Shown: one piece after another, positions 1 to 64,000 of the stretch
Layout: each line of letters starts with the position of its first letter
How positions within the stretch are numbered: position 1 is the first letter of the stretch
The notes under the pieces: model-generated
The model's input: the letters and a program-made list of their open reading frames with translations, nothing else
Told to the model about the DNA's origin: nothing
Database searches by the model: none
Position numbers and translations under genes: made by a program
Origin: Ranitomeya imitator
Taxonomy: Eukaryota
Length of the DNA stretch: 64,000 nucleotides
NCBI RefSeq assembly: GCF_032444005.1
Contig: NC_091287.1
Coordinates: 302,560,001-302,624,000 of the forward strand
Direction of reading: 5' to 3'

Positions 1-44
1 CGAACACGGAAAAACGAAAAATCCCAAGGTCATGAAGGGGTTAA
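1..44 (+). mobile_element. Right end of piggyBac-like non-autonomous element (TIR ...AAGGGG followed by TTAA)
   Basis: cccaaggtcatgaagggg|ttaa matches the right terminus of the complete copy at 34263-35499. Confidence 0.75.
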
Positions 45-229
45 AAGCTTTTATACCTCTTTGTCAAAAATACCTGGCCTTCAGAGCATGGATGCTGGGA
101 GGGTGTCATGAAATTGACCCAAGCCTTTGACAGTGTACCTCTTACCTCTGCTGCACCTGGTGTGTATCTCCCTTGCTTCTCCTCCTTGGTTGGGCAAAGA
201 AGCTTGACCCATTGGCCTTATGGTATAGC

Positions 230-1790
230 ACAATATTAGTAGACCGCTCCACCTCATGAAGGAAAGATGCAAAGTTCTCCTTGTAGTGTGTGTCTATCTG
301 GGTGAACAACCAGTACTATTTTTTTGGTCAAGATAAATGTTACCAAGGGTCATGGGATAGGCCGTGGTACATAAAGTCGGCCATATGTGCCAAGCTCCCT
401 ACAGCCAACACTTCCCTGTCTTCCATGACTACTCACCATATCATTCTCCTCCTCCATATCTTCCTTTTCTTTCCTCTACTCAGCTCATCCACGTAAGAGA
501 GACGAGATGAAGCTTGTGTGGGTATAAGCCTCTGCTGCACTAGCAACCAACTTCTGTTCCCCTTCTTCCTTCTCTGTCTCCCCCTTTGCTTTGTAACCCA
601 ATCTGCACTGAGCAGATGATATGAGGCTGGCCTGGATAGTATCTCCCTGTCACATGTCTTCCTCCATCTCCACCTGGTCTGCATGCAAAGCTTCAGCTTT
701 AATTGTGAGCAGTGACTGTTTCAGTAGGTATAGAAGCGAGATCGTTGCGCTGACTATGACATCATTGCAGCTCACCATCTTTGTGGAGTCCACAGTGTCT
801 TGGAGAACTGCACAAATGTAAGACATCCATGCTCACTCATCAGTTATGTGTGGAGGATGACCTGAATACCAATAGGTGTGTTGCAGCTGGTACTGAACAA
901 CCGGACTCTGCTGCCCACAAAGCCTTGCCAGCATTTGCAGTGCAGTGTTCCAGCATGTGAGCACATTACACGCCAGTCAATAAGTTGGCACTTCTATGCG
1001 CTACTGCAGCACTGCCAGAGCGGCAGCAGCTGTAGCCGACTTGCGGAAATAGGCGCTGACATGGTGTACCTTGACCAGAATCTCAGCCAAATATGGGTAT
1101 GTTTTCAGAGACTGCTGAACTACCAAGTTGAGCACATGTGCCAAGCATGGCATTTGTGAGCTTGCCAATCTTCACAGCCACCACCAGGTACGCATATTAT
1201 CACAAATGACTATGCCTGTTTGGAAGTTAAGCAGAAAAAAACACAGATTTGTCTTGTCTGTTATTTGTTAAAGTAACTCTGCCGTGGTGTGCGGTTAGTC
1301 TCCTAGACAAAGTAGCTGCAACTGAGCCTGTTGCAGCTTTGCTTAGGCAGTGTTGCAGAGCTTTCAGCTGATGTGGATGAAGTGTTCTGAAATAGCAGTT
1401 CTGAGACAGAGGATGAAGAGGAGCAGAATGGGCTGCAGGAACTGGTGTAGGAGGTGGAGGAAACTCTGATAGAAGTAGGAGCAGCAATCCTTTGTGTCGG
1501 TAGGACATGTGCTGTGCCAGGGTGGAACTCGGCCCCAGCCTCCACAATGTTCATCAAGTGTGCCATCAGGGAAAGCGTCGCTGGCCACAAGCTCTTGTCC
1601 ATGTTGTTGGTTAAGTGGACAATCCAAGTAACTGTGTTGTAAGGGCATGGGGAGGTTCCAGGACACATGCTGATACAAGGCGAGGATGCCACAATGAGAG
1701 AAATAGTGGCGGCTGGGGACCAAGTTCCAAGGGACCAAATTTCTACACCTTCACCAGGCCAAATTTTACTTTTATTTGAAAGAGATGACA
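230..1790 (-). pseudogene. hAT (ZBED-type) transposase relic
   Basis: Minus-strand translation across stops and frameshifts gives VICDN..., MPCLAHVLNLVVQ and a degenerate TRWNS(T)L-like block; homologous to 5300-6060. Confidence 0.8.
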
Positions 1791-1911
1791 TTTCACATAA
1801 ACCAAGTTCTACAGTTTATATAAGGATAGTGACTTTTGGAACAACTAAATATTTACACCATGTTCTAGGTCAATTTTGGATTTTATTTTAAAATTCACAC
1901 AAACCAAGTTG

Positions 1912-1963
<52 letters not shown>

Positions 1964-2111
1964 CAATAGTTAATTTTTGGAACAAAAATATTTTAACTGT
2001 ACAAGGACAAGGGGTTTGTAAACATTTTAACCCACTATAATTTTGAAGAAAAAAGCACGTTAAACTGTATGGATGACAAATTGAGAGAGTAAAAATTTTT
2101 TGGGGAATATT

Positions 2112-2518
2112 ATATGCCACCAAAATGTATTCAAGAACACAAAATACTGTAATGTATGAGCAATATATTACCAACAATTTTTTGAACAAGTTTTTGGTGA
2201 AGTAGATAACAACAAAATGTACCCAAGAAGTCAGAAAACCCTATGGATGAGCATTATAATACTGATAAATTTTTAACAACTTTTTTGAAGGGGTAGATAT
2301 AGGGTTAGATGTACCCCTAAATACATAATGTATCTACCCCTTCAAAAAAGTTGTTAAAAATTTATCAGTATTATAATGCTCATCCATAGGGTTTTCTGAC
2401 TTCTTGGGTACATTTTGTTGTTATCTACTTCACCAAAAACTTGTTCAAAAAATTGTTGGTAATATATTGCTCATACATTACAGTATTTTGTGTTCTTGAA
2501 TACATTTTGGTGGCATAT
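2112..2518. repeat. Perfect inverted repeat, 188-bp arms (2112-2299 / 2331-2518), 31-bp spacer
   Basis: Arms compared base by base with no mismatch; ORFs 1845..2189(-) and 2441..2653(+) share the same N-terminus. Confidence 0.95.
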
Positions 2519-3420
2519 TGGATGACTATGACTATGACTATGACTATAGGCTCTATGGATGACTCATTTATTCCAGATAAATTTTTGAATGCATTTTGGG
2601 AGTGTTATATACCAAGAAATTGTACCTCAGAAAAAGTAATACTGTATGAGTGACTAATTGAATCCAGATACATTTTTGAACATTTTTTGGAGGGTTAGAC
2701 AGAGAGAGTTAACCCAGTCAAATTTTTTAATGCTTTTTTTGAGTTTTACAAACCACCGTAATGTACGAAAAACCATGTTAAACTGTATTGATGAGTAATT
2801 GAATCCAGAAATAAATTTGGAGTGTAGTTTATGTACTCCTACACTCATAAAGGCTTTGCACAAATTACAAAGCCAGAAAAAAATTATACGGAGGGTAATA
2901 AATAAATTTTCTTCAGGTGTCCGCTTCTTTTTCTCCTTCCATGGGAAGCTGGGGGTACTCCACCTGCTTCCCACAGCCCGATTCTAAGGTGCCTGGGCAG
3001 TAAGTGACCCAGCTTCCAGTAGTGCCAGAGCTCCCCATGATATAGAAATGGGCAACAATCCCCTGTGCCTCCTGCAATATTAACAGCTCCTGTATAGGAG
3101 GTTGGGAATTCCAAGGACGGTACACTCTCTTGGGCATGGTAGTAACCCTGTGTCAAGCTGCCTGAAGGAGCTTCTCTCAGGCCTGTTCAGTCTTCAAGAA
3201 GGGAAGAAGGGATCATCCTGCTCCCTTCCTTCTGAGATCACACCCACTGCATATCACTGATGTTGCCACTCCATTTTGAAGAACATGACCCTGGTTTCAA
3301 CCATCAGCTCTTGCAGCCATTGAGGCCAGCGTTACATCTCTACTGCCCGACGGTTGAATGAGATGTGATGACCCACTCTTCAATGGACCCACTTCTCTGC
3401 TGACTGTCATAAGTTATGAC

Positions 3421-4185
3421 TAGTGTTGAGCGATACCGTCCGATACTTGAAAGTATCGGTATCGGATAGTATCGGCCGATACCCTAAAAGTATCGGATAT
3501 CGCCGATACCGATACCCGATACCAATACAAGTCAATGGGACACCAAGTATCGGAAGGTATCCTGATGGTTCCCAGGGTCTGAAGGAGAGGAAACTCTCCT
3601 TCAGGCCCTGGGATCCATATTAATGTGTAAAATAAAGAATTAAAATAAAAAATATTGATATAATTACCTCTCCGGAGGCCCCTGGACATCACCGCTGGTA
3701 ACCGGCAGCCTTCTTTGCTTAAAATGAGCGTGTTTAGGACCTGAGAATGACGTCGCGGCTTCTGATTGGTCGCGTGCCGCTCATGTGACCGCCACGCGAC
3801 CAATCAGAAGCCGCGACGTCATTCTCAGGTCCTAAATTCCTAGAATGAGGAGTTTAGGACCTGAGAATGACGTCGCGGCTTCTGATTGGTCGCGTGGCGG
3901 TCACATGAGCGGCACCCGACCAATCAGAAGCCGTGACGTCATGGAAGTCCCTAAACGCGCTCATTTTAAACAAAGAAGGCTGCCGGTTACCAGCGGTAAT
4001 GTCCAGGGGCCTCTGGAGAGGTGAGTATATCAATATTTTTTATTTTAATTCTTTATTTTACACATTAATATGGATCCGATACCGATTCCTGATACCACAA
4101 AAGTATCGGAACTCGGTATCGGAATTCCGATACCGCAAGTATCGGCCGATACCCGATACTTGCGGTATCGGAATACTCAACCCTA
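3421..4185. mobile_element. hAT-type foldback MITE
   Basis: TIR TAGTGTTGAG...CTCAACCCTA; 8-bp TSD GTTATGAC/TTTATGAC (one mismatch); nested internal palindromes (e.g. 3735-3833). Confidence 0.85.
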
Positions 4186-5299
4186 TTTATGACCACACCC
4201 TGGGATGCCAACTGTCGATACCTTGTGGCAAGAAAGTTTAATAACAATTCTCCAGACCCGGTCCTGGCTTTCCTCCACTTCCAACCAGCCTAGGCCCTGC
4301 AATCCACTCACCAGTTCCTGGATCTTGGCTCTCCTATCCGCAGTCTGCAAGAACCCCAGTGGTAAAGGGTTTGGGCCATGGGGGTTCAAGGAAATTGTCT
4401 AGATTCGGACCACAGGCTTCTGCCATTTCTGCTGTTGTGCCAACTTTCTCTAGCTCCATTATTCCCCTGGTCACTACCTTGAGAGTCTCGCCTGGTTCTG
4501 CCATATTTGTCACCCACTAAGCATGTTAGACTGTATGGATGACTAATTGAATACAGTAAAAAAAATAAAATGTTTTGGTTTTTTGTAGTGCTAGATATCA
4601 CAGAATATACCACATACCATGGAATTGTGTATGGGGGAGAAATGTAATCCAGCAATTTTTTTAACACTTTTTTGGAGTGTTAGATTTCACAGAAATATAC
4701 AACATAATACGGAATTGTGTATGGGTGAGGAACTTAACTCTGTCAAATTTTAAAACTTTTTTTTTGGAGTGTTATACATTAAAATTGTTTTACCCTAGAA
4801 CATAGAGTAGTGTATGGGTAAGAAATGTAGCCCAGGAAAATTGTTTTTAATTTTTGTTAGTTAGTTAGTTAGTTTAGTTAGTTGTTCCACTTTCTACTAC
4901 ACAGATTTCCAGCATATATTCTTTGCAATTTTCATTTTAGGTGGCTGCGATCATCCACCAGATATTATATAATGCAGCGGATTATCCCATGCTTGAGCAT
5001 TTCTTCCATTTTTTCCACAGATGTCAAGCGCTGGTTAAATAAGTACATGTTGTTTTTCTTCCACAGCGTTACAAACTAAGTGCTTTTGGTTTTATGGGCG
5101 TAGTGCAATCTATTCATATACAACTAGGAAACTGTTGTCTCTATATTGTATTTTTTTCTGTATTTTTATCACCTTTTTTTTCCTACAGCATACAACCTTT
5201 AAATTATTTCCTCAGTAAACGTATATTTTTCTATTTAGATCCCATCTATGTGTTAATCGCATTCAGGGGATAAAATAGTATTCCCTTCTGGTTTCTTTT

Positions 5300-6060
5300 G
5301 CACAAATCTAATACTTGCTAAATTTTTTCCACAATGGCCTTCTGGTATAACACCATTTTAGTAGATCTCTCTTCCTCAGGAAGGAGAGATGCAAGTTTTT
5401 CCTTGTAGCGTGGGTCTAGCAGGGTGAACAACCAGTGCTCCTTTTTGGCTAAGATGAAAATAACGTGAGGGTCACGGGAAAGACAGCGGTAGATAAAGTC
5501 GGCCATATGTGCCAAGCTCCCTACAGCCAACACTACCCTGTCTCCACCATGATAACGACTCTGAAACTCCTCCTGCTCCCTCTCTTCTTCCTCATTCCCC
5601 TACTCACCCCATCCACATAGAAGAGACAGGATGAAGCTTGTGTGGATACTTGCCTGTGTAGCAACCAGCTTCTGTTTCTCCTCTTCTTCGGCTTCCACCT
5701 CCTCATTGTTACCAAATCCATGCTGGACAGATGAGATGAGGCTGGGCTGGGTAGTATTTCCCTATCTCATGTATTCCTCCATCTTCTCCTAGTCCGCATG
5801 CAAAGCTTCATATTTAATTCTCAGCTGCAAATGTTTAAGTAGGCACAGGAGTGGGATAGTTGCGCTGATTATGGTGTCATTGCTGCTCACTATCTCCTCA
5901 AAGTCTTAGAGAGCCACGGAAATATCAGACATCCATGCCCACTCTTCAGTTGTTTTCTTTGGAGGCTGACCAGAATACTAACTGGGTCTCCTGGCTGTTC
6001 TGGGTCACCTGACGAAGACTACATGCCGAAACATGTGTTGGGATCTAGCCCCAGCACAGC
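5300..6060 (-). pseudogene. Second hAT transposase relic
   Basis: ORF 5318..5533 contains LLDPRYK; homologous to the 230-700 region. Confidence 0.8.
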
Positions 6061-7163
6061 AGGAGGAAATGACCACAGGTATTTATTAGTCTTTACTCAT
6101 GTTTGTTGAAATTTGTTTGCATCCACACCCTGCTATTTTATGATACATGCATGTCAGGCTGAGATCATCTTAGGGTATCTTTTTTAGCCCATTATTCATA
6201 TATTTGCCTGGTATGAAGCCCTGTGTACATTAATGCATATCCTCCATGCTGTTTTGTCGCCCTAGCTTGCTCACCTTGTTAAATGTATTTTAAACATATT
6301 ATAAATACTTTTCTTACTAAAGATTTATAATATTTTATTACTTTATGGCTATATAGTTTATTTAATGTCACCTGCATGGGCAAAGTGCCTTCACAGAAAA
6401 ATTCCACATACCCAGCCAGGACCTCCACTTTCATATCAAGTGATGGGGCACCCCAGATGAGTACCTCACCCACAGCTACCACCCCACGTCGCATTACACT
6501 TCAGTCAGCAATAGTTTTGCAGTTGGAAGAGCATCATTATGAGGGGAGGACTCGAGTTGCATGGAAAATGATAACCATTACAAGGCGCTGGACAAGAACT
6601 GTAAAAAGGTGGTGAGTGGCGCAGAACAGCCAGGAGGAGAAGCAAAAGTGCGGCTCTTCAGAGGCTACATCTACAGAAGGAAGTGTCAGAACCCAGGAGT
6701 GCCAGCGTGCAGCTGAGAGTTGCCATTGCTGCAAAGTGAAAAGATAAGGTCCACCCAGTAAGGTTGTGACCCAAGGAAATGGGCAAAAAAGATCAAGAAA
6801 CAGAATGGTGAGTCAGAGATAACCACACCTTGCGAAAGGCGAGCTTCATGAGATGAAAGAGATGGCACGATTTGTGGGTTGTGAGTTGATGAGAAAGGGG
6901 TGTGGCAGCAAGATGGCAAAGTGGGAAATGTTAATGGCACGGAGTGAGGCACATGCAAAAAGTGGGTGGCTTGGTTTAAGAGCCCAGAGGCCGAAAGCTC
7001 CTGCACCCAGCCCGCAGATGAACCCTAACCTGGGGTGCACACCTCTTACCACTCGGGCGAAGTGGATTGTGAAGGTGATCTGGGCCAAGAAAGAAAGGGA
7101 GCAGTGAGTCTGGGTCTAACTGGAAAGCCCGGGTGGAGAAAAGCTCGCCCAGCACATGACAAA

Positions 7164-7336
7164 GGGTTGGTTCTATACTTCGACTATAAGAGGGGCATTG
7201 GCTTCCTGGCAGAGGAGAGTACCTTACTGTAGACAAGGTATATGTGAACACCAGATCCATCTGCCTCAGTCCAACCCTCCAGCCAGGAGAGTGTGTGCAG
7301 TTCATTAAAGGAAGATGGGCAGTGAGGCTGGTTCGC
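7164..7336 (+). pseudogene. Frameshifted cold-shock (OB-fold)-like domain inside an unclassified, probably LTR-derived repeat (~6600-9260)
   Basis: GLVLYFDYKRGIGFLAE / DKVYVNTRSI / LQPGECVQF mirrors the CSD consensus G-V-WF---KGFGFI / DVFVH-SAI / L-EG--VEF. Confidence 0.55.
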
Positions 7337-7419
7337 AATCATGGTCTCCCAGATCAAGTTAGAGATGAAAGAGAAATTATGGTCGTCCAGCCTCGATCAG
7401 ACGTGTCAGCACACAGAGT

Positions 7420-8545
7420 CCATAGACCATAGTTATTAAGGTTGAAGGAAGACTATAAGTCCATCTAGTTCAACCCAGAGCCTAACCTAACATGCCCAAA
7501 CATGTTGATCCAGAGGAAGGCAAAAAAAACCCATGTGGCAAAGAGTAAGCTCCACCTTGGGGAAAAAAATTCCTTCCCGACTCCACATACAGCAATCAGA
7601 CTAGTTCCCTGGATCAACGCCCTATCAAGGAATCTAGTGTATATACCCTGTAACATTATACTTTTCCAGAAATGTATCCAGTCCCCTCTTAAATTTAAGT
7701 AATGAAGCACTCATTACAACATCATACGGCAGAGAGTTCCATAGTCTCACTGCTCTTACAGTAAAGAATCCGCATCTGTTATTATGCTTAAACCTTTTTT
7801 CCTCCAAACGTAGAGGATGCCCCCTTGTCCCCGTTTCAGGTCTATGATTAAAAAGATCATCAGAAAGGTCTTTGTACTGTCCCCTCATATATTTATACAT
7901 TAAAATAAGATCACCCCTTAGTCTTCGTTTTTCCAAACTAAATAGCCCCAAGTGTAATAACCTATCTTGGTATTGCAGACCCCCCAGTCCTCTAATAACC
8001 TTGGTTGCTCTTCTCTGCACCCGCTCCAGTTCAGCTATGTCGTTCTTATACACCGGAGACCAGAACTGTACACAGTATTCTAAGTGTGGTCGAACTAGTG
8101 ACTTGTATAGAGGTAAAATTATGTTCTCCTCATGAGCATTTATGCCTCTTTTAATGTATCCCATTATTTTATTTGCCTTTGTAGCAGCTGCCTGACACTG
8201 GCCACTGAATATGAGTTTGTCATCCACCCATACACCCAGGTCTTTTTCATTGATGGTTTTGCCCAGAGTTTTAGAATTAAGCACATAATTATATATCTTA
8301 TTACTTCTACCCAAGTGCATGACCTTACATTTATCCCCATTAAAGCTCATTTGCCATTTATCAGCCCAAGCTTCTAGTTTACATAAATCATCCTGTAATA
8401 TTAAATTGTCCTCCTCTGTATTGATTATCCTGTAGAGTTTAGTGTCATCTGCAAATATTGAAATTCTACTCTGAATGCCCCCTACAAGGTCATTAATAAA
8501 TATGTTAAAAAGAAGAGGGCCCAATACTGACCCCTGTGGTACCCC
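7420..8545 (-). mobile_element. 5'-truncated CR1-type LINE (RT C-terminal half plus 3' UTR)
   Basis: ORF 7634..8524: (GVPQGSVL)GPLLFNIFIND, FADDTKL, EKDLGV, LYKSLVRPHLEY, LEKRRLRGDLI. Confidence 0.92.
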
Positions 8546-9292
8546 ACACCCCTGGATGCTAGAACGAGAAACAGTGGAGAGTCTTTCTCAAGTTCCTGCT
8601 GACTCTCAGCAGAGGACAAGGTCATGTAAATAGTAGAGAACCCAGCTGTGTATATGGCCAGGGTACTCAGTAGACGTAAGGAGGATGGAGGCCAAGGAGA
8701 CCTGGGTCTAAATGCTACAAGCTGGAAATTTGTATTAGAAGGAGACAGGAGTCTCACGATCAAGTAATGCCTTTTGCACCCTCGTGAAAGGCCAGGATTC
8801 TAGTGCGTATGTGAACCTCCTTTCCAAGACTCTCTGTGTTTATAGCCATGAATAACCAAAGTTGTTTTCCCTTCCCTAGTTTGTTGTGCATTCCCCTGAT
8901 GGATTAAATAGACACTGCAGTTGCTGGGGAATCCTACACCCTCAGTCAAGGACTGAATCTTAGCCAGCAAGGACAATGTCTAATGGACCATATGACTGTC
9001 ATGTGAACAGGACTGTAACTAAAAGGATGGTGCCTCCATTTGATGAATGCTGTTTTTAAGGGTCGTGTTCTGTGCAGAACAAATGGACTGCACCTGCTGT
9101 GAAATGGGCTACCCTTACAGGTTGTACTGTATTGTTGATTAAAGGAATCTGGTTCACTCATGGTAAGACTAACCTGATGGACTGGCATCGGGTAAGTTAA
9201 ACAGTAACATGGACTCGGATAGTAATAAAATCTAGGATTCTAACCAAGAGGTTCGGTTTTAACAGAGCGAAAAGAGGCGATCATCAACTTAA

Positions 9293-9661
9293 AGGGAATC
9301 TGTCAGCAGGTTTTTGCTATGTAATCTGAAGACAGCAGGAGATAGAGGCTGAAGCACAGAGATCAGGAATGTGCCACTTGTCAAAGTGCATGCTGCTGTT
9401 TAATAGCTGCAAAGGATTTATCACTAAGAAATTAACATTGCCAGACTAATCACCTCACTAGCTATGGTTTTTTCACATGGAGAGCTTGGTGTGGGTGGGG
9501 TTAGCTTTCTCATTTATTCTTTTTTTTAAATCTAAAAGCTCTGATTGTGTCAGATTGTCTGAACCCAGTATACTAAGTGATACATTGTTGAATTCAACTT
9601 CTCTTTGCCAACATCATGCTGCTCTCATATGAGGTAGCAGAAACCTGCTGACAGATTCCTT
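9293..9661. mobile_element. T2/Kolobok-type MITE
   Basis: TTAA on both sides; 21-bp TIR AGGGAATCTGTCAGCAGGTTT with one mismatch. Confidence 0.88.
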
Positions 9662-9767
9662 TTAAGCAATATGCAGAAGAATGTTATATTGGTGCCTTTT
9701 GGTCTCCAGTACTAACTGAGCACTCTAAGCTCTGTGCAGGAGCATGTATTTGTGTTTTATTGGCTCC

Positions 9768-10041
9768 AGAGCACGGTTGCTCAGTGGTTAGCACTGCAGC
9801 CTTGCAGCGCTGGGGTCCTAGGTTCAAATCCCAACAAAGAACATTTGCAAGGAGTTTGTATGTTCTCCCTGTGTTTGCGTGGGTTTCCTCCGGGTACTCC
9901 GGTTTCCCCCCACATTCCAAAGGCATACTGATAGGGAATTTAGATTGTGAGCCCCATTCGGGATAGCGATGAAAATGTGTGCAAACTGTAAAGCGCTGCA
10001 GAATATGTTAGCGCTATATAAAAATAAAGATTATTATTATT
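9768..10041 (+). mobile_element. tRNA-derived V-SINE
   Basis: A-box (tgctcagtgg), B-box (ggttcaaatccc), V-domain-like tgtatgttctccctgtgtttgcgtgggtttcctccggg, L2-like 3' end with (TTA)n tail. Confidence 0.85.
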
Positions 10042-10145
10042 CCAGATGGCAGAGGGCAGCCATCATTAAAGAAGTGGAAAATGTAAGGATATGTACATGC
10101 TGTCCACGTTTCCCTCTTGAAGAAACAAGTTTTATTGTTAAAATG

Positions 10146-10991
10146 TGTTATGTAATGTGAAATGTCATGTATAATGTTGTGTGAGTTGAGATGTATGTTA
10201 GTAATATGTGTAGTTGGACTACATAGATAGTTGAAGTTAATGTTTGGGACTAGCCCAGAATGGGAGAGCCGAATTACAGGGAAAGTGAGAGACAGATAGG
10301 GCCTGGAGTGCATATTGAGTGGATCAAAACATCCAAGGGTAGCAATGACGCATCCTGGGGTGACTCTAAGTGAGAGGAGACTGAAGAAAAGGGATAATGA
10401 GCAGAATGACCTTCAGGAAACAGGTCCTAGGAGAGGACACCTAGCCACAAGACCTCGAGCTTATAATGCTAGAAGGTAAAGGGTCTAAAGCAGTACTGAG
10501 AACATGGGACAAGTAAAGTGTCTCAGGCGGGAGTTCCAGAACATTAGCATTACTGGAAAGGGGATACCGAACCACAGAATAATAGATTACACTTGTTAAT
10601 CAGGACTATAAATCTGGATTATAGTGAAGTAGTACAAAACAGTGGCCATTGAGGGCACTATTAATAATGATGGAAGGAAACTGTATAGAAAATACTTCAA
10701 GTTGTAAAGGAAACATTCATAAGACCGTGTACTCACTTTCCCTTGTATATAACCCTTATCAAATTGACGTTCAGTAAAAAGTTTATTTTTGAATGGTGGT
10801 CTCCCTCATTAAACTGTGAAACATTTGGTCCTGGCAAACCTACAACAATGGTTAGATGCGGCCTGTATTGGTGTAATGCCCTCACAGCATGAGTCCTCAT
10901 ACCCTGCCAGGACCTTCACTTTCATGTAATGTGCCAGGTGCCAGGGCAACCCTAACGAGTGCCTCACCAACGGCTACTGCCCTGCGTAACA
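10146..10991. mobile_element. Probable old solo LTR
   Basis: TGTTA...TAACA ends; 10780-10990 is clearly homologous to 18640-18835; no TSD found. Confidence 0.45.
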
Positions 10992-13900
10992 TTACACATG
11001 ATTCATGCAGAAAACAGAAGAAAAGGGCTGGGAAACATGGGGACTATAGAAATTGCCCTAATTAGACAGTTGAAATCGGGGATATATTAGAATGAAGTAC
11101 AACCATTCAATATAGTACTATTGGAAAAGCAAATACACAATTTTTAATACCTTTTTTTATTGTGTAAGCTATAAAGAGCTTAGTCTGGGTTGCCCAGGCT
11201 ATGTGTACTTTATAGTTCATCAAGATAGAGATTCTCTGAGCAAATAGCTCTGATTAGGTCTGTCTTCCAGGTCCTCATTGAGTTTTGTCATGAAGGATAG
11301 GACAATGTTCTTATTTCAGGACACCAACAGCTGGAAAAAGGGAGGAAACCCAGATTCTCGCTGTTACCCAAATCGTGAAACAAGATTTTGAGATAAAAAC
11401 AATGGCACTCTATATGAACAGTGGTTAAAGTGATACTACAAGATATGTAATTACATCCATGAATAAATGCAACTTAACAATTTTATAATGTAAATGTCAA
11501 AGCTTCGAAGCATGGAATTCTTCCTTGTTAAGCACTGCACAAGGCCTACTTTCCAATATGAACAATCAGTATAAGCAAGATGGTAATGAAAGAAAAACCA
11601 TCATTAGGATAAGCATAATTACATTTAGTATACAATGCCGATTGACCGACAGGGCCAAGTAATAGAAGCAAACTGCATAAAACATTCACCACTGTTACTA
11701 AGCAAAGATTTAACTATCCTTCTAACTAATGGCCAGAAAACCAATCATCCACAAAGATGTATAAAGACAGCTGTGGAAAATAAGCTGAAATTAAGACAGC
11801 ATGTCCAGGTCCTGTACAAGTGGTACTTGCACTAAATGTACAGGAAAACCACAGGAAAAAAGCAATGAAAACATAAACTCATACCAAACCCAATTCTAGA
11901 AATTAAATAAAGTAATACCCGGGAGGAGAAGCAGCCGCCTGTCCATCCACCATCCCCCCAAAAATATAACACAAGTTGGGGAAGGAGCAAGGGAGTTTTC
12001 ATGGGATTGGTTCAAATCCAAAGTAGTTCATCATATCACCTGTCCAAAGCAAGCAGTGGGAGTATACATCCCCATATACATTATATTTGCTGCTGTTCCT
12101 GACATCTAGGAAATGTCACTTGTTTGAATTTTTATTTTTGCAAGCAGATGGACTTGCATGAGATTAGAATAAAATGGCTTTTTCAAGCCGAGCTAGGAGA
12201 TAAAGTGACCATTGAGGTGTTAAGATTGAAAATTATGGCAAGCACATGCTCCATATCTGGAGCATAGTTTATAATGTTATAGAAGCTGAAGCTACAGGGG
12301 AATACACACTTGTAAGGAAAACTTTGCCTTTCTTTGGCTGCTTTCACACATCCTTATTTTCTCATTTGTGAAAATGGTCTGAGGTTTTTTCAGTGTGCTG
12401 TACCCATTTTTGGTCCATTTTACAGTTTTTTACAATGCATGTTGCATTTGTTTTTCACATATGAAGGAAAAAGAAACTTTGTTTTTGCTACTGATTTAAC
12501 AATAAAATATGGACAGCACATGGATGAAATCCATATACTACCCTTTTTTCTTCAAGGGGCCATTGATTTGCATTGGAGAGTTTGATCTGCAACACAAATC
12601 AAAGCAGGACAAAAATGAATAAAATTAGAAAAGACACATTTATTGTAAAGGGTCAGCAATCTATCTGAAAAGGCTTAATCAGATGAGCATATTATACGTG
12701 TGGTGTCCTTGTGTGCATGGACTTCACATGGAGAGCACATTGACCCATTAGAGATAATGTGCCCGTGCCCATATGGCAATGTTTCATTACCAGCTCTCAG
12801 CTGCCTTACAAATTGTGCATCCATTTGACTTAGCCTCGACTCTTTCCAATTGCCCTGTGGCAGTGACAATCGGAGTAATGGGATTGTGGGGTTGAGGTCA
12901 GCTGTGTAATGTTCACTGACATCACACCCACAGGTTAGTAATGGAGAGGCATCACACAGAGGACAGCATGGAAACTGCTGGATGTTCGGGCCCCCCTTGA
13001 GTGGAGTTGAGGATCAATTTTGGGTATCGATCCAGTACCCGAACCAAACTTTTCTTTTAACGTTTAACCGAACCTAAACATTCACATGCCCGTTCATTTC
13101 TATTTGTGAGGTATCAAGCAGCTTTGTTCGAAGTGATGAAAGAAGTTTTTCAATCCAACAAAGCCAGTTACAGTAAAAGCAAAAAAATCTTTATTGTGAC
13201 AATTAAAATCTCCGTAAAATCTAAGTAGATACGTGGCAGATATTTCTTTATGCCCATGCTACTATTCTAAGAATTTATTGCTTTTAACTTGCTTTTCTGG
13301 ATTGAAAAACCTCTTTCATCATGTCGGAGAAATATTGATACACAGTGGGTACACGATCGTAAATACCAGGACTGTCCTTGGTTTGGATGCTTGTTGCAGT
13401 ACCATATAATGCATCCCTCATGGTATACCATATATAGTAAACATTGATGCAGAATTGAGGTTGAGGAGAGTTGCAAACTTTGGTGTTCGCTTTGTTGCAC
13501 AAAAACATGCCCTGTTTTCTAGCTCTTTCTCACTCATTTTTTTTAACAAGTGGGCAGGAGTTAGCAGAAGTGACCGGTCCTCCCATATCCAGGAAGAATA
13601 GCTAAATAAGAAGTGTGCATTCCTTAAAAGATTAGATATCTTTCTCCAGCGCGCTATAGATTCAAACTTGTGTATCAGACATAATAAATTCCAGGTACTA
13701 GGTACTTTTTATAGATTTAGTGCGATATTAGGTTAAAAGCCCAAGGTGCAGAGGCCATCAAGGTCAGCATAGCATTCTTCAGTAAGGAGAGGTGATGATC
13801 TTTTTGCACCTGAGGGCCCTGCATAGGTAAATATTATATTCATTGACATAACCTGAATGTTATGAAGCAAAAATACAGGTACAAAGAATAAAGAGACACA

Positions 13901-15269
13901 TTCTCAAACTCCTGCCCTGGGCTTCAAGGGTGCTTATCCCTCCAGTGCTTAAGTGATTGGTGCACGGCTGCAATAATAGTCATAGCCCAGGGATGCCAAA
14001 TACATTGTTTCTGAAAGACAGTATGAGACCTTTTTTCTAATCTCATTCAACCCTTTTACCAGAAACCTTTAGCCTCTTTTTTTGGGAAATCAACTGGAGT
14101 CCAAACTAACAAACCTGCACAGATGTAGCCTATTGACATGTCCATACCACTTCCTAAAATATCAATGTTTTCTGCTTTCGCACCTTAAATTGTCTGTTAG
14201 AATGAAAAATCTGAACTGATCTGTTTCTAACACATTCTTAGATTTCAATTGTTTAGTTTGATTTTCCCACTTAGTTACATAAACATTCATATTTACCGAT
14301 CCAATTAATATACTGGGAAAGTACACTGGAAATGTAGTTGTCGGATTTTAACAACAGGAGAAAAAACGTACGTTCATTCTGTTAGTCAGATAATACAATT
14401 TGTAGCTCAATTACACAAACAAGTCACATATTCCATTTTATGGGAAAAATATTGAATACATTTAAATGAATGTAGATTTCATTGATATATTTCACACTGA
14501 GCACAGTTGTCAGGAACATATTTCCTTTTCTGCATTGCCAATGAGTGTAACATCATTATTGTAATGGATTCAAGACTTATTCATATGATTCATGGAACTG
14601 GTCTTTCATAGTAATTACTGATCCAATTGGCATACACATAATTCTGTGATCTGGCCAAGGCTATGGAACTGGCATAAATGATGGCCCTCCTGCCGGTAAC
14701 GAAACATGTCCATAGATTTCCAGACTGCTTGTTTAGTCCCATGGCTGACTGTCACCTATACCCTTAGGCAACGTGTAACCATCTGAGAAATGGGCATGGT
14801 GCCACTCAGACAGATGGGCAAGAAAGAAGTCAGACTTCATGAATGTGTTTGAAGAGGGAAGAGATTAGTTTTGAACGTCCATAGAATAGGACTAAGCTTG
14901 TGTCATCTAGTTTGTAGATGAGTAGAAATCACTTCTTAGCACACAGGGGTAGTACGGTATATGAATTTTTGTACTGGGTGAGGGAAGGAACACAAAAAAT
15001 ACTAACATGGCCGAAATGTAATTTTATTAGTCAATAAATATGTAAAGTTTCACATATTTCCAGATTTTGAATTGCAGATAATAAAGCTGCATTTTCTATG
15101 GCTGGCTCCTACCACATTCACAAAGTGTGACTAATAAGGTAGCTATTCCAATGACTATATATTAACTCCATAAGGTTACACTTTGAAAGATCAAATCCAT
15201 AAAAAAAGCCACATGTACATGAGATTTCAGAAATCTCATTCACTTGCTGGTATTAGAAAGTAATCACTG

Positions 15270-15460
15270 AGCATGATACAAAAAAATAATAATACGTAAT
15301 CAATCCATCAGTTCACAATATAGGTGCAGATACGTACACCTATACACGACACTAGGTCAAAAAAAGCATGATCATAAATATAACAAATAATTACTTATAC
15401 CACTTAAGAAATGGCAGCACCTGACGCGTTTCAAACACTACTTACTCAAAGGGATGTTAA
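15270..15460 (-). mobile_element. Degenerate Penelope-like pLTR remnant
   Basis: Minus strand ccct-ttgagtaag...tgaaa-cgcg-tc-agg resembles the hammerhead motif of the other PLE pieces. Confidence 0.4.
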
Positions 15461-16509
15461 CATGCATATAAAAACATACAATACAGCATTTTTTTTACTC
15501 TTTACTTTTTTATAGTTAGTTCTAGCAGTTTGTCACTTAACAAAGAGCATTTTTTCACTTAATATTGGTCTTTTATTGTGTGAAAAAGCACAAACTTAAA
15601 TTTTTTTTCTCAAACATTATTGTTAAAGAAAAAATAAAAATTATCATTTTTTAATTAGTTATTTTTATTTCTTATGCAAAACGTCCTCTAAAAAGTGCAA
15701 AAATACACTTTTTGTAGAATTTCTTGCACAAGTTTATTTCCTTTGAAAGTCCAAAATGACTGTCATACTGTATAGATTAGAAAAAGATTAATATTCAATC
15801 TCCAAAGTTTCAGCATGCTGTTTTTTTAACAGATAGACATTAGACGAAGTGTGAAGGCACAGTGCCAATCAGAGAGTTTTTTTATTTTAGACAACTGACA
15901 ACTTGGCTGTTAAAAATTTTGGGCAGCCAACATTTTTAATAAACAAAGCAGTAAACCTTAATGAATGATAACTTTTTAATCACAAGCCTACAACTCAATA
16001 GACTGACATGAGCCGATTGCCAGCATTCACTGCGATCTGTAAAATAATGATCATTGCACTCCACTGACATTGATCTGCTCATGTACTACTTTCCTTGTAT
16101 GGACACAACCATTTTCTTCATTGATAAAAGTCCCCTATTTTTATAGACTATCCAAGAACATGTAGACTGTTTACAACCCTGCAATGTGTTATACAGTAAG
16201 GGCTCATTCAAATGTGGTTAAGGAAACAGAATTACTTTAGATGGAAATGTTTAGATGTTTCTATTATTTCTCCATTTTACTTTATAACTGCTTATTTTGT
16301 GTGTTGCTTCATTATTATCTTTTTATACCTTTTTCTTGTAAGTACTGTATTTTTTATGTTAAAGCTTAAAATATTCAAATGTTTGTGCCTGTATACACTA
16401 AATCCAATAATCCATAGCCTTTCAGAGAGTGTGTGGCCTTTTGACTGTCGGACAGTGATGTATATTTCGGAGACTCATCTGTAAGGATATGGAAATGCTG
16501 ATCATGTTC

Positions 16510-17767
16510 CCCCTTCCCGACTATTACTGCGGAGGTCGGGTCTCCTGCTTTGATGTGGGCTCCGGCGGTGAGCCCGCATCAAAGCTGGGACATGTCAGCT
16601 GTTTTGTACAGCTCACATGTGCCCGCAATAGCGGCGGATGAAATCGCGATTCATCCGCCGCTATTAACTAGTTAAATGCCACTGTCAAATGCTGACAGCG
16701 GCATTTAACCGGTGCTTCCGGCTGCGCAGTCGAAAATGCGTGCATCGCCAACCCCGTCACATGATCGGGGGTCAGCGATGCATCAGGATAGTAACCATAG
16801 AGGTCCTTCAGATCTCTATGGTTACTGATGCTGGCCTGCTGTGAGTGCCACCCTGTGGTCGGCGCTTATAGCAAGCCTACAATTCAGCTACATAGCAGCA
16901 GTCTGATGATCGCTGCTATGTAGCTGAGCCGATCCAGTTGTGCCAGCTTCTAGCCTCCCATGGAGGCTATTGAAGCATGGAAAAAGTAAAAAAAAAAGTT
17001 TAAAGAAATATGAAAAAAATTAAAAAATATATAAAAGTTTAAATCACCCCCCTTTCGCCCCATTCAAAATAAAACAATAATAAGAAAATCAAACCTAGAC
17101 ATATTTGGTATATCCGCGTTCAGAATCACCCAATCTATCAATAAAAAAAGGATTAACCTGATCGCTAAACAGCGTAGTGAGAAAAAATTTCGAAACGCCA
17201 GAATTACGTTTTTTTGGTCGCCACGACATTGCATTAAAATGCAATAACGCGCGATCAAAAGAACGTATCTGCACCAAAATGGTATCTTTAAAAACTTCAG
17301 CTCAGCACGCAAAACATAAGCCCTAACCTGACCCCACATCACAAAAAATGGAGACGCTTCGGGTATCGGAAAATTGCGCAATATTTTTTAACAAAGTTTG
17401 GAATTTTTTTTTACCACTTAGATAAAACGTAATCTAGACATGTTTGGTGTCTATGAACTCGTAATGACCTGAAGAATCATAATGGCAGGTCAGTTTTAGC
17501 ATTTAGTAAACATAGCAAAAAAGCTAAACAAAAAACAAGTGTAGGATTGCACTTTTTTTGCAATTTTACCGCACTTGGAATTTTTTTCCTGTTTTCTAGT
17601 ACATGACATGCTAAATCCAGTGATGTTGTTCAAAAGTGCAACTTGTCCCGCAAAAAACAAGCCCTGATGTGGCCATATTGACGGAAAAATAAAACAGTTA
17701 TGGCTCTGGGAAGGAGGGGAGCGAAAAACGAGAACGCAAAAAACGGAAAAGGGCAAGGTCTTGAAGG
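16510..17767 (+). mobile_element. Degraded copy of the piggyBac-like ~1.25-kb MITE
   Basis: Colinear with 34263-35499; TIRs eroded. Confidence 0.85.
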
Positions 17768-17799
17768 CATATGTATCATTATAATGTTTTGGTGTTTAA

Positions 17800-18835
17800 T
17801 GATTTGACTGGCTAGTGATGAAGCTGTGTCCTGCCCAGCAACAGGTAGTAGTCAGGGACAGTTAAAGTTAATCGTTGGGACTTGACCAGATTGGAAGGGG
17901 GCCTGCTAAAGGGACAAGAGACAGTTTCCAGTAGCAAGTAAGAAAGAGTCCAGAGTATGCAGAGAAAAGACCCTAGGTCTAGTTTGAGCAGTGCTACATG
18001 CAGTGGGTGTCCCTATGGCAAGAGAGGAACCACTTAATCAGATAGTAAGAATCTTCAAGAGAAGAGATAACAGAGAAGAGAGCAACAATCCAAATTGGGA
18101 CAGAGAGAGAGGGAAAAAAAATATTGAGGCTATGGTCAGGGAGCATACCAGTACAGTACGGAATCTTAGGTCAGAGAGGCAATGGAAGACAAACGTAAAG
18201 GAAAGCATGAAGAAGAGAACATGTATATGGAGTCTATGAGTCTTGTGGACTTTACTTTGGAAGTGCTTTTGAGGAGTCGAATCGACAAAACCCCACTTTG
18301 TGAGGTTCTCATTAGTCAGCCAGGAACTGAAAGTAGCTGTCAAGGGCCGTAGCGTTATACCTCAACCCATACAGTCCCTGCAGAGGAAAATTGTTGTGAG
18401 GGGCAGATGCGAAACATCTCAACCCGTGTGGTCCCCATAGTGGAAACGGGAAGCTCCTAACAGAGTGTACTGGGCTGTGAAAAGAGTCGAGGAAGTAACT
18501 GACTAAGACAGAGTGTTTTCAGCAAAGAAGATTATGTCACCTGGTAAGTGTTAACTGTTACTAAAGAAACGTTCTTGAAGATAAATGCCTACTATCTCCT
18601 GTGTATAGTTCATACCAAGTAATTCTTCAGTAAAAGGAAGTTCATTTTTAAATGGTGGTCTCCCTCATTGAACTGTTAAACATCTGGTCCTGGCAAATCA
18701 GCAATATTGGTTACATGCAACCTGCACGGGTGTAGCGTCCTCACAGAACAAATCCACCCATCCAGCCAGGACTCACCAATTTCATGCAACGTGCTGGGGC
18801 GTTGGAAAGAGTACTTCACCCATGGCTGCACATCA
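17800..18835. mobile_element. Probable old solo LTR, same family as 10146-10991
   Basis: Shared block aatggtggtctccctcatt...ggtcctggcaaa...gccaggac; boundaries uncertain. Confidence 0.4.
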
Positions 18836-19240
18836 CTCCATGTGTTTGATGAGTGGTGGCAGCATGTTATTTAGATGAGATGTGTGGACTTTGCCAGGGT
18901 GTGATTTATGCTCACTTTGCAGGCTATAACAGAAGTCGAGTGCAAGATTGAGTGAAAGTAGATATATTAAGGCTAGGTTCACATTAGCGTCTGTGTGTGC
19001 AGCGTATCATCTGCTTGCGCAAAGGAATGCCAAAACGCATACAAACGCATGCTTACGCAACGTTTATATCTGCATCATCTTACACATGATGGCAAAAAAC
19101 GCTGCGTGTGCATGCGTTTTTGCATGCGTTTGCGTTGTTTATGCCCATGCGTTTGATATTTCCATTGCTTTTACAGTAGCTTTTCCTTGACATCAGACAT
19201 CCAATAGGTGTGTCTCATGGGATTTCTATATATATATATA

Positions 19241-20879
19241 CAGTTAGGCCCATATATATTTGGACAGAGACAACATTTTTCTAATTTTGGTTATAGACAT
19301 TACCACAAAGAATTTTAAACACAGCAATTAAGATGCAGTTGAAGATCAGACTTTCAGCTTTCATTTGAGGGTATCCACATTAAAATTGGTTGAAGGGTTT
19401 AGGAGTTTCAGCTCCCTAACATGTGCCACCCTGTTTTTAAAGGGACCAAAAGTAATTGGACAGATTCAATAATTTTAAATAAAATGTTCATTTTTAGTAC
19501 TTGGTTGAAAACCCTTGGTTGGCAATGACTGCCTGAAGTCTTGAACTCATGGACATCACCAGACGCTGTGTTTCCTCCTTTTTGATGCTCTGCCAGGCCT
19601 TCACTGTGGTGGTTTTCAGTTGCTGTTTGTTTGTGGGCCTTTCTGTCTGAAGTTTAGTCTTTAACAAGTGAAATGCATGCTCAATTGGGTTGAGATCAGG
19701 TGACTGACTTGGCCATTTAAGAATATTCCACTTCTTTGCTTTAATAAACTCCTGGGTTGCTTTGGCTTTATGTTTTGGGTCATTGTCCATCTGTATGAAA
19801 TGAGACCGATCAGTTTTGCTGCATTTGGCCGGATCTGAGCACACAGTATGTCTCTGAATACCTCAGAATTCATTCGGCTGCTTCTGTCCTGTGTCGCATC
19901 ATCAATAAACACTAGTGACCCAGTGCCACTGGCAGCCATGCATGCCCAAGCCATCACACTGCCTCCGCCGTGTTTTACAGATGATGTGGTATGCTTTGGA
20001 GCTGTACCACGCCTTCACCATACTTTTCTCTTTCCATCATTCTGGTAGAGGTTGATCATGGTTTCATCTATCCAAAGAATGTTCTTCCAGAACTGTGCTG
20101 GCTTTTTTAGATGTTTTTTAGCAAAGTCCAGTCTTACCTTTTTATTCTTGATGATTATGAGTGGCTTGCACCGTGCAGTGAACCCTCTGTATTTACTTTC
20201 ATGCAGTCTTCTCTTTATGGTAGATTTGGATATTGTTACGCCTACCTCCTGGAGAGTGTTGCTCACTTGGTTGGCTGTTGTGAAGGGGATTTTCTTCACC
20301 ATGGAGATTATTCTGCGATCATCCACCACTGTTGTCTTCCGTGGGCGCCCAGGTCTTTTTGCATTGATGAGTTCACCAGTGCTTTCTTTCTTTCTTAGGA
20401 TGTACCAAACTGTAGATTTTGCCACTCCTAATATTGTAGCAATTTCTCGGATGGGTTTTTTTCTGTCTTCGCAGCGTAAGGATGGCTTGTTTCACCTGCA
20501 TGGAGAGCTCCTTTGACGGCATGTTTACTTCACAGCAAAACCTTCCAAATGCAAGAACCACACCTCAAATCAACTCCAGGCCTTTTATCTGCTTAATTGA
20601 GAAAGACGTAACAAAGGGATTGCTCACACCTGTCCATGAAATAGCCCTGGAGTCAATTGTCCAATTACTTTTGGTCCCTTTAAAAACAGGGTGGCACATG
20701 TTAGAGAGCTGAAACTTCTAAACCCTTCATCCAATTTTAATGTGGATACCCTCAAATGAAAGATGAAAGACTGAACTTCAACTGCATCTGAATTGTTTTG
20801 TTTAAAATTCATTGTGGTAATGTCGATAACCAAAATTAGAAAAATGTTGTCTCTGTCCAAATATATATGGCCCTAACTG
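19241..20879 (-). mobile_element. Full-length Tc1-like transposon, frameshifted transposase
   Basis: ~225-bp TIRs starting CAGTTAGG, flanked by (TA)n; ORF pieces with paired-like HTH, WIDET, QMDNDPKH, SPDLNPIEH. Confidence 0.93.
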
Positions 20880-21762
20880 TATATATATATATAGACACAT
20901 TGCACTGATGAAATTCTCATCTTTTGCTGCTGTATCGAGCTGCAAGATGAATCTTGACATGGACAGCTTCTATGATAATCTGGATTTACAGTTGAAATTG
21001 GCTTTTGCCTTTGCTGTGGCTTGTGAAGAAGAAATCAGAAGACAAAGATGGAGAAGACGTCATCGTCGCTATTGGCAACACTGCATCCTTGAACTCTGAG
21101 AGAGAGCCTTGGAGCCTACCACTTGTTGTACACAGAGCTGTGTAAAAACCCGGAGAGGTTTTTTGACTACACGAGGATGTCAGAACAGAGCTTCAAGTGT
21201 CCGAGGATCCATCACCAGGCAGGACACACAACTCCGTGGAGCAATTCCTTCTGAGGAACATCTTTTGTGACCATGAGGTATGTAATTTTGAAAAACAAAC
21301 AAGTCAATAGTATTATTGTTAGAAAAGCCATGTATTTTTTTTTCCATTTTATGTTTGGCAGATTCATGGCTACTGTAGAGACCTTATAATCTCTACATTT
21401 TCAATTCTGGATTGGAGTGTCCACCCTTTCTGGGATTGTTGGAGACACCTGCCGTGCTTTATATGACGTTCTGAGTCAAGAATTCCTCCCGCAACCCACA
21501 ACTGAACTCTGGCTGCAAAATGGAGCAAAATTTTAAAACATTTGTAATTTTCCTAACTGTGTGGGGGCCATGGGCGGCAAACACATTTGGATTATGAAAC
21601 CTGCTGGAAGTGGTACCGAGTATTTTAATTACAAAAAATACTTTTCGATTGTTCTCATGGTGATTACAGATGCTGAATGTCGATTTGTCGCTGTGGACGT
21701 TGGCTAATTGGATGAGAAAATGACTCTCAGACTTTCAAAAACACTGACATGGGCCAAAGTTT

Positions 21763-22347
21763 ATCAAAGGAGGAGAATAAGGAGCATATCATGGACAATA
21801 TATAATTAAATCTTTATTAATACATAAAAATGATTAAAACACGATCAGTAATAAGTCACAGCGTATAAGTTCCAATGAAGGGCCGAAAGAGGACAGTCCC
21901 TCCAAAATACCCCTAAACATATGATAGGGAAAGTCCCGCATATAATGGATAAAGCACACAATATGCTTACCAAGAGCACTATACAAGACAGGTAAGTATC
22001 AGGCAGAGCAGTAAAGTCAAACTAGCTATTCAAAAGCAACACCCATGTGGACTGCAGATGCATATGGTCAAATAATAGCGCAATACCAGTGTACACTCAC
22101 CAGACAGTGCAGAGGGGTGCAGAGGAGAGACACAGCCGGAAAGAGAGACCCCCGACGCACGTTTCGCGGCACTACAACGCCGCTTTCTCAAGGGAGAAAG
22201 CGGCGTTGCAGTGCCGCGAAACGTGATATGCTCCTTATTCTCCTCCTTTGATATGTATTGTGTGGAGCGGACTTGTTTGTCGGGGGGTGTACTATTCTAG
22301 TACTCCCATACCCAGACTGTCACAATGGTTTTGGGATTTTGCATAAT
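21763..22347 (-). mobile_element. Penelope-derived foldback insertion with 14-bp TSD
   Basis: TSD ATGGGCCAAAGTTT at 21749-21762 and 22348-22361; 29-bp inverted ends (21763-21791 / 22226-22254); 32-bp hairpin over the ribozyme motif. Confidence 0.8.
22149..22196 (-). ncRNA. Minimal type I hammerhead ribozyme, U3-A8 core variant
   Basis: ctccc-TTGAGAA-a-gcggc(gttgtagt)gccgc-GAAA-cgtgcg-TC-ggggg: stems I and II pair and the UC cleavage site is present. Confidence 0.7.
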
Positions 22348-24243
22348 ATGGGCCAAAGTTTGTATGATAATAATTTCAATTTTCCACAGCCACGACCTAT
22401 TCCGAACACTGAAGTACTGCCAATGCCATTTGTTGTGGTTGGGGATGAGGCGTTTCAAATGTGTGCCAATGTGACGCCCAGGAGACCAGGGTACCCAGCA
22501 CCGGACCAATGGGGTCTCTCTCTTGAGGGAGATGTCACGGGTGGCTTGACCCGGTGCTGTGGCTTCAGGCAATGCACAGTGTAAGGGGTATCATGAGGGA
22601 ACAGGCACTTACTTGATCAGCAGCAGGTTCTCCCAGCAGTGATGATCCTGATCCTGGATAGATGGCTATTGTCCAAATGAAAGACTGAGGCACTGAAACA
22701 TTTAACCAGTTTACTTCAACATAAAGGGATTTACAACCAGTCCTGTCACCGGAGTCTGTATGGGAACTCTGAGTTACTTTGACCCTACCGGGGTCTTCGC
22801 CTCTTATTGTACGCAGTTTCTGTGTGGCCCTGCTGCTGTATGTGAACTGGCTGCCGGCCCAATCTGTCCCCTCCGGGTCCTGGTTCGACGGGCAACCCGA
22901 GTCCTTTTATCGACTTACCCCCTCCAGGAGTACCGCTGAACTCTGTGTCTGTTGCTGCGTCCGGCCCTAGTGAAGCTGATATCACCTCACGTTTTTCCAG
23001 TTGCTGTATTATATATAATGAATACAGCCACGGATCCGGTATCCGTCTTTGCGCCTGTTCTGGGTAGTGATTAATGCTACCCGGTTCTCACAATGTCCTT
23101 TTTCTCTGTCCCTTTTCTCCTCAGGCCGGTGATTTGGGCCTGGAAACTGTCATAGGGCTGTTAGAAATTCAGCTGTATGACCTCTCACTTTCAGCTCCTT
23201 AGCCCAACTGCCAGTTCTTCTCTCAGAATGGATCAAGGGGAGTCTCTGGAGCTCCCCCTTCTGGCCGGAGGTGGTAGTGCAGTCTTGCTATTTTAGTATT
23301 TGTATTTAGTGTCAGTAACTGTTTTTGTGGCAAATACCCCTAGGGGTGCCAATGTGGCACCCCTAGGGGTATTTGCCACAAAAATAGTTACTGACACTAA
23401 ATACAAATACTAAAATAGCAAGACTGCACTACCACCTCCGGCCAGAAGGGGGAGCTCCAGAGACTCCCCTTGATCCATTCTGGGCTGAGAAAAGAACTGG
23501 CAGTTGGGCTAAGGAGCTGAAAGTGAGAGGTCATACAGCTGAATTTCTAACAGCCCTATGATGGTTTCCAGGCCCAAATCACCGGCCTGAGGAGAAGAGG
23601 GATAGAGAAAAAGGACATGGTGAGAACCGGGTAGCATTAATCACTACCCAGAACAGGCGCAAAGACGGATACCGGATCCGTGGCTGTATTCATTATATAT
23701 AACACAGCAACCGGAAAAACGTGAGGTGATATCAGCTTCACTAGGGCCGGACGCAGCAACAGTCACAGAGTTCAGCGGTACTCCTGGAGGGGGTAAGCCG
23801 ATAAAAGGACTCGGGTTGCCCGTCGAACCAGGACCCGGAGGGGACAGATTGGGCCGGCAGCCAGTTCACATACAGCAGCAGGGCCATACAGAAACTGCGT
23901 ACAATAAGAGGCGAAGACCCCGGCAGGGTCAAAGTAACTCAGAGTTCCCATACAGACTCCGGTGACAGGACTGGTTGTAAATCCCTTTATGTTGAAGTAA
24001 ACTGGTTAAATGTTTCAGTGCCTCAGTCTTTCATTTGGACAATAGCCATCTATCCAGGATCGGGATCATCACCGCTGGGAGAACCTGCTGCTGATCAAGT
24101 AAGTGCCTGTTCCCTCACGATACCCCTTACACTGTGCATTGCCTGAGGCCACAGCACCGGGTCAAGCCACCCGTGACATACCCCTCAATAGACAGACCCC
24201 ATTGGTCCGGTGCTGGGTACCCCGGTCTCCTGGGCGTCACAAT

Positions 24244-24261
24244 TGGCGTCACGAACAGGAT
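24244..24261 (+). promoter_or_regulatory. Primer-binding site complementary to a tRNA-Ser(CGA) 3' end
   Basis: TGGCGTCACGAACAGGAT, 2 nt after the LTR; matches the vertebrate Ser-CGA acceptor/T-stem sequence as I recall it. Confidence 0.7.
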
Positions 24262-24712
24262 AGAGCCAGCCCATATACCGGGTATTGTGTGCCGTGATTG
24301 GAGCCCAAAACTTTGAAAACTTGGATGAAAAATCGTGAAAATTGACTTTATTAAAGAAAATTCCGTTCCCCATTGAAAACTATTGAAAGTGACTTTTCCC
24401 CATTGGTTATAATGGAGTAAAGATGGCCGCCATCCCCTGAGGTAATCACCTCATAACCGTTAGGCACGAGACTGTTAATTGGGCTACGCCATTACCTGAG
24501 CCCCAGTCTGATTGAAAAACTTCAGAATCCGCCATTACGGAGCGCGCGGCGGGTGGGAGCAGCAGGGGGCGTGTCATTGTGGGTGGCACCAAGCTGAGCC
24601 CTCTGACGTCAGAGCAAGGGGAAACCAATCCTGCTGCACAGCAGAACGAATCTACACTATCCCGACGGAAGCGGAGGACCGGAAGGGTCCGGATTAACTA
24701 AGGGGGCACAGT

Positions 24713-25753
24713 ATGTCGCAGCACGGAGACGTCGCAGCAACCGGCAACGCTAATGCAGCTGAAAGACAGAGTGTCAATAGAGAGTCCGGCAGCGCAGCGG
24801 TGCAAGGAGTGGCGCCCATCATGCCGGTGCTGATGCCATATACCCCGGGTGGCCCGTGGCTTCCAATGTATGAAGGTGTGCCTAATACCCTTGACAATTT
24901 CAGAGAAAAGATGCTGGCCCATTTTGACATGTTCCCCGTGGGTGAAGTTCAGCATGTTAGTCTCCTGATGATGCAGTTAAGTGGCCATGCTAATTGAGAA
25001 GTCACAGCATGGGCAGCTGATCTAAAAGGCACTGTTGAACGCATATTTGCTGGATTAAAAGCTACATTTGAAACCACTGCCAGCAGCAAAGCTAAAATAC
25101 GATTCTTTAATTGCAAACAAAAAGCTAATGAGGGCGTGAGAGACTTTGCCTTAAACCTGCAGGAAGCCCTTAAATCACTTACACTGGCTGAACCCATTTT
25201 TAACACCGGAGCGGATAAACTGCTAAGAGATCAATTTATTGAGGGACTCTACACCCCTTCTCACCGGGGGCATGTGAGCATGCTTGTTTTTAAGAACCCT
25301 GAATTGACATTTGCCCAATTAAAGGAGAGCGCTATACGTCTCCAGCTGGCAGAGGCACCTCGGGATCAGGATCCTGTGCAACCCATGGCAGAGGCACCTC
25401 AACAACAGGGAGTGCCAGTGACATCAGCTATGTCCGGGGCCATTGCTAAGCCCCTGGGGCCCAGTACTAATGAGGCTCTTCAACAAAAGCTTGACTCTTT
25501 AACTGATGTTGTTGCTTCAATGGCTAAAACCATGCAGGAGATGAGAGGACCCAAGATGGAGTTGGCAAACCGTAGAGAGGATGTTCCATGGATGAGACCC
25601 CGGAGATACCCGACATGGAGAGGACGACCCCGCGACCGCTACCAACCAGATGGACAGCCCATTTGTCGCCATTGCCAGCAGCCAGGCCACTTTGCACGAG
25701 ATTGTGATTTAAACGGGAATCCCCTGGGAATGCGGGCCGCTTCGCAGGAATGA
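24713..25753 (+). pseudogene. gag: Gypsy gag with one premature stop (TGA 24995-24997)
   Basis: ORFs 24713..24997 and 25136..25753 share a frame; CRHCQQPGHFARDC zinc knuckle; the outer copy has CGA at the stop position. Confidence 0.85.
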
Positions 25754-28700
25754 ACTTTCAAGGCCCAACACCCTGGCACGACAGGTACTTCGGAGAACGA
25801 CCCATTATCCCTATCGTGCTGGACGGATTTCCCCTCAACGCTTTGCTGGACACAGGTTCCCAGATTTCATCTATACCGTATATCCTTTATAAGAGGTACT
25901 GGGCTGATGCAGATATTGATAAAGGGCCCTCTGATGTTGAACTAGATATATGGGCTAGTAATGGTAAGTTGGTACCGAAACTAGGATTCAGGGAGATGAC
26001 CAGAAAGATTGGTAAAGTAGAATTGAAGAAACAGGGTATAATTGTTGTTGATGTTGACCGGCGGAACTATGAACCAACTGTATTGATAGGAATGAATGTG
26101 TTAGAGAACTGCTTTTCCGAAGTTATTTCTGTCTTACAGCAAATTGCTGAAACTGCCCAATCCTGCCAGCAGAGAGTTCTCCAAAGGGAAATAAATGTAT
26201 TGATGTTAAGGCAACAGGTAGAAGTTGCAGGTGGAGAAATCGGCAGTGTGAGGGTAAGTGATCCAACGTCTATTGTAATCCCACCAAAAACAGAAATGCT
26301 GGTATGGTGTAGAGCAGCCATTGGTACTAAGGGACGAGATTATCAAGCCTTAATAGAACCAGTGTACACCGACAGCAGGCCCACTATACTCACAGCACGA
26401 GGGGTAGTCGAGGTACACCGGGGACGAGTGCCGGTACGACTTTTGAACTGTGGAGAGGAAGAGGTCACTTTGCCAAGGTATGCTACAGTGGCAAAGCTAT
26501 ATACTGTTGACAACAATGCCATCACAACCATTGAGCCCTTAGAACCAACCTGTCAGGTGGAAGGCAACGGCTCAGACGGAGGATTGGAGGATTGGTGCCA
26601 ACAGCTACACGTGGGCATAAGTTCAACACCTACCCATCAAAAACAAGGGGTGTATAGGCTAGTGACGGAATATGAACAAGTCTTCAGTAAACACCCATTG
26701 GACTTCGGACGGATAGAAGGGGTAGAACACACAATCCCCACCGGTGACCATCCCCCAATAAAAGAAAGATATAGACCCATACCGCCCGCTCACTATCAAT
26801 GTGCAAAAGATATGCTGAGGGAGATGAAACAGGCCGGGGTAATAAGAGACAGCTGTAGCCCCTGGGCGGCCCCTCTAGTGATTGTCAAAAAAAAGGACGG
26901 AACCATGAGAATGTGCGTAGACTACCGGCGGATTAATAACATCACCCATAAAGACGCCTACCCCTTGCCTAGGATAGAAGAGTCCTTGACTGCTTTGAAA
27001 TCTGCTAATTATTTTTCCACCTTAGACTTAACAAGTGGGTATTGGCAAGTCCCTGTGGCTGAGAGAGATAAGGAAAAGACGGCATTCACCACACCAATGG
27101 GTCTATGTGAATTTAATCGCATGCCATTCGGACTCTGCAACGCATCCGGTACCTTCCAGCGGCTGATGGAATGCTGCCTCGGACACAAGAACTTCGAGAC
27201 CGTCCTCCTGTACCTAGATGATGTGATCGTCTACTCAAAGACTTACGAACAACACTTAAAAGACCTGGCAGAAGTGTTCGAAGCCTTATCCAGGTATGGC
27301 ATGAAAATCAAGCCATCCAAATGTCACCTTCTCAAGCCAAAGGTACAGTACCTGGGTCACATCGTGAGTTCGGAGGGAGTAGCACCGGATCCCGAGAAAA
27401 TAAGCGCCATAAGGGATTGGCCAAGACCTACCAACGCAAAAGAAGTGAGGCAATTCCTGGGATTGGTGGGTTACTATCGCAGATTTATAAAAGGATTTAC
27501 CAAGTTGGCAGCACCCTTGCAAGACGCCTTGGTAGGGCAGACGAAGAAACCTTCAAACCGAAACCCTCCTTTTCAGTGGAACAATGAAAGGGAAGACTCC
27601 TTTGAACAACTAAAGAAGGCACTAGCCCGAGAAGAGGTTCTGGCATACCCAGATTACCATCAACCTTTCATCCTCTACACCGATGCCAGTAATGTGGGAC
27701 TAGGAGCGGTGCTGTCACAAAAGCAAGAAGGTCGGGAGAAAGTCATCGCCTTTGCAAGTAGAAAGCTCCGGCCTACTGAAAGAAATTCAGAAAATTACAG
27801 CTCCTTCAAATTGGAACTACTGGCAGTAGTTTGGGCTGTGACTGAACGTTTCAAACACTATCTGGCCGCTGCAGAATTTATTGTCTATACTGACAACAAT
27901 CCGTTGACCCACCTGGACACAGCCAAATTAGGTGCGTTAGAACAGCGATGGATAGCCCGGTTATCTAATTACAACTTCATAATCAAGTATCGAGCAGGTC
28001 GCAAGAATGGAAATGCCGATGCCCTATCCCGGATGCCACACTTGAGAGATGTAGAAGAAGAAACGGGGGAGCTTGAAGAAATTGAACTACCAGCCTTCCA
28101 TCATCCCAAGGCAAAACATCATCAGTCAAGTACCTATCAGAAACAACAAGAGGTGAATTTTAATCCGTTAGCACACCATAGATGGGCTGACACCCAAGAC
28201 AGCAATCCGGCTGTGAAGTTGGTGAAGGAACTGCTGACTGAGCAAAGTGCATATCCCGATGAGGATGCCCCAGAAGAGACGCGTCAACTCTGGAAAGAGA
28301 GAGGCAAAATGTTCCTGTATCAAGGGAAGCTCTGTAGAAGGTACACCAATCCGAAAACACATGAATTGGTTTGGCAGATTATAGTGCCTAAACAAGATGT
28401 GAAGATGGTCCTCGAAGCTTACCATAATGGTGCTGGTCACTTCGGTTGGAAAAAGTTAGAAGTACTTGTAAGAGAAAGATTTTATTGGGTCGGGATGAGA
28501 AAATCAATCGAACAGTGGTGCAGAAACTGTGGCCCGTGCAACCTCAGAAGAAACGATCAAAAGAACCAAAGAGCACCACTGCAGCCCATAATCACCAAAC
28601 AACCACTTGAACTTGTAGCCATAGACCACGTGAAGTTGACACCAAGCCGGTCCGGCTATGTCTATGCCTTGACCATCGTGGACCATTATTCACGCTTCTT

Positions 28701-29661
28701 GGTAGTAGTACCCGTAAAAGATCTGACAGCAAAAACAGCAGCCAAAGCGTTCCAAACATACTTTTGTAGACCCCATGGATATCCGGAACAGGTTCTCACC
28801 GACCAAGGTACAGCCTTTGAATCAGAGATCTTCAGAGAATTCTGTAATATGTATGGTGGCAAAAAGATCCGGCCGACGGCCTATCATCCACAAACAAACG
28901 GCTTATGCGAGAAGATGAACCATATTGTAATAGAACTACTAAAGACTTTACCTGAGACAGAAAGGAATCAATGGCCAGATAAATTGCCTGACTTGGTGGA
29001 TCTGTATAATCATGTCCCGGTGAGCTCCACCAATTGCACCCCAGCTTACCTTATGCGTGCAAGACCCGGCCAATTACCAATTGATCTAGAAATGGGAATT
29101 CTGAAACCAGACGCAGAAGTCCAAGACTCCAATTGGGATATCATACGGCAAAAGCAGTATCGCCAAGTGCAAGAGAGTGTGGAAAGAAGCCTTCAGCAAA
29201 CCAGAGAAAGACAAGAGCGAACTTTCAACCAGAATGCTCTAGAGACCCCATTAAGACCGGGTGACCAAGTGCTCAAGAGAAATCGTCGAACCAATAAACT
29301 AGACAATCAGTGGGAAGCCGTACCCTACACAGTTTTACCAACAAGAATGGACAATCCTAAAATGTGTCTCATTAGCAAAAACGGGGGCTTAACATCTGTA
29401 CTAGTGTCAAGAGACAATCTTAAATTATGTCCGGAAGCATTGAAAGAGCCTGAAGTTGTCCAGCCAGAACCAGAAGTTATTCAACCCATTCACAATGGAC
29501 TTGCCAACTCCATAGTCGTGGAATTATCTTTAGCAGAGCGGGCAGATACTACATCCGCAGTAGACAGTAGTACACCACATGAAGAGACACCGCTATTACG
29601 TAGGTCACAGCGTAGTACCCAGGGTCAATTACCGGCCAGGTATGCGGATTACCAACTATAA
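25750..29661 (+). CDS. pol: Gypsy pol polyprotein PR-RT-RNaseH-IN, open (1303 aa)
   Basis: LLDTGS; YLDD; TDAS/ELLAV/TDNNPL; HHCC, AIDH, TDQG, GLCEKMN; overlaps the gag stop (ATGA). Confidence 0.95.
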   Translation: MNFQGPTPWHDRYFGERPIIPIVLDGFPLNALLDTGSQISSIPYILYKRYWADADIDKGPSDVELDIWASNGKLVPKLGFREMTRKIGKVELKKQGIIVVDVDRRNYEPTVLIGMNVLENCFSEVISVLQQIAETAQSCQQRVLQREINVLMLRQQVEVAGGEIGSVRVSDPTSIVIPPKTEMLVWCRAAIGTKGRDYQALIEPVYTDSRPTILTARGVVEVHRGRVPVRLLNCGEEEVTLPRYATVAKLYTVDNNAITTIEPLEPTCQVEGNGSDGGLEDWCQQLHVGISSTPTHQKQGVYRLVTEYEQVFSKHPLDFGRIEGVEHTIPTGDHPPIKERYRPIPPAHYQCAKDMLREMKQAGVIRDSCSPWAAPLVIVKKKDGTMRMCVDYRRINNITHKDAYPLPRIEESLTALKSANYFSTLDLTSGYWQVPVAERDKEKTAFTTPMGLCEFNRMPFGLCNASGTFQRLMECCLGHKNFETVLLYLDDVIVYSKTYEQHLKDLAEVFEALSRYGMKIKPSKCHLLKPKVQYLGHIVSSEGVAPDPEKISAIRDWPRPTNAKEVRQFLGLVGYYRRFIKGFTKLAAPLQDALVGQTKKPSNRNPPFQWNNEREDSFEQLKKALAREEVLAYPDYHQPFILYTDASNVGLGAVLSQKQEGREKVIAFASRKLRPTERNSENYSSFKLELLAVVWAVTERFKHYLAAAEFIVYTDNNPLTHLDTAKLGALEQRWIARLSNYNFIIKYRAGRKNGNADALSRMPHLRDVEEETGELEEIELPAFHHPKAKHHQSSTYQKQQEVNFNPLAHHRWADTQDSNPAVKLVKELLTEQSAYPDEDAPEETRQLWKERGKMFLYQGKLCRRYTNPKTHELVWQIIVPKQDVKMVLEAYHNGAGHFGWKKLEVLVRERFYWVGMRKSIEQWCRNCGPCNLRRNDQKNQRAPLQPIITKQPLELVAIDHVKLTPSRSGYVYALTIVDHYSRFLVVVPVKDLTAKTAAKAFQTYFCRPHGYPEQVLTDQGTAFESEIFREFCNMYGGKKIRPTAYHPQTNGLCEKMNHIVIELLKTLPETERNQWPDKLPDLVDLYNHVPVSSTNCTPAYLMRARPGQLPIDLEMGILKPDAEVQDSNWDIIRQKQYRQVQESVERSLQQTRERQERTFNQNALETPLRPGDQVLKRNRRTNKLDNQWEAVPYTVLPTRMDNPKMCLISKNGGLTSVLVSRDNLKLCPEALKEPEVVQPEPEVIQPIHNGLANSIVVELSLAERADTTSAVDSSTPHEETPLLRRSQRSTQGQLPARYADYQL

Positions 29662-30950
29662 AACTATAGCCATTGTTATCATTCTGCAACGTATAAGCCC
29701 AGTACCTACAGAGACTTGTCTGTATGAACTTCTTGCATATTCTTGAACTTTTTATCAGCCCGGAGGCACTAAATCAAAGCTCCGGAAAGACTGCTTTTTG
29801 AACTTTGCTTTTTGCTCTTTTTGAACTTTCTTTAGACTTTATATTGATAACTCCGTTGGAAAAATGGAACTAAATTCCTGGACACAAAGTGCAGTGCCTT
29901 TCCTAGTACCTTCAAGGATAGAACTGTATTAACGGACGCTATTTGAAGTGACTTTTTACAGAACTCTATTTTTGTTTCCTTGAGTGGTTTTTGTAACTTT
30001 TCATTTTTAAGACTCTGTACATATTGTTATTTCAACATGTTATCGTCCCACAGTCCCGGAGTACTGTTCTTAACTAAGGGGGAATGTGGCACCCCTAGGG
30101 GTATTTGCCACAAAAATAGTTACTGACACTAAATACAAATACTAAAATAGCAAGACTGCACTACCACCTCCGGCCAGAAGGGGGAGCTCCAGAGACTCCC
30201 CTTGATCCATTCTGGTCTGAGAAAAGAACTGGCAGTTGGGCTAAGGAGCTGAAAGTGAGAGGTCATACAGCTGAATTTCTAACAGCCCTATGATGGTTTC
30301 CAGGCCCAAATCACTGAGGAGAAGAGGGATAGAGAAAAAGGGCATGGTGAGAACCGGGTAGCATTAATCACTACCCAGAACAGGCGCAAAGACGGATACC
30401 GGATCCGTGGCTGTATTCATTATATATAACACAGCAACCGGAAAAACGTGAGGTGATATCAGCTTCACTAGGGCCGGACGCAGCAACAGTCACAGAGTTC
30501 AGCGGTACTCCTGGAGGGGGTAAGCCGATAAAAGGACTCGGGTTGCCTGTCGAACCAGGACCCGGAGGGGACAGATTGGGCCGGCAGCCAGTTCACATAC
30601 AGCAGCAGGGCCATACGAGGCGAAGACCCCGGCAGGGTCAAAGTAACTCAGAGTTCCCATACAGACTCCGGTGACAGGACTGGTTGTAAATCCCTTTATG
30701 TTGAAGTAAACTGGTTAAATGTTTCAGTGCCTCAGTCTTTCATTTGGACAATAGCCATCTATCCAGGATCGGGATCATCACCGCTGGGAGAACCTGCTGC
30801 TGATCAAGTAAGTGCCTGTTCCCTCACGATACCCCTTACACTGTGCATTGCCTGAGGCCACAGCACCGGGTCAAGCCACCCGTGACATACCCCTCAATAG
30901 ACAGACCCCATTGGTCCGGTGCTGGGTACCCCGGTCTCCTGGGCGTCACA

Positions 30951-32628
30951 CTTGGCAAAGTGACCTCTTCCTCTCCACAGTTCAAAAGTCGTACCGGCAC
31001 TCGTCCCCGGTGTACCTCGACTACCCCTCGTGCTGTGAGTATAGTGGGCCTGCTGTTGGTGTACATTGGTTCTATTAAGGCTTGATAATCTCGTCCCTTA
31101 GTACCAATGGCTGCTCTACACCATACCAGAATTTCTGTTTTTGGTGGGATTACAATAGATGTTGGATCACTTACCCTCACACTGCCGATTTCTCCACCTG
31201 CAACTTCTACCTGTTGCCTTAACATCAATACTTTTATTTCCCTCCGGAGAACTCTCTGCTGGTAGGATTGGGCAGTTTCAGCAATTTGCTGTAAGACAGA
31301 AATAACTTCGGCAAAGCAGTTCTCTAACACATTCATTCCTATCAATACAGTTGGTTCACAGTTCCGCCGGTCAACATCAACAACAATTATACCCTGTTTC
31401 TTCAATTCTACTTTACCAATCTTTATGGTCATCTCCCTGAATCCTAGTTTCGGTACCAACTTACCATTACTGGCCCATATATCTAGTTCAATATCAGAGG
31501 GCCCTTTATCAATATCTGCATCAGCCCAGTACCTCTTATAAAGGATATACGGTATAGATGAAATCTGGGAACCTGTGTCCAGCAAAGCGTTGAGGGGAAT
31601 TCCGTCCAGCACGATAGGGATAATGGGTCGTCCTCCGATGTACCTGTCGTGCCAGGGTGTTGGGCCTTGAAAGTTCATTCCTGTGAAGCGGCCCGCATTC
31701 CCAGGGGATTCCTGTTTAAATCACAATCTCGTGCAAAGTGGCCTGGCTGCTGGCAACGGCATCAAATGGGCTGTCCATCCGGTTGGTAGCGGTCGCGGGG
31801 TCGTCCTCTCCATGTCGGGTATTTCCGGGGTCTCATCCATGGAACATCCTCTCTATGGTTTGCCAACTCCATCTTGGGTCCTCTCATCTCCTGCACGGTT
31901 TTAGCCATTGAAGCAACAACATCAGTTAAAGAGTCAAGCTTTTGTTGAAGAGCCTCATTAGTACTGGGCCCCAGGGGCTTAGCAATGGCCCCGGACATAG
32001 CTGATGTCACTTGCACTCCCTGTTGTCGAGGTGCCTCTGCCATGGGTTGCACAGGATCCTGATCCCGAGGTGCCTCTGCCAGCTGGAGACGTATAGCGCT
32101 CTCCTTTAATTGGGCAAATGTCAATTCAGGGTTCTTAAAAACAAGCATACTCACATGCCCCCGGTGAGAAGGGGTGTAGAGTCCCTCAATAAATTGATCT
32201 CTTAGCAGTTTATCCGCTCCGGTGTTAAAAATGGGTTCAGCCAGTGTAAGTGATTTAAGGGCTTCCTGCAGGTTTAAGGCAAAGTCTCTCATGCCCTCGT
32301 TAGCTTTTTGTTTGCAATTAAAGAATCGTACTTTAGCTTTGCTGCCGGCAGTGGTTTCAAATGTAGCTTTTAATCCAGCAAATATGCGTTCAACAGTGCC
32401 TTTTAGATCAGCTGCCCATGTTGTGACTTCTCGCTTAGCATGGCCACTTAACTGCATCATCAGGAGACTAACACGCTGAACTTCACCCATGGGGAACATG
32501 TCAAAATGGGCCAGCATCTTTTCTCTGAAATCGTCAAGGGTATTAGGCTCACCTTCATACATTGGAAGCCACGGGCCACCCGGGGTATATGGCATCAGCA
32601 CCGGCATGATGGGCGCCACTCCTTGCAC
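30951..32628 (-). pseudogene. Outer-copy gag (start deleted, stop at the zinc knuckle) and first ~240 aa of pol
   Basis: ORFs 31762..32628 and 30836..31678 are near-identical to inner gag/pol; pol is cut at EEVTLP by the inner LTR. Confidence 0.9.
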
Positions 32629-34262
32629 CGCTGGTTTTCCCCTTGCTCTGACGTCAGAGCGCTCAGCTTGGTGCCGCCCACAATGACACGCCCCCTGCTG
32701 CTCCCGCCCGCCACGCGCTCTGTAATGGCGGATTCTGAAGTTTTTCAGTCAGACTGGGGCTCAGGTAATGGCGTAGCTCAATTAACAGTCTCGTGCCTAA
32801 CGGTTATGAGGTGATGGCGGCCATCTTTACTCCATTATAACCAATGGGGAAAAGTCACTTTCAATAGTTTTTAATGGGAAATGGAATTTTCTTTAATAAA
32901 GTAAATTTTCAAGATTTTTCATCCAAGTTTTCACAGTTTTGGGCTCCAATCACGGCACACAATACCCGGTATATGGGCTGGCTGAATCCTGTTCGTGACA
33001 CCAATTGTGACGCCCAGGAGACCGGGGTACCCAGCACCGGACCAATGGGGTCTGTCTCTTGAGGGAGATGTCACGGGTGGCTTGACCCGGTGCTGTGGCC
33101 TCAGACAATGCACAGTGTAAGGGGTATCATGAGGGAACAGGCACTTACTTTATCAGCAGCAGGTTCTCCCAGCGGTGATGATCCTGATCCTGGATAGATA
33201 GCTATTGTCCAAATGAAAGTCTGAGGCACTGAAACGTTTAACCAGTTTACTTCAACATAAAGGGATTTACAACCAGTCCTGTCACCGGAGTCTGTATGGG
33301 AACTCTGAGTTACTTTGACCCTGCCGGGGTCTTCGCCTCTTATTGTACGCAGTTTCTGTGTGGCCCTGCTGCTGTATGTGAACTGGCTGCCGGCCCAATC
33401 TGTCCCCTCCGGGTCCTGGTTCGACGGGCAACCCGAGTCCTTTTATTGGCTTACCCCCTCCAGCAGTACCGCTGAACTCTGTGTCTGTTGCTGCGTCTGG
33501 CCCTAGTGAAGCTGATATCACCTCACGTTTTTCCGGTTGCTGTATTATATATAATGAATACAGCCACGGATCCAGTATCCATCTTTGCGCCTGTTCTGGG
33601 TAGTGATTAATGCTACCCGGTTCTCACAATGTCCTTTTTCTCTGTCCCTTTTCTCCTCAGGCCGGTGATTTGGGCCTGGAAACTGTCATAGGGCTGTTAG
33701 AAATTCAGCTGTATGACCTCTCACTTTCAGCTCCTTAGCCCAACTGCCAGTTCTTCTCTCAGACCAGAATAGATCAAGGGGAGTCTCTGGAGCTCCCCCT
33801 TCTGGCCGGAGGTGGTAGTGCAGTCTTGCTATTTTAGTATTTGTATTTAGTGTCAGTAACTGTTTTTGTGGCAAATACCCCTAGGGGTCCCACACCAACC
33901 TCATAAAACTATACTCAAGTTGGGACTTGAATCACACCAAACAGATTTACAACTACCGACTGATAAGGGCATGAAGAACCTTAGAGTGTGCATTTGGATT
34001 GCTGGTATCTAAATGGTGCATTTTGGGAACAGCCATCAATCTAGTAATTGAGACAACTGATGAGGTTGTGAAAGCGTGTGTTGTTATGCACATCCTGGCA
34101 AAAGAGAGACCCAACTTAGAACCTGAGGAACCTGTTACATTGCAGGATTACCAAGACCACCCTCTGAGGACTACAGTGGAAGCTGCCCAGATGAGGTATA
34201 ACTTTGCTGCTTACTTTGTTTCTGATAATGTACGTGTGGCATGGCAAAGCGTAATGGTTTAA

Positions 34263-35499
34263 CCCCTTTCTGACCTCGGACGGGATAGTACGTCCGAGGT
34301 CAGAAGCCCCGCTTTGATGCGGGCTCCGGCGGTGAGGCCGCATCAAAGCTGGGACATGTCAGTTGTTTTGAACAGCTGACATGTGCCCATAATAGGCGCG
34401 GGCAGAATCGCGATCTGCCCATGCCTATTAACTAGTTAAATGCCGCTGTCAAACGCAGACAGCGGCATTTAACTACCGCTTAGGGCCCCATCACATGATC
34501 AGAGGTCGGCGATGCTTCTGAATAGTAACCATAGAGGTCCTTGAGACCTCTATGGTTACTGATCGCTGGTAGCTGTGAGCGCCAGCCTGTGGTCGGCGCT
34601 CACAGCACACCTGCATTTCTGATACATAGCAGCGAACATCAGATCACTGCTATGTAGCAGAGGCGATCACGTTGTGCCTGCTTCTAGCCTCCCATGGAGG
34701 CTATTGAAGCATGGCAAAAGTAAAAAAAAAAAAAATGTGAAAAAAATAAAAAAAATATAAAAGTTTAAATCACCCCCCTTTCGCCCCATTCAAAATAAAT
34801 CAATAAAAAAAATTGAACCTACACATATTTGGTATCGCCCCATTCAGAATCGCCCGATCTATCAATAAAAAAAGCATTAACCTGATCGCTAAATGGCATA
34901 GCAAGAAAAAAATTTGAAACACCAGAATTACATTTTTTTGGTCGCCACGACATTGAATTAAAATGCAATAACGGGCAATAAAAAGAACATATCTGCACCA
35001 AAATGGTATCGTTAAAAACATCAGCTCGGCACGCAAAAAATAAGCCCTCACACGACCCCAGATCACAAAAAATGGAGACGCTACGAGTATCGGAAAAAGG
35101 CACAATTTTTTTTTTTTTTAGCAAAGTTTGGAATTTGTTTTCACCACTTAGATAAAAAATAACCTAGTCATATTAAGTGTCTATGAAATCATAATGACCT
35201 GGAGAATCATAATGGCAGGTCAATTTTAGCATTTAGTGAACCTAGCAAAAAAGCCAAGCAAAAAACTAGTGTGGGATTGCACTTTTTTTGCAATTTCACC
35301 GCACTTGGAATTTTGTTTCCCATTTTCTAGTACACGACATGGTAAAACCAATGATATCGTTCAAAAGTACAACTCGTCCCGCAAAAAATAAGCCCTCACA
35401 TGGCCAAATTGACGGAAAAATAAAAAAGTTATGGCTCTGGAAAGGAGGGGAGTGAAAAACGAACACGGAAAAACGGAAAATCCCAAGGTCATAAAGGGG
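34263..35499 (+). mobile_element. Complete piggyBac-like non-autonomous element (1237 bp)
   Basis: TTAA TSD (34259-34262, 35500-35503); TIR CCCCTTT(C/A)TGACCT. Confidence 0.9.
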
Positions 35500-35643
35500 T
35501 TAAGCCGCTAAGTAAAATGTTTCTGTAATGTTAAAATGTACCTGTAATGTTAAAATGTACCTACAATGCTTGCTGACTTAAATAATAAAAGACCTCCAGT
35601 AAAACACCCGTTACAAGTTCCCTCAACACTACAATATTATTAT

Positions 35644-36291
35644 TATATACTACATAAGAAAAATGGAGAAAGGTCCAAAGATAACAAAATAACAACTTTA
35701 TTAAATATTAACAACAATAGTGTACAAAATACAAAATTTACACGACTAGGATCGGGAAAAGGAGGGCAAGGGTCCCGACCAATAAGATGTAATAAACGGC
35801 CGCACCTTGACAAAGAAGGCGAAACGCGCGTCGGTGGCGGCGGGGAGCATCGGTCCCGACCTGGCATTAGCATGGGTAAGCAGATTGGGTAGTGTATGAA
35901 CCAGGCTGTAGGTTGTAGGTAGTGCGCACTACATTATACAAAGGATTTAATTAGTCATTGGACTTTATACTGATTTACTACCCTGGGTTCCTCTATCTAT
36001 TGATGGCACTTAGCCTGCTTTCTTTTTCCCATGTTGGCCGTTTATTACATCTTATTGGTCGGGACCCTTGCCCTCCTTTTCCCGATCCTAGTCGTGTAAA
36101 TTTTGTATTTTGTACACTATTGTTGTTAATATTTAATAAAGTTGTTATTTTGTTATCTTTGGACCTTTCTCCATTTTTCTTATGTAGTATATATTTGGAT
36201 AAGGAGAGTCCTGCTGGTGCACGGACATGAGTACGGCAATTTGTCCTGATAGCACCGTTTCACTGATGGTACCTTATATGGTTTATGTTTA
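35644..36291 (+). mobile_element. Penelope-derived foldback insertion
   Basis: Identical 158-bp inverted arms (35644-35801 / 36036-36193); hammerhead motif at 35803-35836; possible TSD AATATTATTAT. Confidence 0.7.
35803..35836 (+). ncRNA. Minimal hammerhead motif, U3-A8 variant
   Basis: cacc-TTGACAA-a-g(aagg)c-GAAA-cgcgcg-TC-ggtg; stem I pairs, stem III is palindromic, stem II is only 1 bp. Confidence 0.55.
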
Positions 36292-39200
36292 AATATTATT
36301 ATTATTATTATTTATTTATATAGCACCATTGATTCCATGATGCTGTACATGAGAAGGGGTTACATACAAATTACAGATATCACAGTAAGCAAACTAACAA
36401 TTGCAGACTGATACAGAGGGGTGAGGATCCTGCCATTGCGGGCTTGCAATCTACAGGATGGTGGGGAAGGAGACAGTAGGTCCAGGGTTGCAGGAGCTCC
36501 GGTGTTGGTGAGGCGGTGGCTCCGGTAGTGGTGAGGAGGCAGCGGGGTCAGTGCAGGTTGTAGGCTTTCCTGAAGAGTTGGGTTTTCAGGTACCGTCTGA
36601 AGGATCCGAATGTAATTGATAGTCGGACGTGTTGGGACAAAGAATTCCAGAGGATGGGGGATATTCTGGAGAAGTCTTGGAGGCGGTTGGGTGAGAAGCG
36701 AATAACTGTGGAGGAGAGAAGGTGGTCTTGGGAGGACCGGAGATTACATGAGGGAAGATATCGGGAGATTCGTTCAGAGATATATGGAGGAGACAGGTTA
36801 TGGATGGCTTTGTAGGTCAGTATTAGTAATTTGAACTGGATACACTGAGGGAATGGGAGCCAGTAAAAAGATTTACAGAGGGGAAAAGCAGAGGAGTAGT
36901 GAGGAGAGAGATGAATTAGTCGAGCAGTAGAGTTAAGGATGGACTGGAGAGATGCAAGGGTGTTAACAAGGAGGCCACAGAAAAGGATTTTGCAGCAGTC
37001 ATGTGAAGAAACAAATTATGAAAGATTCTCCATTTTGTGCTAGATTCTCCATTTTGTGCTTTGACTCAATTTTCTTGCTGGTCAAAGATAAATTCTGTTA
37101 TTTAATTAGGTAGAAGGTTACAGCTGCCATGAAGTAATTTTATCTTGTTTTTCACAAGCCTGTTATTCAACTAGGCTATGGTTCATAATTGGTATAAAGA
37201 CCTTGAGTGTTCTAACTCGAGCCGAGCCAGATAAGAGACTCGGGGGTGTATCGCTATACAAGACTGAGGCATCTGTTAATATGTTTTTTATGCCAAAAAG
37301 ACATGACCATATCCGTAGTTTCCATTTTTCCTGTATCCTCATGGGTTAAGTTTTTCCTGCATTCTTATAGGTTAAGAACTGTGAGCGTATTCTTATGCTG
37401 ATTGGGTGAAGTATAATTTCTATGACTATGAAAACTCATACACAATAAACGGGGGCCCAGAGATCTGCTCGATCCCCCATACAGAGACATGAGTCTTCGT
37501 CTGGTCATTTTCAGTTGCCGGCAACGCTCTGTAGATTAATTTGGAAATCACTGAGTCAACCGCGAAGGATCAATTTAGATCCTCCCTCAACAGCTTGGTG
37601 ACCCGAAACGTGGGGCCCCAAACAGGAACGCCTCTGCCCCCCGGAGGACAACAAGAGAAAGGACCTTTGGACCGGACACAGGCACTGGAAAATTGGGACT
37701 GATCATCCCCCACAACAACCACGGTAAGTTGGCAGTTATACTGTCCAGACTGACCATTTGGTGTGGTTTTCCTGTGTTTGTGCTGCAAAGAGGATCTGAG
37801 GTTTGTCCCCGATGGTGGGGTGATTCTTGGGTGGAATCATATAGAGGTGTAGTTCCGTTAGAAGCCCAGTGCTCGAACCGTACCTCATAAGGGACGGACA
37901 CCCCGGATTGACCAGTGATGTAATTCTCTTTATAGTCAAAATATCCTGAATTCCTGATCATTGTTAGAATCAGGCACGGTGAGGTGATCGAAGATTGGGT
38001 AGGATACGTAACTCAGGAATATATAGAAGTATACAGTATATATATCCAGAGGTGTCTGGAGGGAAGTCTAAGACGCCCTCCTCCTTTCACTGAGTACCGC
38101 GTTTTTGGGTTGTCCCAGCAGGGGACAGGTAGACCCAGTGGAATAGACTATCCGGCCGCTCTAGTACTATGCACGACAAAGTAAGGATATTTAGCTCTAA
38201 AGGAGAATCATGTTTCCATGGAAGTAAGAGAAGACTTTGAATTTGTGTGATGAATCCCCAAAGATGGGGAAAATATTCTCAATCATTGGTTTTTCTAAGG
38301 TGTTCTGGCATGTGAATTGTGTGATGAAGGTTTTGTAGAAATTAATTAAGTCTGAGAACTGCTGTATTCCATTTCTGTGTGAAATTTTTAAGATACCCGA
38401 TGGGAGGGGTAGGTCAAACAGCTGCGCTGTTGCTTTCTTCTTTCTGTGTTGAGGAATGCTGTAAATTCTTATCTCTGTGTCTCTGGTATGGAGGGGGCAC
38501 GAAGCTGCGTCCTCTCTGAATTTTATGTCCTTGATGTAGAGCGCGGGGAGATCTGTGTTTTGTTTAATAAAACAATATTGTATTGAATTAGAAGGAAATA
38601 TTGTAAGTTTAAAGTAAAAAATAGCGCCTAGTTTTAGAAGGAAACTTGTAAGAGATTGTTTGGTTATCAGTGTAATTGAAAGATTGGTAAAAGATTCATC
38701 TGCTTCAAGTTCAGTGGTTGATATATGGCAAATTAAGGATTAACAGAGGAAGTGAATTCTGATTTGTTTTTGTTACATTGAAAAAGAAAAGCTGTCTATT
38801 ACTATGACAAAAAACTGGATGTTTGTGGTGCAAGAAGGAACTGAGAAAGTGACTGAGATCAATGTGTTGGGAAAGCAAACAATTAAAAATTTGGGACAGG
38901 GGGGCTCCCTGCTAGATAATATGGTCCCTCCCCAGGAAATTAAGCCTCTACTCCTGACTGTAAGCCCTATGCCCCTTAACCCCAAGGCACCAATATATCC
39001 TGGACTGTCGAGAAGTTCTATGGGCGTCTTATGGTAGTATTTAAAAATCTGGGGTTTTCACTGTATAATAAAGCCCATTCACACCTTTTTGTGGCAGCTT
39101 TGATGTCCGGCCTTAAATCTGAATTGAAAGAGGCAATAATGTCAGTGAGACCCGATATTGAGACTTCCATTCTGGACAATGCATTGAAAAAAAGTAGTAC

Positions 39201-40021
39201 AAAGTTTTCAGAAGAACTTAACCCACTCTACATCAGCAGAGAAATTAAAGGTTAAATCAGTAGCCGCAGCGATTTCTGCTCCAATCTCAGCCCTCCCCCC
39301 CCACAGTTACAAGGACGCAGCTGGTTCCTTATCAGTGGTCCAGACTCCAGCTCCAGCCCTCCTGCCTTACACAAATCCAGTCCCATACTCCAATATCCCT
39401 TTTTAACCCTATGTCTGGGAATCTCCCTCGCCAGGTTAATTCTCAGATCAAGAGCTTGTTTTAATTAGAGTAGATGGCAGACCCAATAAATATACTCTCA
39501 CAAAACCCATCCCTGTGGGACCATTCCCTGAAGTTACTGCTCAGTTCGTAATCTCTCCCTCATGTCCGGTAAATTTACTGGGGGCAGATTTATTATCACA
39601 GTTCGGCACCAGAATATAATTCCAAGATGATGGTCAGATGGTATTTACGTTATATAACCCCTATGCAGATGAACATAATGAGATGTGTATCTTACATGCC
39701 CTTCTCACGGTTATGATGGCCCTGATAGGCCCAGATCCACCCCCAATAATGCCTGTAGAACCAGTAAAAGTGTTTCTCAAATCTGGTGCCCCTATTACTA
39801 AGTCCATCAGTACCCTTTGAAACATGATCAGGAGCGGGACCTCAAGGGTCAAATACAAACGTTACTCGATAATGGTACTGTGTTTCCCCATGTAACACGC
39901 CTTTGTTTCCCGTTAAAAAAAAGACCCCACCCGGCCAACCCCCTGTGTACCGGCTGGTACAAGATCTATGGGCAGTTAATGCAGCTACTGTTCTAGAATC
40001 TCCGGTGCCTAATCCACATAG

Positions 40022-41002
40022 TGTTAGGGCTAGCGGAACGCACCAAATAATAAGACAGATAGAGTATGGTGCGTTCGCAGCCCGGGGTCCACCATGCAGA
40101 GATGGAACCGGCTGCCAAGTAATGACGGACTATATGGCGGTACTCATAAGTATACACACGTGGGTTAAACTCCACCCAGCGTGAAGGAAGCGATCCTGTT
40201 GCGTCACAGGATCGCGGTACCGCACATAGAGGGCGAGCAAGTAGTCAGCGAACTCAACCCCAACTAGGATTGAAGTCCGATTAGACCCTTGCTGGCACAA
40301 CACCGCAACTGGGTGTGAAAGGAAGCTTAATAACAATATTAGGGCACAAGAGTGCATGCGGTGCCGCACTGACGAACGCCACTAACCACCCAGGCTTGGG
40401 TAAGGAAAGCACAGAGGAAGTGCACGGCGCCGTACTGGCGGTCACAGCAACTGGACGCTGTAATGTGTGATTAGTGCTGTAGGCTAAGTCGGGCGCTAGA
40501 TAGCAACCATACACCTTCCGCGAACAGGCATTCAATAGGGAAGGGGTATCCAAGGACGACTTGCACTCACAACAAACACACGTAAGCAAATGTACACTAG
40601 CGCATGGCCGTGCGGTCATGCGCAGTTTATATAGTTGCAGCACAGGAAGTGGCCACAGAAACTTTGCCCTTCCAAGACCTGCCAAGAGGACCAATGGAAT
40701 GTGCTGCAGAGCCTGAGCACATGACCCTCGATCTCCAACGGGAGATCTTGCCCTGGGCATGCTCAGTTTGTGCAGACAAGGACTTAGTCCCAGAGAAGTC
40801 CGCTCGCTGCTGACCAGCACTGGCTTTAATGGCAGAAGCTGAAGAAGCAGCAGTAACTCTCTGTACAGAGTGAGACTGAGCAAGACGCTGGGACCGACGT
40901 CCCTGCTGAGCAGACTCCACTGCGGCTGGATAAGAATGGGAGACCGCAGCGGAGATGGCTCGAGATTCCCCCTGCGCAGAAGTGGGAACTCGAGACCTAA
41001 CA
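40022..41002. mobile_element. Gypsy-type solo LTR (981 bp) in ERV RT
   Basis: TGTTAGG...CCTAACA; TSD CATA(G/C); removal restores P-N-P-H-T-L-L-S-Q-I; TATA-like motif on the minus strand near 40630. Confidence 0.85.
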
Positions 41003-41062
41003 CATACTCTCTTGTCTCAGATATCTCAGGATGCTGCTTGGTTCACAGTTATCGACCTCGCC

Positions 41063-44000
41063 TGTTATGTTTGCTAATGACAGGTGTTATGAAGGCAATC
41101 CAGAAACACAGTGTGCTTAGCGATCAGAGCGCACACAGTGATCTGACAAATACCCAAAAATACTAGAACGAGCTCTGAGACGTGGAAACTCTGTAGACTG
41201 CACACCTGATCCTATCCTAAACACAACTAAAAGCGGCTGTGGCTTGCGCCTAACAACTACCTAGGCAACTCGGCACAGCCTAAGAAACTAGCTAGCCTGA
41301 AGATAGAAAAATAGGCCTGACTTGCCCCAGAGAAATTCCCCAAAGGAAAAGGCAGCCCCCCACATATAATGACTGTGAGTAAGATGAAAAGACAAAACGT
41401 AGGGATGAAATAGATTCAGCAAAGTGGGGCCCGATATTCTAGGACAGAGCGAGGACAGTAAAGCAAACTTTGCAGTCTACAAAAAACCCTAAAGCAAAAC
41501 CACGCAAAGGGGGCAAAAAAAACCCACCGTGCCGAACTAACGGCACGGCGGTACACCCTTTGCGTCTCAGAGCTTCCAGCAAAACAAAAGACAAGCTGGA
41601 CAGAAAAAAAGCAACAAAAAAAAACAAAAAGCACTTAGCTATACAGAGCAGCAGGTCACAGGAACAATCAGGAGAAGCTCAGATCCAAGACTGAAACATT
41701 GACAAGGAGCAAGGATAGCAGCATCAGGCGGAGTTAAGTAATGAAGCAGTTAACGAGCTCACCAGAACACCTGAGGGAGGAAGCTCAGAAGCTGCAGTAC
41801 CACTTGTGACCACAGGAGTGAATTCAGCCACAGAATTCACAACAGTACCCCCCCTTGAGGAGGGGTCACCGAACCCTCACCAGAGCCCCCAGGCCGACCA
41901 GGATGAGCCACATGAAAGGCACGAACAAGATCGGAAGCATGAACATCAGAGGCAAAAACCCAGGAATTATCTTCCTGAGCATAACCCTTCCATTTAACCA
42001 GATACTGGAGTTTCCGTCTAGAAACACGAGAATCCAAAATCTTCTCCACAATATACTCCAATTCCCCCTCCACCAAAACCGGGGCAGGAGGCTCAACAGA
42101 TGGAACCATAGGTGCCACGTATCTCCGCAACAACGACCTATGGAATACATTATGTATGGAAAAGGAGTCTGGGAGGGTCAAACGAAAAGACACAGGATTG
42201 AGAACCTCAGAAATCCTATACGGACCAATAAAACGAGGTTTAAATTTAGGAGAGGAAACCTTCATAGGAATATGACGAGAAGATAACCAAACCAGATCCC
42301 CAACACGAAGTCGGGGACCCACACGGCGTCTGCGATTAGCGAAAAGTTGAGCTTTCTCCTGGGACAAGATCAAATTGTCCACTACCTGAGTCCAGATCTG
42401 CTGCAACCTATCCACCACAGAATCCACACCAGGACAGTCCGAAGACTCAACCTGTCCTGAAGAAAAACGAGGATGGAACCCAGAATTGCAAAAAAATGGA
42501 GAAACCAAGGTAGCCGAGCTGGCCCGATTATTAAGGGCGAACTCAGCCAACGGCAAAAAGGACACCCAATCATCCTGGTCTGCAGAAACAAAACATCTCA
42601 GATATGTTTCCAAGGTCTGATTGGTTCGTTCGGTCTGGCCATTAGTCTGAGGATGGAAAGCCGAGGAAAAGGATAGGTCAATGCCCATCCTACCACAAAA
42701 GGCTCGCCAAAACCTTGAAACAAACTGGGAACCTCTGTCAGAAACAATATTCTCAGGAATGCCATGCAACCGAACCACATGCTGAAAGAACAAAGGTACC
42801 AAATCAGAGGAGGAAGGCAATTTAGCCAAGGGCACCAGATGGACCATTTTAGAAAAGCGATCACAGACCACCCAAATGACTGACATCTTTTGAGAAATGG
42901 GAAGGGCAGAAATGAAATCCATCGAAATATGTGTCCAAGGCCTCTTTGGGACTGGCAAGGGCAAAAGCAACCTACTGGCACGAGAACAGCAGGGCTTAGC
43001 CCTAGCACAAATCCCACAGGACTGCACAAAAGTACGTACATCCCGTGACAGAGATGGCCACCAGAAGGATCTAGCCACTAACTCTCTGGTACCAAAGATT
43101 CCAGGATGACCAGCCAACACCGAACAATGAAGTTCAGAGATAAGTTTATTAGTCCACCTATCAGGGACGAACAGTTTCTCTGCTGGACAACGATCAGGTT
43201 TATTCGCCTGAAATTTTTGCAGCACCCGCCGCAAATCAGGGGAGATGGCAGACACAATGACTCCTTCCTTGAGGATACCCGCTGGCTCAGATAAACCCGG
43301 AGAGTCGGGCACAAAACTCCTAGACAGAGCATCCGCCTTCACATTTTTAGAGCCCGGAAGGTACGAAATCACAAAGTCGAAGCGGGCAAAAAATAACGAC
43401 CAACGGGCCTGTCTAGGATTCAAGCGCTTGGCAGACTCGAGATAAGTCAAGTTCTTATGATCAGTCAATACCACCACGCGATGCTTAGCTCCTTCAAGCC
43501 AATGACGCCACTCCTCGAATGCCCACTTCATGGCCAGCAACTCTCGATTGCCCACATCATAATTACGCTCAGCGGGCGAAAACTTCCTGGAAAAGAAAGC
43601 ACATGGTTTCATCACTGAGCAATCAGAACCTCTCTGTGACAAAACCGCCCCTGCTCCAATCTCAGAAGCATCAACCTCGACCTGAAACGGAAGAGAAACA
43701 TCAGGCTGACACAACACAGGGGCAGAAGAAAAACGACGCTTCAACTCTTGAAAAGCCTCCACAGCAGCAGAAGACCAATTGACCACATCAGCACCCTTCT
43801 TGGTCAAATCGGTCAATGGTTTAGCAATACTAGAAAAATTGCAGATGAAGCGACGATAAAAATTAGCAAAGCCCAGGAACTTTTGCAGACTTTTCAGAGA
43901 TGTCGGCTGAATCCAATCCTGGATGGCTTGGACCTTAACTGGATCCATCTCGATAGTAGAAGGGGTAAAGATGAACCCCAAAAATGAAACTTTCTGCACA

Positions 44001-46823
44001 CCGAAGAGACACTTTGATCCCTTCACAAACAAAGAGTTAGCACGCAGGACCTGAAAAACCATTCTGACCTGCTTCACATGAGACTCCCAATCATCTGAGA
44101 AGATCAAAATGTCATCCAAGTAAACAATCAGGAATTTATCCAGATACTCACGGAAGATGTCATGCATTAAAGACTGAAACACAGATGGAGCATTGGCAAG
44201 TCCGAACAGCATCACTAGATACTCAAAATGACCCTCGGGCGTATTGAATGCAGTTTTCCATTCATCTCCTTGCCTGATTCTCACCAGATTATACGCACCA
44301 CGAAGATCTATCTTAGTGAACCAACTAGCCCCCTTAATCCGAGCAAACAAGTCAGATAACAATGGCAAGGGATACTGAAATTTAACAGTGATCTTATTAA
44401 GAAGGCGGTAATCAATACACGGTCTCAGCGAACCATCCTTCTTGGCTACAAAGAAGAACCCTGCTCCCAGTGGTGATGACGATGGGCGAATATGTCCCTT
44501 CTCCAGGGATTCCTTCACATAACTGCGCATAGCGGCGTGTTCGGGCACGGATAAATTAAATAATCGACTTTTAGGGAATTTACTACCAGGAATCAAATTG
44601 ATAGCACAATCACAATCCCTATGCGGAGGTAGAGCATCGGACTTGGGCTCTTCAAATACATCCTGATAATCAGACAAGAACTCTGGGACCTCAGAAGGGG
44701 TGGATGATGAAATCGACAAAAATGGAACATCACCATGTACCCCCTGACAACCCCAGCTGGATACCGACATGGAATTCCAATCCAATACTGGATTATGGGT
44801 TTGTAGCCATGGCAACCCCAACACGACCACATCATGCAGATTATGCAACACCAGAAAGCGAATAACTTCCTGATGTGCAGGAGCCATGCACATGGTCAGC
44901 TGGGCCCAGTATTGAGGTTTATTCTTTGCCAAAGGTGTAGCATCAATTCCTCTCAATGGAATAGGACACCGCAAAGGCTCCAAGAAAAACCCACAACGTT
45001 TAGCATAATCCAAATCCATCAGATTCAGGGCAGCGCCCGAATCCACAAACGCCATGACAGAAAATGACGACAAAGAGCATATCAAGGTAATGGACAGAAG
45101 GAATTTGGACTGTACAGTACCAATGACGGCAGACCTAGCGGACCGCTTAGTGCGCTTAGGACAATCAGAAATAGCATGAGTGGAATCACCACAGTAGAAA
45201 CACAGACCATTCAGACGTCTGTATTCCTGCTGTTCAACTCTCGTCATAGTCCTATCGCACTGCATAGGCTCAGGTTTAACCTCAGGCAGTACCGCCAAAT
45301 GGTGCACAGATTTACGCTCGCGCAAGCGTCGACCGATCTGAATGGCCAAAGACAAAGACTCATTCAAACCAGCAGGCATAGGAAATCCCACCATGACATC
45401 CTTAAGAGCCTCAGAGACACCCTTTCTGAACAAAGCTGCCAGCGCAGATTCATTCCACTGAGTGAGTACTGACCATTTCCTAAATTTCTGACAATATACT
45501 TCTATATCATCCTGACCCTGGCACAAAGCCAGCAAATTTTTCTCAGCCTGATCCACTGAATTAGGCTCATCGTACAGCAATCCGAGCGCCAGGAAAAACG
45601 CATCGACACTACTCAATGCAGGGTCTCCTGGCGCAAGAGAAAATGCCCAGTCTTGAGGGTCACCGCGCAAAAAAGAAATAATAATCAAAACCTGTTGAAT
45701 AGGATTACCAGAAGAATGAGGTTTCAAGGCCAGAAATAGCTTACAATTATTTTTGAAACTTAGAAACTTAGTTCTATCTCCAAAAAACAAATCAGGAATA
45801 GGAATTCTTGGTTCTAACATAGATTTCTGATCAATAGTATCTTGAATTTTTTGTACATTTATAACGAGATTATCCATTGAAGAGCACAGACCCTGAATAT
45901 CCATGTCCACACCTGTGTCCAGAATCACCCAAATGTCTAGGGGAAAAAAAAAAATGAACACAGAGCAGGAAAAAAAAAAAAAATGATGTCAGAACTTTTT
46001 CTTTCCCTCTATTGAGAATCATTAGTTTGGTCTCCTTGTACTGTTATGTTTGCTAATGACAGGTGTTATGAAGGCAATCCAGAAACACAGTGTGCTTAGC
46101 GATCAGAGCGCACACAGTGATCTGACAAATACCCAAAAATACTAGAACGAGCTCTGAGACGTGGAAACTCTGTAGACTGCACACCTGATCCTATCCTAAA
46201 CACAACTAAAAGCGGCTGTGGATTGCGCCTAACAACTACCTAGGCAACTCGGCACAGCCTAAGAAACTAGCTAGCCTGAAGATAGAAAAATAGGCCTGAC
46301 TTGCCCCAGAGAAATTCCCCAAAGGAAAAGGCAGCCCCCCACATATAATGACTGTGAGTAAGATGAAAAGACAAAACGTAGGGATGAAATAGATTCAGCA
46401 AAGTGGGGCCCGATATTCTAGGACAGAGCGAGGACAGTAAAGCGAACTTTGCAGTCTACAAAAAACCCTAAAGCAAAACCACGCAAAGGGGGCAAAAAAA
46501 AACCACCGTGCCGAACTAACGGCACGGCGGTACACCCTTTGCGTCTCAGAGCTTCCAGCAAAACAAAAGACAAGCTGGACAGAAAAAAAGCAACAAAAAA
46601 AAACAAAAAGCACTTAGCTATACAGAGCAGCAGGTCACAGGAACAATCAGGAGAAGCTCAGATCCAAGACTGAAACATTGACAAGGAGCAAGGATAGAAG
46701 CATCAGGCGGAGTTAAGTAATGAAGCAGTTAACGAGCTCACCAGAACACCTGAGGGAGGAAGCTCAGAAGCTGCAGTACCACTTGTGACCACAGGAGTGA
46801 ATTCAGCCACAGAATTCACAACA
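41063..46823 (-). mobile_element. Full-length sushi-like chromovirus (Ty3/Gypsy); LTRs 46042-46823 and 41063-41844
   Basis: 782-bp LTRs with 4 substitutions; TSD CTCGCC (6 bp, or 5 bp plus one shared C); PPT adjacent to 41845. Confidence 0.95.
41837..45961 (-). CDS. Single Gag-PR-RT-RH-IN-chromodomain polyprotein (1374 aa)
   Basis: CFYCGDSTHAISDC knuckle, VDSGA, YLDD, HHCC/DDE integrase, chromodomain EYIVEKILDSR..YLVKWKGY..NSW. Confidence 0.95.
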   Translation of the reverse strand: MFIFFFPLDIWVILDTGVDMDIQGLCSSMDNLVINVQKIQDTIDQKSMLEPRIPIPDLFFGDRTKFLSFKNNCKLFLALKPHSSGNPIQQVLIIISFLRGDPQDWAFSLAPGDPALSSVDAFFLALGLLYDEPNSVDQAEKNLLALCQGQDDIEVYCQKFRKWSVLTQWNESALAALFRKGVSEALKDVMVGFPMPAGLNESLSLAIQIGRRLRERKSVHHLAVLPEVKPEPMQCDRTMTRVEQQEYRRLNGLCFYCGDSTHAISDCPKRTKRSARSAVIGTVQSKFLLSITLICSLSSFSVMAFVDSGAALNLMDLDYAKRCGFFLEPLRCPIPLRGIDATPLAKNKPQYWAQLTMCMAPAHQEVIRFLVLHNLHDVVVLGLPWLQTHNPVLDWNSMSVSSWGCQGVHGDVPFLSISSSTPSEVPEFLSDYQDVFEEPKSDALPPHRDCDCAINLIPGSKFPKSRLFNLSVPEHAAMRSYVKESLEKGHIRPSSSPLGAGFFFVAKKDGSLRPCIDYRLLNKITVKFQYPLPLLSDLFARIKGASWFTKIDLRGAYNLVRIRQGDEWKTAFNTPEGHFEYLVMLFGLANAPSVFQSLMHDIFREYLDKFLIVYLDDILIFSDDWESHVKQVRMVFQVLRANSLFVKGSKCLFGVQKVSFLGFIFTPSTIEMDPVKVQAIQDWIQPTSLKSLQKFLGFANFYRRFICNFSSIAKPLTDLTKKGADVVNWSSAAVEAFQELKRRFSSAPVLCQPDVSLPFQVEVDASEIGAGAVLSQRGSDCSVMKPCAFFSRKFSPAERNYDVGNRELLAMKWAFEEWRHWLEGAKHRVVVLTDHKNLTYLESAKRLNPRQARWSLFFARFDFVISYLPGSKNVKADALSRSFVPDSPGLSEPAGILKEGVIVSAISPDLRRVLQKFQANKPDRCPAEKLFVPDRWTNKLISELHCSVLAGHPGIFGTRELVARSFWWPSLSRDVRTFVQSCGICARAKPCCSRASRLLLPLPVPKRPWTHISMDFISALPISQKMSVIWVVCDRFSKMVHLVPLAKLPSSSDLVPLFFQHVVRLHGIPENIVSDRGSQFVSRFWRAFCGRMGIDLSFSSAFHPQTNGQTERTNQTLETYLRCFVSADQDDWVSFLPLAEFALNNRASSATLVSPFFCNSGFHPRFSSGQVESSDCPGVDSVVDRLQQIWTQVVDNLILSQEKAQLFANRRRRVGPRLRVGDLVWLSSRHIPMKVSSPKFKPRFIGPYRISEVLNPVSFRLTLPDSFSIHNVFHRSLLRRYVAPMVPSVEPPAPVLVEGELEYIVEKILDSRVSRRKLQYLVKWKGYAQEDNSWVFASDVHASDLVRAFHVAHPGRPGGSGEGSVTPPQGGVLL

Positions 46824-48949
46824 CTCGCCAATGCCTTCTTCAGCATTCCATTACACCCAGATTGCCAGTTTCTCTTTGCATTCATTTATCAGGGACAACA
46901 ATTGACGTGGACAGTTATGCCACAAGGGGCCCAAAACAGTCCCAATTAGTTTGCAAAAAATATGGGCCAATGTCTTTCACCCTGGCAGTTAAATCACCCC
47001 TATGTCACGCTGCTTCAGTATGTGGCTGATCTTTTGTTGTGTGCACGGACAGAGCAGGAAACCATTGCTGCCACTGTTAGCCTCCTCAAGTATCTGGCAG
47101 ATCTGAACTGTCGAGTTTCGGCCTCGAAACTTCAGTTCTGCATTGGTCAAGTGATATTTTTGAGTCACTGTCTCCTTCCGGGTGCCAGACACCTCACAGA
47201 AGAAAAAAAAAAAAGCCGTCAGCTCCCTTCCTTTCCCAAAAGATGAGACTGCACTCCAGCGTTTTCTTGGACTATGTACTTATTGTCGTCAGTGGATACC
47301 GGACGCATCCCGCATAATGCAATCTCTCTACAAATGCCCTGAAAGACGGTTCAAGATGATGATGCTGATGATTTTGGCAGATTCCACACCGGATACGCTG
47401 TTACTACGGAAGACACTGTAGTGCACAGAGCTACGCTCCCTCCCTCACTGTCAGCACAAGAAGCAGAACTTCAGGCTCTGTCTACTGCATGTGTTCTAGC
47501 CAAAGACAGGCGGGCTAATATATACACGGACTCACAGTATGCATTTGGTATAGCTCATGATTTTGGGGCTCTATGGGCCAATCTAGGGTTTATTACTACT
47601 GCCGGAACTCCAGTGAAGAATGCTGAAGCTGTTAAAACCCTCATGGACTCAATCAAATTACCTACTCAGGTGGCCATTATCAAAGTTAAGGAGCACGGTA
47701 CTATGGAACAGTCCACAGACTGTTGGTAACACCTTTGCGGATATGCAAGCAAAAGCTGATGCTCTACTACCCGTTGAATTGACCATACCAACTATGGTGA
47801 CCACACGCTCTCAGCGTAAACAGTTACAAGAAACACTGACTCTACAGGAACCTGATGATCCACAACAGACTGAAGTTTTCTGTCGGACCCCGCTTAATGA
47901 CGATGCAGAGAATGTCTCCAAAGGAAGAAGTGAAGCAGTGGAAAGCTGATGGAGCACGTATGGCAATGGTCTCAGGAAAAAGGACCAACTCGTGTCTCCC
48001 TAAGCGGATGTACCCTGCTATTGCCACATGGGCACATGGGCCCACACATCGAGGCAAAAAAACAGGCCCTTGCCCTAGTACAAAAATTCTACTGGGCTCC
48101 AGATTCCAGGTATTTCTACAGTCCTGACAGCACTCAACCGTGCATGTAATATCTGTCAGACCTGCAATCCCAGTCAACTTCAACATGTACCCCCAAAGCA
48201 TCTTGCTAAGCCCGACTATCCTTTCCAAAGGCTCCAGGTGGACCACATCACGTTGCCTAAGTCTGGAAGGTATGAATATTGTCTGGTGGTTGTCGACATG
48301 TACGCCAATTGGCCGGAAGCATTCCCCATTACCAACATGACTGCAAAGACCACAGCAAAGAAACTGGTGATGGAAGTTATATGCAGATATGGTGTTCCAG
48401 AAGTTGTTGAAAGTGACCAAGGCCCGGCCTTTTCTTCTCGTGTATCAGGAGGTTCTGACAATGCTTAGATCCACTGCAGCCCTCCATACTCTCCACAATC
48501 CAGTGGGAAAGTTGAGAGGCTGAACGGCACACTGAAGGGACAATTGACCAAAATGATGCAGGAGACTACGGCTCCATGGCCAGAGCTCCTACCCATTGTA
48601 CTATACCACATTTGTACTGCCCCTATTGCAAAACATGGCCTGTCCCCTAATGAAATATTGTTTGGTGCTGTTCAATATGTTATTCAGCTTAGTAAAAATG
48701 TTGCTAACACCCATGTTTTAGTTTATTCTTCCCTTCCAGATTCAGCAGAAACCGACACTTGTCACAATTTGAAGCCTGGTGGTTTTATGGTCGTGAAAAG
48801 CTATGTCAGTAAACACGGACTAGAACCCTTGTATGATGGTCCCTACGAAGTCCACATTACTCCTATGTCAATAAAGCTGGAAGGAAGGCCGACGTGGATC
48901 CACGTATCGCACTGCAAGCTGGTCAAACAGACTAGTAGCAAATAAGGGG

Positions 48950-49740
48950 ACATAATGTTTTGCTTTTTCGTATTGCCATACAATAATATTGATAACCGCA
49001 TGGGACAGTCTAAATTCTCCAATATCCTTGAATAATAAGTTTGTACAATATCATGAAAGATTGGTAGTACAGATGGGTATAGCCAATAAAATTGTCAGTT
49101 CTATTTTCATTTATCCTATGATTACGCAAATGTGGGATAAATTGCTTAGGGCCACAGATTATCCAGATGATCAAATTTGGGATATATTGGATATACTTAA
49201 TACTACTGTTGTTGTCCAAAACCAACTTATCATAGTCACTAATCAATATACTGTAGTACTGGACTACTTAACAGCAGCACAGGGTGGTATGTGTCAGATT
49301 ATTGGACCCGCTTTCTGTTATTATATAGATCCCAATAGTACTTAAAAGTTAAAGTTAGAGGATATTCTAAGACTCAGAGATCAATATGATAATGACAATG
49401 ACTGTAATAAGGATAGTTGGTGGGCAGATACCTTCTCCTTTCTTAATCCAGCCAATTGGTTTAAGGGATTTTGGGGCTGGATAGCTGGAATCTTGCAAAG
49501 TTTGTTATATATCGCTGCCTTTATCCTTGTCATGTATGTAATACTAAAACTTGTTCTTTGGTGTATTTCTGTATGTATTAGAAAATTCTGCATTAGGACA
49601 ACTAATGATGAAACCAAAAGCGTTGCCACCCCTGCTCTTCTCTACACCGATTTCACAAAGTTATCTGATGAAGATGTTGAAGCCAAGCGTATGGCTATCT
49701 TCAAAAGATCCACCGTCATCAATAATTGTTATTCGTAAAT
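48950..49740 (+). pseudogene. env: Truncated env (mostly TM: heptad/ISD, Cys loop, membrane anchor)
   Basis: VLDYLTAAQGGMCQIIGPAFC and hydrophobic LLYIAAFILVMYVILKLVLWC; little room for SU. Confidence 0.8.
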
Positions 49741-52315
49741 TCTAGTATACAGGGGGGACGGGTACGCCGCAACAGCTATGGCTGGTAACATGGCACCAGT
49801 CATGTGAAGACCAGTACCCCTCGAGCTTATAGCTTGGGATAGTACCTCTGATGCTGGACATTAATTAACAAAATTTATCTAGGGGGGAATGCGAAGGAAC
49901 AAATTATGAAAGATTCTCCATTTTGTGCTAGATTCTCCATTTTGTGCTTTGACTCCATTTTCTTGTTGGTCAAAGATAAATTCTGTTATTTAATTAGGTA
50001 GAAGGTTACAGCTGCCATGAAGTAATTTTATCTTGTTTTTCACAAGCCTGTTATTCAACTAGGCTATGGTTCATAATTGGTATAAAGACCTTGAGTGTTC
50101 TAACTCGAGCCGAGCCAGATAAGAGACTTGGGGGTGTATCGCTATACTAGACTGAGGCATCTGTTAATATGTTTTTTATGCCAAAAAGACATGACCATAT
50201 CCGTAGTTTCCATTTTTCCTGTATCCTCATGGGTTAAGTTTTTCCTGCATTCTTATAGGTTAAGAACTGTGAGCGTATTCTTATGCTGATTGGTTGAAGT
50301 ATAATTTCTATGACTATGAAAACTCATACACAATAAACGGGGGCCCAGAGATCTGCTCGATCCCCCATACAGAGACATGAGTCTTCGTCTGGTCATTTTC
50401 AGTTGCCGGCAATGCCCTGTATATTAATTTGGAAATCACTGAGTCAACCGTGAAGGATCAATTTAGATCCTCCCTCAACAGTCGAGATGGGAAATGATGA
50501 GGGCATGCACAAGCATTTTAGTAGGTTAACGGTAGAGGAAAGGATGGATTCTGGAGATATTTTTGAGCTGGAGGCGACAGGAGGTGGAAAGAGCTTGGAT
50601 GTGCGGTTTAAAAGACAGTGCAGAGTGAAGAGTTTCTCCGAGGCAGCAGAATTCCGATATGGGGGAAAGCGTGATGTCATTAATTGCGATAGATAGGTCA
50701 GGTAAGGAAGATCTATGAAATGGAGGAAAGATGCTGAGTTTAGATTTGTTCACATTGAGTTTGAGGAAGCAAGAGGAGAAGAAGGAGGATATGGCTGATA
50801 GACAATCTGGGATTCTGGATTGCAGAGAGGTGACGTTTGGGCCAGAGAGGTGGATCTGAGTGTCATCAGCATAAAGGTGGTACTGGAATCCATAGGACTT
50901 TATGAGTTGTCCCAGGCCAAATGTACAGATTGAGAAGAGTAGGGGTCCTAGAACCGAGCCTTGGGGAACTCCAACAAAGAGAGGGTGGAATGAGTAGGTA
51001 GTGTGGGAGTGTGAGATGCTGAATGTGCAGTTGGAAAGGTATGTAGAATCCAGGATAGGGCGAGGTCTTTGATGCCAAAGGAGGAGAGGATCTGTAGTAG
51101 GAGGCAGTGGTCAACTGTGTCAAAAGCAGAGGACAGGTCTAGAAGGAGGAGTATAGAGTAGTCTCCGTTAGCTTTGGCTGTAAGTAGGTCGCTAGTAATT
51201 TTGGTAAGGGCTATCTCAGTTGAGTGATTGGGGCGGAAACCAGATTGTATATTGTCAAAGAGCAAGGTAGATGAGAGGTAGGAGGAAAGTTCAGAGTTTG
51301 GAAGCGAATGGGGGCAGCGATTTTGGGCGATAGCTGGACATAGCAGTTGGATCAAGGGTTGGCTTTTTAAGGATAGACGTGATTGTGGCATGTTTGAAAG
51401 CAGAAGTGAAGGTGCAAGAGGTTAGATATAGGTTGAAGAGGTGGGTTAGGGATGGGATAAGAGTGGTGGTGAGGTTGGGGAGGAGGTAGGATGGGGTCGA
51501 GTGCACAGTTGGTGAGGTGCAATTTTGAGAGGAGATAATTTAGCTCCCCTTCAGTGATGTTGAATAGGGAGGTTGTGGGGTTTGGGCATTGGTCTGTTAT
51601 ACAAAGGAGTTGTGGTGGTTGAACAATGAAGATTGCGCATTTGCGTGTGGCAGCGCATAAAGAGACAAAGAAAACACAGGTATTGTGCAAACAAAATAAA
51701 AATGTTATTTAACAAAAAACAAAATCGGGTTTAGGTTTGGGTCTATCTGAGGGTGAGATGGTGTGGACCTTGAGGGTCTGGAGCTGTGAGGATTGGGTGG
51801 TAGTTGATGAGAAAGGGGTTGCAGGGGAAGGGGCAATAAAGTGCAGGATTGGATCATGAATGGGCCTGGACACATTGGGAGTAGATGACACAGTGGAATC
51901 ATGGGAATGGATAGACAAACTGGAAGGGACAGACACAAGGGAAGGTAGTGACACATTTGACAACAGAAACACATTGGGAGGTGAGGGTGAAGGTGGTGGG
52001 TCCAATTTTGGCAGGGTTTTTTGGCTCCGGGTCTTCGTCCTGGTGGGACTATGCTTTGTTTTTGTCCTTTGTTTTCTTGGCCAAGTGGAAGTGGTGGCCT
52101 CTGTAACTGTCTTCTGGCATGGTGCTGGACAGGGCAGCATCATGGATGCTGCTGGCTGCAGGGGTGCTGAATTCGCCCTCGTGGTGCATGCTGCTGTTTG
52201 CAGGGGTGATGAACTTGGCCGCGTGGTGGATGCTGCTGGCTGAAGGGGTGATGAATTTGGCAGTGTGGTGGATTCTGCCAGACTTCTGCACAACACAACT
52301 GATGGCCCCAACCCA

Positions 52316-52641
52316 TTTATAAGACAAGAAATCCCACTTATTAAGCCTGACAGGGCTCACCTGTGAAGTGAAAACCATTTCCGGTGACTACCTCTTGAAG
52401 CTCATCAAGAGAATGCCAAGAGTGTGCGAAGCAGTCATCAAAGCAAAAGGTGGCTACTTTGAAGAACCTAGAACATAAGACATATTTTCAGTTGTTTCAC
52501 ACTTTTGTGTTAAGTATATAATTCCACATGTGTTAATTCATAGCTTTGATGCCTTCAGTGTGAATTTACAATTTTCATAGTCATGAAAATACAGAAAAAT
52601 CTTTAAATGAGAAGGTGTGTCCAAACTTTTGCTCTGTACTG
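52316..52641 (+). mobile_element. Tc1 3'-end fragment
   Basis: Transposase tail (MPRVCEAVIKAKGGYF) plus TIR ending ...GTACTG|TA; the matching TIR piece is at 61192-61315. Confidence 0.8.
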
Positions 52642-52854
52642 TATATATCTTTAGATTCCATAGAGAGTTAGATAGCAGAATAGCCGATAATTCACTTGTC
52701 GGGTTCTGTAAAATCATTGCAGAACCCGAAATAATATGACACATGGTTTACACACAGTAAACCATTGCATATCCATTACATTTTTATATGTCTTTCACTC
52801 ATAATGTTAGTAGTGTGTGTGTTTGTGCAAAATTTTGGAGCTGTAGGGGTTAAA

Positions 52855-53830
52855 ATCCATTATATGCCACATGCCACGCATATATTTATGCAGACATAAT
52901 CACAGAAAAAACTTTTAGAAAAAAATTCCAGAAATTTTTTTATATGTAATCACAGAAAAACATCTTAGAGAAACATCACCAAATATTTAACACAGATCCT
53001 TGAAAAGCCCCTAGAGTACAAATGATCCCAAAAGAATACGGTGAGTTCACCAATGTCTGGAAGTTTTTTCTGTGATTATGTCTGCATAATGCGTGGCATG
53101 TGGCATATAATGGATATGAACGTTCTATATTCTATGCTATGCATAATCCTTTTATGTGCTTAATGATGTGCTGCTATATCTCTTCTTTCTATCTGTGGGC
53201 ATACCATGCTGCTGATCTGGCTGCTTCCCCATCTCACATGGTGGTGTGGCTTGTCGGCACATGGCATTAATATATTGCCATTACTTAGTGATGCTTCACT
53301 GTGGAGACGCGTCCGTGCTGCTGCTGATACCACCCCCTGCTTTGCATATGGGTGTGGCTAGGCAATGCTCGGTGCAGACCCGTGGCGACGTCATCACGCG
53401 TCTGTTGCTGTGGAGATGCGTCTATGCTGCTGTTGATGCCACCCTCCTTCTTATGGCTGAGGATGGAGGTGTGGCTAGACGGCGTATGGCAGTGACACCC
53501 AGCTAGGTCACACGCCGGCTCACAAGTAAGAGACACCTTTACATATGGACTATAAAAGACCCGCATTTTATACAAACGCATGTTAACCCCCTTTTGGATG
53601 AAGCTAAATGCGAAACACGCGTCGGGAACCAAGACTGCCTGGATAAGGTCATATACCATTTACCTATCTACTACCTTTATACTTGCTATAGTTGTCATTT
53701 GTCTGTGTGCCCCATTCTAGGGAATATGTTATTTATATATAGAATTTTTATTTGGTCTATGCATTTAGGAGCAGTGACGGCCCTCTATACTATTGCATAT
53801 ATGTAATAAATTAGATCTACTAATATCTTA
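52855..53830 (+). mobile_element. Degenerate Penelope-like pLTR with 5' foldback
   Basis: ~55-bp inverted repeat 52855-52914 / 53061-53115; eroded hammerhead motif ggatgaa-gc(taaat)gc-gaaa-cacgcg-tc at 53587-53626. Confidence 0.5.
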
Positions 53831-53859
53831 GGGGATTCCCAGATATCTGTTTTTGCACA

Positions 53860-54299
53860 GACTCTATGGCTACAGCAATACATGCCTTGTGATCTGATCA
53901 TCGCCTGTATGTAGCAGTGCCGATCAAGCTATGGCAGATATATACAAACATTCAAATCACCCCTCTTTTGCACCATTCAAAATAAAACAATAAAAAAAAT
54001 CAAACATAGACATATTTGGTATCGCTGCTTCAAAGTCACCCAATCTATCAATAAAAAAAGGATTAACCTGATTGCTAAATGGCATAGTGAGAAAAAAAAT
54101 CAAAACGCCAGAATTACTTTTTTTTGGTAGCCACTAGGGTTGAGCGACTTTTACTTTTTTAGGGTCGAGTCGGGTTTCGCGAAACCCGACTATCTCAAAA
54201 GTCGAGTCGAGTGAAATCGGCCAATTATGGCGAAAAGTCGGGGATCGACCGAAACACGAAACCCAATGCAAAGTCAATGGGAAATCTATCTTTTTTTTT

Positions 54300-54334
<35 letters not shown>

Positions 54335-54866
54335 CATCCCTGAACAGAAAAGCTGGTGTTACACATTGCAAATCGCTACAGCGCACAAGCGACAAGATGG
54401 CGATAGGCGTCCACGCCCCTAAGACCTATGTCATTACTCTGCCCACGCTCCTTCATTGGCTGAAAAAATGGCGTCAAACGCGTCATACGAAACGCGACTT
54501 TGGCGCAAAGATCGCTGACCGCATGGCCGATCCCACACTAGGATCGGGTCGGGTTTCATGAAACCCGACTTTGCCAAAAGTCGGCGACTTTTGAATTTAT
54601 CCGATCCGTTTCGCTCAAGCCTAGTAGCCACGACATTGAATTAAAATGCAATAACGGGCGATGAAAAAATCGTATCTGCACAAAAATGGTATCATTAAAA
54701 ATATGAGCTTGGTGTGCAAAAAATAAACCCACACCCAACTCATGATCACGAAAAACGGAGATGCTAGGGGTATCAAAAAATGGCGCTTTTTTAACAAAGT
54801 TGTGAATTTTTTTTCACCACTTAGATGAAAAAACCTAGACATGTTTGGTGTCTATGAACTCGTAAT
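53860..54866 (+). mobile_element. Partial third copy of the piggyBac-like MITE
   Basis: Colinear with 34560-35200; interrupted by a hAT MITE. Confidence 0.8.
54135..54623. mobile_element. hAT-type MITE (489 bp)
   Basis: Perfect 8-bp TSD GTAGCCAC; TIR TAGG(G/C)TTGAGCG. Confidence 0.92.
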
Positions 54867-54881
54867 TACCTCTAAAATTTC

Positions 54882-57800
54882 TGAAAAAAAGCTGTTTAAG
54901 TGGGCACCATCACATGATGTTGCATTAATACTTGTCTGGGATCACCACCATGCATGTAAGAAATACCACAAAAACCATTAGAGAGACAGGTACATGCATA
55001 TAGTTGTAGGATCACCACAAGAAGAAAAGATAATTTTCAAAAAATTCAAATTTTATTTAACACACCAAAAAAGACCAGACAATACACACTATTAAAACAT
55101 TTAAAACTTGTTCCACATTGAACAATAGATTAGATCCAAACCGTTTAGATATAATATATAAAGGTATATAGTTATAATACCAACAATGCCCGACTGTTAC
55201 ATATCATTAAATATAGGAGAACCCAATGCTGTACTCCCTATTGATTCAATGCACTTGGTTACAAATATACATATAAACCATTCATTGTGGACTAGAGTGG
55301 TCCATAGTGTACGCAAAAGCCACCTAAGAGACAAAGGCTCAGAGTGTGGTACACTCAGTCTTATGATAAAGAAATGCTGGCAACAAATGCCCTACTATAT
55401 ATGATGAACCCCAGCATTTTGAACACATCCATGATTTCTCATATAGAGTGCTCTGGGGCACAAGCTTACACAAATGTGCTTCCCTCTATCCTGAGGGTGA
55501 CAGACTAATAGTGCAATGCCTCACTTGCGTATTGTTAATACTTCACCCTACACCGTCTCAGAGTCCACTACCGTCCTCATGGTCCTAAGTGCAATGCTAC
55601 AGTCCGGGCAAGGTTACTGGACCCACGCGTTCCGACACACCCTGTGTCTTTCTCAAGGTGGTAATGTCCGGGATTTAGCGATTGTGTCTATTTATAAATA
55701 CCTTAGATTACATTCTTATCTCAGCTGAGGGACGCGGCTTGCGGCTGAGCAGATGAACACATCCGCTGATGACCCGGAAGTGGAGCTTGCAGGTCATATG
55801 AATTACTCCACTTACACCAAGGTCTATTCAGTTAAAGGCGCTTCACATAAGATCCCCACATCATGAAGTGCGTATGCGCAGCCACTTAGATCTTGTGTGG
55901 GCGCAAATGACGTAAATACCAACGTTAGATGCGTGCAGCACAAATTCCCCCTTTGCCATCAATGCGCGTGCGCCACTTACGCCAAGAACTATTCAGTTAG
56001 GGGCGCTTCATATAGGAACCCTACATCATGAAGTGCGCACGCGCAGCCACTTAGATCCTGTGTGGGCGCAAATGACGTAAATACTAACATCAGATGCGTG
56101 CAGAAAAATTTCCCCTTTACCATCAATGCGCGTGCGCTTCCATTGTTTGTGAGCATAGTCAGCTCTGCGTATTTGTACGGAGGAAAGGCACCATATGTGC
56201 TAATCCAGCAATATCAATGCATGAACATGATATTGGGGAATACTCCATTTCCCTATCTCTGGATCACGCTTAAGGCTAAAAGCCACCATACATGGTATTA
56301 TACTACGCCGAAGGCTACTTTCTTGGGGGCTCTTTACATAAATTTCCCCAACCACTAAAAGCGCATGCGCGGCTTTACAAGATCTTATATGGGCACAAGA
56401 ACCATAAATACTGGCGTTTAAATGCATACAGCCCAGGTTCCCGGTCCCCTGACTATGCAACGCACAGTCTCTGTTGACAAATGTAGTCTGCCCTGCATAT
56501 CCATATAGATAGTGACGCCATATATGCAGACCCACAATTACCACCACGCTTGCGCACTCCTGGTGGAAATCCTGTCCGCTATATATAGATCTAGTCATAC
56601 TTCTTTTTGCCATACTTGACATGGCATGGCATACTTCTTTTTGCCATACTTGACATTTTGCCATACTTGTACTGTACATTATACAGGCATACCAATACAA
56701 AGATGATGGTTTCTTAATTAGAGATCTTAGATGGTATTCAAATATTCTTGCAATTTATTGTAAACATGATTACCTTCTAAACCCTGATTCTCAATTTCAA
56801 ATGCAGATATGTTATACCCCAGGTTATATAGGTAATAAAGGTAAAGGTGCACATAGTTTGGATGATAATGGCCCTGATAGGAAGACATGGAAATTTTTGT
56901 ATAGGTTATAGAACATAGCCTGATAGAAAGTGCCCGTCCAATGTGGACATATGGGTGAAACCCATAGAACTTAAAGTCCATGAACAGTTCCACCGTATTT
57001 TCTTGAGTGGTCCATTGTTGTGATGCAGTAGTGGTGGTGAGTCCTTTTTCTGTTCCCACTGTTCAGTTGATTTTTTGGACTTGAGGGTGTCCATGGACCA
57101 CAATCGCATTGTAACCACACTGTTTCGAAAACAGAGAGCAACAAATAATCTGCTGCATTTTGAAAGCTTCCACCCGGCACATCTAAGAAGAGGCATCCCA
57201 AAAGGACAATTCCTCAGATTAAGGAGGAACTGTACCCGCACAGAGGATTTCCGCACGGAGTACCGTCAGTTGACCAGCCGGTTCCGTGAACGCGGATACC
57301 CAAAGAAAATCATCTCAGGAGCCTTTGAATTCTCAAGAACAAGGACTAGGGAGGAGGCCCTTCAACCCAGGGTAAGAATAGAAACAAACAAGATTAATTT
57401 GATCACAAAATTTAATAATCAATGGAATGACATCTACCATATTCTAAAAAATAACTGGGGGATCTTAAGGAGTGCGCCAAAACTAAGACCATTTATCGGA
57501 GATAGACCTCAAATGGTGGCAAGGAGGGCAAGGAATCTAAAAGACCATTTAACCAATAGCCATTTTAGACGACCCGCCACTAAAACCAAAACTGGCCACT
57601 CGATTAAGGGCTCTTTCCCTTGTGGAAGCTGTTCTATTTGTCCACGGATGATTCTAAGAGAAGGGGTGGTGGTTCACAATCTGTCTGCGCAGGTGCAGTC
57701 GAGGGCATACTTCAATTGCCGTACACGGAATCTGATTTACGCCCTGATCTGTGGATGTGATAAAATCTATGTGGGACAAACCACGCAGGAACTCCGACGC

Positions 57801-60236
57801 AGGGCCCAGCAGCATTTGTCCAGTATTGCCACTGCCAGGACAGATAGGTCCAGGGGTATGGTCATCACCTCAGTGGCAAAACATTTTTTAGAAGTACATG
57901 CTGGGTCAGGAGATTCCCTGAGGGTCATGGGTTTGGAAAAAGTTAATATTAACATCAGAGGGGGGGACCCAGTGGAGGACCTCCTTTGCCGTGAGGCAAG
58001 GTGGATCTATGAACTGGATTGCCTAGTACCGCAAGGCCTCAATGAGGAGCTGCTGTACTCAGGCTTTTATAGGAAGAAATAGTCCAGGGGAGTATTTACG
58101 TATACACATGTTTGAGTATACACGGGGGGTTCGCTACATGATATTCATGTTTCTTATTTCTCTTTTCTCTTATTTCTCTCTATGTTTTCCTCGGTTTTTT
58201 TCCCCTCTTCAGCCTAAACTACAACTGTGGCCCACAAAAGGGAACAGAAAAAGGACTCACCACCACTACTGCATCACAACAATGGACCACTCAAGAAAAT
58301 ACAGTGGAACTGTTCATGGACTTTAAGTTCTATGGGTTTCACCCATATGTCCACATTGGACGGGCACTTTCTATCAGGCTATGTTCTATAACCTATACAA
58401 AAATTTCCGTGTCTTCCTATCAGGGCCATTATCATCCAAACTATGTGCACCTTTACCTTTATTACCTATATAACCTGGGGTATAACATATCTGCATTTGA
58501 AATTGAGAATCAGGGTTTAGAAGGTAATCATGTTTACAATAAATTGCAAGAATATTTGAATACCATCTAAGATCTCTAATTAAGAAACCATTATCTTTGT
58601 ATTGGTATGCCTGTATAATGTACAGTACAAGTATGGCAAAATGTCAAGTATGGCAAAAAGAAGTATGCCATGTCAAGTATGGCAAAAAGAAGTATGACTA
58701 GATCTATAAATAGCGGACTGTGCGTTGCATAGTCAGGGGATGGGGAACCTGGGCTGTATGCATTTAAACGCCAGTATTTATGGTTCTTGTGCCCATATAA
58801 GATCTTGTAAAGCCACGCATGCGCTTTTAGTGGTTGGGGAAATTTATGTAAAGAGCCCCCAAGAAAGTAGCCTTCGGCGTAGTATAATACCATGTATGGT
58901 GGCTTTTAGCCTTAAGCGTGATCCAGAGATAGGGAAATGGAGTATTCCCCAATATCATGTTCATGCATTGATATTGCTGGATTAGCACATATGGTGCCTT
59001 TCCTCCGTACAAATACGCAGAGCTGACTATGCTCACAAACAATGGAAGCGCACGCGCATTGATGGTAAAGGGGAAATTTTTCTGCACGCATCTGATGTTA
59101 GTATTTACGTCATTTGCGCCCACACAGGATCTAAGTGGCTGCGCGTGCGCACTTCATGATGTAGGGTTCCTATATGAAGCGCCCCTAACTGAATAGTTCT
59201 TGGCGTAAGTGGCGCACGCGCATTGATGGCAAAGGGGGAATTTGTGCTGCACGCATCTAACGTTGGTATTTATGTCATTTGCGCCCACACAAGATCTAAG
59301 TGGCTGCGCATGCGCACTTCATGATGTGGGGATCTTATGTGAAGCGCCTTTAACTGAATAGACCTTGGTGTAAGTGGAGTAATTCATATGACCTGCAAGC
59401 TCCACTTCCGGGTCAGCAGCGGATGTGTTCATCTGCTCAGCCGCAAGCCGCGTCCCACAGCTGAGATAAGAATGTAATCTAAGGTATTTATAAATAGACA
59501 CAATCGCTAAATCCCGGACATTACCACCTTGAGAAAGACACAGGGTGTGTCGGAACGCATGGGTCCAGTTACCTTGCCCGGACTGTAGCATTGCACTTAG
59601 GACCATGAAGACGGTAGTGGACTCTGAGACGGTGTAGGGTGAAGTATTAACAATACGCAAGTGAGGCATTGCACTGTTAGTCTGTCACCCTCAGGATAGA
59701 GGGAAGCACATTTGTGTAAGCTTGTGCCCCAGAGCACTCTATATGAGAAATCACAGATGTGTTCAAAATGCTGGGGTTCATCATATATAGTAGGGCATTT
59801 GTTGCCAGCATTTCTTTATCATAAGACTGAGTGTACCACACTCTGAGCCTTTGTCTCTTAGGTGGCTTTTGCGTACACTATGGACCACTCTAGTCCAGTG
59901 CATTGATTCAATGCACTTGGTTACAAATATATATATATTTGTAACCAAGTGCATTGAATCAATAGGGAGTACAGCATTGGGTTCTCCTATATTTAATGAT
60001 ATGTAACAGTCGGGCATTGTTGGTATTATAACTATATACCTTTATATATTATATCTAAATGGTTTGGATCTAATCTATTGTTCAATGTGGAACAAGTTTT
60101 AAATGTTTTTAATAGTGTGTATTGTCTGGTCTTTTTTGGTGTGTTAAATAAAATTTGAATTTTTTTAAAATTATCTTTTATTCTTGTGGTGATCCTACAA
60201 CTATATGCATGTACCTGTCTCTCTAATGGTTTTTGT
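54882..60236 (+). mobile_element. Penelope-like retroelement, 5'-truncated, with a ~2-kb inverted pLTR copy
   Basis: Arms 54968-57057 / 58240-60236; 14-bp TSD ACCTCTAAAATTTC (54868-54881, 60237-60250); hammerhead-like motifs near 55625-55660 and 59525-59565. Confidence 0.88.
57075..58082 (+). CDS. PLE RT thumb plus GIY-YIG endonuclease (5'-truncated, 335 aa)
   Basis: FLDL..LFRK..NNLLHFESFHP..IPKGQFLRLRRNC; CGSCSIC; IYALICGCDKIYVGQT; RRRAQQH; KHF; EARWIYEL..PQGLN. Confidence 0.9.
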   Translation: MDLRVSMDHNRIVTTLFRKQRATNNLLHFESFHPAHLRRGIPKGQFLRLRRNCTRTEDFRTEYRQLTSRFRERGYPKKIISGAFEFSRTRTREEALQPRVRIETNKINLITKFNNQWNDIYHILKNNWGILRSAPKLRPFIGDRPQMVARRARNLKDHLTNSHFRRPATKTKTGHSIKGSFPCGSCSICPRMILREGVVVHNLSAQVQSRAYFNCRTRNLIYALICGCDKIYVGQTTQELRRRAQQHLSSIATARTDRSRGMVITSVAKHFLEVHAGSGDSLRVMGLEKVNINIRGGDPVEDLLCREARWIYELDCLVPQGLNEELLYSGFYRKK

Positions 60237-61163
60237 ACCTCTAAAATTTCCTGGTAGACGGTTGTGATGACTTTGGTCTTGATAAAACACAGTGTACCTA
60301 TACCAGCTGATGACAAAGCTCCCCAAATCATCGCTGATTGAGGAAACTTCACACTAGACCTTAAGCAGCTTGGATTGTCTCACTCTCCACTCTTATTTCA
60401 GACTCTGGGACCTTGATTTCCAAGGTCTAATGTGAAGTATCCACAATCAATGATGGTTTCGGGAGCCATGTCATGAGATGTGTAGATCCACTCTGTTTTA
60501 TCAAGACGAGAGTCAGCACAGCCGTCTACCAGGAAATTTTAGAGCACTTTATGCTTCCTTCTGCCGACAAGCTTATTTGGGAAGGAAATTTCACACTCCA
60601 GCAGGAAAATGCACCTGTCCACACTGCCAAAAGTACCAATTCCTGGTTTAAAAACAACAGTATCACTGTGCTTGATTGACCAGCAAACTCGTCTGACCTT
60701 AACCCCATAGAGAATCTATGGGGTATTGTCAAGAGGAAGATGAGAGACACCAGATCCAACAATGCAGATGAGCTGAAGGCTGCTATCAAAGCAACCTGGG
60801 TTTCAATAACACCTCAGCAGTGCCACAGACTGATCGCCTCCATGCCACGCCGCATTGATGCAGTGATTGATGCCAAAAGAGTATTGAGTGCATTTACTGA
60901 ACATACATTTCCGTAAGCCAACATTTCAGATTTTATAATCATTTTTTCAAGCTGGTTTTATAAAGTATTCTAGTTTACTGAGATAATGACTTTTGGGTTT
61001 TCATTGGCTGTAAGCCATAATCATCAACATTAACAGAAATAAACACTTAAAATAGATCACTCTGTTTGTAATGACTCTATAATAAACAAGTTTCAATTTT
61101 TGCATTGAAGAACTGAAATAAATGAACTTTTTGATGATAATCTAATTTTGTGAGATGCACCTG
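60237..61163. mobile_element. Two back-to-back Tc1 fragments (60237-60423 minus, 60424-61163 plus with 3' TIR)
   Basis: VYQEILEHFMLP, QQENAPVH, SDLNPIENLW; ends CACCTG|TA. Confidence 0.8.
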
Positions 61164-61489
61164 TATCTCTGGTCATTAAGGGGTTAATATACAGTACAGA
61201 CCAAAAGTTTGGACACACCTCTTTTAAAGATTTTTCTGTATTTTCATGACTATGAAAATTGTAAATTCACACTGAAGGCATCAAAACTATGAATTAACAC
61301 ATGTGGAATTATGTACTCCATAACTGGGCTGCAAATTTGGGGCTCTTGAGCCCGCTCTTCTATGATTGTCTGCATTGAACTACTACTCACACCAAGAATT
61401 TAGTCACAAGCTTCAACTCGACTGCAGCGGCATGTATGAAGAAGTTTATTCTCAGACTGTATTCTTCTATTATGCAAAATAATAACAGT

Positions 61490-61749
61490 AGTACTCACCA
61501 ATCTTCTATGCAGGTTCCTTTATTGTTACAAAATCTTCACGGCACGGGGGTGTAATCAAACAAGGAAATGTGAGAGCAGAACGACGGCCGTTTCGCGCTG
61601 GCCTGGCGCTTCAACAGGAACTCGTTCAAGCGCCAGGCCGGCGCGAAACGGCCGTCGTTCTGCTCTCACATTTCCTTGTTTGATTACACCCCCGTGCCGT
61701 GAAGATTTTGTAACAATAAAGGAACCTGCATAGAAGATTGGTGAGTGCT
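61490..61749. repeat. ~125-bp inverted repeat (8-nt spacer) centred on two eroded hammerhead motifs; PLE-derived
   Basis: Arms 61490-61615 / 61624-61749; gcgc..gcgc-GAAA-cggccg-TC; AATAAA and a G|GTGAGT donor near the arm ends. Confidence 0.75.
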
Positions 61750-62385
61750 GCCATTTTCTTTTTCTATGTTTCTACGATAGCAATCTCTCTGGCTGAAGCA
61801 CCCGAGATCTGCGGGCCAGCTGCGGTTAATTGGCCTGAAGCGTACATAGTCAGCTGCATCGGTGGTGCGGTCAGCTGTTTTCTTTTTTGACTTAATAACA
61901 GTAGTAGCTGCAACAACTGCAGCTGGTAAAAAGACAAGTCTGAACCAGAGATGTACAGAGATTAACCTAAAAAGATGGCTAACAAACACTAACTGGGGAA
62001 GAAGCGAGGGGCCAGACACATCAGAGCTAGACTACAGGGAGAAAGACAGCTAACATGTGCCTGTAACAGCAAATCTGATTATATAGCAGCATAACAATAA
62101 CAATGCAGTGATAATGCAATTCTGAATGATTCCCAAGTGGTGGTACATGACGGTGATTGATGCTGAAATAACACTGTCCTTACTGTGGAGTAAAATACCC
62201 TAAATTCTCTGCATGCTATTCTGCTCAATACAACTAATGTTGTTCCTTCTTTTATGCCCACATACTGTGTGATGCACTGAGCCCCCAACAACTATCCTAC
62301 ATTGCTCACAGTGCAATCCAGGCCTGCTCACATATCATGTCCTCCTGTCGGTCCTTTTACGGGATGCTACCTGCTTTCCCTCATA

Positions 62386-63695
62386 TCTACTATATAATTG
62401 TCTAAGGGTCACTTCCGTCTTTCTGTCTGTCTGTCCTTCTGTCACGGATATTCATTGGTCGCGGCCTCTGTCTGTCATGGAATCCAAGTCGCTGATTGGT
62501 CTCGCCAGCTGCCTGTCATGGCTGCCGCGACCAATCAGCGACGGCCACAATCTGATTAGTAACGCCCTACTCCCCTGCAGTCAGTGCCCGGCGCCCGCTC
62601 CATACTCCCCTCAGTCAGCGCCTGGCACCCACTCTATACTCCCCGCAGTGAGTGCCCGGCGCCCACTCCATACTCTCCGCAGTCAGTGCCCGGCGCCCTC
62701 TCCATACTCCCCGCAGTCAGTGCCCGGTGCTCGCTCCTTACTCCCCACAGTCAGTGCCCAGTGCTCGCTCCATACTCCCCGCAGTCAGTGCCCGGCGCCC
62801 TCTCCATACTTCCCGCAGTCAGTGCCCAGTGCTCGCTCCATACTCCCCACAGTCAGTGTCTGGCGCATCAATAGTAAAAAGATCTAATGTTAAAAATAAT
62901 TTAAAAAAAACAAAAAACCTGCTATTCTCACCTTCCATAGTCTGACAATGCGCTCCCGTCAGCTTCCGGTCCCAGAGATGCATTGCTAAATTACCGAGAA
63001 GACTTAGCGGTCTCGCGAACCACGCGCATCGACAGAGGTTCGTTGGATCTATGCTGGATCCCGCCGGGTGATTATATAACTATTTTTTATTTTAATTATT
63101 TTTTTAAACAGGGATATGGTGCCCACACTGCTAAATACTACGTGGGCTGTGTTAGATACCGCGTGGCTGCTATATACTACCTGGCCAGTGTTAGATACTA
63201 TACTGCATGGGCTGTGCTATATATTATGTGGCCACTGTTATATACTGCGTGGGCTGTGTTATATACTACATGGCTGCTATATACTACGTGGGCAGTGTTA
63301 TATACTACGTGGCAGTGTTCTATACTGCGTGCTATATACTACGTGGCCAGTGTTAGATACTATGTAGGCTGTGCTATATATTACTTGGGCTGTGTTATAT
63401 ATTATGTGGCCAGTGTTACATACTATGTGCGCTGTGTTATATACTGCGTGGCTGCTATATACTGTGTGGGCTGTGTTATATACTACGTGGGCTGTGTTAT
63501 TTACTGCGTGGCCTATATTAATGCATCGGGTATTCTACAATATGTATGTATGTATATAGCAGCCACATGGCATATACTACATGCCACGTAGTACTCCTGT
63601 ATACTACGTGGCCTGTGCTATATACTATGTGGCTGCTATATACATACATACATATTCTAGAATACCCAATGCGTTAGAATCAGGCCACCATCTAG
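62386..63695 (+). mobile_element. Non-autonomous Helitron carrying two minisatellites (~39-bp unit 62578-62860; ~20-bp unit 63140-63640)
   Basis: A|TC start, CTAG|T end, subterminal imperfect hairpin (cccaat...atcagg), no TSD. Confidence 0.8.
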
Positions 63696-64000
63696 TTTAT
63701 ATATAATATGGCTTATATCAGCACAGAATTGTGGGCAAATTGGTATTTATTGTTATTGTTTATGGTTCAAAGTTATATAGGGATATTACTTGATGGAGGA
63801 TTAATTTGGTAACATGATCGAATTACATCCATTTCAGAGACTTTCAAATACTGAAAAAGACAAATGAAATCTTACCACCCTGCTAGCATGTAGGAATAGT
63901 GGACCACCTTTTTAATATGCTACAACTAAAAGTAAAGTATTGTAAATTAGAAGAAAGACTTTTTAGACAATGGTTACATGTATTAGTGAACTAAAAAATT

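What the first reader, a model, noticed from the sequence alone, without database searches (positions are those of the whole stretch)
22470..24241. Two Gypsy LTRs fused U3-to-U3 into a ~1.77-kb spacer-less palindrome
The junction reads ...ggggtgcca-a|tgtggcacccc. The outer element's 3' LTR abuts the inner element's 5' LTR with only 1 bp lost. About 3.6 kb of the outer element (equivalent to 26478-30084), including its PPT and the expected CTTG TSD, is missing. Both deletion ends fall at the LTR edges, as if the loop of an LTR-LTR stem-loop was excised precisely. The arms carry different diagnostic variants (outer-type versus inner-type), so this is not a simple read foldback. Precise loop loss creating a long palindrome is the opposite of the usual fate of inverted repeats.
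Basis: partly seen in the sequence, partly recalled or inferred. Interest (0 to 1): 0.7.

Follow-up and report, generated by a model that had tools for sequence, protein, structure and literature searches.

The report
End-joined Gypsy LTRs forming a palindrome
Two copies of a jumping gene sit nose to nose as a 1.77-kb mirror repeat, likely because the loose end of a newly made DNA copy was joined by host repair to the end of a neighbouring copy, one of seven end-to-end joints found for this element in the genome.

Summary
The proposed precise loop excision is possible but not the best reading. Exact-pattern searches of the genome (at least 6,917 LTR starts) found seven LTR-edge joints: two U3-U3 (this one and a second with the same layout), three U5-U5 and two direct U5-U3, against none in two mid-LTR control windows. 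Direct joints cannot come from stem-loops, and four of the six other joints keep bases found only on free cDNA ends (AT, AA, PBS copy). The odd junction 'A' fits the family's cDNA overhang, also kept in 7 of 35 ordinary insertions. B's other end is a clean integrase joint on a favoured target. Most likely B went in by one end and host end-joining fused its U3 end to A's U3 edge, as in aberrant retroviral integration. Read support is lacking: the public contigs tested lack this allele. The scan noted a related head-to-tail dimer in another genome.

The parts
22466..22469 (+). Left TSD of outer element A (CCAA)
   Evidence: matches 33895-33898; related copies of the flank read through without the insertion (loose ends)
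22470..23351 (-). A3: 3' LTR of outer element A, U5 end at the TSD, first 2 nt of U3 and a 5-bp internal piece missing; left arm of the palindrome
23350..23353 (.). U3-U3 junction; the A at 23352 (or AA at 23351-52) matches the dinucleotide that precedes the U3 end of this family's cDNA
   Evidence: origin inferred
23353..24241 (+). B5: complete 5' LTR of inner element B; right arm of the palindrome
23353..23380 (+). Terminal U3 hairpin present in every LTR of the family (7-bp outer stem)
   Evidence: -7.6 kcal/mol, z -2.1; the U5 end has no such fold
24244..24261 (+). Primer-binding site of B, after the AT dinucleotide
   Evidence: cognate tRNA not tested
24242..30084 (+). Interior of B: gag interrupted by a stop; PR-RT-RH-IN frame open for 1,317 codons; deletions of 217, 55 and 4 bp near the 3' end; PPT 30076-82 then AA
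30085..30950 (+). B3: 3' LTR of B, clean CA end; 3 substitutions and two deletions (5, 18 bp) against B5
30951..30954 (+). The single surviving CTTG of B's target site, which fits the family's target preference
30951..33005 (-). Surviving 5' interior of A (positions 1-2235 of a full-length copy, about 180 bp deleted)
33006..33894 (-). A5: 5' LTR of A
33895..33898 (+). Right TSD of A (CCAA); the host site is a repeated, decayed transposase-like sequence
   Evidence: weak Plant_tran hit below cut-off; Harbinger identity is recalled, not tested

Best explanation
The palindrome is a nested, inverted pair of Ty3/Gypsy copies whose spacer was likely lost at the moment the inner copy went in: integrase likely joined B's U5 end at CTTG, and host end-joining likely fused B's free U3 cDNA end to the U3 edge of A's 3' LTR. 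Shown: the layout, both TSD states, the clean U5 end on a favoured target, the family's AA/AT cDNA ends and six other LTR-edge joints. Inferred: one-ended insertion and the order of events. B's side of the joint is exact because it is the end of a linear cDNA. A's side is exact either because B's free end paired with the 97% identical A3 nearby and the unmatched tail was trimmed at the edge, or because the PPT/U3 boundary of A was itself a free end or nick (an LTR-only piece or an unsealed plus strand if A and B arose in one burst).
For: (1) The cDNA ends are AA-TG...CA-AT: a joint CACA-AT-AA-TGTGG exists in the genome and a second keeps AT; the window's joint reads ...GGTGCC-AA-TGTGG with no untemplated base. 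(2) Seven LTR-edge joints: U3-U3 2, U5-U5 3, direct U5-U3 2; mid-LTR controls 0 and 0 (anchors present in 68-70 of 70 LTRs). Four of the six others keep AT, AA or a PBS copy; five have matching outer TSDs, one of them between two U3 ends and one with an extra A. (3) In four joints (window, L044, L043, L073) the TSD-bearing terminal LTR has lost its PPT and is joined at its U3 edge; two of these are direct, where no stem-loop exists. (4) At the second U3-U3 locus the inner copy lost 20 and 26 bp at its two ends, and the first 400 bp of the left arm are of the inner copy's subfamily, as expected of repair synthesis. (5) B's U5 site scores 1.9 bits: above 96.5% of sampled interior positions and above 12 of 33 true sites. 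(6) The lost loop belonged to an unfavourable stem. (7) One-ended insertion with host joining and flanking deletion is described for HIV and ASLV (PMC5041404, Discussion read).
Against: The junction A does not separate the models cleanly: 7 of 35 ordinary insertions also keep A or AA at the U3 side, so a normal insertion followed by later loss could give the same letters. A's edge-exact break needs an extra, untested step. The HIV/ASLV model expects short homology at the host-made joint, yet 12-nt and 7-nt direct matches at the edge were not used. Only two U3-U3 cases exist, and inverted nested pairs that kept their spacer could not be counted. Timing is unresolved: B's LTRs differ at 3 sites against 19 for A, but the interiors carry equal neutral loads (7.5 and 7.3 per kb). 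No read spans the joint.
Confidence: 0.55

Rival explanations
1. One reading: B inserted normally with CTTG on both sides; later A3 and B5 paired as a stem in single-stranded DNA, the loop was cut and trimmed to the stem base, and the ends were rejoined.
For: Explains both edges by one geometry; B's near-identical LTRs suggest a later arrival; B's U5 end is a normal integrase joint; widely spaced, diverged inverted repeats do pair in single-stranded DNA and have their tails trimmed (PMC10164571, abstract); a kept flap A is common (7 of 35).
Against: In that yeast system all 12 sequenced products were terminal deletions with inverted duplications, not loop loss (section 22). Stems with shorter loops or longer arms were available and two survive. 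It cannot make the two direct joints or the U5-U5 joints with PBS copies, and the second U3-U3 locus lacks a normal integrase end.
Confidence: 0.25
2. The present joint is secondary: a break at the U3 hairpin or palindrome centre was repaired by recopying B5 from B3, which homogenised B's LTRs and brought in the AA that precedes B3.
For: B5 and B3 share 7-8 variants absent from sampled copies, and one 30-mer carrying two of them occurs nowhere else in the assembly; 3 LTR differences against about 15 expected from the interior load, P about 2e-4; B's private changes are neutral-like, 10 silent to 25 altering.
Against: A late copy of a long-resident parent missing from this assembly explains the same data; two of 30 ordinary copies also have 4 or more shared private sites; A's edge is still unexplained.
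Confidence: 0.1
3. Library or assembly artefact that dropped the spacer.
For: No listed contig of four runs spans the joint; long inverted repeats are hard to sequence (own knowledge).
Against: The arms differ at 23 sites and belong to different elements; an overlap collapse would have used the 12-nt direct match, and did not; a second locus has the same layout with a different joint; runs X1 and X2 also lack an A3-private allele, so they do not hold this allele; no second copy of B exists in the assembly.
Confidence: 0.07
4. Double insertion: one copy landed at A3's edge and another at CTTG, and recombination between them removed the spacer.
For: The joint can be read as target CCAC with the last base replaced by a flap A; inverted LTR tandems by double insertion are reported in Drosophila (PMC5932611, passage).
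Against: The edge site scores -1.8 at best, matched by only 3 of 33 true sites; B5 and B3 share private variants, so they are not two independent copies.
Confidence: 0.03

Closest known systems
Aberrant one-ended integration of HIV-1 and ASLV (PMC5041404; passages and Discussion read)
   Same: One end a normal integrase joint, the other made by host enzymes, with deletion of flanking DNA; the aberrant end may join further viral DNA in either orientation.
   Different: Natural, inherited and in a Gypsy element; the host-made joint lands on the U3 edge of a homologous neighbour, gives a 1.77-kb palindrome and uses no longer microhomology.
2-LTR circle junctions and end-joined cDNA multimers (own knowledge; Ty1 multimeric arrays seen only as a reference title)
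   Same: LTR-to-LTR joints that keep the unprocessed terminal dinucleotides, seen here at L043 and L073.
   Different: The window's joint is U3-to-U3, between LTRs of two different elements, inside one TSD.
Capture of retrotransposon cDNA at double-strand breaks by end-joining (PMC11724301; passages read)
   Same: cDNA pieces, sometimes several, patched into a break.
   Different: Here the insert is a whole element and one of its ends looks integrase-made.
Inverted LTR-retrotransposon tandems in Drosophila (PMC5932611; passages read)
   Same: Two copies of one family in head-to-head or tail-to-tail contact.
   Different: Those keep a target motif in the junction (double insertion); here one copy is nested in the other and 3.9 kb is lost.
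Fold-back of spaced inverted repeats in single-stranded DNA (PMC10164571; abstract and section 22 read)
   Same: Distant diverged repeats pair and unmatched tails are trimmed at the repeat edge.
   Different: Its products are dicentrics and inverted duplications; here the flanks and outer TSD are intact and nothing is duplicated.

Membership tests
Ty3/Gypsy LTR retrotransposon | pol order PR-RT-RH-IN | tested here: met
   protease 35-134, RT 393-553, RNase H 624-755, integrase 893-1052
Ty3/Gypsy LTR retrotransposon | TG...CA LTRs, PBS, PPT, short TSD | tested here: met
   889-bp LTRs, 4-bp TSD in 23 of 35 exactly
Ty3/Gypsy LTR retrotransposon | clade placement by RT tree | not tested
   no tree built
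Aberrant one-ended integration | one end a normal CA joint on an integrase-type target | tested here: met
Aberrant one-ended integration | TSD replaced by deletion, duplication or inversion of the flank | tested here: met
   CTTG on one side only; 3,891 bp lost
Aberrant one-ended integration | other end host-joined, usually with short homology or truncation | tested here: inconclusive
   at most 1 nt shared; the end is not truncated; longer matches unused
Aberrant one-ended integration | deletion simultaneous with insertion (no spacer-bearing intermediate) | not testable with these tools
   needs population long reads; runs laid do not hold the allele
Stem-loop (inverted repeat) spacer loss | both breakpoints at the stem base | tested here: met
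   within 2-3 nt on A3, 0 on B5
Stem-loop (inverted repeat) spacer loss | edge joints confined to inverted pairs | tested here: not met
   2 of 7 edge joints are direct
Stem-loop (inverted repeat) spacer loss | the most favourable stem loses its loop | tested here: not met
   assuming A was full length
Double insertion (inverted tandem) | target motif preserved in the junction | tested here: not met
   neither CTTG nor a good target site at the joint

The most novel reading that the evidence does not exclude
In this Gypsy family the PPT/U3 boundary of the 3' LTR is a recurrent free end: one integration complex can pair the U3 end of one cDNA with the U5 end of an LTR-only piece, and the gap is patched with other cDNAs in either orientation. 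Composite insertions with a normal TSD, including kilobase near-perfect palindromes and an insertion bounded by two U3 ends, are then born ready-made, and the integrase overhang is often ligated rather than trimmed (10 of 35 TSDs).
Probability: 0.3. Interest if true: 0.62.

Novelty: new variant of a known kind. Interest (0 to 1): 0.42.

Why it matters
It gives a natural, inherited record of aberrant integration and cDNA end-joining, known mostly from drug- or mutant-induced retroviral infections and yeast break assays, and shows a route by which an active retrotransposon family creates long palindromes (candidate fragile sites) instead of losing them. The family has thousands of young copies, so the rate (7 edge joints per at least 6,917 LTR starts) and the kept-overhang TSDs can be measured. 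It also warns that LTR-pair dating and strict TSD matching misjudge such loci. The single locus has no shown function.

Tried and rejected
Read support: contigs of X1, X2, X11, X23 and X1, X2, X19, X20 show no listed piece across the joint, but X1 and X2 also lack the A3-private allele at 22638 (and X1 the one at 22564), and the tool lists only a few pieces and filters records, so this says nothing either way. Arm-to-arm gene conversion in the window: one B-private allele (LTR site 659) is in A3, but it is a CpG change and A3's neighbouring haplotype occurs in another copy: not shown. Single inversion between any two inverted LTRs: worked through on the map; every product still holds a U3-U3 joint. 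Head-to-head cDNA dimer inserted by two U5 ends: the outer ends are U5 and U3 of one element. Foldback of one read: arms differ at 23 sites. LTR-pair dating: unreliable here, many differences sit at family polymorphisms. One search's 'gag' column was partly in the wrong frame and was redone; A's load was inflated by a misaligned deletion and was redone. Literature: searches found no paper on nested inverted LTR copies fused U3-to-U3 or on overhang bases kept in TSDs; the library lacks most subscription journals and no supplements were read, so this is not proof of novelty.

Full report
Observation. Self-comparison of the window shows four copies of an 889-bp LTR: A3 22470-23351 (-), B5 23353-24241 (+), B3 30085-30950 (+) and A5 33006-33894 (-). 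A3 and A5 are bounded by CCAA on both outer sides; B5 and B3 enclose a PBS, a gag with a stop, a 1,317-codon PR-RT-RH-IN frame and a PPT. After B3 come CTTG and the first 2,235 positions of A's interior, reversed. Positions 2236-6126 of a full-length copy (3,891 bp), with A's PPT and the second CTTG, are missing. A3 and B5 differ at 23 of 882 sites and 15 sites split A-type from B-type LTRs. The finding is therefore real in the assembly and exactly placed.

The family. An exact 32-nt U3 motif occurs 6,917 times in the 5.96-Gb assembly. I fetched 40 stretches chosen from the first 100 listed hits (30 two-LTR elements, 10 single LTRs). Every 3' LTR follows GGGGG-AA and nearly every 5' LTR is followed by AT and the PBS, so the linear cDNA should end AA-TG...CA-AT (established retroviral biology). 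Of 35 insertions with both flanks in hand (5 single LTRs dropped for want of a partner), 23 have a perfect 4-bp TSD, 7 have A or AA in place of the TSD bases next to U3, 3 have A next to U5, and 2 differ otherwise. I infer that the 5' overhang is often ligated instead of trimmed. The window's joint GGTGCC-AA-TGTGG thus needs no lost or untemplated base: it is A3 minus 2-3 nt plus B's own overhang.

Census of LTR-to-LTR joints. Exact patterns with gaps up to 60 nt found two U3-U3 joints, the window and L044; three U5-U5 joints, L055-L057 (none in the narrower); and two direct U5-U3 joints, L043 and L073. Two mid-LTR control windows gave none; 5 against 0 has P = 0.03. Counts are lower bounds. 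L043 keeps AT and AA in full; L073 keeps AT and joins a whole element (LTRs 2 sites apart) to a foreign LTR (24 sites apart) inside one TSD with an extra A. L055 and L057 contain an LTR with a PPT before and a PBS start after it, a cDNA form; L057 is a string of LTR and interior fragments with TTAG outside two U3 ends; L056 is an element scrambled internally inside TSD CATA. The right end of L055 was not found within 40 kb. L044 repeats the window's layout inside TSD TAAG: spacer lost 340 bp, A3 lost 4 nt, B5 20 nt and B3 26 nt, the left arm has a 309-bp duplication and its first 400 bp are of B's subfamily (1 difference from that subfamily, 10 from A5). Its two partners carry similar loads, 1.6 and 1.3 private changes per kb.

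Mechanism. B's U5 end stops cleanly at CA on a site that fits the family's target preference (1.9 bits; above 96.5% of sampled interior positions and 12 of 33 true sites), so integrase probably made that joint. The U3 joint lacks CTTG, lies on a poor target (-1.8 at best) and ignores 12-nt and 7-nt direct matches, so it looks like near-blunt end-joining. One integrase end, one host end and a flanking deletion is the pattern described for HIV and ASLV, where the free 3' end copies nearby host or viral DNA before it is joined (PMC5041404). The B side is then exact by nature. For the A side I infer pairing of B's free end with A3 and trimming at the edge, or a free end at A's PPT/U3 boundary; the latter would also explain L044, L043 and L073, where the TSD-bearing last LTR has likewise lost its PPT and is joined at U3. 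A 28-nt hairpin at the U3 terminus may help to fix breaks or trimming there; this is untested.

Against, and open. Later loop loss explains both edges at once and can give the same letters, since 7 of 35 normal insertions keep the A. But the A3/B5 stem (889-bp arms, 3.9-kb loop) competed with a 4.8-kb stem with a 3.1-kb loop, and two other stems with 2.1-kb and 4.5-kb loops survive; in yeast such pairing gave inverted duplications in 12 of 12 clones (PMC10164571). Timing is unsettled: A's LTRs differ at 19 sites and B's at 3, yet the interiors carry 7.3 and 7.5 private changes per kb, and B's are neutral-like (10 silent, 25 altering; P = 0.007 against shared polymorphisms). B's LTRs share private variants found nowhere else in the assembly. 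Either B is a late copy of a resident parent missing here, or A and B are of one age and B's LTRs were homogenised. Conversion between the window's arms is not shown. The public contigs tested neither support nor contradict the joint.

Comparison and verdict. The element is a Ty3/Gypsy retrotransposon by domain order and ends. The locus works like an aberrant one-ended integration or cDNA capture; membership is met for the normal end and the deletion, inconclusive for the host-made end and untestable for simultaneity. Inverted LTR tandems (PMC5932611) and cDNA capture at breaks (PMC11724301) are known; nine searches found no report of this nested U3-U3 form or of overhang bases in TSDs. Verdict: real in the assembly, recurrent, a new variant of a known kind; interest 0.42.

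Noticed in passing
L003-L041 (35 insertions on C1): 10 of 35 TSDs are imperfect in one way only: the base(s) next to the LTR read A or AA (7 at U3, 3 at U5), matching the cDNA overhang; target preference about (A/T)TG-NWWN-CA(A/T).
   Followed up: partly
L044-L049 (G000:C6, about 364.63 Mb): Second U3-U3 palindrome with the same nested layout, TSD TAAG, chewed ends and a 309-bp duplication in the left arm.
   Followed up: yes
L057, L067-L068 (G000:C6, about 280.99 Mb): Insertion of about 4.6 kb made of LTR and interior fragments in both orientations, with TSD TTAG outside two U3 ends; central arms identical over 881 bp.
   Followed up: partly
L043/L051 (C2) and L055/L060 (C1): The same inversion joint (PBS to interior position 4883, 9-nt match) occurs at two loci, suggesting a recurrent fold-back during reverse transcription.
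   Followed up: partly
L056, L063-L064 (G000:C3, about 598.65 Mb): Young element reduced to about 2.9 kb of rearranged pieces joined at short matches, TSD CATA intact.
   Followed up: partly
L073, L075-L076 (G000:C3, about 263.41 Mb): Whole element joined through its unprocessed AT to a foreign LTR, inside one TSD.
   Followed up: partly
L003, L017: Elements with a perfect TSD whose two LTRs differ at 33 and 28 sites, half of them family polymorphisms: LTR-pair dates are unreliable in this family.
   Followed up: partly
window 54968-60236: Element with 1.5-kb and 0.5-kb inverted arms round a 352-codon frame with a GIY-YIG hit; Penelope-like by recall.
   Followed up: partly
window 41062-46823 and 37001-50481: A young chromodomain-bearing Gypsy element (783-bp LTRs, 99.5% alike, 1,383-codon frame) nested inside another direct-repeat pair (593 bp, 98% alike).
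   Followed up: partly
window 2112-2518, 3611-4077, 19225-20895, 35644-36193, 61476-61763, 63508-63688: Several MITE-like fold-back elements with arms of 90-240 bp.
   Followed up: no
window 62539-63688: Minisatellite arrays with 34-bp and 21/39-bp units.
   Followed up: no
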